The notes under the pieces were generated by a model. The model was not told the origin of the DNA. It did no database searches and saw nothing but the letters and a program-made list of their open reading frames with translations. This document shows positions 1 through 64,000 of a stretch of 64,000 nt of DNA, piece after piece. Every line of letters begins with the position of its first letter. The stretch's first letter is position 1. Made by a program: the position numbers and the translations under genes. Source of the DNA: Octopus sinensis (Eukaryota); assembly GCF_006345805.1 (NCBI RefSeq), contig NC_042999.1, forward strand, positions 22,630,001 to 22,694,000. Reading direction: 5' to 3'.

Positions 1-590
1 ATTAGATTTTGGAATTGATCTGGTAATGGACAAGGATTCCAGATTATTTTTCTTGTTCTTTTACTTATTTTTTGAGAGCGGTTGGGTTCATTTGTAGTAT
101 TCTCGTTTATGAGTGCAGTCTAGTTTATTTCAGATATTCTCATTTTAAAAATCATCTCTGACTAATCGTTGTGAGGACATTGGTGTTGCCTTGGCAGAGG
201 TTTGCACGCTCTGAGTGCTCTTGTTATTACCTCTGCCTTAACGAAGATGGAAGCATTGTTTTCAGTCATGTTTGTTTATTTGTCTGTGGACAAGATATCT
301 CAAGAACCACTGGATGAATTCAGATAAAACTTTCAGGAATGTTTGGCCTCATGACTAGCACAAACTGATTATATTTTGGGATTGATCCAGTACTGAACAA
401 GGATTCTGGATTATTTTTTCTGTTTCTTTACTTAATTTTTGAGAGCGGTTGGGTTCATTTTTAGTATTCTCGTTTGTGAGAGCAGTTGAGTTTATTTCAG
501 ATATTCTCATTTTAAAAACCATCCTTGGCTAATCGTTAAGAGGACATTGGTGTTACCTTGGTGGAAGTTTGTACTCTCTGAGTGCTCTTA
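1..590 (+). mobile_element. Two tandem copies (first 5'-truncated) of a ~365-bp non-autonomous Helitron/Helentron-like element
   Basis: 1-223 matches ~370-590. Copy 2 starts TTATTACCTCTGCC and copies end GGCAGAGGTTTGCACGCTCTGAGTGCTCTT, giving subterminal inverted ACCTCYGCC/GGCRGAGGT as in Helitron-N type elements. Confidence 0.55.
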
Positions 591-610
591 TTATTATTAT
601 TATTATTATT

Positions 611-830
611 GAGGTGGCAAGCTGACAGAATCATTAGCACGCTTGGCAAAATGCTTAGTGGCTTTTCATCCTTATCTGTGTTCTGAGTTCAAATGCTACT
701 GGGGTCAACTTTGCTTTTCATCCTTTCAAGGTCTATAAAATAAGTACCAGTTGAATACTGGGGTCAATCTAATCGACTTATCCTCTCCCCAGAAATTGCT
801 GGCCTTGAACCAAAATTTGAAACCATTACC
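611..830 (+). mobile_element. tRNA-headed SINE family B, degenerate
   Basis: Head GAGGTGGCAAGCTGACAGAATCATTAGCAC, B-box-like GAGTTCAAAT and core CTTTTCATCCTTTCAAGGTC..AAGTACCAG match intact copies at 39085 and 61801. Confidence 0.75.
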
Positions 831-1013
831 CTTATTATTGTCGCCATATTGTGAAGTAACGGAAACTTGGAGCTCCAAAAGTTGTAAGAATATTTTCAAT
901 CTTTCTGGTCTGTTAATGGCCACGTTCATTCTCACCGGCTGTTTTACAAGGGGTGCATATCAATATTTTTGAACTATGAGGAAAAAGCAAATATTTCAAT
1001 ATTTTCCAAATAT

Positions 1014-1660
1014 TTTAAAGTTTACCGTTTCTTTCAGTGCCATCTTCGTTGTTTATTCCATTATCCCTCAAAATATTGCCCCCTCGTATCATATATCATA
1101 CCGTATTTATTATTTATTTTCATTCTCTCTCTGGCTCTCTTTCATTTATCTAATTATTTTCCCCTAAATATAATATTCAAACTAGTTGCCTCTATGTTCT
1201 CTCTCTCGCTCTCTCTCCCCTCGTATTCCTGCCCCCCCCTCCACACACACACAAATCCCTAATTCCCTTATAAGCCTGTGGACGATCGTCTCTCTCTCTC
1301 ATTCACTCGCTTTGCCTCCAGAGAAAACACGGATTTTCAAAATGGCCAGCTAAGACTTTAAACTTCAACTGCTACTTTCATATTTTTAAGCGTTTGTTTA
1401 GATACCTTGATCTGTTCCCCTTTCGTTTCCCTTCGCTAAAACATGGCGTCTTCATGCATTCTTTTAAAGTTTACCGTTTCTTTCAGTGCCATCTTCGTTG
1501 TTTATTCCATTATCCCTCAAAATATTGCCCCCTCGTATCATATATCATACCGTATTTATTATTTATTTTCATTCTCTCTCTGGCTCTCTTTCATTTATCT
1601 AATTATTTTCCCCTAAATATAATATTCAAACTAGTTGCCTCTACGTTCTCTCTCTCTCTC
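1014..1660. repeat. Local ~200-bp direct duplication (1014-1215 / 1464-1660)
   Basis: Near-identical TTTTAAAGTTTACCGTTTC...CTAGTTGCCTCTA twice, which explains the shared peptide in ORFs 969 and 1394. Confidence 0.9.
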
Positions 1661-1813
1661 TCTTGCCCTCCCACCCCCTCCACCAATACCGGAAGTTGTA
1701 CCCCTGTCTTACTTAACTACCCCCCACCCCCACTAGCACCTATGTAGGGTTTATCTGATCATATAGCGCAAAAAATTGTGAAATGTATGCAGGTTGTAGT
1801 CTAGTGTTTCCAT

Positions 1814-4800
1814 ATGAAATCTGCCAAATGCAAGCTTTCTTTTCAGGTACATGACACGGCTGCCCCTCATCCCAGGGTCTCAGATGCCCACACCTCCCAC
1901 ACCCTCAGAGTTGGCACACTCAATGTTGGCACATTGAAATGTAGGTCTGGAGAGATTGTAGAGCTGCTTGAACGGAGACGTGTGGATGTATGTTGTATCC
2001 AGGAAGTAAGGTGGAGAGGAGGTTCCGCTAGGCTCCTCACAGGCAAGGAACACAGGTACAAGATTTTCTGGGCAGGGAACACTGACGGGGTCAGGGGAAT
2101 GGGTATACTTCTTGCGGAGAAATGGGTAGGTAAGGTAATCGAGGTAGTCAGAGTAAGTGACAGAGTAATTAAAATTAGATTAGTCCTTCACCACAGGACA
2201 GCTACCATCATCTCGGCATATGCCCCTCAACCAGGGCTACCGGAAGGACAAAAAGACCAATTCTATGACACCCTATTGCGAACTACCTCGTTGACAAATG
2301 ACAGTGACCTTCTCTTCATGGCAGGTGATTTCAATGGACATGTCGGGGGCTTCCATGGCGTCCATGGAGGCTACGGTTTCAGCTCTTGTAATGAGGAGGG
2401 AACCAGGCTGCTGGAATTCTGCGATGCAAATGACCTTATGGTCTGCAATACCAACTTCAGGAAACTCTCCTCTCACCTAGTCACCTACCGTTCTGGCAGA
2501 CACACCAGCCAGATTGACTACATCCTTGCCAGAAAAAGGGAAAGAGGGCTGATTATAAATGCCAAAACCTTTCCAGGCGAAGAATACACTCCTCAACATA
2601 GATTAGTAGTTAGCGACTTCAGGATCAGAGCTAAATGGTTGCCCAGAAGAAGACCTGCTTGGAGGAGAAGGGTCTGGAAGCTTAAAGATCCTGCAAATGG
2701 ACAGAGATTTAGAGACATACTACTCGAAGCCTTTGACGAAATAGAAGGGGATATAGCTTCACTTAATGTGGAAGACAACTGGAGATTTCTACGGGACAAT
2801 CTGCTGACAGCCACTGACCAGATCTGTGGATGGAGCAAAGTACCATCTCAACCCAGAGTAACATGGTGGTGGAACAATGTGGTTGACAGGGCTATTAGAC
2901 AAAAGAGACAGGCTTGGAAGGACTGGAAGAACGGTGGTAGCAGGGAATTGTATCAGACAGCCAGAAGGGAAGCTAGGAGACGGGTTTATTTAGCCAGAGG
3001 GGAAGCGGATAAGAAAAAATTTGCCAATGTTCTGCGCCGTGAGGATGAAAGACTTGAGGTATTTCGTGTTGCAAGACAGTGTGTGAGAGAGAATCGTGAT
3101 GTGGTAGGAGAGAAGTGTGTTCGCATGGATGATGGTTCACTTGCGCTAAATGAGGATGCAAAGAGAGAGGTTTGGAGATGCCACTATGAAAGGTTGCTGA
3201 ATAAAGAAAATGAATGGGATAAAGAGAGTCTGCCGAATGTTGACCCAACAGAGGGACCAGCTATCCGAGTTGATAGTTCCGTGGTAGCTAAGGCAATTAG
3301 AAGCATGAAGACAGGGAAAGCCCCAGGCTCATCAGGAATTACTGCAGAGATGCTCAAAATATCTGGCAGTGTCGGCTATAACCTAGTCACCCGTATAGTC
3401 AACCAGGTGATACACGAAGGAGTCATACCCAATGACTGGTGTAGCAGCATACTAGTCAACTGCTACAAAGGTAAAGGTGATGCCCTAGATACAAATAATT
3501 ACAGAGGTATCAAGCTGTTGGATCAGGTAATGAAGGTTACGGAGAGGGTCATAGCCCAACTAATTAGAGAGTTAGTTTAGATGAGATGCAGTTTGGGTTT
3601 GTGCCAGGGAAAAGCACCACTGATGCTATATTCCTGGTAAGGCAGCTGCAGGAGAAATACCTAGCCAAAGATAAGCCCCTGTACCTGGCTTTCGTTGACA
3701 TGGAGAAAGCCTTTGATAAGGTTCCCCGATCCCTCATCTGGTGGTCAATGAGGAAACTAGGGATAGATGAATGGCTGGTGAGGGCTGTGCAAGCCATGTA
3801 CAGAGATGCCGTAAGCAAGGTTAGGGTTGGCAACATGTACACAGAAGAATTCAAAGTAGAGGTTGGGATCCACCAGGGTTCAGTACTCAGCCCCCTCCTA
3901 TTTATCATAGTCCTCCAGGCAATAACAGGAATTCAAGACAGGTTGCCCCTTGGAGCTCCTCTATGCTGACGACCTCGCTCTAATTGCTGAGTCACTATCA
4001 GAACTGGAGGAGAAGTTCCAGGTGTGGAAGGAGGGTTTAGAATCGAGGGGCCTTAGAGTCAACCTAGCTAAAACCAAAGTACTAATAAGTAGAAAGGTAG
4101 GCAATCCACAAATGTCCTCAGGAAGATGGCCCTGCTCGATCTGTAGAAAAGGTGTAGGTAGAAACTCTATAAGATGTACCCAGTGTAAGCTATGGACACA
4201 TAAGAGGTGCAGCAATGTCAAAGGTAGGCTAACTGGGAAGATAGATTTTGTATGTGGCAGATGCTCGGGAGCATTGACCTCCGAAAATCTGCAGAAAACA
4301 ACTTCCGTCACTTTCCAAGGGGAAAAAGTAGTTGATAGCTTCCGTTATCTAGGTGACCAAGTCAGTAGTGGGGGTGGGTGCACTGAGAGTGTAACTGCTA
4401 GAATAAGAATAGCCTGGGCAAAGTTTAGGGAGCTCTTACCTCTGCTGGTGACTAAAGGCCTCTCGCTCAGAGTAAAGGGTAGACTGTATGATGCATGTGT
4501 TCGAACTGCCATGCTACATGGCAGTGAAACATGGGCCGTGACTGCTGAGGACATGCGTAAGCTCATGAGGAATGAAGCCAGTATGCTCCGATGGATGTGT
4601 AATGTCAGTGTACTTACTCGACAGAGCGTTAGTTCCCTGAGAGAAATGTTGTACCTAAGAAGCATCAGTTGTTGCGTGCAAGAGAGACGATTGCGCTGGC
4701 ATGGTCATGTGGCGAGAATGGATGAAGATAGGTGTGTGAGAAAGTGCCAATCCCTAGCAGTTGAGGGAACCCGTGGAAGAGGTAGACCCAGGAAAACCTG

Positions 4801-4909
4801 GGACGAGGTGGTGAAGCACGACCTTCGACCGTTAGGTCTCACCATGGAAATGACTAGAGACCGAGACCTATGGAAGTATGCTGTGCGTGAGAAGACCCGG
4901 CAAGACTAG
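1814..4909 (+). pseudogene. RTE ORF (APE - RT with inserted PHD-type finger), broken by two frameshifts (~3575, ~3930)
   Basis: APE motifs GTLNV, IQE, SAYAP, GDFN, QIDYIL, PQHRLV; RT motifs NYRGIKLL, QFGF, FVDMEKAFD, GIHQGSVLSP, LLYADD (YADD ~3962), FRYLG; C-terminal RGRGRPRKTW. Confidence 0.92.
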
Positions 4910-5530
4910 TGAAGCCATAACCCGTGGCCCCTACCTGGGACGTAGTCAGTCCACCTGTGCATACCTTCCTGCTTGTGACACTTGTGAAGACCTGTTGAGG
5001 CAAGTGAAAGTCAAATCAAAGTCAAATCGAATCAAGTCAAACCAAATCAAAATAGATGAACATCAATGGAATTTGTATCCTTGTGGTACCAGTGCCGGTG
5101 GCACATAAGAAAACCATCCGAACGGGACCGTAGCCAGTACCGCATCGACTGGCCTCCGTGCCGTGGGCACGTAACAAACACCATCCGATCGTAGTCGTTC
5201 GCCAGCCTCGTCTGGCACCTGTGTCGGTGGCACATAAAAAACACCATCCGAGCGTGGCCGTCTGCCAGCCTCGTCTGGCATCTGTGTCGGTGGCACATAA
5301 AAAACACCATCCGAGCGTGGCCGTCTGCCAACCTCGTCTGGCACCTGTGTCGGTGGCACATAAAATCACCCACTACACTCTTGGAGTGGTTGGCGTTAGG
5401 AAGGGCATCCAGCTGTAGAAACACTGCCAGATCTGACTGGCCTGGTACAGCCTTCGGGCTTGCCAGACCCCAGTTGAACCGTCCAACCCATGCTAGCATG
5501 GAAAGCGGACGTTAAACGATGATGATGATT
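1840..5530 (+). mobile_element. RTE-clade LINE, near full-length coding region plus long 3' UTR ending in (GAT)n
   Basis: AP endonuclease, RT and C-terminal motifs across three consecutive ORFs. 3' end is CCAACCCATGCTAGCATGGAAAGCGGACGTTAAACGATGATGATGAT. Confidence 0.95.
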
Positions 5531-5775
5531 ATTTTAAAGCATGGCGGAAAAGGAATTAAATATAATGTTCGATGATGGGATACGTTCCATGTTTCAGAAG
5601 CTTGAGAATACTGAGATAGCTTTGACTACAGTAAATAACATCAATACCTCACCAGCAGAAATATAAAAACTGAAGGTAATACAGTTGTGGCCAAAAGTTT
5701 GGAACATAGGTCTGAAAATTAGAATTTTTATATTGAATGCCCAAAGTTATATTTAATTTGCAATATATAGGTATA

Positions 5776-5940
5776 GGAGTGGCTGTGTGGGAAGTAGCTT
5801 GCTTACCAACCACATGGTTCCGGGTTCAGTCCCACTGCATGGCACTTTGGGCAAGTGTCTTCTACTATAGCCTCAGGCCGTCCAAAGCCTGGTGAGTGGA
5901 TTTGGTAGATGGAAACTGAAAGAAGCCCGTCGTATATATA

Positions 5941-5984
<44 letters not shown>

Positions 5985-6007
5985 GTGTGTGTGTATATAT
6001 CTATCTA

Positions 6008-6048
<41 letters not shown>

Positions 6049-6465
6049 CAAAGGAATTCCAACTCTGTTTTTTATGTTTTATTTATATTCTTTATAATAT
6101 TAATGTAGAATATATTTTTTTACTATATATTCTATATTCTACATTAATATTATAAAGAATTATAAATAAAACATAAAAAACAGACAGCTGGAATTCCTTT
6201 GAATAATATATATCCCTCTATACACAATCATGCAAACCCCTTTTTATTTATATATGTGTGTGTGTCTGTGTTTGTCCCCCCAACATCGCTTGACAACTGA
6301 TGCTTGTATGTTTACGTCCCCGTAAATTAGCGGTTCGGCAAAAGAGACCAATAGAATAAATACTAGGCTTACAAAGAATAAGTCCTGGGGTTGATTTGCT
6401 CGACTAAAGGCGGTGCTCCAGCATGGCCACAGTCAAATGACTGAAACAAGTAAAAGAGTAAAAAG
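5776..6465 (+). mobile_element. tRNA-headed SINE family A (bipartite, microsatellite linker)
   Basis: Head GGAGTGGCTGTGTGG...GGTTCAGTCCC (A/B box), (TA)n linker, tail GGCGGTGCTCCAGCATGGCC...GAAACAAGTAAAAGAG. Confidence 0.9.
6046..6204. repeat. Fold-back: ~70-bp inverted arms, ~18-nt loop
   Basis: 6046-6114 is the reverse complement of 6133-6204 with few differences. Confidence 0.9.
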
Positions 6466-6944
6466 TATATTATTATTTGGCCAAAGGTTTGGAACATAGG
6501 TCTGAATATTAGAATTTTTGTATTAAATACCCAAAGTTATGTTTGAATTGAATTGTACTTGGGTGTAACAATTTTTATTTTTCAAAAAATGTTCCAGACT
6601 TTTGGCCATGGCTGTACACTTTTTTACTGTTTGCAACTTCAAAACATTTGACAGTTCAATAAATCCATAATTCAATGGCAACACCTTCTACAATTCCAAA
6701 GAACGATTACAAGTGTAAAGAAAGAGAAAAATAAAACCAAGCAAAGTTTGAAAGAGATGCAACCACCTCTGCTGCAGCTGCTACACTAATTACAGCCACA
6801 AGAGATGCTAAAAAAGGGATTTCTTTTGTGAATGCAACAAGAAATATGAAAGGTTACTGAACAAATAGAGAAGAATTAAATGTTGCCAGACAAATTGTTA
6901 ACAAAAATGGGAGACAACCCTCAACCCTGTTGAGTCAAGTGAAA

Positions 6945-7320
6945 TCATTGTCATGGCCAATGCCTGTAACGCCTGACTGGCTCCCATGCCGGTGGCACGT
7001 AAAAAACACCATTCGAGCATGGTCGTTGCCAGTGCCGCCTGACTGGCTCTCGTACCAGTGGCACGTAAAAAACACCATTCGAGCGTGGTTGATGCCAGTG
7101 CCGCCTGACTGGTTCCTGTGCTGGTGGCACGTAAAAAGCACCCACTACACTCTCGGTGTAGTTGGCGTTAGGAAGAGCATCCAGCTGTAGAAACCTAGCC
7201 AGATTAGATTGGAGCCTGGTGCAGCCTCCTTGGTTGCCAGTCCTCAGTCAAACCGTCCAACCCATACCAGCATGGAAAGTGGACGTTAAATGATGGTGGT
7301 GGTGGTGGTGATGATGATGA
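6945..7320 (+). mobile_element. 5'-truncated copy of the RTE 3' UTR (61-bp repeats + GTTGGCGTTAGGAAG motif + (GAT)n tail)
   Basis: Same modules and 3' end as 5090-5530. Confidence 0.85.
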
Positions 7321-7451
7321 TATAGGTGAGAAACTTGACTGGTGACCGCCGTTGCTGCCATCTGCGGTTGTATTTAGCTTATAACCGTTATATCGACAAA
7401 AGAGTTGTCCAAACAGTAGAAAAATAAATATTTAATATACACGATTAACAA

Positions 7452-7604
7452 AATAGTTTCATGCTTTAGAGATACGGTAATTTGGCAGATTTATATAACA
7501 TGCCATGATATTTCTAAGCATTGAGCCTGTAAGATTGCTTAAAGGTACATAACATGTTATATAAATCTGCCAAATTATTGTATCACTAAAGTATGGAACT
7601 ATTA
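7452..7604. repeat. Fold-back: ~52-bp inverted arms
   Basis: AATAGTTTCATGCTTTAGAGATACGGTAATTTGGCAGATTTATATAACATG versus CATGTTATATAAATCTGCCAAATTATTGTATCACTAAAGTATGGAACTATT. Confidence 0.85.
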
Positions 7605-8162
7605 GTAACCCTTTTCTTAATTGTGTATATTAAACGATGTGTGATGTACGTGTGCGTGTGTGTATATCTAGGGATGTATTTATGTATGGATGGCCAGAAG
7701 AACGGACATATATTGCAGTTTAAGATTAACGCAATTAAAAGAGAAACTTTAACTGTGGTAATCTCCCTGTCTCGGAAGTTCTGGAAAAGCCATGAGCATA
7801 ACACCCTCCTCTGGACCAAATTCAATACAAAAATAGTTAAAATATTTAAAACTAAAATTAGAAAAGAACAAAACAGTCACAAGACTTGACAGTATTTATT
7901 AAAAAAACATGTATTATATTATTGTCCAGAAGATTAATTAAACACCGATGCTTTCTCTAATCTAAAAGATTAGTTACATGTCACATTGCTCGTCGGTAGA
8001 CTCTATTTTTATTACTTTTATATACACACTACACTCACTTTTTCCTTATTTACATGTCTCACTCTCTGCTCTTGTTTATCTTTCCTACTCTACGTCTCAA
8101 CATTATCTTTCTCCTCAGACATTCTTTAAGTTAGCGTCTATACATATCTCCCCACCTCTCTC

Positions 8163-8193
<31 letters not shown>

Positions 8194-8454
8194 CCTACTG
8201 TTCTTTGTCTTACTCTTACTTCTCTCTCGCTCCCTCTCTCTCATACCCTTACATCATATACATGCCATTATTAACTTTATTGTTTTATTGTCAGTGTATA
8301 TAATAAATATTTTGCATGAAGTGGTTCTCTTAATCATGGTAACCTTATTTTCTTTCATGTATACACACACATACACACGTAATATACATATATACGTACT
8401 TAAATATATATATATATATATATATACATGCACATATGTAAACATTATATATGT

Positions 8455-8487
<33 letters not shown>

Positions 8488-9120
8488 ATACATAAATGCA
8501 TATATATATATATATTCGTATACTCACACATATTTAAGCAGATGCAGCAGCATGTGTATGTGTGTATTCATATATGTGTTTCTGTGTGCGTGTATGCACA
8601 AACATATGTACACACTCGAGCGCGGGTGCGCTCCTGCACACGCACACGTATGTCAAGCATTTGTTATTGAACCCTACAAAGTCTCAAACTAAGTTAGCCT
8701 CATATAAAACCACTATCCACCATAAATAGCTCCTTATCGAAATCCTAACCCCCCTTTGCCAAAAAAAGAATAAAATCACTAAATTTAGAAGAATCATCAA
8801 AGAAATCCCGAAGAACAGTAACAATGAACAAATTCAACAACCAAAGAACAAAAACATACTACATAAAGAAGGAACACCCAATCGTCAGCTGCCTATTCAG
8901 ATATCTTGATTGTTTCCACACTAAAAGCTTGAACTACTTCATATGACTGCCAACAATGTTAAAAAAAATAGCGTCACTTGAATATACACAAAACAAAATT
9001 CGTATGTGATAGAAAACAAAGATTAAAAACATAAACAGTATTTAAAACGAAAAGTATAGCATGTACAAAATATAAACTGTTAAGTAAAACAGAAAATATA
9101 GGAGTTGTGTATTGTTTGTA

Positions 9121-9437
9121 AAGAATAAAAAGTTTTGAATGGTACAACAATGCACTATAATACAATTAATGGACTATATACCTATTGTAATTTAGTTATC
9201 CATTGTCCGATGATATTTCGGGATACAATTCCTTCTTCAGATATTCTTAGATGGAGTCGCTGCTATAATCGAGCCGTTGGAAAACCGAATATAGCAGCGA
9301 CTCCATCTAAGAATATCTGATGAAGGAATTGTATTCGAAATATCATCGCTCTATGGATAACTAAATTACAACAGGTATATAGTCCATTTTTTGTATTGTA
9401 GTGCATTGTTGTACCATTCAAAACTTTTTATTTTTTA
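9121..9437. repeat. Long fold-back (~147-bp arms, 22-nt loop) with hammerhead-like cores, probable Penelope-like relic
   Basis: 9121-9267 is the reverse complement of 9290-9437. CTGATGA..GAAA at 9317-9340 and a CTGAAGA..GAAA mirror on the minus strand. Confidence 0.85.
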
Positions 9438-9449
9438 TAGAAAATATAT

Positions 9450-10413
9450 TGTTACGAGGGGAGACCTCCGTCGAACGAAAGCTGTTACGGAATCCCTCAC
9501 ACAGGCCCGTTCGATGCAGCGAATAAGTTCGCCACGGAAACTCGGAGAGGAGAGAGAGATACAACAACAACAGCAGCAGCAGCACAGAGGCAATCGAGAG
9601 AGACACAAAGAGGCAAGGCAATTGGCTACGTTAACAACTAGTTTATATGACTATTACAATTGTTACAACATCAATTACATATCAAGATACATCAAAGCAT
9701 TTAAAAGAGGACATGCAAGTAACAACTCAATGCATCATACAGGTATACCACAGATCAAAGCATTTAAACTGTCCGGTAACAACACATCAAATTCAATAAC
9801 AACAACATTTCAAGAGTACACGTCCGGAGACAACAGTTCTGTTTCAAATCACATTAAAGTTACAGTTCAAAGGACATTAAAGGCCTATACAGTTCAATGT
9901 TCATTAAATTCCTTTTTAACAACTCTGTACACAATGTCTTTACACAGTTCACATTGCTCTTTTCACTGTCTCATTTCTTTTCAACAGTCTCTTTACATCG
10001 ATTCTTTTTTCTTTCTTTTTCTTCACATATCAATACACAATTCACGTACCTTAGTTCCTACTAGAATAGCCAATGTCTCAATATTGTACCTCATCTCTCT
10101 CAGTACTGCTAACTCCAACTTGCTAAACCTGCTTGCCCTGAATACCAAATACCGCTCCTAAATCCAACCGCTCGCCCTGACGACCAAATACCGACTGCCT
10201 CTCAATCTCTCCGGCCGGAACTGATCTACAGACTCCCAGCTCCTTATTATAAGGTAGTTTCCCTAACCCTTTCTTGACCGGCAAAAGGGGTAGGGGTCCC
10301 TCCAAAAGCCATCACTCTTCCGTGAACAAAGGACTATAACTTTTTATTCCAGACTTTTAGTCGCCAAGCCAGCAAAGTAGGTCAAGAAGTACTGTACCAG
10401 CCGAACCACAACA
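9450..10413 (-). mobile_element. Solo LTR, probably Gypsy-type, 964 bp
   Basis: Ends TGTTAC...ACAACA (TGTT/AACA inverted), flanked by ATAT at 9446-9449 and 10414-10417. Minus-strand TATAATAA (~10245-10252) lies ~30 nt before TCAGTT. Confidence 0.8.
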
Positions 10414-10580
10414 ATATTATATTATATTGTGTGTGTGTTTATATGTATGTATATATCACGTTTTTGCTCGTGGTTTTAGGATCTGCAAAGTCGAGAGCAG
10501 ACTTAGACAACCTCTTGTCCTTCCTATCCTTGGTTCAGCCGAACGGAGACAGATGGAAGGAGAGGGAGAGTATTTCTTTA

Positions 10581-10996
10581 GGATCTTTTCGGTTTGAACG
10601 GCAGTTTTTTCTAGCGGTGTCATATGAAATTGTCAGCCATAATTATGACCATAGTATCGATCTATTGCATTTCAATCTGTTTTAGGTTTAGGGTTAGGGG
10701 TGGGGGGGAAGGGTATCTTTTTTCTTCACAAATGTAAATAAACCCAATATGTTTCTTAAACGAGGGACATATTCATACGGCACAGAATGTTTTTTTTACT
10801 TCAATAGACGTCAGTGATTGGTTGAAATTGCAGAAATTGAAGAAAAAGACAACAAATATCTTACAAACTATAGAATTTTCTCTATAAAGCCATGAGAAAT
10901 AGATGTCTTATAAACATTCTACGAGTATACGAAGTTTAACATTTTTTAGTTACCTAGAAATTATGTTAAAAACTGCCGTTCAAAGCGAAAAGATCT
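10581..10996. mobile_element. MITE with ~28-bp TIRs and internal TTAGGG repeats, copy 1
   Basis: GGATCTTTTCGGTTTGAACGGCAGTTTTT ... AAAAACTGCCGTTCAAAGCGAAAAGATCT. Confidence 0.8.
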
Positions 10997-11009
10997 TTTC
11001 TTTATTCAC

Positions 11010-11740
11010 ATAAGGTTTAGAAAAAAGGGGACGATACGAGGACAGACAAAACAAACATTGGGTTCAGGGTATCGAATGAGACGAAACGTATGAATAAACA
11101 AACAATTAAAACATATACAATTAAATGAGAATGAGTGATTAACAAAATATGAAGCGGAGGACGCGGTCGACCCCACAAACCACATACTCACACTAAAGAC
11201 TTTGCTTTCTCCTTTTAAATATTCTTGTTTAAACAGGTTCTTTCACTCGCAACATACTTGCTATAGACTTCCATCTTTTACGAAACACACTTTGCGACAG
11301 GCATTTCTTCTCCAGCCTTATTTTCCGTTTCATGTGGAAAACGAAAAAGTCGATTAGCTCGAGACTGGTGATAAACATGCCTGTTGCAATTCCTTTCACT
11401 CTCGTCTTCCATACTACTTCTTTCGCCATAGCAACTACCGAGAGAAAACAGGCTCGCTCCTCCCTATTCAGGGAGGTCGGCGGAACTATCTTAATTAGAG
11501 ATTCGCTCGACAGTTGTACTCTTCTCGAATGCGACAGCAGGTGTTCGACATAAGCCCAGAGTTCAGTCACCTTGGGGCATTGCACAATCGCGTGCAGGAC
11601 AGTGAAACTGTCCCTCTCACATCTTGCACAAACCGGCAAAGGTGCACACCCATGTCTAAAGAACTTATCTCAAACCGGTAAAGCTCCTACACTAACAACC
11701 GGCTGCTACTCGTTTTCAGCTGGAGAGACTCGAGAAACGT
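11010..11740 (-). mobile_element. Tx1/L1-clade LINE 3' fragment
   Basis: Minus frame GALPV*DKFFRHG..PVCARCERDSFTVLHAIVQCPKVTELW: C-terminal CCHC knuckle of L1/Tx1 ORF2, then 3' UTR. Confidence 0.8.
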
Positions 11741-11947
11741 GAGATGAGCTGCTTTATTCAAGGACACAGTGCACCGCCCAGTTCAGAAATCAAACCTACA
11801 ACCTTACAATCACGAGCTCATTTACCTTACCCGCCAGGCTACGTGCCTACATACATATCAACAAAGTATGCACATAATACAAGGCTCCTTTCGTTGTGGC
11901 TACAGATCTGTAACACAGCAGAAACTAAATTCAAAAGGATATTTTTC

Positions 11948-12342
11948 GGATCTTTTCGGTTTGAACGGCAGTTTTTTCTAGCGGTGTCATATGAAATTGT
12001 CACCCATAATTATGACCCTAGTATCGATCTATTACATTTCAATCTGTTTTAGGGTTAGGGTTAGGGGTGGGGGGAAGGGTATCTTTTTTTTCTTCAAAAA
12101 TGTAAATAAACCCAATCTGTTTCTTAAACGAGGGACATATTCATACGGCACAAAATGTTTTCACCTCAATAGACGTCATTGATTGGTTGAAATTGCCGAA
12201 ATTGAAGAAAAAAACAACATTTCTCAATAAAACCAAGAGAAAAAGATGTTTTATAAACACATTCTACTAGTATACGAAGTGTAAAAGTGTTTAGTTACGT
12301 GGAAATTATTTTAAAAAACTGCCGGTCAAACCGAAAAGATCC
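11948..12342. mobile_element. Same MITE, copy 2
   Basis: GGATCTTTTCGG...CCGAAAAGATCC, highly similar to 10581-10996. Confidence 0.85.
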
Positions 12343-12647
12343 CAGATCCATAACACAGCAGAAACTAAATTCAAAAGGATATATTTCTTCCTCAGAACTA
12401 AAGAGCATTTCAGCCTTGATCAGTTGTTGCATCTCTCTCTCTCTCTACAAAGACTCCGACATGGCTTATATTAGATAACCGTTCACATAACTGGGTCAGC
12501 ACACATGCTGCATATGCAGATAATATAATCTGACTGACATAGAAATATTTACTCACCAAAATGCTATTACTACAATTTCATTAATGTGATTTGTCTCTCC
12601 TTTATCTCTGACGACTATAACAAGTCTTTACTTTTCTAACCTTTCCA

Positions 12648-13165
12648 GGAGTGGCTGTGTGGTAAGTAGCTTGCTTAGTCCAGTAGTTTTCAACCGGGTT
12701 CCATATGTTCTATGGGGATCCACACAAGATTTGGGGTAGGGTCCACGCAACAAAATAGTAAATTGGAGAGCCACAATAGTGGTAAGTAGCTTGCTGAGGA
12801 ACCACATGGTTCCGGGTTCAGTCCCACTGCGTGGCACCTTGGGTAAGTGTCTTCTACTATAGCCTCGGGCCGACAAAAGCCTTCTGAGTGGATTTGGTAG
12901 ATGGAAACTGGAAGAAGCCCGTCGCATATATGTATATGTATGTGTGTATTTGTATGTCTGTGTTTGTCCCCCCCCCCAACAACAACATCGCTTGACAACC
13001 GATGCTGGTGTGTTTATGTCACCGTAAAATAGCGGCTCGGCAAAAAGCTACCGATAGAATAAGTACTAGGCTTACAAAGAATAAGTTCAGGGGTCGATTT
13101 GCTCGACTAATGGCGGTGCTCCAGCATGGCCGCAGTCAAATGACTGAAACAAGTAAAAGAGTAAA
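12648..13165 (+). mobile_element. SINE family A with duplicated head
   Basis: Head motif at 12648 and again near 12772, with complete tail. Confidence 0.9.
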
Positions 13166-13254
13166 TGAAAACCAATGATTCCTAAATCCTATTAACAGAC
13201 ACCCTTCTTCCTCTAATAATTAAACTCTATAAGGCTCCAGCATGGCCTATATTA

Positions 13255-13990
13255 CCTATTTCTTTACTGCCCACAAGGGGCTACACACAGAGGAGACAAA
13301 GAAGGACAGACAAACGGATTAAGTCGGTTATATCGAAACCAGTGCGTAACTGGTACTTAATTTATCGACCCCGAAAGGATGAAAGGCAAAGTCGACCTCG
13401 GCGGAATTTGAACTCAGAACGTACCGGCAGACGAAATACCTATTTCTTTACTACCCACAAGGGGCTAAACACAGAGAGGATCTCGGCGGAATTTGAACTC
13501 AGAACGTACCGGCAGACGAAATACCTATTTCTTTACTACCCACAAGGGGCTGCACACAGAGGAGACAAACAAAGACAGACAAAGGGATTAAGTCGATTAT
13601 ATCGACCCTAGTGCATAACTTGTACTTAATTTAGCGACCCCGAAAGGATGAAAGGCAAAGTCGACCTCGGCGGAATTTGAACTCAGAACGTAGCAGCAGA
13701 CGAAATACCTATTTCTTTACTACTCACAAGGGGCTAAACACAGAGAGGACCTCGGCGGAATTTGAACTCAGAACGTACCGGCAGACGAAATACCTATTTC
13801 TTTACTACCCACAAGGGGCTAAACACAGAGAGGACAAACAAAGACAGACAAAGGGATTAAGTCGATTACATCGACTCCAGTGCGTAGCTGGTACTTAATT
13901 TATCGACCCCGAAAGGATGAAAGGCAAAGTCGACCTCGGCGGAATTTGAACTCAGAACGTAACGGCAGACGAAATATGGCTACGCTTGGC
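13255..13990 (-). mobile_element. SINE family B head-to-tail array
   Basis: Repeated ~185-bp and ~90-bp units joined at GAAATACC|TATTTCTTT. Confidence 0.9.
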
Positions 13991-14099
13991 TAGACGGCGC
14001 TGCTGAATTCCCGTTCGAAAATATATAATTTTCAAAGTGACACACGGTTGCTGATCTAATAAATAGAAACATTATTATTTCTAAATCGCTCAAAGAAAA

Positions 14100-14860
14100 A
14101 TATTCAGTAACAGTTCTTTAAAGTAAAGACTATTTGCCAACATAATGTGGCAGTCATGGATGGGACGAATGTTACAGTTGCTTAGCCCCAGGAAACGCCG
14201 TTTCCATCTAGCTATACGACACAATATCTGTGTCCTTATGTTTCGAACAGGGGAGCTCAGCACCCCATCCAGCACAAATAATGTTTCTATTTAACTGGTA
14301 TTTTATTTTTATGATATCTGGAGGATAAACGATAAAGTTGAGTATGGTAGGATTTGAGTTCAGAACGTAAAGAGTCGCAATAAATATTGCAAAGAAATTG
14401 GTTTGATACTGTAAAGTTTTTTTTTAGCGTTCCGTACTAAATGCGCCATTCGTATTAACAGAAAAAATTGGGTTTTGAAAGCTTGTGGAATTGAAGGCAA
14501 TAGTATAACTAAGGGGGTAAGTAATTTTTTAAAAATCATTTTTTGTAACTAAACACTTTCAAACTTCGGACACTGGTAGAATGTGTCATATAAAACATCT
14601 TTTACTCTTAGCATTTTTGAGAAAAACTTATATTCTGTGCTGAGAAAGAACAATAACCCAGAAACTGGTCCACAGATGTTGCTTTGTGCTGGATGAGGCT
14701 GCTAACCGCCCCTGTTCGAAAATATAAGGACAAAGATATTGTGTCGTATAGCCAACTGAAAACGACAATTCCTGGGGCTAAACAGTAACAATCGTCCCAT
14801 CTAGGACTGCCACATTATGTTGGCAAATAGTCTTTACCAGTTAAATAAAAAATATTTTAA
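14100..14860. repeat. Inverted repeat with ~185-bp arms and ~390-bp spacer
   Basis: 14100-14288 is the reverse complement of ~14676-14860 (e.g. GACTATTTGCCAACATAATGTGGCAGTC / GACTGCCACATTATGTTGGCAAATAGTC). Confidence 0.85.
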
Positions 14861-15392
14861 TTTATTTTATACCAGATTTAATTGACTATACCTTTTCACA
14901 AAAAAATTTGACCTTGTACCAATATTAAGAGTCAGTATTTGAGCAAAATAAGATCTTGTTTCGTCCTGTGAAAGCAGGCAATTACTTTTCTAATGGAGAA
15001 ATCATTTATTGATTTATTTTATACCAATGGTTGTCGTTTAGCTCCAGATCTATATCATCTAGGAAATATGGGACTGAATTATCTAATGCATCCTTCAGTT
15101 TCTTAACATCATTATAGGGTGTAGTAATATGACGAAATTTTCGGCAGCTATTTCTAGCAGTCTCCCATGTTGGCTCGAACACTTAGCAATACATTCCTCT
15201 TAGCCTCCCCCGTACACACACACATGCGCACGACGTTGAAATGTGTTGAACAAATGTGAAAGGAATGCTCAATACAGGTTCAATACTCATTGCAGAGCAT
15301 ATACTTGGATGAAACTAGATTTTTATCTCACGACTCGAGTTTCACACCACTGCGATCTTCAGGCGAAAACAATTAGCGGGCTTTCCATATTA

Positions 15393-15650
15393 TTATTATT
15401 TGTTCGTCCGTCGTGGTCAGCGATGACCAAGGATATCACATGGTAGAAGAAGATGGTGTACGGTGTGTCCGGCTGTGGTTGATCAGTCCTATTCGTGATG
15501 GGAAGGATCTGCTGCAGGTCGGGCACTAGTTGTCTCATGGGACTGTGGCTCTAGACTTGAGTCGGTGTGGCTTCAGAGACGTCCGTATACAGTCGACATA
15601 ATCTTTGCCGCACGCCAACTTCAGAAGTGCCAGGAACAGAACAGGGACCA
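15393..15650. mobile_element. RTE (BovB-like) relic: 3' end on minus joined to an inverted internal RT piece on plus
   Basis: Minus: CPTCSRSFPSRIGLINHSRTH (C2H2 finger) plus tail. Plus: TVDIIFAARQLQKCQEQNRD (RT motif). Confidence 0.7.
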
Positions 15651-15737
15651 TGCTCGATAATATATCTGCTTAAAGTATGATATCCAGATCTAAGAAAGTA
15701 TGTATGTATGTATGTATGTATGTATGTACGTATGTAT

Positions 15738-15787
<50 letters not shown>

Positions 15788-17139
15788 TTATATATATACA
15801 GAGGCGAGCACAAGTTTTCATCACTACAGTCCGAGTGCTCTGAGTAACAATTGTGACACTTTTGCAGCTTTAATAAAAAAAATGTTTATATAATAATATA
15901 AATATATAAATATATGCATATATACATACATATATGTACATACCTACATCTATATGTATATATATACATGCATACATGGGTACTGGACATCAAAAAAACG
16001 TTGAACACAGTGAGAAACGAAAACATAAAAACAAAAAACATAGAAAACGAACTTTTTTTCGAACAACGAAAAAACAGAGAAACGAGACATGCAACATAAA
16101 GAACATTCCCTTCATCAGTTGTCCCCTGTTTTATCTACTCCGTATTTCGAAGGTAAGGACAAGACGCGACTCCGTTAAAACAATTTTTCCCGCAAAGCAA
16201 ATGAAATAAAATTTGGGATTTTTTGCGGAGGGTGAAAGTGGGTAACAAAAACAGGACGGTGAGAACAAGACAATAAAAACAAACAGTTAGGGTTGTTAAG
16301 TCAACACGCCTGTGTGTGTGCGTGTGTTTGTGTATACGTATGTCTATATATTATATATATACATGCACAGAGACGTATATAATGATTCATACATACATAC
16401 ATACATACATACATAAATAAATACATAAATACATACATACATACATACATACATACATACATACATAAATACATGTACGTTTGTCCAATCTTCCATCATC
16501 ATCATCATCATCATGATAGCAGCAACAACAACAGTAGCAACTGCAGAAACAACAACAACAACAACAACAGCAGCAGCAGCAGCAACAACAACAACAGAAT
16601 CAACAACGACCGTCTGCTAAAATCCTATCCCGCTCCCTGGACTTTCAGCACGAACTTGGCGGTCTTTCTGAAGAGGAAGTCTAATGAAAATCACGGCGGC
16701 TTACATGTAAACTCCTTAAGAACCGACCGGTTTAATCTTCACAGGTCTGACCTATTTTTGTCCTCACCTTGTTAAATTTGCAAATAAGCATATACTCACG
16801 CACAAAATATGTCACATATATATATATATATATATATATGTCACATATGCATATACACATATATACATATACATGTCATCTTACAAAGAGAAGGGAAGGG
16901 AGAAACAACGGTAGCTATATTTACACATGTTGCAGATCTGTTACAAATATATAAGCCAGTATTTCACTTAAATGTAAATTAGTTTGGCTAATTATCTTAA
17001 TATACAGCATCTCAGCAATTCATTGAAACGAAGAAGTAACAGACTTCCAGACACGAGATCTTCTCTTACACTTGAGCCTTAGGTAAGTGTGGTTTATTAA
17101 ACTACCAACAATTGAAAGAAAATAACATACTCTTTAATC

Positions 17140-17480
17140 TACATGGTCCCGGGTTCAGTCCCACTGCGTGGTACCTTGGGCAAGTGTCTTCTACTATAGC
17201 CTCGGGCCGACCAAAGCCTTGTGAGTAGATTTGGTAGACGGAAACTGAAAGAAGCCCGTCATATGTATATATATTTTTGTGTGTGTCTGTGCTTGTTCTC
17301 CCCACCATCGCTCGACAACTGATGTTGGTGTGTTTACGTCCCCGTAACTTAGCGGTTCGACAAAAAACAGCGATAGAATTAGTACTAGGCTTACAAAGAA
17401 TAAATCCTGGGGGCGATTTATTCGACTAAAGGCGGTGCCCCAGCACGGCCGCCGTCAAATGACTGAAACCAATAAAAGAA
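17140..17480 (+). mobile_element. SINE family A, 5'-truncated
   Basis: B box GGTTCAGTCCC, body and tail present. Confidence 0.9.
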
Positions 17481-17929
17481 TACATACTTTATTGTTTATA
17501 AAATATACTATAAAACGGTAAATTGCTATCATGTTACTTCTACTGGTCGGCGAAGGTGGAGAATACACAAACCTCCCGTTTTCGGCTTTTCCTGCCTTGT
17601 TAGTCTTAACACATAAAGCGCGACGGGCCATGATCGTGGTCGTCAGGCACAGGTCGACAGGCTACGATCGCGACCCAGATAGAAGCATTTAATTTATGGG
17701 CATTTGTTGGGGTCTAATGTCACTCAAACGCTCCGATACCCCCCGGAATGCAAGGGGACTAATAGTTCAACTAATGACTTGCCATTATTATATACTAAGA
17801 AGATATTTTAACTATTTTTTTTTGTTTTTTATTTGTGCATGGTGGTCTCATTTTCATAAAATGTGATCAGTAGCCCATGCTATGTAAGTGTAAATCCCAG
17901 TGCTGTATGGGTTAATAATAATGATTTCA

Positions 17930-19445
17930 AGTTTTGCCACAAGGGCAGTCAATTTTGGGGGAGGGGATGAGTCGATTACATCGACCCCAGTGTTTCACTG
18001 GTACTTAATTTATCGACCTCGAAAGGATGAAAGGCAAAGTCGACCTCGGCGGAATTTAAACCCAGAACTAAGACAGACGAAATACCTATTTCTTTATTGC
18101 CCACAAGGGGCTAAACACAGAGGACAAACAAGGACAGACAAACGGATTAAGTCGATTACATCGACCTCAGTGCGTAACTGGTACTTAATTTATCGACCCC
18201 GAAAGGATGAAAAGCAAAGTCGACCTCGGCGGAATTTGAACTCAGAACATAACGGCAGACGAAATACCGCTAGGCATTTCGCCTGGCGTACTAACGTTTC
18301 TGCCAGCTCCTCGCATTTATTAGTCTCAATAATCCTTTCTACTGAAGGCCTGAAATTTGGGGTAAGAAGACATCGATTCCAGCACCCAACTGGTACTTAA
18401 TTTATCGACCCAGAAGTGATGAGGCAAAGTCGACCTCGGTAGAATTTGAACTCAGAACGTAACGGTAGCCGAAATACCTATTTCTTTATTACCCACAAGG
18501 GGCTAAACACAGAGCGGACAAACAAGGACAGACATAGGTATTAAGTCGATTACATCGACCCAGTGCGTAACTGGTACTTAATTTATCGACCCCGAAAGGA
18601 TGAAAGGCAAAGTCGACCTCGGCGGAATTTGAACTCAGAACATAACGCAGATGAAATACCTATTTCTATTTCTTTATTACCCACAAGGGGCTAAACACAG
18701 AGGACAAACAAGGACAGACATAGGTATTAAGTCGATTACATCGACCCAGTGCGTAACTGGTACTTAATTTATCGACCCCGAAAGGATGAAAGGCAAAGTC
18801 GACCTCGGCGGAATTTGAACTCAGAACATAACGCAGATGAAATACCTATTTCTATTTCTTTATTACCCACAAGGGGCTAAACACAGAGGGGACAAACAAG
18901 GACAGACATAGGTATTAAGTCGTTTACATCGACCCCAGTGCGTAACTGGTATATATTTAATCGACGCCGAAAGGATGAAAGGCAAAGTCGACCTCGGCGG
19001 AATTTGAACTCACAACGTAAAGGCAGACGAAATACCGCTAAGCATTTCGTCCGGCGTGCTAACGTTTCTGCCAGCTCGCCGCCTTTTATTAGTCTTAATA
19101 ATCCTTTCTACTGAAGGCCTGAAATTTGGGGTAAGGGGACATCGAGCACCCAACTGGTACTTAATTTATCAACCCAGAAGTGATGAGGCAAAGTCGACCT
19201 CAGCGGAATTTGAACTCAGAACGTAACGCAGCCGAAATACCTATTTCTTTATTACCCACAAGGGGCTAAACATAGAGTGGACAAACAAGGGCAGACATAG
19301 GTATTAAGTCGATTACATCGACCCAGTGCGTAACTGGTACTTAATTTATCGACCCCGAAAGGATGAAAGGCAAAGTCGACCTCGGCGGAATTTGAACTCA
19401 CAACGTAGCGGTAGCCGAAATACCGCTAAGCATTTCGCCCAGCGT
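17930..19445 (-). mobile_element. SINE family B large head-to-tail array with higher-order duplication
   Basis: Multiple ~185-bp units; the block starting near 18313 recurs near 19083. Confidence 0.9.
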
Positions 19446-21112
19446 TCTAACAAATTATTAGTCGTAATCACAGACTCTCTCTTTAACCCATAAAATATTA
19501 TTTATACTTTCACTACACATGTGGAGTCTTCGAATGTTCTTAGTTGTGTTGTTTCTTCTATAAAACACACAACAAACCGGTAATTAACACAATTTAATAA
19601 TGCTAATAATGATACTCAAGTGAAATTGTTGACATATTTGTATTTATTGGAGTAAATATAGCAAGTCGTTTCTGTGGCCTGTTTCGATTTTTATCGCTGG
19701 TCGTTTCTTTTACGTAAAGATTCGAAAACTATGGAATTATTTTTTTTACTCTCGTCTGGAAGGTTATACATATGTATACACACCCTCACACACTCTGCAG
19801 GCTGCTTATCACATGTACAATATTTATTATCTGGGTAACTGGGGAGAGAGAGAGAGAGAGAGGTAAAGGGTGTTCTACCAGGCTAGTCTTTACCAGCACA
19901 TAACTATTTTTCTTACTTTCTGTAAGTCTACAAAAAACGTAAGTCCTACTAGTTTGCTAAATAATGCCTGCTTTTTTATACATGGGGTTATTTCTTTCTG
20001 TATAACTTTTTCTACTTCAAAATCTAGCCTGTTTCTTTTTATGTTTTTCCTCTGTTTTGATTTAATTACAATTTTTTGGGGGCCTTCTTTTAGTTTCCGT
20101 CTGCCAAATCCACTCACAAGCCTTTGGTCGACCCGAGGCTATAATAGTATATGACACATTTTTGTTACTTAATTTTAATTAGTTTATAAATGAACTTGTT
20201 TTATCATCAATGTACTTATTAGCGGTCTTTCTCTGTCAGAACTTTAAATCTAACGAACATAACTTAATAATTTTGGTAAAATTTTTTTGCCTACGAAGGT
20301 TACAGTTATTTTTTTCAAAATCCGTTATTTTTAAAAAAGGATTTGTTTTATACAATAGAATAAGTTTAAAAGTTAAAAAAAAAACCCATAATCTTTAAAA
20401 GTAATTATCGTTTGTATTATGCACACATGATATTAAACAAATGCCCCTTTTCTCGACAAATGTATACGTTTGTATTAATTAGTTTTTCTCACAACAGGAA
20501 TTATGATTTTTATTCAAAATATGAAAAGGGATGTATTTTACAAAAGGAAAACAAAAGTGGTGGGAAAGAAAGAAAAAAGAAACCTCAATGCGGCACAAAA
20601 TACTTCAGTTGGTCGCACACTACAAGGTTCACCGGAACCTATTAAAACAACCCTGAAAGATCGCTGCATCACTACGGCGATGGCAAGGCTAAATAAGTTC
20701 TACCAATTTCACATTTAATGCCAGAATTGTTTCTTTAAAATTTTTCTTTTTTGTTTAAAAAGTCTGAAAATTTTTGCATCTTTCTGTCGTCCTGGACGTG
20801 AATGCCTCTTTATTTACTAAACTATCATTTTAACATGTGCTGTTATTTTTGAAAATTTTATTCTTTCTCGATGATTGAAACGGAAATCTCGGGTTAAGCT
20901 TCGAAACAGAACATCAATATTTATAAACCTAGTTCGCTTCAGATCACATCCGTGAACAGACTTTGATTAAAGTGGAAGAGACTGTTCACCGGTCGAAAAT
21001 AGGTGAATTCATTTGTTAGCTTTCTAGGCAACAGACATGTGCGTTGGCCAAATTTTATATCGCCTATGCGGCAAAATTTCGATATGAGTACCATATACAT
21101 GTCAAATGTATT

Positions 21113-21517
21113 ACTCTTTTCTCTTTTACTCTTTTACTTGTTTCAGTCATTTGACTGCGGCCATGCTGGAGCACCACCTTTAATCGAGCAAATCGACCCG
21201 GGACTTATTCTTTTGTAAGCCCAGTACTTATTCTATCGGTCTCTTTTGTCGAACCGCTAAGTAACGGGGACATAAACACACCAGCATCGGTTGTCAAGCA
21301 ATGCTAGGGGGACAAACACAGACACACAAACATACACGCACACACATATATACATATATGCGACGGGCTTCTTTCAGTTTCTGTCTACCAAATCCCACTC
21401 ACAAGGCTTTGGTCGGCTCGAGGCTATAGAAGACACTTGCCCAAGGTGCCACGTAGTGGGACTGAACCCGGGACCATGTGGTTGGTAAACAAGCTACTTA
21501 CCACACAGCCACTCCTG
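21113..21517 (-). mobile_element. SINE family A, full length
   Basis: Reverse complement of the head, linker and tail of 5776-6465. Confidence 0.9.
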
Positions 21518-23232
21518 TATTGTTTATGTTTCTTGAGAAGATCGTCGCCTTCCGTAAAAAGTTTTAATTTTTTTTTATAAATGTTGGGTGGGGGAAGGGG
21601 ATCTTTTGAAGTTGGCGTTAAAGCGAGAGACAGAGAGAGTGCGATTGGATCAGGGAAGTTCTTTTGAAGTTGGCATGCCGTGTGTGTGTGTGTGTGTTTG
21701 ATGGGGGTGTGCGAGACGGAAGGTTGGTGTGTATGTGAAGTTCTTTTGTTAGTGTGTGTGAAGAGACAAAGAGAGTAATGTTGCTGGTATGTGTGTGTGT
21801 GTGTGTGAGAGAGAGAGATAACTGAAATTTTTTAAATTCACTTTTTGTAGTGAGTGATTGACAGAGAAAAAGAGAGAGTATGTATGAATGGCTTCAGTGA
21901 CACACACATATAAACATATATATAAATAAACATAGATGGATGTATATATATATATACACACACACATGTATGTATAGATGCGGGAGGGGCTGCAATTCTT
22001 TCCTACGGTTAATATGGTTATTTAGTAAACAAGTTTTCTCCTTTATAAGAAAACTCCAACGAATGAAAATGTTAAACATACATAGGCATAGGAGTGGCTG
22101 TGTGGTAAGTAGCTTGCTTACCAACCACATGGTTCTGGGTTCAGTCCCACTGCGTGAGACCTTGGGCAAGTGTCTTCTACTATAGCCTCGGGCACGCAAG
22201 TTGTTATGTATGTATACATAGAGTAATACACACATTACTCTCTCTGTCTCTTCACACACACACTAACAAAAGCACTTCACATACACACCACACTTTTTGT
22301 CTTGCACACCCCCATCAAACACAAACACACTCACACACAGGCACGCACATCAATTCTTTCGCTTCACGCCAACTTCAAAAGAACTTCCCTCATACAATCA
22401 TGCTCTCTCTGTCTCTTTCGCTTTCCCTCCAACTTCAAAAGATCCCCCTTCCTCAGCAAACCTATATGTAAAAACACAATTTTTTTTTTACTGAAACCGA
22501 CGATCTTCACAAATGTAAATAAATACACGTGGTTTATGACAGTCGTGTGACTAGTATCATAAGATCGCCCCATTTACCTAATAGAGGAACAATTCTCTCC
22601 ATTTTCTTGCTTACTAGTGTTGTTGTTATATATATATAATGTATTGAGTATTAAAGGAAGTAGTGAGTACTTAGTATGAAAGATTAAGAAAATGAGAGAG
22701 ACTGAAACAACGTGTTAACGATACAAGATACTTTATTCGACTGCCGTTGTTGTACAAGTTAATTGTTTTGGCGGGAAACAAAGTGAAAGTCCTTTTATCA
22801 AGGGAGACAATGGGCGACGTTGATTGTTCATGTTTGTTGTGATGATTATATAACAACTAGAACCTTGATCTTTGCCAAGTTAACCTTAAGACTCTTTGAT
22901 TCCAGGTTTTGCTTCCACACCTGGAATTTTCTAGCTCTGTTACAGAATCTGCTATAAGAGCAAGGTCGTAAGCATATAACAGTTCTCAAGGGTAGCCAGC
23001 CCTGAATTTTTCTGTTATGATCTGGAGGATAATAATGAATTGGAGGGGACTGAGAACTGAACCCTGATGAACACATACCTGTACACTAAATTCATCACTA
23101 TACTCATGGCTACTCTCCCCTTTCTGACAGATCCCCTGTACATGGCTTGTCTGACTTTCACAAACCACTCGTCTACCCTTAGCTTCCTCAGAGTCCACCA
23201 CATCATACAGTGGGGTACTCTGTCAAAGGTTT

Positions 23233-23661
23233 TGTAGTGACGCTATCTTGGAAATCTGCTGCATGCATGCGCAGAGTTGGATTCTTCCGGGAGGCCTGCC
23301 GGAAGTTCCCGCATGCGCAGAAAACTAGCAGCAGCAAAATTTCCCTCGTATCAGCCTCTCGGACGTTGACAGCCGAATAGGACAGACGTGTTTTATCAGC
23401 TCTCTCAAGCTGCCACCTCGTGGTGTTGCTACGCTATGCTTGAACGGACAGGATTTGGCTTACTCCACTTGACTACTGCAACAAGCTCCTAGGCTGTCCA
23501 TTCGCCCTGAAGAAGAATGTATATATATTGCGGATCCAGAAATAAAATACTTATGCTGTTGAAGTTAATCGGAAGTCTTAACTCTTTCCTTCGATTAATA
23601 TTTTAATGGAAAGGATGAGAGCTGCACCCATCCAGTGTTATGGACCTTTCATCCTGTTACA
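23233..23661 (+). mobile_element. 429-bp LTR-like insert (TG...CA) within the RTE relic
   Basis: Starts TGTAGTGA, ends TGTTACA, AATAAA at ~23541; followed by TGGTGACCCC (PBS-like, or diverged RTE). No target duplication is visible. Confidence 0.5.
23264..23319. promoter_or_regulatory. Symmetric NRF1-ETS-ETS-NRF1 promoter-like module
   Basis: TGCATGCGCA (23264-73), CTTCCGG (23284-90), CCGGAAGT (23299-306), CGCATGCGCA (23310-19); locally CpG-rich. Confidence 0.55.
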
Positions 23662-24289
23662 ATTGGTGACCCCAAACACCGAGTACATTGGTTTATTCCT
23701 GGCCAAATATTTCTGCAGTTGTCTGACTATAAAGATAGCATCAATAGTGCTTCTCCCTTGCACAAAGCCAAACTGTATTTAATTTAATCTGATTTTGCTT
23801 CTAATTAACTGGGCTGTTAATTAGCTCTTTCTGTAACTTCCACGACCTGGTCCAGCAACTTGATGCCTCTGTAATTACTTCCAAGCTATCTCCTTACCTT
23901 GTAGCTGCTGACGGTAATGTTGCTATACCAGTCATTGGGATGACACCTTCCTGAATAACCTGATTAACTATATGGGTGATTAGACTGTACCTTGCACCTC
24001 CAGATATTTTAAGTATCTCTGTGATTCTCAATGGGACAGAGACAACCTCTTGATGTACAAAAATTTAAAAAAAACTAAAAAGGTCAAGAGGTATACTTAT
24101 CTATCACCCACCGGTTCTCTTGACATAGATTTTGACATTTTTATCTTGTCCTGACTTCTCTGTTCAATTCAACTCACCGCTGTGGTGGAGTTGACTTGGA
24201 AAATACTGGGGTGGTTCATTCGATTAAAATGTCCTTCAATGCAATGCCACAGCATGACTTAAGACTAATGAGTGAAACAAATAGAAGAT

Positions 24290-24600
24290 GAGATATAGGA
24301 ATGACACTCCGTTGGTTACAACAACGAGGTCCGATCAATGGAACAGCCTGCTTGTGAAATTAATGTGTGAGTGGCTGAGCACTCCACAGACATGCACATA
24401 ACACAGACACATCCATAACATAGTTCTTAGGGAGATTTAGCATGACACAGAGTGTGACAAGGCTGGCCCTTTGAAATACAGGTACTATTCACTTTTGCCA
24501 GCTGAGTGGACTGCAGCAACATGAAATAAAGTGTCTTGCTCAAGGACATAATGTGCCGATGGGAATTGAACTCACAACCACACGACTGTGAGTCAAATAC
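24290..24600 (-). mobile_element. SINE family C, degenerate
   Basis: Reverse complement of the tail seen at 40600-40760 and 42700-42860. Confidence 0.7.
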
Positions 24601-25087
24601 TCTTACTACTAATCTGGGTGTCTTCAGATAAAATATATATTCTTTTTATTTTTTACTTGTTTCGGTCATTAGTTGAAGAAATCGACCCCAGGACTTATTC
24701 TATTTTTTAAGCTTACTACTTATTCTGTCCCCCTCTTTTGCAGGACTTCAAGTTTCTGTTATCAAATATATGGTGAACGCCATGCTTCTTCAGTTGTTTT
24801 GCTGAGCTGCTAAGTTATGGAAATGCAAACACACCAACATCGGTTGTCAGCCAATGGTGGTGGGGACAAACAGACAGACAGACACACACACATAAAAATT
24901 CAATTTTGGGGGATTAATCGATATGCGGGTATTCTATTTCAGATAATACAAAAATAATCTAATGAGTATATCTGACAGTAAACTTGTGGTATCAGTTTGC
25001 ACATCACGAAATAATACTTAAAGGATATAACCTAAATTACCAGCAGGGTATATAATATACTTTGTTAATTATATCCAACTTTAGTTA

Positions 25088-25487
25088 ATCATCATCATCA
25101 TCATCGTTTAACGTCCGCTTTTCATGGGTTGGACAATTTTGACTGAGGGCTGGCGAACCAGATGGCTGCACCAGGCTCCAATCTTGATCTGGCGGAGTTT
25201 CTACAGCTGGATGCCCTTCCTAACGCCAACCACTCTGAGAGTGTATTGGGTGCTTTTTACGTGCCACTGGCACGGGGGCCAGTCAGGCGGTACTGGCAAT
25301 GACCTTGCTCGAATCTTTTTACGCATGCCACCGGCACAGGTACCATTAAGGCGACGCTGGTAACGATCACGCTTGAATGGTGCCCTTTTACGTGCGGTGC
25401 CCTTTTACGTGCGGTGCCCTTTTACGTGCCACCGGCATTGAAGCCAGTTAGCCGCTCTGGCAATGATTACGCTTGGATGGTGCGTAT
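25088..25487 (-). mobile_element. RTE 3'-UTR-type truncated copy
   Basis: (CAT)n CGTTTAACGTCCGC...TGCCCTTCCTAACGCCAAC plus 61-bp-type repeats. Confidence 0.85.
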
Positions 25488-25699
25488 TAAATATAAAGGA
25501 ACTACACGTGTTTCAGTATTGGAAGATTACAATGTATATATATATATATATTAATATTGAATTTTATCAGATACTTTGTATATTTATAGATAAGTATATA
25601 AATATACGATAAATAAGACCCCAAAGCACGATATGGAGATGCATATAACGCTGAAGGGTTGCACCTGATTGATTTGGAAATTTGTTTTCCCAAATTATT

Positions 25700-26125
25700 T
25701 CATCATCATCATCATCATCATCGTTTAACGTCTGCTTTCCATGCTAGCATGGGTTGGATGGTTCAACTGGGGTCTGGGAAGCCCGAAGGCTGCACCAGGA
25801 TAGTCAGATCTGGCAGTGTTTCTACAGCTGGATGCCCTTCCTAATGCCAACCACTCCGTGAGTGTAGTGGGGGATTTTTATGTGCCACGACACAGGTGCC
25901 AGACGAGGCTGGTGAACGGCCATGCTCGGATGGTGCTTTTTATGTGCCACCGACACAGGTGCCAGACGAGGCCTGCGAACGGCCACGCTCGGATAGTGTT
26001 TTTTATGTGCCACCGACACAGGTGCCAGACGAGGCTGGTGAACAGCCATGTTCGGATGGTGTTTTTTATGTGCCACCAACACAGGTGCCAGACGAGGCTG
26101 GCACGGCCACGATCGGATAGTGTTT
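25700..26125 (-). mobile_element. RTE 3'-UTR-type truncated copy with about four 61-bp repeats
   Basis: Reverse complement of 5160-5530. Confidence 0.9.
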
Positions 26126-26346
26126 GTTATGAGCCCGTACCTATGAGTATGTTTGAGCGGAAATGTGTGTTTGTGTGTTTGTGTGTTCGTCCCTCATGTA
26201 TATGCAGTTTCATTCTTACATAACTGAAATAACTTTAAGATATATTGATTTTATAAATTACAACATTACTCCTCTTATAACTTTCTCATATCTCTGTTAT
26301 ATATTATCTAATATGAATAATATAATGCATCTAATAATAATAAATC

Positions 26347-26581
26347 CTTATTCAGGGACCTTTTGAGTGGAATGGGTTACTCGACCAGAAGAAAATTCTA
26401 ACTGGGCCCCATCTGCAAGGTCATAAGCTGTTTATCATAATATGAGACCACCATGTTGCGCACATATGGTTGTGATGCATGTGCCTGGTCTACCCTTATC
26501 AGACGGGTAATCATGATGGGTATACTGGGCTTCATATATTGTACCCCAGTGCCACTTTGATGGCATGCACTGCTCTCACTC
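26347..26581 (+). repeat. Partial copy of the ~554-bp (TAA)n-embedded family D
   Basis: Reverse complement of 44192-44430; ends CACTGCTCTCACTC(AAT)n. Confidence 0.85.
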
Positions 26582-26742
26582 AATAATAATAATAATTGAT
26601 TCTTGTGTATGTTTATACATGCAAATATGTATGTACATTTAAGTGTAGGTATATGTATATGTATGTATATGTATAAGTATGTATATGTGTGTGTATTTAA
26701 TGTGAAGTTTTTTCTTCGTCTTTTTCCACTTTTATTAGCACT

Positions 26743-27060
26743 ATGAGTAAAAACGTTACAATCCCATCTGAGAACAAGCAAGGTGATTGCCCTGGAGTGC
26801 TGACTGGAGATCCAGCAAAGACAAAACGGGGCCTCATTGTTCTCCAAGAATGGTGGGGAATGAACCAACAAATTCAAGATGAAGCTGCTGACTTAGCTTC
26901 AAGAGGGCCATTTGTTACCCTAGTTCCTGACCTGTATCGTGGTAAGCTGGCAACTGATAATGAGGAAGCTGGTCATCTGATGAACAACCTTGACTGGGAA
27001 GGTGCCATTCAAGATATTCAGGGATGTGCCAAGTACTTACTTAATTTAGGATGTAAGAAG
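26743..27060 (+). CDS. Dienelactone hydrolase-family (carboxymethylenebutenolidase/Usf-like) hydrolase, coding exon 1 (aa 1-106)
   Basis: Acceptor TTTTATTAG ends 26738, ATG 26743. Motifs GLIVLQEWWG (E36) and LVPDLYRG. Donor AAG|GTGAGC at 27060/27061, phase 0. Confidence 0.92.
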
Positions 27061-27239
27061 GTGAGCAAAGTCTATTGTTTTTTACTGTCTCATCCAAAGA
27101 GAATGACCATTGTCCATTCCCTACAGAATCTCTGTTGTTTAACCCTAGGTCAATCCATTATGAACAGGCATATGATGTATACCTATCAATTATTATACCA
27201 AGGACTACATTGTCTAATGGGTCCTTCCTTTTAAGACGT

Positions 27240-28218
27240 GTGTGTTTCTACAGCTAGATGCCCTTCCTAATGCCAACCACTCCGAGAGTGTAGTGGGTGC
27301 TTTTACGTGCCACTGGCATGAGGGCCAGTCAGGTGGTACTGGCAGTGGCTATGCTCAAATGTTGTTTTTTACGTGTCACCTGCACAGGAGCCAGTCCAGC
27401 GGCACTGGCAATGACCTCACTCAAATGTTTTTTCGCATGCCAGTAAGGCGACGCTGGTAACGACCATGCTTGAATGGTGCTTTTTACATTTTACTAAATT
27501 CTTTGTTATTTTCAAAATTAATTTAAACAATTAGCTGGAAAATGAGACCCCAAAGTATTGAAACATGGTAACGAAAGGTTTAAGTAGTCAAGAACAGAAA
27601 ATTGGCATGGTTGTGTTGCTAAGAAGTTTGTTTCCCAACTATACGGTTTTGGCATCAGTTTCAACTGTGTTGCATTTTGGACAAGTGTCTTCTACTATAG
27701 CCCTTGGCTGACCAAATCTTGTGAATGAATTTGGTTTATGGAAATTGAAAGAAACCTGTAATATGTGTGTGTGTGTGTGTGTGCTTGTATCTCCTTGTCC
27801 AGACATTGCATGATTGTTGTAACAGAATGTCACTGTCATACAAGCATTGTCCATTCATCATCATCATCATCATCGTTTACCGTCCATTTTCCATGCTAGC
27901 ATGGGTTGGACGATTTGACTGAGGACTGGTGAACCAGATGGCTGCACCAGGCTCCAATCTTGATCTGGCAGAGTTTCTTCAGCTGGATGCCCTTCCTAAC
28001 GTCAACCACTCCGTGAGTGTAGTGGGTGCTTTTTATGTGCCAGGGGAGGCTGGCAACAGCCACGATTGGTTGGTGGTTTTTACGTGCCACCAACATGGAA
28101 GCCAGTCAAGGCGGCACTAGTATTGGCCATGTACGGATGGTGCTTTTTATGTGCCAGGGGAGGCTGGCAACGGCCACGAACGGTTGGTGCCTTTTACGTG
28201 CCACCGGCACGGAACATG
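27240..28218 (-). mobile_element. Intronic repeats: two antisense RTE-3'UTR-type copies (27240-27485, 27855-28218) and a decayed SINE A (~27603-27850, +)
   Basis: TGCCCTTCCTAA..CCAACCACTCC motifs, (CAT)n tail and SINE body ACAAGTGTCTTCTACTATAGCC. Confidence 0.8.
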
Positions 28219-28521
28219 CCACATTTTCAATATTCTGTAAGAATGTGTCTGACTTTGGTGAAATATTACATTGCTTGGAAATTGGTGAGGGTTGGCAACA
28301 GGAAGATGTCTAAAGAACATCTGCTTTAATAAACTTCATCTGATCCATGCAAACATAGAGGTGTGGACATGAAAGTGATGATAACACCGGCTGTTATGAC
28401 TTACTGCATATTTTTTTGTAACTGCTTCTCCTTACCTGACCATTTTAACCTTATTTGTTTTTTTGCAGAATTCTAATGAAAATTTCAGCATTAATTAATT
28501 CAAATTTTATTTGATTGGCAG

Positions 28522-28887
28522 ATTGGTGTCACTGGGTTTTGCATGGGTGGAGCCCTGGCCTTTGCTTCTGCTGTCCGTGTACCAGAAATCAACGCTTCTG
28601 CACCCTTTTATGGAATTCCTGGTGAAGCTATTGCAGATGTAACGAAGATCAAGATTCCTCTGCAGTGCCATTTTGGTAAAAACGACAACGTGGTTGGTTT
28701 CTCATCTCCAGTCGAACAGGAGGCTGTCCGCAAGAAGCTAGATAATGCTAAAGTAAAACATGAATTCCATGTTTATGATGCTGGGCATGCGTTTACCAAT
28801 ACTACATCGCCAGGATTTCACAAGGAATCATGTGACCTTGCCCTTGGTCGTTTAATTAAATTTATGAATGAGAACTTACAAGCATGA
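28522..28887 (+). CDS. Dienelactone hydrolase-family hydrolase, coding exon 2 (aa 107-227)
   Basis: GGCAG|ATT GGT GTC ACT GGG TTT TGC ATG GGT GGA gives IGVTGFCMGG (nucleophile Cys113), HFGKND (acid), YDAGHAF (His). In frame with exon 1; TGA ends 28887. Confidence 0.92.
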   Translation: MGVTGFCMGGALAFASAVRVPEINASAPFYGIPGEAIADVTKIKIPLQCHFGKNDNVVGFSSPVEQEAVRKKLDNAKVKHEFHVYDAGHAFTNTTSPGFHKESCDLALGRLIKFMNENLQA

Positions 28888-29488
28888 AATGTGCATTATA
28901 TACAATAACATATACACAGGTATTTTATACAAAAGTCTGAAATTAAATTCGCTCATCAAAAGTTGATAGTATTATTGGTCTTAAGAGTATAATACTTTTA
29001 TTTTCTTTAAAACTAGCATGTATATTTTTTTATTATTATTATAGTTGATAATTCTTTATGCAAAATTCCAAAATGTGTAGACCTTTGAAATCCAAGATTT
29101 TTCTTAAATGTTAGACAAGATACCACAAAAGGAAAATTCCAGAGAGCACTTTGAAGGATCCTTGAAAATAAGCATTTGTGAGCTCTGTATCAAGTTGAAC
29201 TGTTGGCCCTTGGGAATAACATTACCTGTTCTGGGCTGGGTAAAACAGTTATAAGCAGATTGCTCAGATGCTTAAGAAAAGTACCCAATACAAACTGTAA
29301 AGTGGTTGGTGTTAGAAGGGCGTCCAGCTATAGAAACCATGGCAAAATAGCCCTTGGATCATGATGACCCTGGACCCATTGTATTCTGTCAAACCGATGC
29401 TAGCATGGAATTATGGATATTAAATGGTGATGATTCTCAAAGTGATGCTGTTACATGTGCAAACTACCTTCACCATCTTCATCATATA

Positions 29489-29732
29489 TCTATTATATAA
29501 AATCCATTCTGTCTGTCTGTGTGTGTGTGTCTTCTAGGATCTCGGGCATCCTCCATCCAATTGCGCTCAAATTTGATATGTAGATACCGATGGTATCAGG
29601 GCGTGTATAAGTCTTGAAAAATTTACAAAAATCGATTCCAGGTGAGAATGCGATCAATAAAGTCGTGGGAACGTGCATTTGTACACGCAATTACATCAGC
29701 ACTGTCCATTGGATTGGGGGCATTTTGCTCGT
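29489..29732 (+). mobile_element. Non-autonomous Helitron-like element
   Basis: 5' TCTATTATATAAAA followed by a (TCTG)n/(TG)n tract; 3' end GCTCGT resembles degenerate GCTAGT. Confidence 0.4.
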
Positions 29733-29753
29733 ATATAATATATATATATTCAA

Positions 29754-29840
29754 AATAAGCACGATTGTTTCGTACTACATCATTTTATTAAATGTAAGTA
29801 TTACAACAGATTTAACATGCTGAGTACTCATCAGCCAATT
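29754..29840 (-). ncRNA. Degenerate type I hammerhead-like motif with extended helix II
   Basis: Minus strand: AAUUGG CUGAUGA GUAC[long pairable insert]GUAC GAAA C-AAUC-G UG CUUAUU. The cleavage triplet is GUG, which is non-canonical. Confidence 0.5.
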
Positions 29841-30011
29841 ATAGAGGTTTTCCTATATATATATATATATATACATACACACACACACATACGAATGAGT
29901 AGATAAATGAAAGTTGGGCACTCAACATATTTATTGAGAGTTACATGTATAGACAAAAATAGTTTGCTTCAAATTCTTTGGTACTCAGAGTTTGAATGAA
30001 ACTGCTTTGAT

Positions 30012-30057
<46 letters not shown>

Positions 30058-30586
30058 CATATATATATATATGTATATGAAAGCTGTATTGTGAAATGTA
30101 AAAGAGGAACCTGTTTAGAATTGGATCCCATTTCCAAGTTGTTCTCTTTTATGTATCATTCTGAAACACTTTGGTGGCAAGGATTTTCGAATAAGATTCA
30201 TCAACCATATTTGCAAAAAAAAAAATAGGGAAATGATCTGTGCTGTTTAATTAATATTATATTAATTTTTCGATTTGAAATAATTTACAACTTTATTCTT
30301 TCTTTTCTGTATAAGATATCAAATATTCAATAAAATTTGAAAAAAATAAATAATTAAAAATTGCTTTTCTTTTGATGTTGTATTTCAATTTATATTTTGA
30401 ATTGTGCTTATTTAATTACTGAGATTCTGGTGCAGGCATGGCTGTGTGGTTAACATACTTGCTTCCCAGACATGTGGTTGTAGGTTCAATCCCACTGCAT
30501 GATACCTCGGGCAAGTATCTTGGGCTGATCAGAGCCATGTGAATGGATTTGGTAGAAAGAAACTGAAAAAATTTCAGTTATGTATG

Positions 30587-30644
<58 letters not shown>

Positions 30645-30760
30645 TATGACTTCATTAAAATGGGTATGGGTCTCTCTCACTCTTTCTCTCTCTCTTGCTT
30701 GCTCTCTCTCTCTCTCTCTCTCTCTTGCTTGCTCTCTCTCTCTCTCTCTCTCTCTTGCTT

Positions 30761-30826
<66 letters not shown>

Positions 30827-30962
30827 GGAGTGGCTGTGTGTGGTAAGTAGCTTGCTTACCAACCATACGGTTCTGGGTTCATTCCCACTGCATGGCACCT
30901 CGGGCCGACCAAAGCCTTGTGAGTGGATTTGGTAGACGGAAACTGAAAGAAGCCCGTTGTAT

Positions 30963-31848
30963 GTTAGTTAGTTAGTTAGTTAATCTTTTGGCTCAAAAAG
31001 CAAAAAGCAAGGCCATGTAGGGGGACATGGAGTTAAGTACAGGGTGGTGTTCCTGTAAAGAATTCAGGCCATTTGTGGTCAAGGGAGACTTTGAACCGAG
31101 CGGTCGTCGGCATCTTCACTATCTCGTCCGGCAGCTTATTCCACGGAACCGCAACCCGGACGGAGAAAGCCCCTCTCCTTCGATTGAAATGAAATCGTCG
31201 CAGATAGAGCTTTTCGGAGTGACCCCGCAGCCGACGTTCTGGAGCAGGAGTGAAGAACAGCTCTTTCGAGAGGTTACACTTTCTGCTTATGATGTTGTGA
31301 GCAAGAATGAGATCACCACGGAGTCGTCGTTTTTCTAGAGAATAAAGGTCGAGTGTCTTCAGCCTTTCTTCATAAGACAAATGCTTGAGACCAAGAACCA
31401 TGCGGGTAGCCAGCTTCTGGACTCTTTCGAGATGTTGTATGTCTTTGAGGAGATAAGAAGAGGCTTGAATCCGTACTCCGATAGGAATATGACTGCTGTG
31501 AGCATTCCGAATGACCGTCGAATCAAGAACAGAACTCCGCGTGCTTTGTTGGCAGCATGGACGCACTGGGCCGAAGGCGAAAAGGAAGAATCCACCAAGA
31601 TACCCAGGTCCTTTACCTGGTCCGTCCTCTCCAGCAGCAGACAACCCGGCTCGAAATCAAGTTGAGTTGCAGGAGAAGAGCCAACAGGCTGATGATAGCA
31701 CTTTGACACGTTCAGACACAGGTCCCATTCGTTAGACCATCTCCAAACTTGGTGGAGGCATCGACGAAGATCCTCTATATCACCGCGAGGAGCGACCAGG
31801 CTGACATCATCGGCAAATAGAAGGGTGTGTTGCATAAGGTCGTCGGGC
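30963..31848 (-). mobile_element. CR1-clade LINE 3' fragment nested in a SINE A (30826-30962, 31850-32075)
   Basis: LLFADD, VKDLGI, LERVQKLATR, LEKRRLRGDLI, WNKLP motifs; (TAAC)n tail. Confidence 0.92.
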
Positions 31849-32799
31849 AAGTGTGTGTGGGTGTGTGTGTGTATATATGTTTGTGACTGTGTTTGTCCCC
31901 CCAATATCGCTTGACAACCGATGGTGGTGTGTTTATGTCCCCGTAACTTAGCGGTTCGGCAAAAGTGACTGATAGAATAAATACTAGACTTACAAAGAAT
32001 AAATCCTAGGGTCGATTTGCTCGACTAAAGGCAGTGCTCCATTATGGCTGCAATCAAATGACTGAAACAAGTGTAAAGAGAAAAAATATATATATAATGT
32101 GTATATGTTTGTATGAGTATATATTTCCCTTGTCTTTACATGTGTTCACTGGTTGTGAATAATGACCTCACAGACTCATTTACTTTCAGTCCTTGGCAAA
32201 AGCATGTCCAAGCTTGATGTTTCACAATATTTGTAAGCAAAACTAAAAAAAAAGCGAATTTGTAGTAAACATATCAGGGTTGTTGTTCAATAGACTGGGA
32301 CATTATTACTTTGATTGTAAACAGGCAAGGGATGGCATTCAGCAGTAGAAGCAGTCTGAATGCACTCTTGTTTGACCCATGCAAGCACGAAAAAGTAGAC
32401 ACAAAAGTAGACACAAAATCGAAAGGGTTAATCCACTTCCTGCAAATTTCAGATTTTTTGCTTATATATATATGTAACGATAAAGTTTGTTGTTATAACA
32501 GCATATTGTAGGATGAGAAAGCTGATTTAAGGGAATTTGGCTGCCATTTCTAGCAGGTCAATTCAGCTGCCGGTGTGCGGCGAGTTTCCAGAAATGAAAC
32601 ATTATAAAATACTTCAAAATGCTTATGTAACATTGTATTATTTATTCTTTTACTCTTTTACTTGTTTCAGTCATTTGACTGAGGCCATGCTGGAGCACCG
32701 CCTTTAGTCGAGCAAATCGACCGCAGGATTTATATACATGTATATACATATATATTATGTATATAATATACATCCAGATGTATATTATGTATATAATAT

Positions 32800-33235
32800 A
32801 CATCTGGAAGATCGTAGAAGGACTTGTCCCAAACTTTGGCATCGAGAGTTACACAAATGCTAGAACTGTGCGCCACTGCATGGTGCCAAGGACTCCAAAT
32901 TTGCCATCAAAATGTCGGACAAGATGCTTTGATAGCCTGGGCTCCAGAGGCCCACAGCTCTTCAATATCCTCCCGAAGAACCTGAGAGACCTGCATGGGG
33001 TGGATGTAGATGTCTTTAAAATAAAACTGGATTTCTTCCTGTCAGGTGTCCCAGATGAACCAACTTCACGGCAGGAGGTGCAGATGAGGGCAGCTGCATC
33101 GAACTCTCTCCTGCACCAAATGGCAATTGCTAAAAAGCATTCATGAAGTAATATCATGTAGCAACACCAAATGGTGGTGCCCCAGCATGGCCACAGCTCG
33201 TGAGCTGAAACTAGATAAAATAAATAAAATAAATT
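32800..33235 (+). mobile_element. Second CR1/L2-type LINE 3' end, nested in an antisense SINE A
   Basis: IWKIVEGL...GPQLFNILPKNLR...FKIKLDFFLSGVPDEP...SNSLLHQ, typical of CR1 ORF2 C-termini. Confidence 0.85.
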
Positions 33236-34231
33236 ATATACGACGGGCTTCTTTCATTTGTTTACAAAATAAATCTAAGGTCAAAAAATTGTCAACTTTT
33301 ATTATATTCATTATATATATTATTTCCGCAATAAGTTAATATTACTAAGAAATATTACCGATGCCGGGCATATCGGGGAAAAAAAAAAAAATTGCCGGCA
33401 CCCCACATCAGAAAATTTGAGAGGGAGTTGCCTAGAAAGTCTCTCTCACCGGGTTAGGTTGTTTTCTAAGGGAGAATAATCATGTATAACTAATTTATTT
33501 TGCTGGTACGGTTGTCGATCTAAGGGAAGTAACTTCTGTAGCAATTTTTATTTGGTCTTTTACATTGCCGCCAACTGAAGTAAGAGTGACACCATAAGGA
33601 ATATTTCAGATGATCGCTTGATCTGTGCCAGAAATGTAATATATATATATACATACATATGTATATAATAGAAATATGTTGCAAAAAGAAAATAGAAACT
33701 ACACGTTGAAGTGTAAGGGGAAAGTAAGAAAAATCAACGAAAATGCACATTGTAGATAAAAAAAGAAAAGGCTTTTTATGAAAGGTAACGGCAGATATAT
33801 ACAATTAGATGAACTGAGGTAGGAATAAATGTAATAAAAACCATAAAAGTGATTATTATGAGATTATTAAAGAGATTCCAGTATGCGTTCGCCAACCAAC
33901 TGGCCCGGACGCCGCCGGGCTCGCGCGGACCGAGCCGACCGGGTCACCGCCGCCGCTCCGCAACCACGCCGTATGTATGTGTATGTGTGTGTGTGTGAGA
34001 GTGTATTATGCATACAGACACACATACACCCATATATCTATATCTATATATCTATATATCTATATATATTGGTAAAAACGGTAAGATAACAAAAGAAAGA
34101 AAGAGACCTCAATATTATGTAAATAGAGGCCAGATAACCGAAGAGATGGTGTTGCGGATTTCCACTTCGGCATCTGAAACTCAGAGTTTTATCTTGACTA
34201 TTGAGTAATTGTAACGTATTATTTTATATAT

Positions 34232-34304
<73 letters not shown>

Positions 34305-34444
34305 TAATAATAATAAATATTAGGGAATAAATCCAAATTTACAGGGAAAAATCAGATTTAGGATTGAATCCAATTTTATAGTAAAATATTATATAATATT
34401 AATTAGAGACTTCATAACTTAAAATTGAATAGAAGGTCTGAAAA

Positions 34445-34490
34445 CCACCTGATGAATGTCCTTAGAAGTGACAAGAAACAATTGTAGTGG
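34445..34490 (+). ncRNA. Minimal type I hammerhead ribozyme motif (Penelope-type)
   Basis: CCAC CUGAUGA A UGUC-cuuagaagu-GACA A GAAA C-AAUU-G UA|GUGG: helix I CCAC/GUGG, palindromic helix III ACAAUUGU, GUA triplet. Confidence 0.7.
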
Positions 34491-34614
34491 ATAACTTAAT
34501 TTAATTTATATAAAATAATTTATATAAAATTTTTTATGTATTGGATTAAGTCTTTCTTTGTTTGATTTGCATAATAGTGGTTTTGTCTCTAATTAATATT
34601 ATATATATATATTA

Positions 34615-35020
34615 TATACGATGGATTCTCTTGTATACGACAAATGAGGTGTCAGTAAAATAAAGCGTTAATCATGTTCTATGCTGACAAACGGAACAAG
34701 GTGAGGACTCAGTTTGCTTGAGTTCTTGTGGATCATATACCACGTGTTCTCTTGAGTAGACGCAAGGCCTGCTTTGCTTCATGCCACAAAACCACAATGA
34801 CAAGTAAGGTTTCTATTCAGAGGAGCAGCGTTTTGCATGCAAGCATTTATACTTACACAAAGTTAATCCCAATGCTGGAGTCGACTTTGATCAAATCTTT
34901 GAACCGAGGAGAAGCGGGACTGGCAACACGTCCTGCATTCTGATCAATGTTATCATTGTATCAGGCTTTTGCTGAAGTATCTATTTCGTCTCGACTAAAT
35001 CGTTACCTGGCATCTTAGCG
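34615..35020 (-). mobile_element. Old RTE (BovB-like) 3' relic
   Basis: Minus frame ..QSRLQHWD*..NLTCHCGFVA*SKAGLAS matches the RTE C-terminal C2H2 region. Confidence 0.6.
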
Positions 35021-35559
35021 ATGGATAACAACTAGTAATATAAGAAATACAAGTTCACTAAACTTATAATTTAAGCACATTCTCATATATATTTCGAAAA
35101 TCTCTTTTTGAAAATCTGTGTTATGTTGTCTATATGTTGAAAGACACACAGCACACGCACACTTGAACAGCCAAGAAAATAACTATATGTAATATATAGA
35201 TGATATGACGGACAGACAGATAGGGATAAGCTTCACTTGATGTGACAAGGCCTCAAAATCCTCAGCGCCATCATAGGAAAACTGTAGAAAGAGTTACCTC
35301 TCTTGAGGTGCTAACAGTGTATGAGCGCCCATGTTTTTCTCACCAGATAGCGCGTTCTTGACATTTTCCGCCGATTGCCCATGTTACGTAAGCCAGTTGG
35401 CCCTATTAAGTTGCTGGGACGAATCTTCGTTTCCCTCTAATATTTTTTTGTGGTTTTTACCACAGTAAGTCCATAAGAGATGTTATCTCAGGAGAAATAT
35501 TACAGTACCTGACCTTTCAACAGTGTACATACATTTAGTTTAATATAAAGATGGCTCTC

Positions 35560-35768
35560 TCTCTTTTACTCTTTTACTTGTTTCAGTCATTTGACTGCGG
35601 CCATGCTGGAGCACCGCCTTTAGTTGAGCAAATCGACCCCGGGACTTATTCTTTGTAATCCCAGTACTTATTCTATCGGTCTCTTTTGCCGAACCGCTAA
35701 GTGACGGGGACGTAAACACACCAGCATCGGTTGTCAAGCAATGCTAGGGGACAAACATAGACACACAG

Positions 35769-35825
<57 letters not shown>

Positions 35826-35990
35826 TACGACGGGCTTCTTTCAGTTTCTGCCTACCAAATCCACTCACAAGGCATTGGTTGGCCCGGGGCTATAGCAGAA
35901 GACACTTGCCCAAGATGCCACGCAGTGGGATTGAACCCGGAACCATGTGGTTGGTTAGCAAGCTACTTACCACACAGCCACTCCTGCGCC
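35560..35990 (-). mobile_element. SINE family A, full length
   Basis: Complete head, (TA)n linker and tail. Confidence 0.9.
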
Positions 35991-36230
35991 TATAGCCACT
36001 TGTAATTACATGCTGCTTCAATTGCGCATATCAGATATAAGTTTGCGCGTGTGTATGTATACATACATGCACATACAGGCACACAAACTCACACACAGAG
36101 GCGTAAGTATAGCTATGTTAACAAGCTCGCTTTAAGTTTCAGGTTCGATCCTTCTGTAGGGCATCACTTCTTAAATATACTTGCTGATGTAGCGTGGCTG
36201 TTTTCAGCCATTTTGAAATATGACTATAGT

Positions 36231-37700
36231 GGTCTCTATGTAGTTCGCGCCACTGGTTGACATGTGACACGAGGGTCTCTACGTAGTTCGCGCCACTGGT
36301 TGACATGTGACATGAGGGTCTCTACGTAGTTCGCGCCACTGGTTGACATGTGACACGAGGGTCTCTACGTAGTTCGCGCCACTGGTTGACATGTGACACG
36401 AGGGTCTCTACGTAGTTCGCGCCACTGGTTGACATGTGACACGAGGGTCTCTACGTAGTTCGCGCCACTGGTTGACATGTGACACGAGGGTCTCTACGTA
36501 GTTCGCGCCACTGGTTGACATGTGACACGAGGGTCTCTACGTAGTTCGCGCCACTGGTTGACATGTGACACGAGGGTCTCTACGTAGTTCGCGCCACTGG
36601 TTGACATGTGACACGAGGGTCTCTACGTAGTTCGCGCCACTGGTTGACATGTGACACGAGGGTCTCTACGTAGTTCGCGCCACTGGTTGACATGTGACAC
36701 GAGGGTCTCTACGTAGTTCGCGCCACTGGTTGACATGTGACACGAGGGTCTCTACGTAGTTCGCGCCACTGGTGACATGTGACACGAGGGTCTCTACGTA
36801 GTCCGCGCCACTGGTTGACATGTGACACGAGGGTCTCTACGTAGTCGCGCCACTGGTTGACATGTGACACGTGGGTCTCTACGTAGTTCGCGCCACTGGT
36901 TGACATGTGACACGAGGGTCTCTACGTAGTTCGCGCCACTGGTTGACATGTGACACGAGGGTCTCTACGTAGTTCGCGCCACTGGTTGACATGTGACACG
37001 AGGGTCTCTACGTAGTTCGCGCCACTGGTTGACATGTGACACGAGGGTCTCTACGTAGTTCGCGCCACTGGTTGACATGTAACACGAGGGTCTCTACGTA
37101 GTCCGCGCCACTGGTTGACATGTGACACGAGGGTCTCTACGTAGTTCGCGCCACTGGTTGACATGTGACACGAGGGTCTCTACGTAGTCCGCGCCACTGG
37201 TTGACATGTGACACGAGGGTCTCTACGTAGTTCGCGCCACTGGTTGACATGTGACACGAGGGTCTCTACGTAGTTCGCGCCACTGGTTGACATGTGACAC
37301 GAGGGTCTCTACGTAGTTCGCGCCACTGGTTGACATGTGACACGAGGGTCTCTACGTAGTTCGCGCCACTGGTTGACATGTGACACGAGGGTCTCTACGT
37401 AGTTCGCGCCACTGGTTGACATGTGCCACGAGGGTCTCTACGTAGTCCGCGCCACTGGTTGACATGTTACACGAGGGTCTCTGCGTAGTTCGCGCCACTG
37501 GTTGACATGTGACACGAGGGTCTCTACGTAGTTCGCGCCACTGGTTGACATGTGACACGAGGGTCTCTACGTAGTTCGCGCCACTGGTTGACATGTGACA
37601 CGAGGGTCTCTACGTTGTCCGCGCCACTGGTTGACATGTGACACGAGGGTCTCTACGTAGTCCGCGCCACTGGTTGACACGTGACGCGAATTGTCTCGAC
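36231..37700 (+). repeat. Tandem array of ~34 copies of a 43-bp unit
   Basis: Unit TAGTTCGCGCCACTGGTTGACATGTGACACGAGGGTCTCTACG, period 43 (36241 to 36284), very homogeneous, no spacers. Confidence 0.97.
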
Positions 37701-37725
37701 TTATTTCGCGCCACAGTCTCGAAAC

Positions 37726-37825
37726 AACCAATCACAACCTTTGTTTAAGATTCCATTTCTGAAGTTCGGTGAGTCACTCAAACAGTATATAAAGGAGGGT
37801 TCACAGACACTTTTCGTCTTTAGTT
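37726..37825 (+). promoter_or_regulatory. Pol II core promoter: CCAAT box, AP-1 site, TATA box
   Basis: AACCAATCAC (CCAAT 37728-32), TGAGTCA (37770-76), TATATAAA (37786-93), in canonical order and spacing. Confidence 0.65.
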
Positions 37826-37875
37826 CTAGTTCTTCTAAGAACTAACTTAGGCCACCTGCAGCTCAACTTAGAGAT

Positions 37876-38037
37876 ATGCGATTGTCTCTGCTACTACCTG
37901 TTGCTACGCTAATGTATACAATCACTGAAGGCTTGCTATATTCGCCGTTCGCCTCTACCATCATGTATCGACCTCGAGTAGATTCCTACACCTTCGCCAT
38001 AGGAACTGTGAACCAAATTCCATTGTTAATTCTATAG
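37876..38037 (+). CDS. Candidate 53-aa micropeptide with signal-peptide-like N-terminus
   Basis: MRLSLLLPVATLMYTITEGLLYSPFASTIMYRPRVDSYTFAIGTVNQIPLLIL*; first ATG after the TATA box; AATAAA at 38129-34. No homology recognised. Confidence 0.3.
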   Translation: MRLSLLLPVATLMYTITEGLLYSPFASTIMYRPRVDSYTFAIGTVNQIPLLIL

Positions 38038-38323
38038 TCAGTACCTTTTATGCCTCACGAACACACAGACACAATAACATGCTAACGCTTACGAACTCCT
38101 AACATTGACGCGATCGTAAAATATGTAAAATAAATAATATTTATCTCCCAACAGAAGATTCGTTGTCAATTCACTTATGTTCTATTGTTATTGTATGTAT
38201 TTATGGCTTGTAATAATTCGTTAAGAGTAGAACCATGTGCGATCGTATTTCCTATACGATACGACCACATGTGATCCTATTTCTTATACTGATAAAGAGA
38301 AAAGTTAAGTTAAATTAAGTTAA

Positions 38324-38545
38324 TTTTTTGGCTCAAAAAGCAAAAAGCAAGGCCATGTAGGGGGACATGGAGTTATGTACAGGGTGGTGTTCATGCAAAG
38401 AGTTCAGGCCATTTGTGGTCAAGGGAGACTTTGAACCGAGCGGTCGTCGGCATCTTCACTATCTCGTCCGGCAGCTTATTCCACGGATCCGCAATCCGGA
38501 CGGAAAAAAGCCCCTCTCCTTCGATTGAGATGAGATTGTCAATTC
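38324..38545 (-). mobile_element. Short 3' end of the same CR1 as 30963-31848
   Basis: Near-identical to 30985-31190. Confidence 0.9.
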
Positions 38546-39084
38546 AAGATAAAACACCAGCGTTTAGAAGCGGGTTCCAGTACTGCAACTTCTGTTTCAC
38601 AGATAAATTTCATATCCGCTACCTACTTCAAACTCGAACAAAAAAGAAGGATAAGCTTATTTCGACCTGACGACATATACACTAATCCCTTCTCGTGACC
38701 TTTAAAACAGATCCCTGACATATGTTGTAAAGCTATTGAAGTCAGAGATGACAGAATTATGTGAAAGTATTGATTGCTATTTAACAGTTGAAATATTATC
38801 AATCATTCCTTTTCAACACGTGGAGCTGTGCAGTCCAGCAAAACGTCGATTGACAGACACACTGATTCAAATTCATAACGCTTCTCACACTTTTTCTCAG
38901 TCTCTACCTCTCTTTCTCTCTGTGTCTCTGTCTCTCTTTCCTCTTCTGTCTCTCTCTCTCTCACACACACACTCACTCTCTATCTCTATCTCTGTTCTTG
39001 TCTTCTATCTCTCACATATAATTATATACATATATGCATGCACACACACTTGCTCATTCTACATACACATATACATACATAAAT

Positions 39085-39480
39085 GCGGCGAGCTGGCAGA
39101 ATCGTTAGCACGCCGGGCGAAATGCTTAGCAGTATTTTGTCTGCCGTTACGTTCTGAGTTCAAATTCCGCCGAGGTCGACTTTGCCTTTCATCCTTTCGG
39201 GGTCGATAAATTAAGTACCAGTTACGCACTGGGGTCGATATAATCGACTTAATCCATTTGTCTGTCCTTGTTTGTCCTCTCTGTGTTTAGCCCCTTGTGG
39301 GTAGTAAAGAAATAGGTATTTCATCTGCCGCTACGTTCTGAGTTCAAATTCTGCCGAGGTCGCGGGGTCGATTAAATAAGTACCAGTTACGCACTGAGGT
39401 CGATATAATTGACTTTATCCGTTTGTCTGTCTTTGTTTGTAACTCTGTGTGTAGCCCCTTATGGGCAGTAAAGAAATAAG
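39085..39480 (+). mobile_element. SINE family B (head plus second unit)
   Basis: GCGGCGAGCTGGCAGAATCGTTAGCACGCCGGGCGAAATGC head, B box GAGTTCAAATTCC. Confidence 0.9.
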
Positions 39481-39964
39481 AAACATACACATGTACATAC
39501 ATACACACACATATTTACACACACATACGTACACAAATTCATACATGCATATATTTATGGTTATACACACACAACACACAGAGAAAAACAAACACACACG
39601 CACAAACATCCTCACAAACACTCACACAATCACAGACACACAAACGTTTGTGAACTCGTTGATACATCAATAATCGCACAAACAGCAGTCGCAAAGTTGA
39701 AAGCTATTTCCATATCATATTCTTTCAAGATCCAAGTAAATTGGAAACAGTATTAAGCGATAGGATATCGTAACAAATGTTGTTTCTCTAACGAAATAAG
39801 TCAAAGCTGCCCTCCAGCCAAGAAGGCAATCACATCATCTGTTGCACGATGGAAGTATTATTCTGAGAAAGTTCTCCGCGTTTGGTAGAGATCAATCGGT
39901 TGGCTTGGCTAGAAATCCCAGGCTTGTTTGCTATGTGATAACACAAACACAGTACACCTGTTTA

Positions 39965-40352
39965 TTACCTGTTTCTTTACTACCCACAAGGGGCTAAACA
40001 CAGAGGGGACAAACAAGGACAGACAAATTATATCGACTCCAGTGCATAACTGGTACTTATTTAATCGACCCCGCGACCTTGGCGGAATTTGAACTCAGAA
40101 AGTAAAGACAGACGAAATACCTATTTCTTTACTACCCACAAGGGGCTAAACACAGAGAGGACAAACAAGGATAGACAAACGGATTAAGTCGATTATATCG
40201 ACCCCAGTGCGTAACTGGTACTTAATTTATCGACCCCGAAAGGATGAAAGGCAAAGTCGACATCGGCGGAATTTGAACTCCGAACGTAACGGCAGACGAA
40301 ATACTGCTAAGCATTTCGCCCGGCGTGCTAACGTTTCTGCCAGCTCGCCGCC
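39965..40352 (-). mobile_element. SINE family B dimer
   Basis: Reverse complement of the 39085 type. Confidence 0.9.
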
Positions 40353-40434
40353 TTAACACTTGTTTAATACCAATGCCCCTTTCGTGTGTGTGTATGTGCT
40401 TGTGTTTTTGTGAATCTGTACGTAATGGGCTGTG

Positions 40435-40760
40435 AAGGCGTATAGCTTTATGATTAGGGTATTCGGCTCGCGATTGTAAAGTCGCGAGTTCGATTCCTGA
40501 CAGCGCGTTTGAGAACTTGAGCAAGACATTATATTTCACGTTGTTCCTGTCCACTCATCTGGCAAAATTGATTTGTACCAGTAATTGAAAGGGCCAGTTT
40601 TGTTACATCCTGTGTCACGCTGAATCTCCCTGAGAGCTACGTTCAGAGTAAGCGTGTCTGTGGAGTGCTGGGCCACTTGCACGTTAATTTCCTGTGCAGG
40701 CTGTTCCGTTGATTGGATCAACCGGGAGACTCTTCGTCGTAACCGACGGAGCGCCAGTGG
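40435..40760 (+). mobile_element. tRNA-headed SINE family C
   Basis: B box GAGTTCGATTCC; tail CTGTGTCACGCTGAAT...CGTCGTAACCGACGGAG. Confidence 0.8.
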
Positions 40761-41057
40761 TTTTTGTGCATCTGTATGCATTGAGCTGCGAAGGCTCGAG
40801 GCTTAGGGATTAGGATATTCGGCTCATGGTCGTAAGGTCAAGAGTTCAATTAATGGTGGTGCGATGTGCCTTTGGGGGAGACACTTTTTTTCGTTGCTCC
40901 ACTCCACTCTCTCCATATATATATCGAGAGAGAGATAGAAAGAGAGAGAGAGGGGGGAGAGGGAGAGAGAAACAGACAGACAGATCAATTAAATATCAAA
41001 AGCTTTTTGCAGTTCAACGCTCGAGTATTATTGACCAGGTTGTAATTGTATGGCGAA

Positions 41058-41438
41058 CTAGCAGTATCGCCCGGCGTTGCTCGAGTTTGTAAGGGAAATA
41101 ACTATAAAGCATTTTTAGAGAGTTATAGCCAAAAAACAGCAAAAAAATGGAAAAAAAATGATGGTAAATTTTTTTGAGTTAAAAAGGTCGAGTTGCGTCC
41201 CCTAGACAGTCTGTGGTTTGTGTTTCTGATTCTCGACCCCATGTCGAATTTATCGATTCTTTTCAGAACTGGGGGAACTTTTCAAAATTTTCGCTGCGTT
41301 AGTTTTGAATTATGACATTGGGCTATGTGTGTGTCAAGTTTCATCAGACTCGGTTGAAAGCCGTGGTCAGGGTGAGGGTACAACCTAACAGACACACAGA
41401 CACGCAGACAGACAAACTGCCGTTTATATATAGAGAGA
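41058..41438 (-). mobile_element. Non-autonomous Helitron
   Basis: On minus: 5' TC, 3' GCAACGCCGGGCGATACTGCTAG, inserted between A and T. Confidence 0.8.
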
Positions 41439-41889
41439 TGATGTTAGTACTTAATGAAACGATACTTTTAAAACCGATTAAAAAACAGCAACAACAAAAA
41501 CGTAAGTGACTAAAGTATCTTTCGATAGGTTACGCCTGGCAAATACCTCAATATGTAAGCGAAGAATGGCTGAATGGTCAAGAAGTACGCTTCGCAGCCA
41601 CGACGTCTTAGTTTCGATTCCGATGCGTGACATCACGAATAAATAACAGGCGCAGGCGTGACTTTGAGGTCACAAGCTTGCTTCGCAACCACATGGTTTA
41701 GAGTTCAGTTCCACTGCGTGGTACCTTATCCAAGTGTCTTTTACTATAGCCTCAGTCCGACCAAAGCCTTGAGAGTGGAACTGGTAGGTGGAATCTAAAA
41801 GAAGTTCGCTGCCATGATAGATCGTTAGCCACTACACACATTTTTTTTTTCTCCCCTTGTTTCTCTCCTTGTTTTTTTTTTCTGTGTCC

Positions 41890-41925
41890 CTTTCTGTAGA
41901 AGAGCGTAGGCTCGAAACGTAAAAG
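41890..41925 (+). ncRNA. Minimal hammerhead variant (A6U core)
   Basis: CUUU CUGUAGA A GAGC-GUAG-GCUC GAAA CG UA|AAAG. Confidence 0.55.
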
Positions 41926-42474
41926 GCTTTTTATATTCCTGAGCGTTATACTAATACATCTATTTGTTTTGTACACCATCTGTTTTCAGTGTGTGTGTGT
42001 GTGTGTTTGTTTGTTCTCTATCTCCGTTTGGCAACCGGTGCTGGTGTGTTTCCAAAAGAGTCTGATTAAGTAAGTACCAGGCTTAAAAAAGAATAAAAAT
42101 AAGTGCTGGTGTCGTTACGTTGGACAAAAATTCTTCAAGGCGGTGCCCCAGCATGGCCGCAGTCTAATGACTGAAATAAGTATTATAAAATAAAAAAAAG
42201 ATAAATCTCATGTCAATTTATTTTAGAATTGGGCATACGGAATCTATAGAGAAGGCCATCATGTGGATTGTATCTGTAATTCAAAAAGTACAACTCTGTC
42301 ATACGCTTCGTCACGCTGATTCTGCCTGTAAGTTACATTAAGAGTACTTGTGCGTGTGGAATGTTCAGTTACTTAAATCTCAACTCAGGAGCAGATAATT
42401 TAGCAGATCAAACAACTGAATCATCCTCGTCTAATGCTGGATATCCACCATCGATATTTCGATATATTTGTTTC

Positions 42475-42860
42475 AGGAGACGCAATGGCCCAGTGGTTAA
42501 TGCAGCGGACTCGCGGTCGTAGGGCCGCGGTTTCGATTCCCAGACCGGGCGTTGTGAATGTTTATTGAGCGACAACACCTAAAAAAGCTCCACGAGGCTC
42601 CGGCAGGGGATGGTGGTGATCCCTGCTGTACTCTTTCACCACAACTTTCTCTCACTCTTACTTCCTGTTTCTGTTGTACCTGTATTTCAAAGGGCTGGCC
42701 TTGTCACTCTCTGTGTCACGCTGAATATCCCCGAGAACTACGTTAAGGGTACACGTGTCTGTGGAGTGCTCAGCCACTTACACGTTAATTTCACGAGCAG
42801 GCTGTTCCGTTGATTCGGATCAACCGGAACCCTCGTCGTCGTAACCGACGCAATGCTTCC
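42475..42860 (+). mobile_element. tRNA-headed SINE family C
   Basis: TGGCCCAGTGG (A box), GGTTTCGATTCCC (B box), same tail as 40435. Confidence 0.85.
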
Positions 42861-43347
42861 ATATTTGTTTCAGTTTGCAATGTAGGATCACTGACAAAAA
42901 CAAAGCGTTTTTTTAAAATAAATATAACAAAGACATTATTTTGAACTATCGATTAAAATATCGAACTATCGATATTTAGAAATATCGCCAGACTGGAGAT
43001 CTGGAATACTGTCTGAAACAGAAGGATCGAACTCGCCACCAGGCGATCAGTAGGAAGTCGAATTTACAAAGAAGAGACGACAATTGATTCAACCAAGTCA
43101 AACGAACTGTGTTTTGTAACAGAGATGGAGAATGAAACTGATAAAGCTTTTGAGATGAATCAATGATATGAAAATATCTCTGTTCCGGTTGAACCGACGA
43201 ATTAATGCTTTTGAATGGCAAAGACGTTGCAGATATACGTAGGTTTTATTTGTAGAGTCAATTCGTGTAAGCGACACACTTGTTTCGGGTTTTTACTCCT
43301 CCTCAGTGAAGTACATTCTACTCGATTAGTAAAACTTATAGATGATC

Positions 43348-43411
<64 letters not shown>

Positions 43412-43551
43412 CGTACGTACGCACACGCACACACACACACACATCTATGTATATATTTCATTATTCAGTTTATTTCAAGATTTCTTGCCAATGTATGTCC
43501 GTTAAATCCCAAAGTTTTTTTTATTCTCTCTCTGTTTATTTCCCCGTGATC

Positions 43552-43587
43552 CTTTCCGTTGAAGAGCGTAGGCTCGAAACGTAAAAG
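43552..43587 (+). ncRNA. Minimal hammerhead variant, second copy
   Basis: CUUU CCGUUGA A GAGC-GUAG-GCUC GAAA CG UA|AAAG. Confidence 0.5.
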
Positions 43588-44109
43588 ACTTTCTCACCTA
43601 CCCGGGAATCAAACTAATACACCTGCATGTTGTTTATATACCTGTCTTCGTCTTTTGTTTTTCTATAAATTTCGACTATATATATATATATATATTATAT
43701 ATATATATGCATATCATTATTTAAATACATTCTGTTTGAATATTATACACTGAATTCATAATGAGTTCTCTTTGTATAAAATGTCAAAAATATTAATACT
43801 ATAAAGTATTTAGACATTAATACGAGCGATTATATATATACTGTATTTTGAAATAATAGAATGAAATTTGATATAAAAAAAAATCCTCACGAAGATATAT
43901 ATGTCTGAAATAGTATTGCATTAAAAATATATGTAGACATATGAAACATAACAGTTTAAAAAATTGTTAATTAATACATCTTACAATCATTTCACGAAAG
44001 TAATGTCATTATAATGGAATCCATTGTTGATACACACACACACACATACACACACGCACATATAAATATTGCATTATTATTATTATTAATACTACTATTA
44101 TTATTATTA

Positions 44110-44184
<75 letters not shown>

Positions 44185-44191
44185 TATTATT

Positions 44192-44745
44192 GAGTGAGAG
44201 AGCAGTGCATGCCATCAAAGTGACACTGGGGTAAAATATACGAGGCCCAATATACCCATCATGACTACCCGTCTGATAAGGGTACACCAGGCACATGCAT
44301 CACAACCATATGTGCGCGACATGGTGATCTCATATCAAGATAAACAGCACATGACCTTGCAGATGGGGCCCAGTTAGAATTTTCTTCAGGTTGAGTAGCC
44401 CATCCCGAACAAAAGGTCCCTGAATAAGGGTTGTTTAAGGATGTTGAAAGAACCACCCATGTTTCCAGAGGTGAATTATTCAAACCCCAAAGAATCCCTC
44501 TCAACACATGGCTATGATGCTCCCCTACTACTTCTGCTCGTGATCAGAGATGCACATATCGTCAGCCACTAAGGGACATGCTCAACTGGTTAAGGTCAAA
44601 CAACTGACAAGCAAATCTGTGGTATTGAGCAGAATATTTGCTGTAGCCCATCTTTTATACCAAGACAAAACAATGTATTTGATAAGACTTCCAATCAGTT
44701 AAGATCAGAAGCCATGAGAGCCACTGTCTGGTACTGCATCAGGGC
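44192..44745 (-). repeat. ~554-bp interspersed repeat (family D) flanked on both sides by (TTA)n
   Basis: High identity to 60553-61106, 62142-62608 and 26347-26581. Strand is assigned by analogy to (TAA)n-tailed elements. Confidence 0.9.
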
Positions 44746-44746
44746 A

Positions 44747-44811
<65 letters not shown>

Positions 44812-44815
<4 letters not shown>

Positions 44816-44998
44816 TCATTTGACTGTGACAATGCTGGAGCACCGCCTTCAGTGGAGCGAATCGACCCAAGGACTCATTCTCTGTAAGCCTAATACTTAT
44901 TCCATCGGGATCTTTTACCGAACTGCTAAGTTACGGGGACATAAACACACCAGCATCGGTTGTCAAGCGATGTTGGGGGGACAAACACAGACACAGAA

Positions 44999-45047
<49 letters not shown>

Positions 45048-45182
45048 CGACGGGCTTCTTTCAGTTTCCATTTACCAAATCCATTCACAAGGCTTTGGTC
45101 GTTTCGAGGCTATAGTAGAAGATACTTGCCCAAGGTTCCACTGGGACTCAACTCGGAACCATGTGGTTGGTAAGCAAGCTAA
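44812..45182 (-). mobile_element. SINE family A
   Basis: Head, linker and tail motifs on minus. Confidence 0.85.
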
Positions 45183-46307
45183 CAAAAATTCAACATATAA
45201 AAATTTCTCAACCGTGGGCCAGTCCACCTAAATATAATTTTGGAGAAATCCCACACGAAAAGCCCGAATGTCTCTGCCATTTCCTAGGCTTCATAAGTGC
45301 CTTCTCCCCGTTTCTTTCCTTACTACATCGGGTAAACTTATTCAAACTCAACATTCTTGCCACTCTCATCCACTCTTTCGCTAAACACGAAATAAACATT
45401 TATGAATAAGAAATTGATTTATGTTTACGTAAAAACAAAAACAATAATAATAACAATAATAATAATAATAATACAATGGTAACTCAAGCGAGAAGAATCG
45501 ATTATATACTTTCCTAACAAATTTATAACCTCGTGACGATCGGAGTCGAGTAGCGAGCGGATCGATCTTAACCAACTGTATCGTCGTCTCACCTTCACAT
45601 TCTGTTGAGACCGTATGTCTATGTGAGAAATGAGTATTCAAAATACTTTCGTATCTTATTTATAAGTTAATTTTTGTTTTTTTTCTTCTTTATTTTCTCG
45701 TTATTGCTGTTGTATTTTTTTTGTTTTGGTTGTGTTTGTTACGGTTGCTGCTTTGGCTGTTGTTTCCAAAGCTATTTTCAGTCCGTTCATTAACGTATTC
45801 AGATACACCAGAATACAATTCTTCCAAATGCTTAATCTTCAGCTTCAGCTTCATGATTCCGTATTTTCTCTTGATCTATTCGTTTCCAAATTTTTTGTGC
45901 TCTGCCGAAGAATTGAATATTATGTTTGTTACGCTTCGCTTGGTTTAGAGCTAAAAGCTAAACAGAGATCAGCGTTGCGTTTTTGATAAAGTTATTCATT
46001 CAAATCTTCTTCTATCTCTTGTTCACCAGTGTGTTTAAAAATGCAATTTCCTTATTTTCCATTTCCATTGGGAACTAGATAACTGGATAAAGTTAGATAT
46101 ATCTTAGAGAGATTTTCATCTTTTTCTCAGGTTTTGAATGAGAATATCATATTCATACAAATATCAACAACAACAGTTGCAAATATATTGATTTTGAATC
46201 TTACGAGGGTGCAGACTTCAAGACAGTATTTAACCAGGTCGATAGGGTATCGGATTTACGATTTGAAGGGTCGAAGATCATATCTCAATATCACGCTGTA
46301 TCTTAAA

Positions 46308-46690
46308 GCGGCGAATTGGCAGAATCGTTAGCACGAAGGGCGGAATACTTAGCGGTATTTCGTCCGGCTTTACGTGCCGAGTTCCAATTCCATCAAGGTC
46401 GACTTTGTCTTCCATCCTTTCGGGGTCGATAAATTAAGTACCAGCTGCATACTGAGGTCGATCTAATCGATTGGCACCCTCCCCCAAAATTTCGGGCCTT
46501 GTGCCTAGAGTAGAAACGAAGGATAACATGCTTTGCGGCATTTCGTCCGGCTTTACGTTCCGAGCTCCAATTCTGCCAAGGTCGACTTTGCCTTCCATAC
46601 TTTCGGGGTCGATAAAGTAAGTACCAGTTGAGTACTGGGAATGATGTAATGACTAGCTCTTTTCCTCGCGCTTATTGGCCTTGAGCCAAA
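46308..46690 (+). mobile_element. Two SINE family B-related copies
   Basis: GCGGCGAATTGGCAGAATCGTTAGCAC head; CCTTTCGGGGTCGATAAA core twice. Confidence 0.8.
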
Positions 46691-46701
46691 ATTTGAAATC
46701 A

Positions 46702-46750
<49 letters not shown>

Positions 46751-46879
46751 ACACACACACACACACACATACACACACTCACAAACAAACGCACACAGTC
46801 ATGTATATATAAATGCACATACACACACTCTCTCTCTCACACATATTCATGTATATGATTTAAATCCCTCAAGAATATA

Positions 46880-47291
46880 TATTTGGGTAGAAGAGTATGA
46901 TAAAATTAGTCATCAACAGTATTTCATCGAGCCCCACTAAAATGAAAGAAACGATGATCCTGGAGTACAAAGAATCTTAATCAATTGTCACAATCCATCG
47001 CTTTTAGCATTTCCAAAATGCCATCAAAGAAGTCTGGACTATGGAGACAACACCTGATTTGTGCAAAAAAGTTATGCTTATCAATGTCCAACAGAATTGA
47101 AGCCGTGATTCGCAACAAAGGACTACACACGAAATACTGATTCTGTAAGTTTTATGTTCATTTCTTACAATATTAAATCGTAATTTTGGAAAATGCCAAT
47201 TTCTTACTGATTAAAAAGTATCTTCGTCGTAAATATTCGATCTCTTAGAAAGTTAAAACATGTAGTGAGTCATCCATTCTGGCCATGACTG
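46880..47291 (+). mobile_element. Tc1-family transposon 3' relic
   Basis: FQNAIKEVW...SMSNRIEAVIRNKGLHTKY* (stop 47138-40), the Tc1 transposase C-terminus; right TIR ...TGGCCATGACTG. Confidence 0.7.
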
Positions 47292-47299
47292 TGTGTGAG

Positions 47300-47357
<58 letters not shown>

Positions 47358-47655
47358 AATACAATTTCATCTATTTATTACTTTAGTCTACTGGAAGAAT
47401 AAAGGTAGAACGATGTATTTTTACCTCTCGGCTGAAACAGCTGTAAGTTATTTTCCCAATTTATATTCTTGTATGTTATATTTCAATAATTACTGGTATC
47501 TTTATATATTAATATATTTTTTATGTAAAGCATAATATGTTATACATGCATGTATATTCTTTCAATTCTCATTTTAGTAAATAAATAAATAAGTTGACAT
47601 AATATAATGTCCAAAAGTTGATGAACCACCTATTGATCCTTCCATTTTCTTATTC

Positions 47656-47782
<127 letters not shown>

Positions 47783-49321
47783 GTATTTGTATGTATGTAC
47801 ATGTGTACTTGCTGTCGATTCATCGACAACTGGTGGAAATCTCGACATAGTATTGCCGGTTTATCTGTTCTGGTTGTAGTCGCCGGTTCAGTGTGTACAC
47901 GTCATCGATATATACGCCGTGATACTTTTAAACCACTGAATAAAATGCATTATTACTAAGTTTTATTTAAATATTTTATTCACATAGTAAATATGTCGTA
48001 TTTTATTAACAACGAAGAATAATTCCAAAGCTAGAAAAAAAATTCCATCATACGATCGGGGAAATTTTTTATAAACCTCGAAGAATGAATAATCAAGAAA
48101 GAAAGTTATAATCGAACACTATATCACCAGTGCTGATATTCCACATCATAAAAAGAGATATAAAGATAGATTAACGAGAATTCAACGTATCATCGGTGAT
48201 ATGAAAATGGGGAAAAAGATACTGGATTATTTGACATCGCTCGTAATTCTTTTTTTATAGAATAATTTTATGTTTTTCTTTTGTTGTACTTCCTACAATT
48301 CAAAATAGCATAATTCGTTTTACTGATTATATTTTTCTTCGAAATTTTATATTTAAAAGTAACGTTACTTTTTTTTTCTTCATGTATATATTTGAGTAAA
48401 TTTTGAATTAATAATTTTTTTTTTGTTATCTTTGAATGTTTATTTCGTTGCTAATGAAATATGATATATTTTCTGTGCAAATAAAAGCTTTGTATGTCGT
48501 TCAGTGATAAAGTAAAGTATAGCGACGAATTTGTTGACGATGTAATGACTCACACCACATTAATACTAGACCTTGCGACGAAATCACTGGTGATATATTT
48601 GATATGATGTAATAGCTCTCAATGAAATTATCGGACATCTTCTATACCTACCTATCCACTCTGACCAACTGTGGATCAAACAGTGTACTTCCATGGTCGA
48701 ATTAGCCATTGAAACCTTCAGACATAGACACATGTATGAACACACACACACACACACACACACAGCAGAGAGAGAGAGAGAGAGAGAGAAGAGAGGAGAG
48801 AGAGAGAGGTGGGAGAGGGATGAGCAAGCACATCTATCGACGACGTACATCGGTGAAAGACGCAAACAGCGGCGAAAACCCCATTTTTATTCGAACGAAG
48901 TCCGCCGAGTTAGCTACATCCCTATCATTCTCGCTGGTAGAAATACAGATCCTTAGACACTTCTCTGTCTGGAGTTTTCCACCCGCTGAGTCTTCTTAGT
49001 GATACAATAGTACATATTTCGTTTCTTCCCCTCGATTCTATGAAGATTTCATATATGTATGTGTGTGTGTGTGTGTGTGCATGGGGATTTATGATAGTCA
49101 TTTTGCCATTAAACTCAACTATCTTTCAGACCTTCTCAATATTTTTCTCTTCTCTATACTGACAAGCGATTCAAGCGAAAGAAAATTCGCATGAATTATG
49201 AATAAGTTCAATTGCTCTGATGAGTGAAAAGTCTAACGTTTATGTCTCTAACCATTCAACACCTTCAGTTTGCTCTACTCTCTGTTGTAGTACGAAATGT
49301 CAGACGTTTCACTTCTCATAT

Positions 49322-49920
49322 ATTTCTTTATTGCCCACAAGAGGCTAAACATAGAGAGGACAAACAAGGACAGACAAAAGGATTAAGTCGATTACATCGA
49401 CCCCAGTGCGAAACTAGTACTTTATTTATCGACCCCGAAAGGATGAAAGGCAAAGTCGACCTCGGCAGAATTTGAACTCAGAACGTAACGACAGACGAAA
49501 TACCTATTTCTTTACTACCCTCAAGGGGCTAAACATAGAGTGGACAAACAGGGACAGACAAAGGGATTAAGTCGATTACATCGACCCCAGTGCGTTACTG
49601 GTACTTAAATTATCGACCCCAAAAGGATGAAAGACAAAGTCGACCTCGGCAGAATTTGAACTCAGAACGTAACGACAGACGAAATACCTATTTCTTTACT
49701 ACCCACAAGAGGCTAAACATAGAGTGGACAAACAGGGACAGACAAAGGGATTAAGTCGATTACATCGACCCCAGTGCGTTACTGGTACTTAAATTATCGA
49801 CCCCAAAAGGATGAAAGACAAAGTCGACCTCGGCAGAATTTGAACTCAGAACGTAACGGCGGACGAAATACTGCTAAGCGTTTCGCCTGGCGTGCTAACG
49901 TTTCTGCCAGTTCGCCGCCT
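49322..49920 (-). mobile_element. SINE family B trimer
   Basis: Three ~183-bp units; the last two are nearly identical. Confidence 0.9.
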
Positions 49921-50267
49921 TCTCATAGCAATTGAACTTATATGATATTCTACGAACTCTCACCTTTGAATTAAATTAAATTCTAACGATTTAGACGAGA
50001 CACTTAACAATTCCCCAAGAGAAGCAATGAATAAAAAAGACCACTCAAGCCCCCGAGTAACTTGTACTCTGGGACTCTTGCTGCACTCGACTTCAGCATC
50101 CGGGTAAAATTTAATGACTAGTCTTCTCATACGTCATAATTTTGTGACTTTTATGCGTCTTATCTAAAATTTACTTGAGAGCTGAGCCGCCCTCCCTCTC
50201 TTCTCCTCCGCATCAGGTTCAAATCATGCTTAAAGTGGATGAGAGATTGGTAGGAGACAAAGAGTTC

Positions 50268-50670
50268 TCTTTTACTCTTTTATTCTTTTACTTGTTTCAG
50301 TCATTTGACTGTGGCCATGCTGGAGCACCGCCTTTAGTCGAGCAAATCGACCCCAGGACTTATTCTTTGGAAGCCTAGTACTTATTCTTTCGGACCCTTT
50401 TGCCGAACCGCTAAGTTACGGGGATGTAAGCACACCAGCATCGGTTGTCAAGCGATGCTGGGGGGACAAACACAGACACAAACACACACACACATATATA
50501 CACATATAGTCGACGGGCTTCTTTCAGTTTCCGTCTACCAAATCCACTCACAAAGCTTTGGTCGGCCCGCAGCTATAGCAGAAGACACTTGCCCAAGGTG
50601 CCACGCAGTGGGACTGAACCCGGTACCATGTGGTTCGTAAGCAAGCTACTTACCACTCAGCCACTCCTAC
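50268..50670 (-). mobile_element. SINE family A, full length
   Basis: Complete motifs on minus. Confidence 0.9.
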
Positions 50671-50689
50671 GCTCTCTCTACGACTGTTT

Positions 50690-50910
50690 CAAGGGTGTCA
50701 CAACCGCTTTCGTGATAGCCACCAAATTGAAGAAAACGGCATACCCCCTCCCTTCTAAAAGAAGGGCGGCAATTTGTTCAAGGGGATCGAATCCTGAGAT
50801 GCATCAACAACTGTTTGATAAGGTAGTGTTCTAGTCGTCGAGCAAATAATTGGGCAATTTCACCGCCATTTTTGCATCTCGGACACATCGTATATTTTGC
50901 CTCCAGAGGT
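50690..50910 (-). mobile_element. Old Tx1-type 3' relic
   Basis: Minus frames MCPRCKNGGE and AVFFNLVAITKAVV resemble CARCERD and ACFLSVVAMAKEVV of the 11.0-11.7 kb element. Confidence 0.45.
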
Positions 50911-51229
50911 CATTCCGACTCGAATAACAACAGCAACGACAAAGATTTTAAATCTTATGCTTGAAAGCCAATGACAGGAACTGTATTTATTCAACAATAA
51001 TTTACTCGTTGATGAAATTTGGGTTTTGGAAATTAGTTAATCAGACAGTTGGAATCAACGAATGACTCTAGAATGGAAAGCCGGATGCCCGGTTGCTCAC
51101 ATGACCGGAAGTACAGTAAATTCAAGTGTGATTGATTCAGGATATTATAATAGAGACATGAGCTACGGTAAAACGGTGAAATAGAAGGCACTTGGGGAAG
51201 AGAGTGACGTAGAAAGAGACGGCTACACA

Positions 51230-51234
51230 CACGC

Positions 51235-51269
<35 letters not shown>

Positions 51270-51889
51270 CACCACACACACACACACACACACAGAGAAA
51301 GAAAGAGAGAGAACTAATGTAATGGGGATTATAATTAACATTAGTATCATCATCATCAACATATTTTCGATCTTTAGGATATTACTAATGGTGATGATGC
51401 TGATGATGGTGATAATGACGATAGTAGTGGTGATGGTGAGGATAATAACGAGGAAGAATATATCGATGATGATGATGATGATGATGATGTTGATGGAAGT
51501 TGATGATGACGATAACGATGGTGACGCCAACGGTGACGTCAACGATAATGATGATGATGATGATGAAGATGAGAAGGAGAAGCAGGAGGAGGTGGAGATG
51601 GTGGTGGTGGTGGTGGAGTCATAGCAACAGGAAGGGCTTAATATGACGATTAATTCACGAAGAGGAAGAATAAGGGAGAGTAGAGGGAACATCTTGCAAA
51701 AGCAGGGTCAGGTGAGGATATCACAATTTATGAGGAAATATAAATGAGATAATGTTTTGGAAAGCGAATGCTCAGGTAGTTTTATTGTCTTAATTAACCC
51801 CTGATACTCATTAGAACGACATTGTCATCGCCATTACAATCATCTTTAATATTATCGTCATCAGCTTCATCATCGAAATTATCGTCATT

Positions 51890-51953
<64 letters not shown>

Positions 51954-52058
51954 GCACCACCATCATCATCGTTCTCCACATGTTCATCATCAACATCGTC
52001 ATCACCGTCATCATCAGCATCATCAACATCGTCATCGTCGTCATCGTCATCGTCATCG

Positions 52059-52111
<53 letters not shown>

Positions 52112-52150
52112 GTCGTCGTCGTCGTCGTCATCATCATCGCCATCATGATC
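51230..52150. repeat. (CA)n, (GAT)n and (CAT)n simple-repeat region
   Basis: Directly visible; produces poly-S/D/M/I ORFs. Confidence 0.95.
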
Positions 52151-52227
52151 GTCATGATCGTCCCTTCCCTCTCTTCTACGACAGTGCTAAGACGTATTTG
52201 AAACAATGGACAACAGTCTATTTTGCG

Positions 52228-52326
52228 CAACCGCTAAGTTACGGGGACGCAAACACACCAGCATCGCTTGTCAAGTGATGTTGGGGTGACAAACACAGAC
52301 AAACAAACATACACACATACACACAC

Positions 52327-52400
<74 letters not shown>

Positions 52401-52560
52401 GGCGGGCTTCTTTCAGTTTCCGTCTACCAAATCCACTCACAAGGCTTTGGTCGGCCCCAGGCTATAGTAGAAGACACTTGCACAAGGTGCTACGCAGTGG
52501 GACTGAACCCGGAACCATGTGGTTGGTAAACAAGCAACTTACCTCACAGCCACTCCTACG
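52228..52560 (-). mobile_element. SINE family A lacking distal tail
   Basis: Head and linker on minus. Confidence 0.85.
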
Positions 52561-53352
52561 TCTCATATCAAACAAGTTTTTGATTTAATCCTGGAATTAA
52601 ATGGTTTACTGTGATTTACTGTGAGGTGACTTTTGGCCAACCCTGTATGCACACGCACACACACACACACACACACACATACACACACACACATATATAC
52701 ATACATACATACATACATACATACATACACACGCACACACACACACACACACACACATATATGCTTACACACTTACATATATATATATATCTTTATATAT
52801 GTCTGTGTGTGTAAACACTGCCGGTGAGAGCTCAATAAGCTTTGAAAATCGATAAATCGATTAAGACTGTTCATAATTTTTTATCGATATGCAGAGTAAT
52901 AGTTTTCCCTATTCCAATGTCTACAACACAGCTTACGTACATCATACCATGGAACTGTATGGCCTGAGCCCCACCACCCCGTTGACAGGATGGTAATACT
53001 AAATAAAGGGTTAAATATTTATTACATGCACACATACACATACACACGCATACATTGCTCGTCGTAAAATTCTCAGCTGAGAGATAACGACGAACATATC
53101 TGAATAAAAGTCTCAGTAGATTACTAATGGTTAGTCTTAAATTCATATATTCAAGATATTGACCTCAAAGTATAAGCAAAGCCGTATCAACATGTCTTTC
53201 GCATCTCGTTGGAATCAGAATTTACTGATATCAACCTGTATGTATGTATGTATGTATGTATGTATGTATGTATGTATGTATGTATGTATGTATGTATGTA
53301 TGTATGTATGTATATATGTATGTATGTATGCATGTATGTATGTATGTATGTA

Positions 53353-53389
<37 letters not shown>

Positions 53390-53689
53390 TTTTTGCTATG
53401 CAAAAGTGTCCAAAACGTTGCTTTTTCAGAAAACGTAAAAATAGTTTTACCATTCCATAGCAAAACTGTTTGTACTACACTTTGAGAGTTTTTGATATTT
53501 TGGCATCTGAAGCAGCTGGAGATACGATAGTTTGATCAAAAGAACGGCTACTGCAAGCAAACATGAATATTGAAAAAAAAAAGGTGCATTTGGCCTAATT
53601 TGGACATACGACAGTTTAACGTAATAATTGCAAGGATATTTATATTATATATTCTTGTATTTATATCGTCTCTGTTGCATTACATTCTT

Positions 53690-53900
53690 TCATTCTTTCC
53701 TTCTACCAAGAAATCTAATGCCCACAGCTTAGTTTTTTCCTTGGGGCTGGCCGAGTTGGAGCAAATATAAAATTATCAGCCGAAATTTGCCATGTATGAT
53801 TCGGTTTCTGACTGAAGATTGAAGGCTTCGAATGACTTGTCTGTTTTCCGTGTTCGTCCCTTCGTGTATTTCACGTTCTTTATATATAAATTTTTATTCC

Positions 53901-53946
<46 letters not shown>

Positions 53947-54310
53947 TGTATGTATGTATGTATGTATGTATGTATGTATGCATGTATGTATGTATGTATG
54001 TATGTATGTATGTATGTATGTATGTATGTATGTATGTATATATTCTTATTCGTGTTATCATTATTATTTTTACGTATTTTTGTATTCTTATTCGTTCCCG
54101 TCCTTGTTTTGTATAGATTCGAAGCTTTCTTCCAAGGAATCTAATGCGCTTGGCTTAGATTTTCCTTTGGGGCTGGCCAGGTAGGAGCAATCTCCAGATT
54201 AATCAGCCGAAATTGCGAGGATGATCCGGTTCTTGACTGAAGATTGAAGGCTTCAAATGCCCCGTCCGTGTTTCTTGTATCGTCTTCTAAATGTTTTGCG
54301 TTCTTGTCCC
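53690..54310 (+). repeat. Diverged tandem duplication of a ~230-bp structured unit separated by (TATG)n
   Basis: TTCCTTGGGGCTGGCC...ATCAGCCGAAATT...GACTGAAGATTGAAGGCTTC at ~53735 and ~54160. Confidence 0.75.
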
Positions 54311-54333
54311 AGTTTGTGTTTTTTACATACACA

Positions 54334-54375
<42 letters not shown>

Positions 54376-54459
54376 CATACATACATACATACATACATAC
54401 ATACATACATACATACATACATACATACATGCATGCATGCATACATACATACACATACA

Positions 54460-54495
<36 letters not shown>

Positions 54496-54502
54496 TATAT
54501 GT

Positions 54503-56375
54503 CCTATCTGAATCTCAATGTGTCTTCCGATCTGGTAGAGGGACAATGAATATGATTTTCACAGCAAGACAGATACAGGAGAAATGTTATGAGTAGAATA
54601 TGGATCTTGTCCAGGTATTCATTGATTTAACCAAGGCCCTTCATACTGTGAATAGGGCCTTGCTATGGAAAATTGTTGGCAAACTTGGATGTCCGGATCA
54701 CATTGTATCTATAATTAAATCATTTCATGATGGGATGGAGGCTTGGGTCATTGTTGGTGGTGGCATGGCAAGACCCATTCCTGTAGACAATGATGTCAAG
54801 TAGGGTGACATCCTTGCCCCAACTTTCATTTTCTTTGTACTTTGCTGTTGTTTTTACTCATGTCTTTGCTAAGGTTAGCTCTCTGGAAATATATGTCAGA
54901 TATCGATCTTCTGGCCACCTCTTTAATCTGCGCCGATTTGCTGTCAATTCAAAAGTTTTCCAGTCTCTTATTTGTGACCTCCTTTATGCAGATGACTGTG
55001 ACTTAGTCACTCATACAGTAGATGACATGTAAATACTTATGAATCGTATTTCTGCTTCTTGCTTGGCATTCGGACTCAGCATTATCCTGGACAAACTGTT
55101 GTAACGTTCCATCCTGCACTAGGGAATCTATATGTGGAATCAGCTATCTTGGTGAAAGGAACAATATTGAAAGTGGTAGACAAGTTTGTCTACCTGGGTA
55201 GCATACTCAGCCGTTCTTGTTCCCTTGATAATGAAATATTTCTCAGGCTGCAGAGAGCAACTGATTCCTTCCGGTTTCTTGAGTCTCGTGACTGGTCCCA
55301 GCATGGCATCACAAGGCAAACAAAAATTGCTGTGTACCGTGCATGTGTACTGACATCGCTCCTTTACTCACGTGAGACGTGGACCCTTTACAATCGTCAT
55401 GTAAAGGTCTTTAAACGCTTCCATCAGAGATGTCTGAGACTCATTCTGAGCGTTGTCTGGACCTTAAAACCTCCAGACACACTGGTCTTTAGGAAAGCTG
55501 ATATCTCGAGTATTGGGGCAATAGTGCTCAAGCATCGGTTACGTTGGACTGATACCTTATCAGAACGAAGGATATCAGAATCCCTAAACAGATTCTATAT
55601 GGGGAACATGCTAGTGGAAAAGAAACCACGGCAGCAACCAAGGCTGCGATTTAAGGACTGTGGCAAATCTCTCTCTATATAAACGGCAGTTTGTCTGGCG
55701 TTTTTCTGTGTGTCTGTTTGCTTTACCCTCACCCTGACCACGGCTTTCAACCGATTCTGATGAAACTTGACACACACATAGCCTAATGTCATAATTCAAA
55801 ACTAACGCACGAAAATTTTGAAAAGTTCCCCCAGTTCTGAAAAAAAACATCGATAAATTCGACATGGGGTCGAAATCAGGACACAAACCACAAACTGTGT
55901 AGGGACGCAACTCCCCCTTTTTAACTATCAAAAAAAATTTACCATATTTTTTTCCATTATTTTGCTATTTTTTGGCTATAACTCTCTAAAAATGCTTTAT
56001 AGTTATTTCCCTTACAAACCTGAGCAACGCCGGGCGATACTGCTAGTACTCATTAAAAGCCTATGAAATGCAGGAGACTGAGTGGGAGAGCAATGCCTGT
56101 CATCGCCACAGGTGGAGGAAGCAGGTTAAGGAAGGGGTCGACACCTTTGAAAGAGCAAGAATTCTTCATGAAGAATTTCAGCGGGCAGTTCGAAAGCGCA
56201 CTGCTGGCGTAGGGAATGGGTAAAGCTTGGTTTGCAATGTTTGCAGTCGAGTATGATTGTAAAGAGCAGGGCTTATTAGCCACCAACGGAGCCGCAAATG
56301 CAAAATATGTTAGTCTTAGAGCGCACAATGTTCCTGAAGGTCAGCAATGGTCTTCCTCGGTCATAAGTGGACGGC
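54503..56375 (+). mobile_element. RTE (BovB-like) LINE 3' half, decayed, interrupted by a Helitron
   Basis: ESQC.FRSGRGT, FIDLTKA, LLYADD, FVYLGS, RLRW, PRLRFKD; after the insert, EWE...W...GV..FE and C2H2 CNVCSR..RAGLISHQRS. Confidence 0.9.
55668..56046 (+). mobile_element. Non-autonomous Helitron (same family as 41058-41438)
   Basis: A|TC ... CTAG|T with no target duplication; removing it restores the RTE frame KDCGKYSLKAYEMQ. Confidence 0.88.
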
Positions 56376-56458
56376 CATCATTATATACATACATACATAT
56401 ATACATACATACACATATATATACATACATACATATATACATACATACACACACACAC

Positions 56459-56512
<54 letters not shown>

Positions 56513-56796
56513 TATATATATAAACACAAACCGTACAACGTAAATGGAAGAAAGAGCTTGGCAGGAATATTATTGAGGCATTAGGTTAATGCTAAAAACT
56601 GAACGAAACACACCAGAAAGAAATAATTATCGATCTGCTACAGTAATAAGTTTTAGTTGTAATATTCTCATCTTTTGGAAGCTCAGCGCATCAGCAAGAC
56701 TACACGAGGAAGTAAGAAACGTTTGGTTTAACACATTCAAAAGATGAAAGAGAAATATATTTAGAACGAATACAGAAAGAAATGGACCTTCTGATG

Positions 56797-57127
<331 letters not shown>

Positions 57128-57839
57128 ACTGCCTTACTTTATTTTTACGTACGCACATCGCACACATATATGAGATAAATGTTGCTTCAAGCAAATTACA
57201 ATATACTTATGTACACATACACACACACACACATACACACATACACACCAACTGATATTTACTGCAAAATAGCAAAGAGACATTTAATATATTTAATACA
57301 TTAAACCCAAATTATTATATAAAAAAGGAAAAAATAAACCAGAGTTTCTTGTAAGATAGAGACACTTCGGAATCACTCTCTAAATGTATGTATGCGTTTC
57401 TGCCCCAATTTAATTACCTAATTCAACTGAATCTTAATTATATATGTGTGTGTATATGTCCTTTTATTTCTTACATGATTCAATCATTAGACTGCTGCCA
57501 TACTGGGGCACCGCTTTGAAGAAATTTTAATTGAACGAATCGAATTCAGCACTTATTTCTCTCTCTCTTTTTTTTAAAGCCTGGTACTTACTATATCGGT
57601 TACTTTGGCCGAACCGTTAAGTTACGGGGACGTAAACACACCAACACCGGTTGTCAGTCAGTGATGGGGAGGGGGGCAAACACAAACACACTCACACTCA
57701 CACACACACATAAATAAATACATACATACATACACACACACACACATATATAATTATTAAAAGTAGGGAATATAAAATTCCAAGGCAACATGGGAAAACA
57801 AACTCAATTTAGTAATACTAAATCAAATTTCACGATATA

Positions 57840-58214
57840 TCTTTATATATAAAAGTCAAGTTGTGTGTCTGTCTCCTACGATTTAGATTCCTAACTACTC
57901 CCACATTTTGCGGTGCAGTTTAACCAAAAGCGGGTATCTTATAGTCGTGATTCATATCGAGCCCTTCTGGGTATTAGCGCGGTTCTACGATGAGTCTACG
58001 ATTTAAAAAAAAAATTTACCATCATTTTTTCCCATTTTAATGCATTTATTTCGCTATTATATAAGGGAAGTAACTCTCTAAAAATGTCTACGATGAGTCA
58101 ACGATTTAAAAAAAAAAAATGCATTTTTTTGGTATTTTTTGGCTATAACTCTCTAAAAATGCTTATATAGTTATTTCCCTTACAAACCCGAGCAACGCCG
58201 GGCGATACTGCTAG
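57840..58214 (+). mobile_element. Non-autonomous Helitron, related family
   Basis: A|TCTTTATATATAAAAG ... GCAACGCCGGGCGATACTGCTAG|T. Confidence 0.8.
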
Positions 58215-58381
58215 TTAAATATATATAGAATTAAGAGATAGAACATCCATAAAGTAATTCAATTAATACTGAAAGATATTATATAAATCTAAATATATTA
58301 TTATTAACGTTGCACTAAAAATTTCTACACATTAAAATGACTTTATTAGTAATATTGTGCTAAAAATTCTATACTAAATAA

Positions 58382-58471
<90 letters not shown>

Positions 58472-58560
58472 ATTCGATCGGCTTCTTTCAATTTCCGTCT
58501 ACCAAAACCACGCACAAGGTTTTGACCAGCCTGAGTCTACAATAAAAAACACCTACCCAA

Positions 58561-58814
58561 GGTAATTCCTCGCCATATTGCGGTTCACCAATTGCGGTTC
58601 ACCAATCGCGGTTCACATACTGCGGTTTATTATTTCAGCTTACGTCGATTCCTGCGTTGTGTTGTTTTGTATTTATAATAAAATAAGTATATACCAATTA
58701 TAAAAATACTAAAAAAATATACAGTACTGTTTCTACTTCGCAGATTTTCACCTATCTTGTGCGTGTTTGGGGGCTTTGGAACGTAACACCCGCGATAGTC
58801 GATGGATTACTGTA
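58561..58814. mobile_element. pogo/Tigger-like MITE
   Basis: Left GGTAATTCCTCGCCATATTGCG; right CGCGATAGTCGATGGATTACTG|TA. Confidence 0.5.
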
Positions 58815-58815
58815 T

Positions 58816-58862
<47 letters not shown>

Positions 58863-58868
58863 ACACAC

Positions 58869-58902
<34 letters not shown>

Positions 58903-59592
58903 GTATATATGTATATGTATATATACATATATATATCAGACATATTAAATTTCTAAATATCTCATACCACCGTGCATACATATATATATATATATACATA
59001 TATGCATATATATACATATATACATATACATATATGCACATATATATACATATATACATATACATACATATATATATATATGTATATATGTATATATGCA
59101 TATGTATATATATTTATATCTACATGATGAGCTTCCTTCAGTTGCCACCTAGCAAATCCACTCGCAAAGGTGGTTTTGGCTGGCTTGAAGATATATTAGA
59201 AAACACTTGCCCGAGGTGTTGAACCCGAGACCATGTCGTTAGGAAGCAAGCTTATTATCCCACAGCCAGGCATGCGCCTGCATGTTCATGTTTACGTGTT
59301 TCAGTCATTCTACTGCGGCCCTGCTGGGGCACCGTCTTAAAAGTTTCAGTCGAGTAAATGTACCCCAATGGTAGTTTTAAGCTTTGCGCTTATTCTATCA
59401 GTCTCTTCTGAAGAATTTTGTTTTGAAAACACCTACGTCCACACCATGCAAGTCTCTCAGGGATTTTGGAAGGATATTTAAGAGCTGTGGGCCCTTGAGA
59501 CCCAAGCTTTTGCAGTAGTTGTTTCTGTATTCTGATGGTGATGCTGGATCTTTGACACTATGCATATATATGTGTGTGTGTATATATATATA

Positions 59593-59637
<45 letters not shown>

Positions 59638-60447
59638 AATATACATACATAGATATATATATATATGTATATATATGTGTGTGTCTGTGGGTGTGTAGGT
59701 TTGTATGTATGCATTAATGGGCGAGTAGGTGTCTGTGTACACACACACAAACATTAACCAAGTTAATAATTGATCAACTCACAGAAGTGTGTGTGAATGA
59801 ATAAATATAACAGCACCGGAAACTGTGGCTTGCAAGATAGATAGATAAACATTATGTATAAACATATATATATATATCCATATATATATGTATATATACG
59901 TACATACATACATACACACATACATACATTTATATATATGCATTTATTTTATATTTGCATACACACCATTATTTATACATAGTCGCACTTGATCGAATCG
60001 ATGTTGACCGCTGATAACATACTAACTTTTAGGACTGAATGAAGACACAGATGAGAGTTTGCTGTTGCTTTCATAGCGCAATTGTAATCACAATCTTCGT
60101 CCGCATCATTATCGTAGACATCATCCTCATCGTCGTCAACATCAACGACGTGGTCGCGGTCGTCATCGTGGTCGTCGTCGTCGTTGTCGTCGTTGTCGTC
60201 GTTGTCGTCGTCGTCTTCGTCCTCGGTAAGAGCAATAATAAAATGAAAAGAGACAAGAACAGAAACAAACAACTTTCGCTTTCATTTTCAATATTGGTAA
60301 TGTCGGTTTTTAAAGTGGCTTCGGCGAGATGCTATCTTGAAGAGATCATAGTTTATCATTGTTACGTGAGATGAATTAGATTGAATAATAAAACTAATAA
60401 CGATGATGTTGATGTTAATGATGATGATGATTATAATAATAATAATG

Positions 60448-60480
<33 letters not shown>

Positions 60481-60552
60481 TTGATAATAATAATGATAAT
60501 AACAATAACAACATTAACAACACGAATTATTATTATTATTATTATTATTATT

Positions 60553-61106
60553 GAGTGAAAGAGCAGTGCATGCCAACAAAGTGACACTGGGGTAAAATAT
60601 ACGAAGCCCAATATACCCATCATGACTACCCGTCTGATAAAGGTACACCAGGCACATGCATCACAACCATATGTGCGCGACATGGTGATCTCATATCAAG
60701 ATAAACAGCACATGACCTTGCAGGTGGGGCCGAGTTAGAATTTTCTTCAGGTTGAGTAGCCCATCCCGCTCAAAAGGTCCCTGAATAAGGGTTGTTTAAG
60801 GATGTTGAACGAACCACCCATGTTTCCAGAGGTGAATTATTCAAACCCCAAAGAATCCCTCTCAACACATGGCTATGATGCTCCCCCACTACTTCTGCTC
60901 GTGATCAGAGATGCACATATCGTCAACCACTAAGGGACATGCTCAACTGGTTAAGGTCAAACAACTGACAAGCAAATCTGTGGTATTGAGCAGAATATTT
61001 GCTGTAGCCCATCTTTTATACCAAGACAAAACAATGTACATGATAACACTTCCAATCAGTTGAGATCAGAAGCCATGAGAGCCACTGCCTGGTACTGCAT
61101 CAGGGC
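60553..61106 (-). repeat. Family D repeat, full copy between (TTA)n tracts
   Basis: Same length and ends as 44192-44745. Confidence 0.9.
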
Positions 61107-61129
61107 ATTTATTATTATTATTATTATTA

Positions 61130-61205
<76 letters not shown>

Positions 61206-61390
61206 GTTTTATTACAAGGACAGCGAGCTGACCGAGTTATCAGCACGACGAACAAAATACTTTACGTTCTGAGGTTCAAAGTCCGTCGAAGTCGACTTTA
61301 AAAACATCCTTTCGGAGTCGATATATTAAGTACCAGTGAAACTCTATCTTCCTCCCCAGAATTTCAGGCTTTGTTTCTATAATAAAAGGG

Positions 61391-61583
<193 letters not shown>

Positions 61584-61681
61584 ATTATTATATTATTATT
61601 ATTATCATTATTATTATTATTGTTATTATTATTATTATTATTATTATCATTATTATTATTATTATATTATTATTATTATTA

Positions 61682-61714
<33 letters not shown>

Positions 61715-61765
61715 CATTATTATTATTATTGTTATTGTTATTATTATTATTATTTATTATTATTA

Positions 61766-61800
<35 letters not shown>

Positions 61801-61801
<1 letters not shown>

Positions 61802-62115
61802 GGCGGCGAGCTGGCGGAAACGTTTATTTCATCTGCCGTTACGTTCTGAGTTCAAATTCCGCCGAGGTCGACTTTGCCTTTCATCCTTTCGGGGTCGATA
61901 AGTTAAGTACCAGTTATGCACTGGGGTCGATTTAATCGACTTAATCCGTTTATCTGTCCTTGTTTGTCCCCTCTGTGTTTAGCCCCTTGTGGGTAGTAAA
62001 GAAATAGGTATTCTGTTCACATTCTGCTGAGGTCGACTTTGCGTTTCATATTTACGAGGTCGATAAATTAAGCACCAGTTAGGTACCAGAGTCGATGTAA
62101 TCAACTATCCCCCGT
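61801..62115 (+). mobile_element. SINE family B immediately after (TTA)n
   Basis: AGGCGGCGAGCTGGC head and core. Confidence 0.85.
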
Positions 62116-62141
62116 CTATTATTATTATTATTATTACCATT

Positions 62142-62608
62142 GACTGAGAGAGCAGTGCATGCCATCAAAATGACACTGGGGTAAAATATACGAGGCCCAG
62201 TATACCCACATCTGATAAAGTAGGCACATGCATCACAATCATATGTGCCTGACATGGTGATCTCATATCACGATAACAATGCATGACTTTGCTGATGGGA
62301 GCCCAGTTAGCATTTTCTTCAGGTCGAGTAGCTCATCCCGCTCAAAAGGCTCCTGAATAAGGGTTGTTTAAGGATGTTGAACGAAACACCCATGTTTCCA
62401 GTGGTGAATTATCCAAACCCCAAAGAATCCCTCTCAACACATGGCAATGATGCTCCCCCACTACATCTGCTCGTGATCAGAGATGCACATATCGTCAGCC
62501 ACTAAGGGACATGTTCAACATGTTATGGTCAAACAACTGACAAGCAAATCTGTGGTATTGAGCAGAATATTTGCTGTAACCCATCTTTCATACCAAGACA
62601 AAACAATG
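62142..62608 (-). repeat. Family D repeat, diverged and truncated
   Basis: Collinear with 44192-44680 with small deletions. Confidence 0.85.
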
Positions 62609-62683
<75 letters not shown>

Positions 62684-62744
62684 GTTGTTGTTGTTATCTT
62701 GTTATCAGACAGGCATGCTATATCTATGATCCAGCATCGTTTAC

Positions 62745-62930
62745 TTTCTCAATTAACACTATGTCTTGTTTCCTATCCTCTATCTCATGGTCGCACTGAA
62801 CCACAAAATCCCATAGGATCTTTGCATTATCATTTTTGCTGATGCCTTCGGGTTTATGTTCGCACCACTCAGTCAAATCCATACTTGTTGCAAAGTGTCC
62901 AATGGACAATATTTGCTTTATTGTCATGAC
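62745..62930 (-). mobile_element. R4/Dong-clade LINE fragment (RLE region)
   Basis: W.EHKPEG...NAKILWDF.VQCDHEIE.RK.DIVLIEK precedes the restriction-like endonuclease PD motif in R4/Dong proteins. Confidence 0.75.
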
Positions 62931-62974
62931 GCCTCTTATATAGTTTCTGTATTATTATTATTATTATTATTATT

Positions 62975-63375
62975 CAGTAGTTTTATTTTTATTTTTATAG
63001 CGTGCTTTCACTTCACTACCGAGCGCAGCTCTGTGTGCCTTGGGTATGTGCTGTGATTTGTTGTGATGCTCTGATGGTTATTGTATGGAAAGTGTTCTGC
63101 GTAGGATGTGTGCAGTGTCTAGTAGTGCAATTTTCTGTATGTTATATGTGTTTGTAAGTCCTGGTGTTTTTGTTATGTATTTGTCTGAATATTTTTTTAT
63201 CATGCCTAATGCACCTACTATGATAGGAATTGTTTCTGTTTTCAGGTTCCACATTCTGGTTACCTCTATTTCCAGGTTTTTGTATTTTGAGAGTTTCTCC
63301 ATTTCTTTTAGAGACACGTTGTCATCTGCCGGTATTGATACATCAATTAGAAAGCATTTTTTTCTTCGTGATCTC
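62975..63375 (-). mobile_element. R4/Dong-clade LINE 3' end within (TAA)n
   Basis: KKCFLIDVSIPADDNVSLKEMEKLSKY..EIEVTRMW...IPIIVGALG..QKIALLDTAHILRR, then 3' UTR and (AAT)n. Confidence 0.88.
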
Positions 63376-63393
63376 TTATTATTATTATTATCA

Positions 63394-63429
<36 letters not shown>

Positions 63430-63515
63430 TATTATTATTATTATTATTATTGTATTATTATTATATTATTATTATTATTATATTATTATTATTATTATTA
63501 TTGTTATTATTATTA

Positions 63516-63546
<31 letters not shown>

Positions 63547-63621
63547 CATTATTATTATTGTTTTTATTATTATTATTTTATTATTATATTATTATTAATA
63601 TTATTATTATTATTATTATTA

Positions 63622-64000
63622 AGGCGGCGAGCGGACAGAATCGTTAGCACGCCGGTCGAAATGCTCAGCGGTATTTCGTCTGCTGTTACGTTCTGAGTTC
63701 AAATTCTGCCGAGGTCGACTTTGCCTTTCATCCTTTCGGGGTCGATTAAATAAGTACCAGTTACGCACTGGGGTCGATATAATCGACTTAATCCGTTTGT
63801 CTGTCCTTGTTTGTCCTACCCATGTGGGTAGTAAAGAAATAGGTATTTCGTTTGCTGCTACCTTCTGAGTTCAATCTCCGCCGATGTCGATATTGCCTTT
63901 CATCCTTTCGGGATCGACAAATTATGTACCAGTTGAACACTGGAATCGATGTAATCGATTATCCCGCTCCCCCAAAATTTCAGGCCTTGTGGCTTTAGTA
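63622..64000 (+). mobile_element. SINE family B dimer after (TTA)n
   Basis: Head GGCGGCGAGC..GAATCGTTAGCACGCC, two cores. Confidence 0.88.

What the first reader, a model, noticed from the sequence alone, without database searches (positions are those of the whole stretch)
23233..23661. LTR-like insert with symmetric NRF1/ETS sites splits an old RTE and may be the DLH gene's recruited promoter
Seen: the RTE pieces on either side rejoin almost base-for-base when 23233-23661 is removed, so the insert is younger than the RTE. It is bounded by TG...CA and holds NRF1-ETS-ETS-NRF1 motifs in inverted symmetry. DLH coding exon 1 begins at a splice acceptor 4 nt before ATG, so an upstream non-coding exon should exist. 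Established: NRF1 and ETS sites mark housekeeping and bidirectional promoters. Inference: promoter capture from a mobile element.
Basis: partly seen in the sequence, partly recalled or inferred. Interest (0 to 1): 0.7.

Follow-up and report, generated by a model that had tools for sequence, protein, structure and literature searches.

The report
Young promoter-like insert in octopus intron
A 434-base DNA piece with a tight cluster of housekeeping-promoter motifs entered an old jumping-gene remnant in an octopus gene's first intron after Octopus sinensis/vulgaris split from O. bimaculoides; it is real and recent, but it lacks LTR hallmarks, and the exons that relatives splice to the coding exon lie 3.3 kb further upstream, so its role as the gene's promoter is unproven.

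Summary
The window is Octopus sinensis chromosome CM016861.1:22630001-22694000. The orthologous O. bimaculoides locus has the LINE reverse-transcriptase remnant uninterrupted. O. sinensis and O. vulgaris both carry a 434-nt insert (23234-23667) in place of 6 nt of it. The insert holds a 22-nt ETS palindrome flanked by two identical 11-nt NRF1-like repeats, about 1e-9 likely by chance in 64 kb. The acceptor 4 nt before the DLH ATG is real, because O. bimaculoides isoforms X1 and X2 splice into it.

There is no target-site duplication and 6 nt of target are missing. The TG...CA ends do not coincide with the junctions. No second copy occurs in about 190 kb of octopus DNA. So "LTR" is not supported.

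The exons that relatives join to 26739 map to window 19.5-19.94 kb. Their donors are largely conserved there (one is lost in O. vulgaris), 3.3 kb upstream of the insert. The O. vulgaris gene model, which has the insert, also uses that region. The insert has no good plus-strand donor; two strong donors lie on the minus strand.

The perfect O. sinensis/O. vulgaris identity over the motifs belongs to a 2.45-kb low-divergence tract, so it does not show constraint. The insert is at most an untested alternative or bidirectional intronic promoter. Interest is modest.

The parts
23234..23667 (.). Lineage-specific insert, 434 nt. Present in O. sinensis and O. vulgaris and absent in O. bimaculoides, where 6 nt 'ctctaa' occupy the site.
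23265..23275 (+). NRF1-like site 1 (GCATGCGCAGA; 8/10 match to GCGCATGCGC)
23284..23305 (.). 22-nt palindrome CTTCCGGGAGGCCTGCCGGAAG, which is two inverted ETS/GABP-type CCGGAAG cores
23311..23321 (+). NRF1-like site 2 (GCATGCGCAGA; cCGCATGCGC is 9/10), a perfect direct repeat of site 1
23668..24019 (-). LINE RT remnant, upstream piece (...IQFGFVQGRSTIDAIFIVRQLQKYLARNKPMYSVFGV)
22855..23233 (-). LINE RT remnant, downstream piece (KTFDRVPHCMMWWTLRKL...HQGSVLSP...YAYDLALI...), with a frameshift and a stop
26737..26738 (+). Splice acceptor AG. The exon starts at 26739, 4 nt before the ATG. Identical in three octopus species.
26743..27060 (+). DLH ('protein usf-like', PF01738) coding exon 1, with donor AAG|GTGAGC
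28522..28887 (+). DLH coding exon 2 through the stop codon
19524..19579 (+). Ortholog of the O. bimaculoides isoform X2 upstream exon. Donor CCG|GTAATT is conserved. The O. bimaculoides ATG is lost here through a 10-nt deletion.
19750..19938 (+). Ortholog of the O. bimaculoides isoform X1 upstream exon (approximate start). Donor TCT|GTAAGT follows 19921. The second donor AAC|GTAAGT follows 19938 and is the one used by the O. vulgaris model.
23079..23079 (-). Last exon base of a strong minus-strand donor, CAG|GTATGT (9.6 bits), about 200 nt from the motif cluster. A second one, CAG|GTGTGG, lies at 22921.
   Evidence: approximate PWM taken from general knowledge
20929..23381 (.). Low-divergence tract between O. 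sinensis and O. vulgaris, about 0.2% against 2-5% around it. It contains a 714-nt identical run (22668-23381) that ends 60 nt past NRF1-like site 2.

Best explanation
The segment is a 434-nt piece of foreign DNA. It entered an already dead, antisense-oriented LINE (APE+RT, RTE-like) remnant inside the long 5'-UTR intron of the dienelactone-hydrolase ('usf-like') gene. This happened after the O. sinensis/O. vulgaris lineage split from O. bimaculoides and before those two species separated.

The junctions show a 6-nt target loss and no duplication. That fits an end-joining or fragment-capture event, or a transposon copy later truncated at one end, better than integrase-mediated LTR insertion (inference).

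Its 5' 90 nt carry a compact TATA-less module: an NRF1-like site, an inverted ETS pair and a second NRF1-like site. This is most likely a copied housekeeping-type promoter core.

The exons that relatives splice to the coding exon lie upstream, ending at 19579, 19921 and 19938, so the gene's transcription presumably starts at or before about 19.5 kb and the insert sits in the intron. If the insert is active, it most likely works as a weak, orientation-independent intronic promoter. On the plus strand it could give an alternative DLH 5' exon, which would need a donor at 23913 or beyond. On the minus strand it could give an antisense transcript using the strong LINE-derived donor at 23079.

Shown: the insertion, its timing, the motifs, and where relatives' upstream exons map. 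Inferred: the insertion mechanism and any promoter activity.
For: Empty site in O. bimaculoides and filled sites in O. sinensis and O. vulgaris.
No TSD and a 6-nt loss.
Non-random motif cluster.
O. bimaculoides X1 and X2 N-termini map to L001 10001-10057 and 10242-10416, equivalent to window 19524-19579 and about 19750-19921. Both read into 'c act ATG'.
Donors A and C and the acceptor are conserved in all three species; donor B (after 19921) is kept in O. sinensis and O. bimaculoides but lost in O. vulgaris.
The O. vulgaris model CAI9719078.1 enters DLH from the 19938 donor, not from the insert.
No plus-strand donor of at least 5.5 bits lies inside the insert, while strong minus-strand donors lie at 23079 and 22921.
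The intron is 2.16 kb in O. bimaculoides against 6.8 kb here, with at least 4 lineage-specific length differences, so insertions are routine in this intron.
Against: No transcript 5' ends or junctions could be examined for O. sinensis. It has four mRNA variants with the same CDS whose 5' exons I could not see.
The upstream exons look weakly constrained. O. sinensis lost the X2 ATG. O. vulgaris has a 61-nt deletion in exon A and a GT>AT change in donor B. Local divergence there is 3-5%. This leaves room for promoter turnover towards the insert.
The motif cluster is 100% identical between O. sinensis and O. vulgaris.
A low-copy LTR or other TE family cannot be excluded without a whole-genome search.
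Confidence: 0.6

Rival explanations
1. One reading: a solo LTR whose U3 promoter has been captured as the (main) promoter of the DLH gene, with a new non-coding first exon spliced to 26739.
For: TG...CA and a 4-nt TGTA/TACA are present at 23233-4 and 23660-1.
The promoter-type motif cluster lies near one end, with TATATATA (23521-30) and AATAAA (23542-47) further in.
The insert lies upstream of a real acceptor.
The upstream ancestral exons show decay in O. sinensis and O. vulgaris.
Against: There is no target-site duplication; after removing TG...CA the site is 1 nt shorter than the empty site.
The junctions defined by the empty site do not coincide with TG/CA.
No second copy was found in about 190 kb.
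There is no plus-strand donor of at least 5.5 bits inside the insert.
Gene models in O. bimaculoides (no insert) and O. vulgaris (insert present) use exons at 19.5-19.94 kb.
Confidence: 0.1
2. Inert passenger: the motif cluster is only a relic of the DNA the fragment was copied from. In this intronic, LINE-embedded context it is silent and evolving neutrally.
For: The 3' two-thirds of the insert diverges at about 6% between O. sinensis and O. vulgaris.
The identity over the motifs belongs to a 2.45-kb low-divergence tract that also covers SINE-like repeats and microsatellites. That pattern is typical of local genealogy rather than constraint.
No structured RNA (z = +0.95 and -0.76), no Rfam hit and no Pfam hit.
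The only other inferred octopus promoter region I could scan, the head-to-head PDCL3/NUP42-like gene starts in L003, has none of these exact motifs.
Against: In animals where they have been studied, an NRF1-like/ETS/ETS/NRF1-like cluster with intact CpGs is usually active (general knowledge, not tested here).
All 10 CpGs of the first 150 nt are retained in both species.
Confidence: 0.4
3. A new antisense or bidirectional promoter: the module fires mainly leftwards. This would make a lineage-specific non-coding RNA whose first exon and splice donor are supplied by the antisense strand of the LINE remnant.
For: Strong minus-strand donors CAG|GTATGT (23079) and CAG|GTGTGG (22921) lie 180-340 nt from the cluster.
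The 714-nt identical run extends leftwards from the cluster.
A palindromic ETS pair has no intrinsic direction.
Against: No called gene on the minus strand within 16.7-38.9 kb.
The identical run is part of a larger low-divergence tract.
The donor scores come from an approximate PWM.
There is no RNA evidence.
Confidence: 0.2

Closest known systems
TE/LTR-derived alternative promoters of host genes (for example ERV LTR-driven first exons in mammals)
   Same: A young inserted sequence upstream of a coding exon carries its own transcription-factor site cluster. It could donate a new first exon to a gene that already has a promoter.
   Different: No LTR hallmarks passed testing (no TSD, no copies, junctions not at TG/CA). 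No transcript evidence. No usable plus-strand donor inside the insert.
NRF1 / GABP(ETS) TATA-less bidirectional housekeeping promoters of vertebrates
   Same: The motif vocabulary and tight spacing match. An inverted ETS pair is flanked by NRF1-type GCATGCGC sites. The block is locally GC-richer (54%) and its CpGs are intact.
   Different: It is not at the 5' end of any annotated gene and sits inside an intron and a LINE remnant. The NRF1-like sites are 8/10 and 9/10 matches. Whether these motifs mark promoters in octopus was not shown here; the one inferred octopus bidirectional promoter region I scanned lacks them.
Filler-DNA or captured-fragment insertions at end-joined double-strand breaks (NUMT-type events)
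   Same: A single insertion without target duplication, with a small (6-nt) target deletion and elevated mismatch in the 14 nt next to one junction.
   Different: The source locus is unknown and no microhomology is evident. A truncated transposon copy would look the same.
RTE-clade LINEs of Octopus (RTE-2_OV; PMC9115989)
   Same: The host element is a LINE RT remnant. It is 57% identical over the RT to a neighbouring LINE of about 1030 aa that has an APE and RT layout but is broken into three ORF pieces (window 1814-4909).
   Different: Clade placement was not tested. The remnant is truncated at both the 5' and 3' ends (about 735 nt) and carries a frameshift and a stop.

Membership tests
solo LTR | Target-site duplication of 4-6 bp flanking the element | tested here: not met
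   Empty site from O. bimaculoides: aaggtttt|ctctaa|gacaac. The filled site has no repeated flank. Removing TG...CA leaves the site 1 nt short, and removing 23234-23667 leaves a 6-nt loss.
solo LTR | 5'-TG...CA-3' termini with a terminal inverted repeat at the true junctions | tested here: inconclusive
   TG at 23233-4 and CA at 23660-1, with only 4 nt TGTA/TACA. The T of TG is accounted for by the flank, and 6 nt (attggt) after CA are not target sequence.
solo LTR | Other copies in the genome (solo, or paired around gag-pol) | not testable with these tools
   No copy in the window, L001, L003 or L004 (about 190 kb). An exact 22-mer scan of metagenomes gave one chance hit in a bacterial gene. 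No octopus whole-genome DNA search is available.
NRF1/ETS housekeeping or bidirectional promoter | Clustered NRF1 and ETS/GABP motifs beyond chance | tested here: met
   2 of 3 GCATGCGC and 2 of 6 CCGGAAG in the 64-kb window fall within 57 nt. The shuffle means of 0.66 and 2.59 per window give about 1e-9 by my estimate.
NRF1/ETS housekeeping or bidirectional promoter | Transcription start sites or open chromatin at the cluster | not testable with these tools
   No transcript contigs carry this gene for O. sinensis or O. vulgaris in the collections.
NRF1/ETS housekeeping or bidirectional promoter | Selective conservation of the motif block | tested here: inconclusive
   Identity between O. sinensis and O. 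vulgaris is 100%, but within a 2.45-kb tract of about 0.2% divergence with sharp edges. The block is absent in O. bimaculoides.
First exon / promoter of the DLH gene | The exon spliced to the acceptor at 26739 originates in the segment | tested here: not met
   In O. bimaculoides (X1, X2) and O. vulgaris (CAI9719078.1) the exon joined to 'c act ATG' maps to window 19524-19579, about 19750-19921, or the donor at 19938. This was tested on relatives' gene models, not on O. sinensis RNA.
First exon / promoter of the DLH gene | A usable 5' splice site downstream of the putative start within the segment | tested here: not met
   No plus-strand GT site of at least 5.5 bits lies in 23234-23667. The first ones are at 23913 (5.6) and 24587 (6.6). 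The PWM is approximate.
RTE-clade LINE (host element) | Reverse-transcriptase domain | tested here: met
   Fragment: RVT_1 at E = 0.045 only. However, it is 55-79% identical over RT motifs to the LINE at 1814-4909, whose pieces hit RVT_1 at 2e-15.
RTE-clade LINE (host element) | Single ORF with an N-terminal APE endonuclease and phylogenetic placement in the RTE clade | not tested
   The related copy has Exo_endo_phos plus RVT_1 over about 1030 aa in three ORF pieces, which is consistent with RTE. No clade phylogeny was run.

The most novel reading that the evidence does not exclude
Within the last 13-33 million years or less, a ready-made NRF1/ETS bidirectional promoter cassette was pasted into a dead LINE inside the DLH 5'-UTR intron of the O. 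vulgaris/O. sinensis lineage. It now fires in one or both directions. It would give DLH a new alternative first exon while the ancestral upstream exons decay, and/or create a lineage-specific antisense RNA whose first exon and donor come from the LINE's antisense strand. That would be a datable birth of a promoter with a clean empty-site outgroup.
Probability: 0.2. Interest if true: 0.5.

Novelty: new member of a known kind. Interest (0 to 1): 0.3.

Why it matters
If the insert is active, it would be a clean and datable case of promoter gain by insertion in a cephalopod. An empty-site outgroup (O. bimaculoides) and two filled sister species are available for comparison. That would be useful for asking how the repeat-rich octopus genome rewires gene 5' ends. 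If it is silent, which is at least as likely, it is one more lineage-specific insertion in an intron that tripled in length. Its main lesson would then be that promoter-like motif clusters can be carried around as passengers.

Tried and rejected
- Rfam at E<=1 over 20-30 kb found only low-complexity miRNA-like noise and nothing in the insert.
- ARAGORN found no tRNA or SINE head.
- RNA folding of both strands showed no excess structure.
- The internal ~191-nt duplication hinted at by a 21-nt repeat scored no better than shuffles.
- Pfam on the insert's ORFs found nothing.
- A search for other copies in the window, the O. bimaculoides locus, the upstream O. sinensis locus and the O. vulgaris locus found none.
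- An exact scan of metagenome contigs with the 22-nt palindrome gave one hit inside a bacterial protein-coding gene (apparently glutamate synthase), which is chance.
- CpG observed/expected is uninformative in this genome: 0.82 for the window and 0.91 for the insert's first 150 nt.
- The PDCL3/NUP42-like head-to-head promoter region, intended as a positive control for NRF1/ETS motifs in octopus promoters, has no exact motif.
- I first read the 714-nt identical run as constraint on the promoter. I rejected that after binning showed a 2.45-kb low-divergence tract.
- A literature search for cephalopod NRF1 promoter motifs found nothing relevant.
- Looking up transcript contigs that carry the exact DLH protein returned only the genome record.

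Full report
**Where the window comes from.** The DLH protein assembled from the two coding exons (26743-27060 and 28522-28887) is exactly XP_029634060-63 'protein usf-like' of Octopus sinensis. It is encoded on GCA_006345805.1 CM016861.1. Locus coordinates place the window at CM016861.1:22630001-22694000, plus strand. The best outside hit is O. bimaculoides 'protein usf' (92% identity, PF01738 DLH).

**Is the insert real and younger than the LINE?** Yes.
- I fetched the O. bimaculoides orthologous locus (L001). blastn aligns window 23067-23233 to L001 11487-11642 (88%) and window 23673-24095 to L001 11654-12071 (89.7%).
- At the site L001 reads ...ctgtcaaaggtttt|ctctaa|gacaacaaaagccaagtacattgg.... 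On the minus strand this is an uninterrupted RT frame, IQFGFVQGWGSTVDAIFIVRQLQKYLARNKPMYLAFVVLEKTFDRVLHCMTWW....
- In the window the same frame is cut between ...KPMYSVFGV and KTFDRVPHCMMWW....
- A related LINE in the same window (1814-4909) reads KPLYLAFVDMEKAFDKVPR across that point.
Removing 23234-23667 leaves a clean 6-nt deletion. 'Rejoins almost base-for-base' is therefore correct.
- The O. vulgaris assembly (L004, GCA_951406725.2) has the insert at the same place (45751-46182, 95.9% identity).
- The insertion thus postdates the O. bimaculoides split, given as 13.3-33.5 Mya in PMC13282606. It predates the O. sinensis/O. vulgaris split. The LINE remnant is older than the O. bimaculoides split.

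**What is the host element?** The remnant (24019 to 22855, minus strand, about 735 nt without the insert) covers the RT from upstream of motif A to just past YADD. It has one frameshift and one stop. On its own it reaches only RVT_1 at E = 0.045. It is 55-79% identical, block by block, to the LINE at 1814-4909, whose three ORF pieces carry Exo_endo_phos and RVT_1 at 2e-15 over about 1030 aa. That layout agrees with the RTE-type LINEs described in octopus (PMC9115989). I did not run a clade phylogeny, so 'RTE' is plausible but untested.

**Is it an LTR?** The evidence is against it.
- There is no target-site duplication. Six target nucleotides are missing, and the next 14 nt match O. bimaculoides at only 9-10 of 14.
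The terminal inverted repeat is 4 nt.
- No other copy occurs in the window, L001, L003 or L004, about 190 kb in all. That sample is far too small to exclude a low-copy family in a genome that size.
- The segment is not a tRNA-type SINE. It has no Rfam match, no excess RNA structure, no internal duplication and no Pfam-detectable coding remnant.
- The junction anatomy fits end-joining capture of a fragment, or a transposon copy that later lost one end together with a few flank bases. This is inference.

**The motif cluster.** It is real and non-random.
- GCATGCGC occurs three times in 64 kb, twice here at 23265 and 23311; the shuffle mean is 0.66.
- CCGGAAG occurs six times, twice here at 23284(-) and 23299(+); the shuffle mean is 2.59.
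- From those rates, four such hits within 57 nt anywhere in the window has an expectation near 1e-9 (my calculation).
- The ETS pair forms a 22-nt palindrome, CTTCCGGGAGGCCTGCCGGAAG. The NRF1-like sites are a perfect 11-nt direct repeat, GCATGCGCAGA. The arrangement is therefore only partly 'inverted'.
- The first 150 nt of the insert are 54% GC against 42% for the rest. CpG observed/expected is unremarkable in this weakly CpG-depleted genome.

**Does DLH need an upstream exon, and where is it?**
- The acceptor ccacttttattAG|cactATG is identical in the three species.
- O. bimaculoides isoform X2 (MSTNILSCVVSSIRHTTKR|TMSKN...) and isoform X1 (...THNYFSYFL|TMSKN...) both read across it.
- Their upstream coding parts map to L001 10001-10057 and 10242-10416. 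These align to window 19524-19579 and about 19750-19921.
- The donors are CCG|GTAATT after 19579, TCT|GTAAGT after 19921 and AAC|GTAAGT after 19938.
- The O. vulgaris protein CAI9719078.1 is a PDCL3-DLH fusion model. It enters DLH through ...CLHKT|TMSKN, that is, from the 19938-type donor. The neighbouring donor B is mutated GT>AT in that species.
In one species without the insert and one with it, however, the models place that exon 3.3-3.7 kb upstream of the insert. The insert then lies inside the intron: 3312 nt after donor B and 3071 nt before the acceptor.
- That intron is 2156 nt in O. bimaculoides and 6817 nt here, with at least four separate length differences. Insertions in it are commonplace.

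**Could the insert still be a promoter?**
- A rough donor PWM (frequencies from general knowledge) scores known donors at 6.9-11.4 bits. It finds none of at least 5.5 bits on the plus strand inside the insert. The first are ACG|GTAATG at 23913 and ACT|GTGAGT at 24587.
- On the minus strand, strong donors CAG|GTATGT (23079) and CAG|GTGTGG (22921) lie in the LINE remnant, 180-340 nt from the cluster.
- Between O. sinensis and O. vulgaris, the longest identical run in about 30 kb of synteny is 714 nt (22668-23381). It is longer than either DLH exon and ends 60 nt beyond the second NRF1-like site. The rest of the insert then diverges at about 6%.
- This run sits in a 2.45-kb tract (20929-23381) with only five scattered mismatches plus one microsatellite. 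The tract covers SINE-like repeats too and is flanked by 3-5% divergence. A local genealogy effect (recent shared ancestry with a recombination edge) explains this at least as well as constraint on a promoter. I do not count it as functional evidence.
- The upstream exons look loosely constrained. O. sinensis lost the X2 ATG, and O. vulgaris has a 61-nt deletion and lost donor B. That is normal for 5' UTR exons but also leaves room for promoter turnover.
- No transcript contigs for this gene from O. sinensis or O. vulgaris were available, so the question cannot be settled here.

**Verdict.** The LTR label is not supported. 'The DLH gene's recruited promoter' is weakened, because an older exon region that explains the acceptor exists upstream and is the one used in relatives' models. 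An alternative or bidirectional intronic promoter remains possible: about 0.2 for each of the plus-strand alternative-exon and antisense readings (which overlap), against 0.4 for a silent passenger. This is a new instance of a known kind of event, and interest is modest until RNA 5' ends are mapped.

Noticed in passing
window 1814-4909 (+): Near-full-length LINE of about 1030 aa in three ORF pieces (588, 127 and 319 aa) broken by two frame disruptions. It has an APE endonuclease, RT and a PHD/C1-like zinc finger after the RT. An ETS core (CCGGAAG) lies at 1689, just upstream of its ATG.
   Followed up: partly
L004 26454-26480, 42403-42417, 49538 (O. vulgaris): The O. vulgaris protein CAI9719078.1 (474 aa) fuses PDCL3 with DLH across about 23 kb, via what appears to be a 12-nt micro-exon (tctacacaaaac). 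This is probably an annotation artefact or a read-through model. It also causes the 90% protein cluster to mix phosducin-like and DLH proteins.
   Followed up: partly
window 20929-23381: A 2.45-kb tract of about 0.2% divergence between O. sinensis and O. vulgaris. It has sharp edges against 3-6% on both sides, and the right edge falls inside the insert at 23381/23382. It could reflect a shared haplotype, introgression, gene conversion or a sweep.
   Followed up: partly
window 13200-14030, 17900-19450, 39080-40355, 49260-49920, 61770-62010, 63620-63820: CpG-rich SINE-like repeat units of about 184 or 269 nt, in tandem arrays and inverted pairs (for example 329-nt arms at 95% identity, 39082-39410 and 40026-40354). 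The array at 17.9-19.45 kb abuts the conserved DLH upstream exon, so the ancestral 5' end is itself next to repeat DNA.
   Followed up: no
window 36100-37700: Tandem array of a 43-nt unit with more than 33 copies at 94-99% identity. It is GC-rich (52%) and also present in O. vulgaris.
   Followed up: no
window 5040-5500, 25120-26120, 27240-28320: A repeat family that translates to FLQLDALPNANHS... occurs in both orientations around the DLH exons. It also accounts for part of the intron length difference with O. bimaculoides.
   Followed up: no
L001 about 11300-11486 (O. bimaculoides): A run of N (assembly gap) cuts the O. bimaculoides copy of the LINE remnant. The left part of the element (window 22855-23066) therefore cannot be compared.
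   Followed up: yes
window 28879-28887: DLH in O. sinensis and O. vulgaris ends ...NENLQA*. O. bimaculoides and both Argonauta hians paralogues end ...NENL/...NDNL, so there is a two-residue C-terminal extension in this lineage.
   Followed up: no
window 19534 region; L004 42040-42060: Relative to O. bimaculoides, O. sinensis has a 10-nt deletion that removes the isoform-X2 start codon. O. vulgaris has a 61-nt deletion in the same upstream exon and a GT>AT change in the X1 donor.
   Followed up: partly

What the first reader, a model, noticed from the sequence alone, without database searches (positions are those of the whole stretch)
36231..38295. 43-bp CpG-rich array fused to a complete promoter and poly(A) signal: amplified-enhancer cassette
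Seen: ~34 near-identical units, each with 4 CpG, TTCGCGCC (E2F-like), CATGTG (E-box) and CACGAG (N-box-like). The last unit degrades directly into CCAAT, TGAGTCA, TATATAAA, then AATAAA (38129) and a GT-rich tract. Possible termini AGTGGTC (36228) and GACCACA (38269) lack a clear TSD. Inference: an LTR whose U3 enhancer repeat expanded massively, or a small gene under a VNTR rheostat, possibly cell-cycle responsive and methylation-sensitive.
Basis: partly seen in the sequence, partly recalled or inferred. Interest (0 to 1): 0.75.

Follow-up and report, generated by a model that had tools for sequence, protein, structure and literature searches.

The report
Octopus solo-LTR-like insertion, 43-bp array
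The 43-bp repeat array and the promoter-like stretch beside it form a single 2.1-kb piece of mobile DNA, most likely a lone retrotransposon long terminal repeat with a hugely expanded enhancer repeat; it landed in one octopus lineage and is missing from the same spot in Octopus bimaculoides, which makes it a known kind of thing rather than a new gene.

Summary
There are 34.5 head-to-tail copies of a 43-bp CpG-rich unit at 36231-37714, 97% matching. They run into one CCAAT, one AP-1-like site, one TATA box and one AATAAA, all on the + strand.

The window is octopus DNA. In the collinear locus of Octopus bimaculoides (L001) the site is empty. Window 36189-38288 (2100 bp) is an insertion flanked by a 5-bp target-site duplication, CTGAT (36184-36188 and 38289-38293). 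A separate 5'-truncated minus-strand LINE fragment (38305-38532) sits just to its right.

The window holds no second copy and no gag, pol or integrase genes. The 53-aa ORF has no credible homologue.

Best reading (about 0.55): a lineage-specific solo LTR. U3 would be a 42-bp leader, the expanded array and the core promoter. R would run to the poly(A) site near 38152, and U5 to 38288. It works like the primate ERV9/LTR12 U3 repeats (5-17 units of about 41 nt).

LTR membership is not proven. The 3' end reads TA rather than CA, and no other copies could be searched for. The "small gene under a VNTR rheostat" reading is not supported. Interest is modest: a new member of a known kind.

The parts
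36184..36188 (.). Left copy of the target-site duplication (CTGAT); also the last bases homologous to O. bimaculoides
   Evidence: homology to L001 runs up to this pentamer. CTGAT occurs only twice in 36100-38600, at the two junctions.
36189..38288 (+). Whole inserted element (2100 bp), read as a solo LTR
   Evidence: absent from the collinear O. bimaculoides locus L001 (empty site near L001 21777-21790); no other copy in the window or in L001.
36189..36230 (+). 42-bp non-repeat leader at the 5' end, with a 6-bp-stem hairpin (about 36195-36210)
   Evidence: no significant similarity to the repeat unit (76 of 300 shuffles score as well). DNA fold -6.3 kcal/mol, z = -3.4.
36231..37714 (+). Array of 34.5 units of 43 bp, CpG-rich; putative expanded U3 enhancer repeat
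37715..37816 (+). Core-promoter-like segment: CCAAT 37728, AP-1-like 37770, TATA 37786-37793
   Evidence: Motifs only; transcription has not been shown.
37817..38153 (+). Putative transcribed (R-like) segment, from the Inr-like sites at 37820 and 37826 to the CA after AATAAA (38129-38134). It contains the orphan 53-aa ORF at 37876-38037.
   Evidence: ORF without homologues.
38154..38288 (+). Putative U5-like end: GT/T-rich tract at about 38175-38207 and a long imperfect hairpin at 38234-38271
   Evidence: fold -9.8 kcal/mol, z = -4.9, matched by 0 of 200 shuffles..
38289..38293 (.). Right copy of the target-site duplication (CTGAT). Together with the AA that follows it reproduces the 7-mer of the empty site.
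   Evidence: CTGATAA occurs 7 times in 64 kb on the + strand, so about 0.2% chance of one falling in a given 20-bp span.
38305..38532 (-). Neighbour, not part of the element: a 5'-truncated LINE fragment whose short-repeat tail (38305-38323) faces the element. It is also absent in O. bimaculoides.
   Evidence: 95% identical to 30978-31199, the 3' end of the RT-bearing LINE remnant at 31036-32024; the O. bimaculoides flank resumes at 38533, with a few bases of microhomology.

Best explanation
Window 36189-38288 is a lineage-specific insertion of a mobile element, most likely a solo long terminal repeat of an LTR retrotransposon in an octopus genome.

Shown:
- It is one 2100-bp block, absent at the orthologous site of O. 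bimaculoides and bracketed by a 5-bp target-site duplication.
- It carries promoter-like and poly(A)-like signals in one orientation.

Inferred layout:
- U3 (36189 to about 37816): a 42-bp leader, 34.5 copies of a 43-bp CpG-rich module, then CCAAT, an AP-1-like site and a TATA box.
- R (about 37817-38153): from a start near 37817-37826 to cleavage at the CA about 18 nt after AATAAA.
- U5 (38154-38288).

Inferred history of the array: it grew by unequal exchange or replication slippage. The ten identical units 3-12 and the other identical blocks are young. The degenerate units 33-35 next to the promoter are the oldest.

Inferred function: as in other LTRs with U3 tandem repeats, each unit would add binding sites (an E2F-like site, an ACGT-core palindrome and a CATGTG box), so unit number would scale enhancer strength. 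As a solo LTR it could at most make a non-coding polyadenylated RNA of about 335 nt, or act on neighbours. The nearest detected gene is the usf/dienelactone-hydrolase gene, which ends 7.3 kb upstream.
For: - Organism and orthology: the usf/DLH exons at 26701-27231 and 28495-28884 are closest to O. bimaculoides 'protein usf', 91%. Its locus L001 is collinear with the window at 75-94% DNA identity.
- Empty site: L001 passes from the left flank to the right flank with only 10 bp in between, where the window has 36189-38532.
- Target-site duplication: CTGAT lies at 36184-36188 and 38289-38293. The right copy plus AA equals the 7-mer of the empty site. A 4-6-bp duplication without terminal inverted repeats is what integrase-type LTR elements leave (established knowledge).
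- Signals: one each of CCAAT, AP-1-like, TATA and AATAAA, all on the + strand and in the U3-R-U5 order, with a CA and a GT-rich tract after AATAAA.
- Youth or lack of methylation: CpG is not depleted (observed/expected 1.2 against 0.79), and the two duplication copies are identical.
- Precedent: ERV9/LTR12 LTRs carry 5-17 tandem repeats of about 41 nt in U3 that act as enhancers, and most copies are solo LTRs (PMC11853044). Tandem repeats inside LTR elements commonly expand (PMC7004042).
- No coding role.
Against: - The termini are not the canonical TG...CA. A 5' TG exists only if the duplication is read as 4 bp (CTGA), and the 3' end reads TA. There is no convincing terminal inverted repeat.
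- There is no second copy, no partner LTR, and no gag, pol or integrase ORF in 64 kb. There is no copy in 26 kb of O. bimaculoides or 45 kb of Argonauta. That the family is multi-copy is therefore assumed, not shown.
- An R region of about 335 nt with the poly(A) signal at its far end is long for an LTR.
- Transcription, factor binding and the true array length were not observable. The array length rests on a single assembly.
- A LINE fragment lies within about 16 bp of the right end. This needs either coincidence or a more complex history.
Confidence: 0.55

Rival explanations
1. A mobile element of another or an undescribed class, for example a non-autonomous element moved by an integrase or transposase that leaves 5-bp duplications, or a short-duplication retroelement on the minus strand whose 3' part holds the array and a terminal stem-loop. 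On this reading the promoter-like motifs are incidental or belong to captured DNA.
For: The insertion and the 5-bp duplication are shown, but the ends are not TG...CA. Both ends carry significant subterminal hairpins (z = -3.4 and -4.9), which LTRs do not require. No LTR-type genes lie nearby.
Against: - There are no terminal inverted repeats, so the usual DNA transposons with 5-bp duplications do not fit.
- There is no poly(A) or short-repeat tail at either end.
- The Helitron criteria fail: no TC...CTRR ends, no A|T target, and a duplication is present.
- There is no hammerhead or other Rfam match, even at E up to 1.
- The one-strand promoter and poly(A) layout is left unexplained.
Confidence: 0.2
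2. A single composite LINE-mediated event. The 5'-truncated minus-strand LINE and the 2.1-kb block arrived together, by 3' transduction or template switching, as passenger DNA copied from another locus where the array and promoter are native.
For: - The LINE tail abuts the block within about 16 bp, and both are missing in O. bimaculoides.
- The LINE's truncated end joins the flank with microhomology, and about 10 bp of target are replaced. Both are typical of LINE insertions (established knowledge).
Against: - The 7-mer CTGATAA of the empty site reappears between the block and the LINE tail. The block therefore has its own duplication and its own right flank. A single event would put the duplication outside the LINE.
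- The far end of the block (36189) has no tail of the LINE's kind.
Confidence: 0.1
3. A small host transcription unit: a promoter, a short RNA or a 53-aa peptide, and a poly(A) signal, preceded by a VNTR that tunes its output. It would have been placed here by DNA-level duplication rather than by transposition.
For: The TATA/Inr spacing and the AATAAA, CA and GT-rich order are well formed. CpG is not depleted, as in unmethylated promoters. The ORF begins with a hydrophobic, signal-peptide-like stretch.
Against: - The ORF has no homologue in any database searched, and its single hit is spurious.
- The unit is absent from the orthologous locus of a close relative.
- It is bracketed by a target-site duplication, which marks transposition and not gene birth in place.
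Confidence: 0.08
4. The array length is an assembly artefact. The element is real, but the unit count was inflated or collapsed during assembly.
For: Twenty-one identical units, including ten in a row, are the kind of sequence that assemblers misjudge. No reads are available here.
Against: Irregularly placed variants (six units with the same T-to-C change, two 42-nt units and several singletons) look like real sequence, not a copied block.
Confidence: 0.07

Closest known systems
Solo LTRs of primate ERV9 (LTR12 family) with U3 tandem enhancer repeats
   Same: - Tandem repeats of about 40 nt (41 nt there, 43 nt here) lie directly upstream of the LTR core promoter.
- Unit number varies.
- Most copies are solo LTRs.
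- Each repeat carries transcription-factor motifs.
- The U3-R-U5 layout is the same (PMC11853044).
   Different: - LTR12 has 5-17 units; this has 34.5.
- There is no sequence relation, and the host is a mollusc, not a primate.
- Here the CCAAT box lies outside the repeats, and the unit is CpG-rich with an E2F-like motif.
- The termini here are not TG...CA.
- Enhancer activity is shown for LTR12 and only inferred here.
Tandem repeats inside LTR retrotransposons that expand into satellite-like arrays (for example plant Ogre/Retand elements)
   Same: A short repeat carried by an LTR element is amplified into a long homogeneous array (PMC7004042 and PMC12628747).
   Different: Those arrays mostly lie in the internal 3' untranslated region, not in U3, and can grow to satellite scale. 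This one is a 1.5-kb array inside one terminal repeat.
Monomer arrays in the 5' UTR of mouse L1 (from my own knowledge)
   Same: CpG-rich promoter modules repeated head to tail at the 5' end of a retroelement, with copy number affecting promoter strength.
   Different: L1 monomers are about 200 bp and are followed by the LINE ORFs on the same strand. Here no ORF1 or ORF2 follows, and the neighbouring LINE fragment is on the opposite strand and is a separate insertion.
SVA-type composite retrotransposons (VNTR plus an LTR-derived part plus poly(A); from my own knowledge)
   Same: A GC-rich VNTR with units of 35-50 bp joined to a promoter or LTR-like segment with AATAAA.
   Different: SVA ends in a poly(A) tail and has long, variable duplications made by L1. 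This element has no tail and a 5-bp duplication.

Membership tests
LTR retrotransposon (solo LTR) | Insertion flanked by a 4-6-bp target-site duplication | tested here: met
   CTGAT lies at 36184-36188 and 38289-38293. The single copy in O. bimaculoides (L001 near 21781) is followed by the same AA.
LTR retrotransposon (solo LTR) | Termini 5'-TG...CA-3' with a short terminal inverted repeat | tested here: inconclusive
   A 5' TG exists only if the duplication is read as 4 bp. The 3' end reads TA, one transition from CA. There is no extended inverted repeat. Non-canonical termini are known in some families (from my own knowledge), so this neither proves nor excludes membership.
LTR retrotransposon (solo LTR) | Promoter (U3), transcribed repeat (R) with a poly(A) signal, and U5, all in one orientation | tested here: met
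   Met at the motif level only. CCAAT 37728, AP-1-like 37770, TATA 37786, Inr-like 37820/37826, AATAAA 38129, CA 38152 and a GT-rich tract are all on the + strand, with none on the minus strand.
LTR retrotransposon (solo LTR) | Other genomic copies, some paired around an internal region with a primer-binding site, polypurine tract and gag/pol | not testable with these tools
   No octopus genome can be searched by DNA here. There is no copy in the window, in L001, or in L002/L003, and no LTR-type genes in the window.
LTR12/ERV9-like U3 enhancer repeats (works like, not homologous) | Tandem units of about 40 nt directly upstream of the LTR core promoter | tested here: met
   There are 34.5 units of 43 bp, ending 72 bp before the TATA box. 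The comparison comes from PMC11853044.
LTR12/ERV9-like U3 enhancer repeats (works like, not homologous) | Demonstrated transcription-factor binding and enhancer activity of the repeats | not testable with these tools
   Only motif content is available.
Helitron / Helentron carrying tandem repeats | 5'-TC...CTRR-3' ends, a 3' hairpin, insertion at A|T or T|T without a target-site duplication | tested here: not met
   A 3' hairpin is present. The ends do not fit on either strand, and a 5-bp duplication is present.
LINE-dependent composite retroelement (SVA-like) or LINE 3' transduction | A 3' poly(A) or LINE-type tail at the end of the insertion, with the duplication flanking the whole unit | tested here: not met
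   There is no tail at 36189 or 38288. The duplication separates the block from the LINE fragment.
Penelope-like element or retrozyme terminal repeats | Hammerhead ribozyme in the repeat | tested here: not met
   No Rfam match at the gathering threshold or at E up to 1 within 36100-38600.
Protein-coding small gene | An ORF with relatives or a known domain | tested here: not met
   The 53-aa ORF gave nothing. The one hit is a bacterial repeat protein matched over six repeats, which I judge spurious.

The most novel reading that the evidence does not exclude
The block is a young, mobile, self-contained Pol II mini-unit of octopuses. Its U3 repeat has been driven to an extreme (34 units, a CpG-island-like 1.5 kb), and it now acts as a species-specific, copy-number-tunable enhancer or non-coding RNA source next to the usf/DLH gene. 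That would be a cephalopod counterpart of primate LTR12, arisen independently.
Probability: 0.12. Interest if true: 0.55.

Novelty: new member of a known kind. Interest (0 to 1): 0.3.

Why it matters
If the reading holds, this is a clean, dated example of a transposable element delivering a ready-made promoter and a very large, unmethylated-looking enhancer repeat to a new place in a cephalopod genome. It is present in one octopus and absent at the same site in another. TE-borne regulatory repeats are well studied in primates and plants and hardly at all in cephalopods, whose genomes are dominated by repeats. A census of this family would show whether U3 repeat number varies between copies and individuals. 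As a single locus it is ordinary genome furniture, and nothing points to a new mechanism.

Tried and rejected
Homology to O. bimaculoides stops at 36188 and the duplicated pentamer is at 38289.
- Degenerate units left of the array: not significant. 76 of 300 shuffles scored as well.
- Other copies of the leader, unit or unique segment in the window, L001, L002 or L003: none.
- Exact look-ups of the 53-aa ORF, the 37-aa perfect-unit ORF and a LINE ORF: not on record.
- Protein searches with the 53-aa ORF and an 80-aa array ORF: nothing.
- HMMER against 1.84 billion representatives: one hit, a bacterial surface protein with six repeats, rejected as repeat-inflated.
- Pfam: nothing above cut-off.
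- Rfam at gathering and at E up to 1: nothing. tRNA scan: nothing.
- Bacterial promoter and terminator scan: at chance level and irrelevant for a eukaryote.
- Full-text search for pieces of the unit: no paper. Octopus satellite and minisatellite literature: nothing relevant.
- Argonauta hians loci as an outgroup: only exons and dispersed repeats align, so the site cannot be polarised that way.
- Single-strand folding of the unit: not better than shuffles.
- O. bimaculoides isoform X2 was not on record. The longest isoform worked.

Full report
**1. The observation**

Tandem Repeats Finder reports a single array at 36231-37714: period 43, 34.5 copies, 97% matches. Cut unit by unit, 21 of 35 units are identical to the natural unit at 36317-36359, and units 3-12 form an unbroken identical run. 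Six units share one T-to-C change and two units are 42 nt long. The three units nearest the promoter are increasingly degenerate, and the last is a 23-nt half unit. The unit occurs nowhere else in the window.

The array has 139 CpG, with observed/expected 1.19. The unique part of the element has 1.15 and the rest of the window 0.79.

Immediately downstream there is exactly one CCAAT (37728), one TGAGTCA (37770), one TATATAAA (37786-37793) and one AATAAA (38129-38134). All are on the + strand and none on the minus strand. Inr-like sites lie at 37820 and 37826, a CA at 38152-38153, and a GT/T-rich tract at about 38175-38207.

The full motif order occurs once in the window against 0.01 per shuffle. 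That test was framed after seeing the data. The simpler CCAAT/TATA/AATAAA order is common: 4 observed, 1.6 expected.

**2. What genome this is**

The window is AT-rich and packed with microsatellites, tRNA-like SINE copies and LINE remnants. It is not human.

Two ORF pieces at 26701-27231 and 28495-28884 (+) match the two halves of the dienelactone hydrolase family. Searching the first piece alone found O. bimaculoides 'protein usf' as the nearest protein at 91%, followed by Argonauta hians. I searched exon by exon and did not look up a joined product.

The longest O. bimaculoides isoform led to its chromosomal locus, L001 (CM046603.1). L001 is collinear with the window over its whole 26 kb at 75-94% DNA identity. 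The window therefore comes from an octopus close to, but not identical with, O. bimaculoides. A diverged duplicate of that region is also possible, and the argument below holds either way.

**3. The decisive comparison**

L001 21107-21551 matches window 35111-35556, and L001 21553-21785 matches 36000-36188. L001 21796-22362 then matches 38533-39084.

At base level the O. bimaculoides sequence runs left flank, CTGAT, ten bases, right flank. The window runs:
- left flank and CTGAT (36184-36188)
- 2100 bp (36189-38288)
- CTGAT and AA (38289-38295)
- nine A/G-rich bases
- the short-repeat tail and body of a minus-strand LINE fragment (38305-38532)
- the right flank, from 38533

CTGAT occurs only at these two places within 36100-38600. 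The 7-mer CTGATAA, which equals the empty site, occurs 7 times in 64 kb, so the chance of finding it in a given 20-bp span is about 0.2%.

The array and the promoter-like segment are therefore one inserted block with its own 5-bp target-site duplication.

The LINE fragment is 95% identical to the 3' end of the RT-bearing LINE remnant at 31036-32024. It joins the right flank through a few bases of microhomology and replaces about ten bases of target. I read it as a second, independent insertion.

A deletion in O. bimaculoides would need breakpoints that coincide with the duplicated pentamer on one side and the truncated LINE end on the other, so insertion in the window's lineage is the simpler reading. 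Argonauta is too distant to serve as an outgroup, because only exons and dispersed repeats align.

**4. What kind of element**

- There are no terminal inverted repeats.
- There is no poly(A) or short-repeat tail at either end.
- Helitron ends do not fit on either strand, and Helitrons leave no duplication.
- There is no hammerhead or other RNA family.
- No LINE ORFs lie on the same strand.
- No ORF of 80 aa or more anywhere in the window matches integrase, gag or protease. Only LINE-type RT and endonuclease and the DLH gene are found.

Among the major classes, a 4-6-bp duplication without inverted repeats, together with a promoter and a poly(A) signal in one orientation within a unit of LTR size, fits a solo LTR. 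Without the array the unit is about 615 bp.

Weak points:
- The ends are TG...TA at best, and then only if the duplication is read as 4 bp.
- The R-like part is long, about 335 nt.
- I could not search any octopus genome by DNA, so copy number, partner LTRs and an internal region remain untested.
- Both ends carry significant small hairpins (z = -3.4 and -4.9) that this reading does not explain.

**5. The small-gene alternative**

The only ORF in the putative transcript is 53 aa (37876-38037). It is not on record, has no relative sharing words among 5.8 billion clusters and has no Pfam match.

It has a single HMMER hit among 1.84 billion representatives. That hit is a 1107-aa bacterial surface protein matched over six internal repeats, which I judge spurious.

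ORFs read from the array on the minus strand likewise found nothing. With the target-site duplication and the empty orthologous site added, a native small gene is unlikely.

**6. How it most likely works (inferred)**

The block is a U3-R-U5 unit whose U3 repeat was amplified by unequal exchange or slippage. The identical central and 5' units would be the newest, and the degenerate promoter-proximal units the oldest.

Each unit offers an E2F-like site, an ACGT-core palindrome and a CATGTG box (counts). More units would therefore mean more binding sites upstream of one core promoter.

The closest described parallel is the primate ERV9/LTR12 LTR. Its U3 holds 5-17 repeats of about 41 nt that bind NF-Y and partners, and its copies are mostly solo LTRs acting as promoters or enhancers (PMC11853044). 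Expansion of tandem repeats carried by LTR elements is well documented in plants (PMC7004042).

The resemblance is functional, not by descent.

**7. Verdict**

- The boundaries are corrected to 36189-38288, with a 5-bp duplication.
- The LTR reading is favoured (about 0.55) but membership is unproven.
- The small-gene reading is not supported.
- This is a new member of a known kind and of modest interest.

- I ran no pattern scan of the viral or metagenome contig collections with the repeat unit.
- I made no joined-exon look-up.
- Possible slip: searches used the 43-nt unit, or parts of it, as printed by Tandem Repeats Finder. It is identical to the natural unit at 36317-36359. I stopped using it once I noticed, and nothing was deleted.

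Noticed in passing
window 26701-27231 and 28495-28884 (+): Two coding pieces of a usf/dienelactone-hydrolase (carboxymethylenebutenolidase-like) gene, 91% identical in exon 1 to the O. bimaculoides protein. It is the only host gene detected in the window, and it ends 7.3 kb upstream of the element.
   Followed up: partly
window 38305-38532 (-) and 30963-32024 (-): Two copies of one LINE family's 3' end, 95% identical, each ending in short TAAC/TTAAC-type repeats. The first is a 5'-truncated fragment absent in O. bimaculoides. It joins the flank by microhomology and replaces about 10 bp of target.
   Followed up: partly
window 35557-35999: A tRNA-like SINE copy, of a family with many copies in the window, is absent at the orthologous O. 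bimaculoides position (L001 21551-21553). I saw no clear target-site duplication.
   Followed up: partly
window 1805-4906 (+): A LINE with an endonuclease ORF and a separate ORF that carries the end of the RT domain followed by a PHD-finger-like motif (Pfam E = 6e-5, just under the cut-off).
   Followed up: no
window 13253-13976, 18388-19036, 49321-49871: SINE-like units arranged head to tail in short arrays of period 184-269 (2.7-3.5 copies, 92-95% matches). SINE-derived tandem arrays recur in this region.
   Followed up: no
window 5084-5365, 6952-7142, 25875-26135: A 63-66-bp minisatellite with a shared unit occurs at three places in both orientations. Neighbouring stretches also match the Argonauta loci L002 and L003, so it probably belongs to an old dispersed element.
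   Followed up: no
L001 about 21640-21690 versus window about 36100: A (CT)n microsatellite is about 44 bp longer in O. bimaculoides than in the window.
   Followed up: no
window 36195-36210 and 38234-38271: Significant small hairpins lie just inside both ends of the inserted element (z = -3.4 and -4.9). The solo-LTR reading does not explain them.
   Followed up: partly
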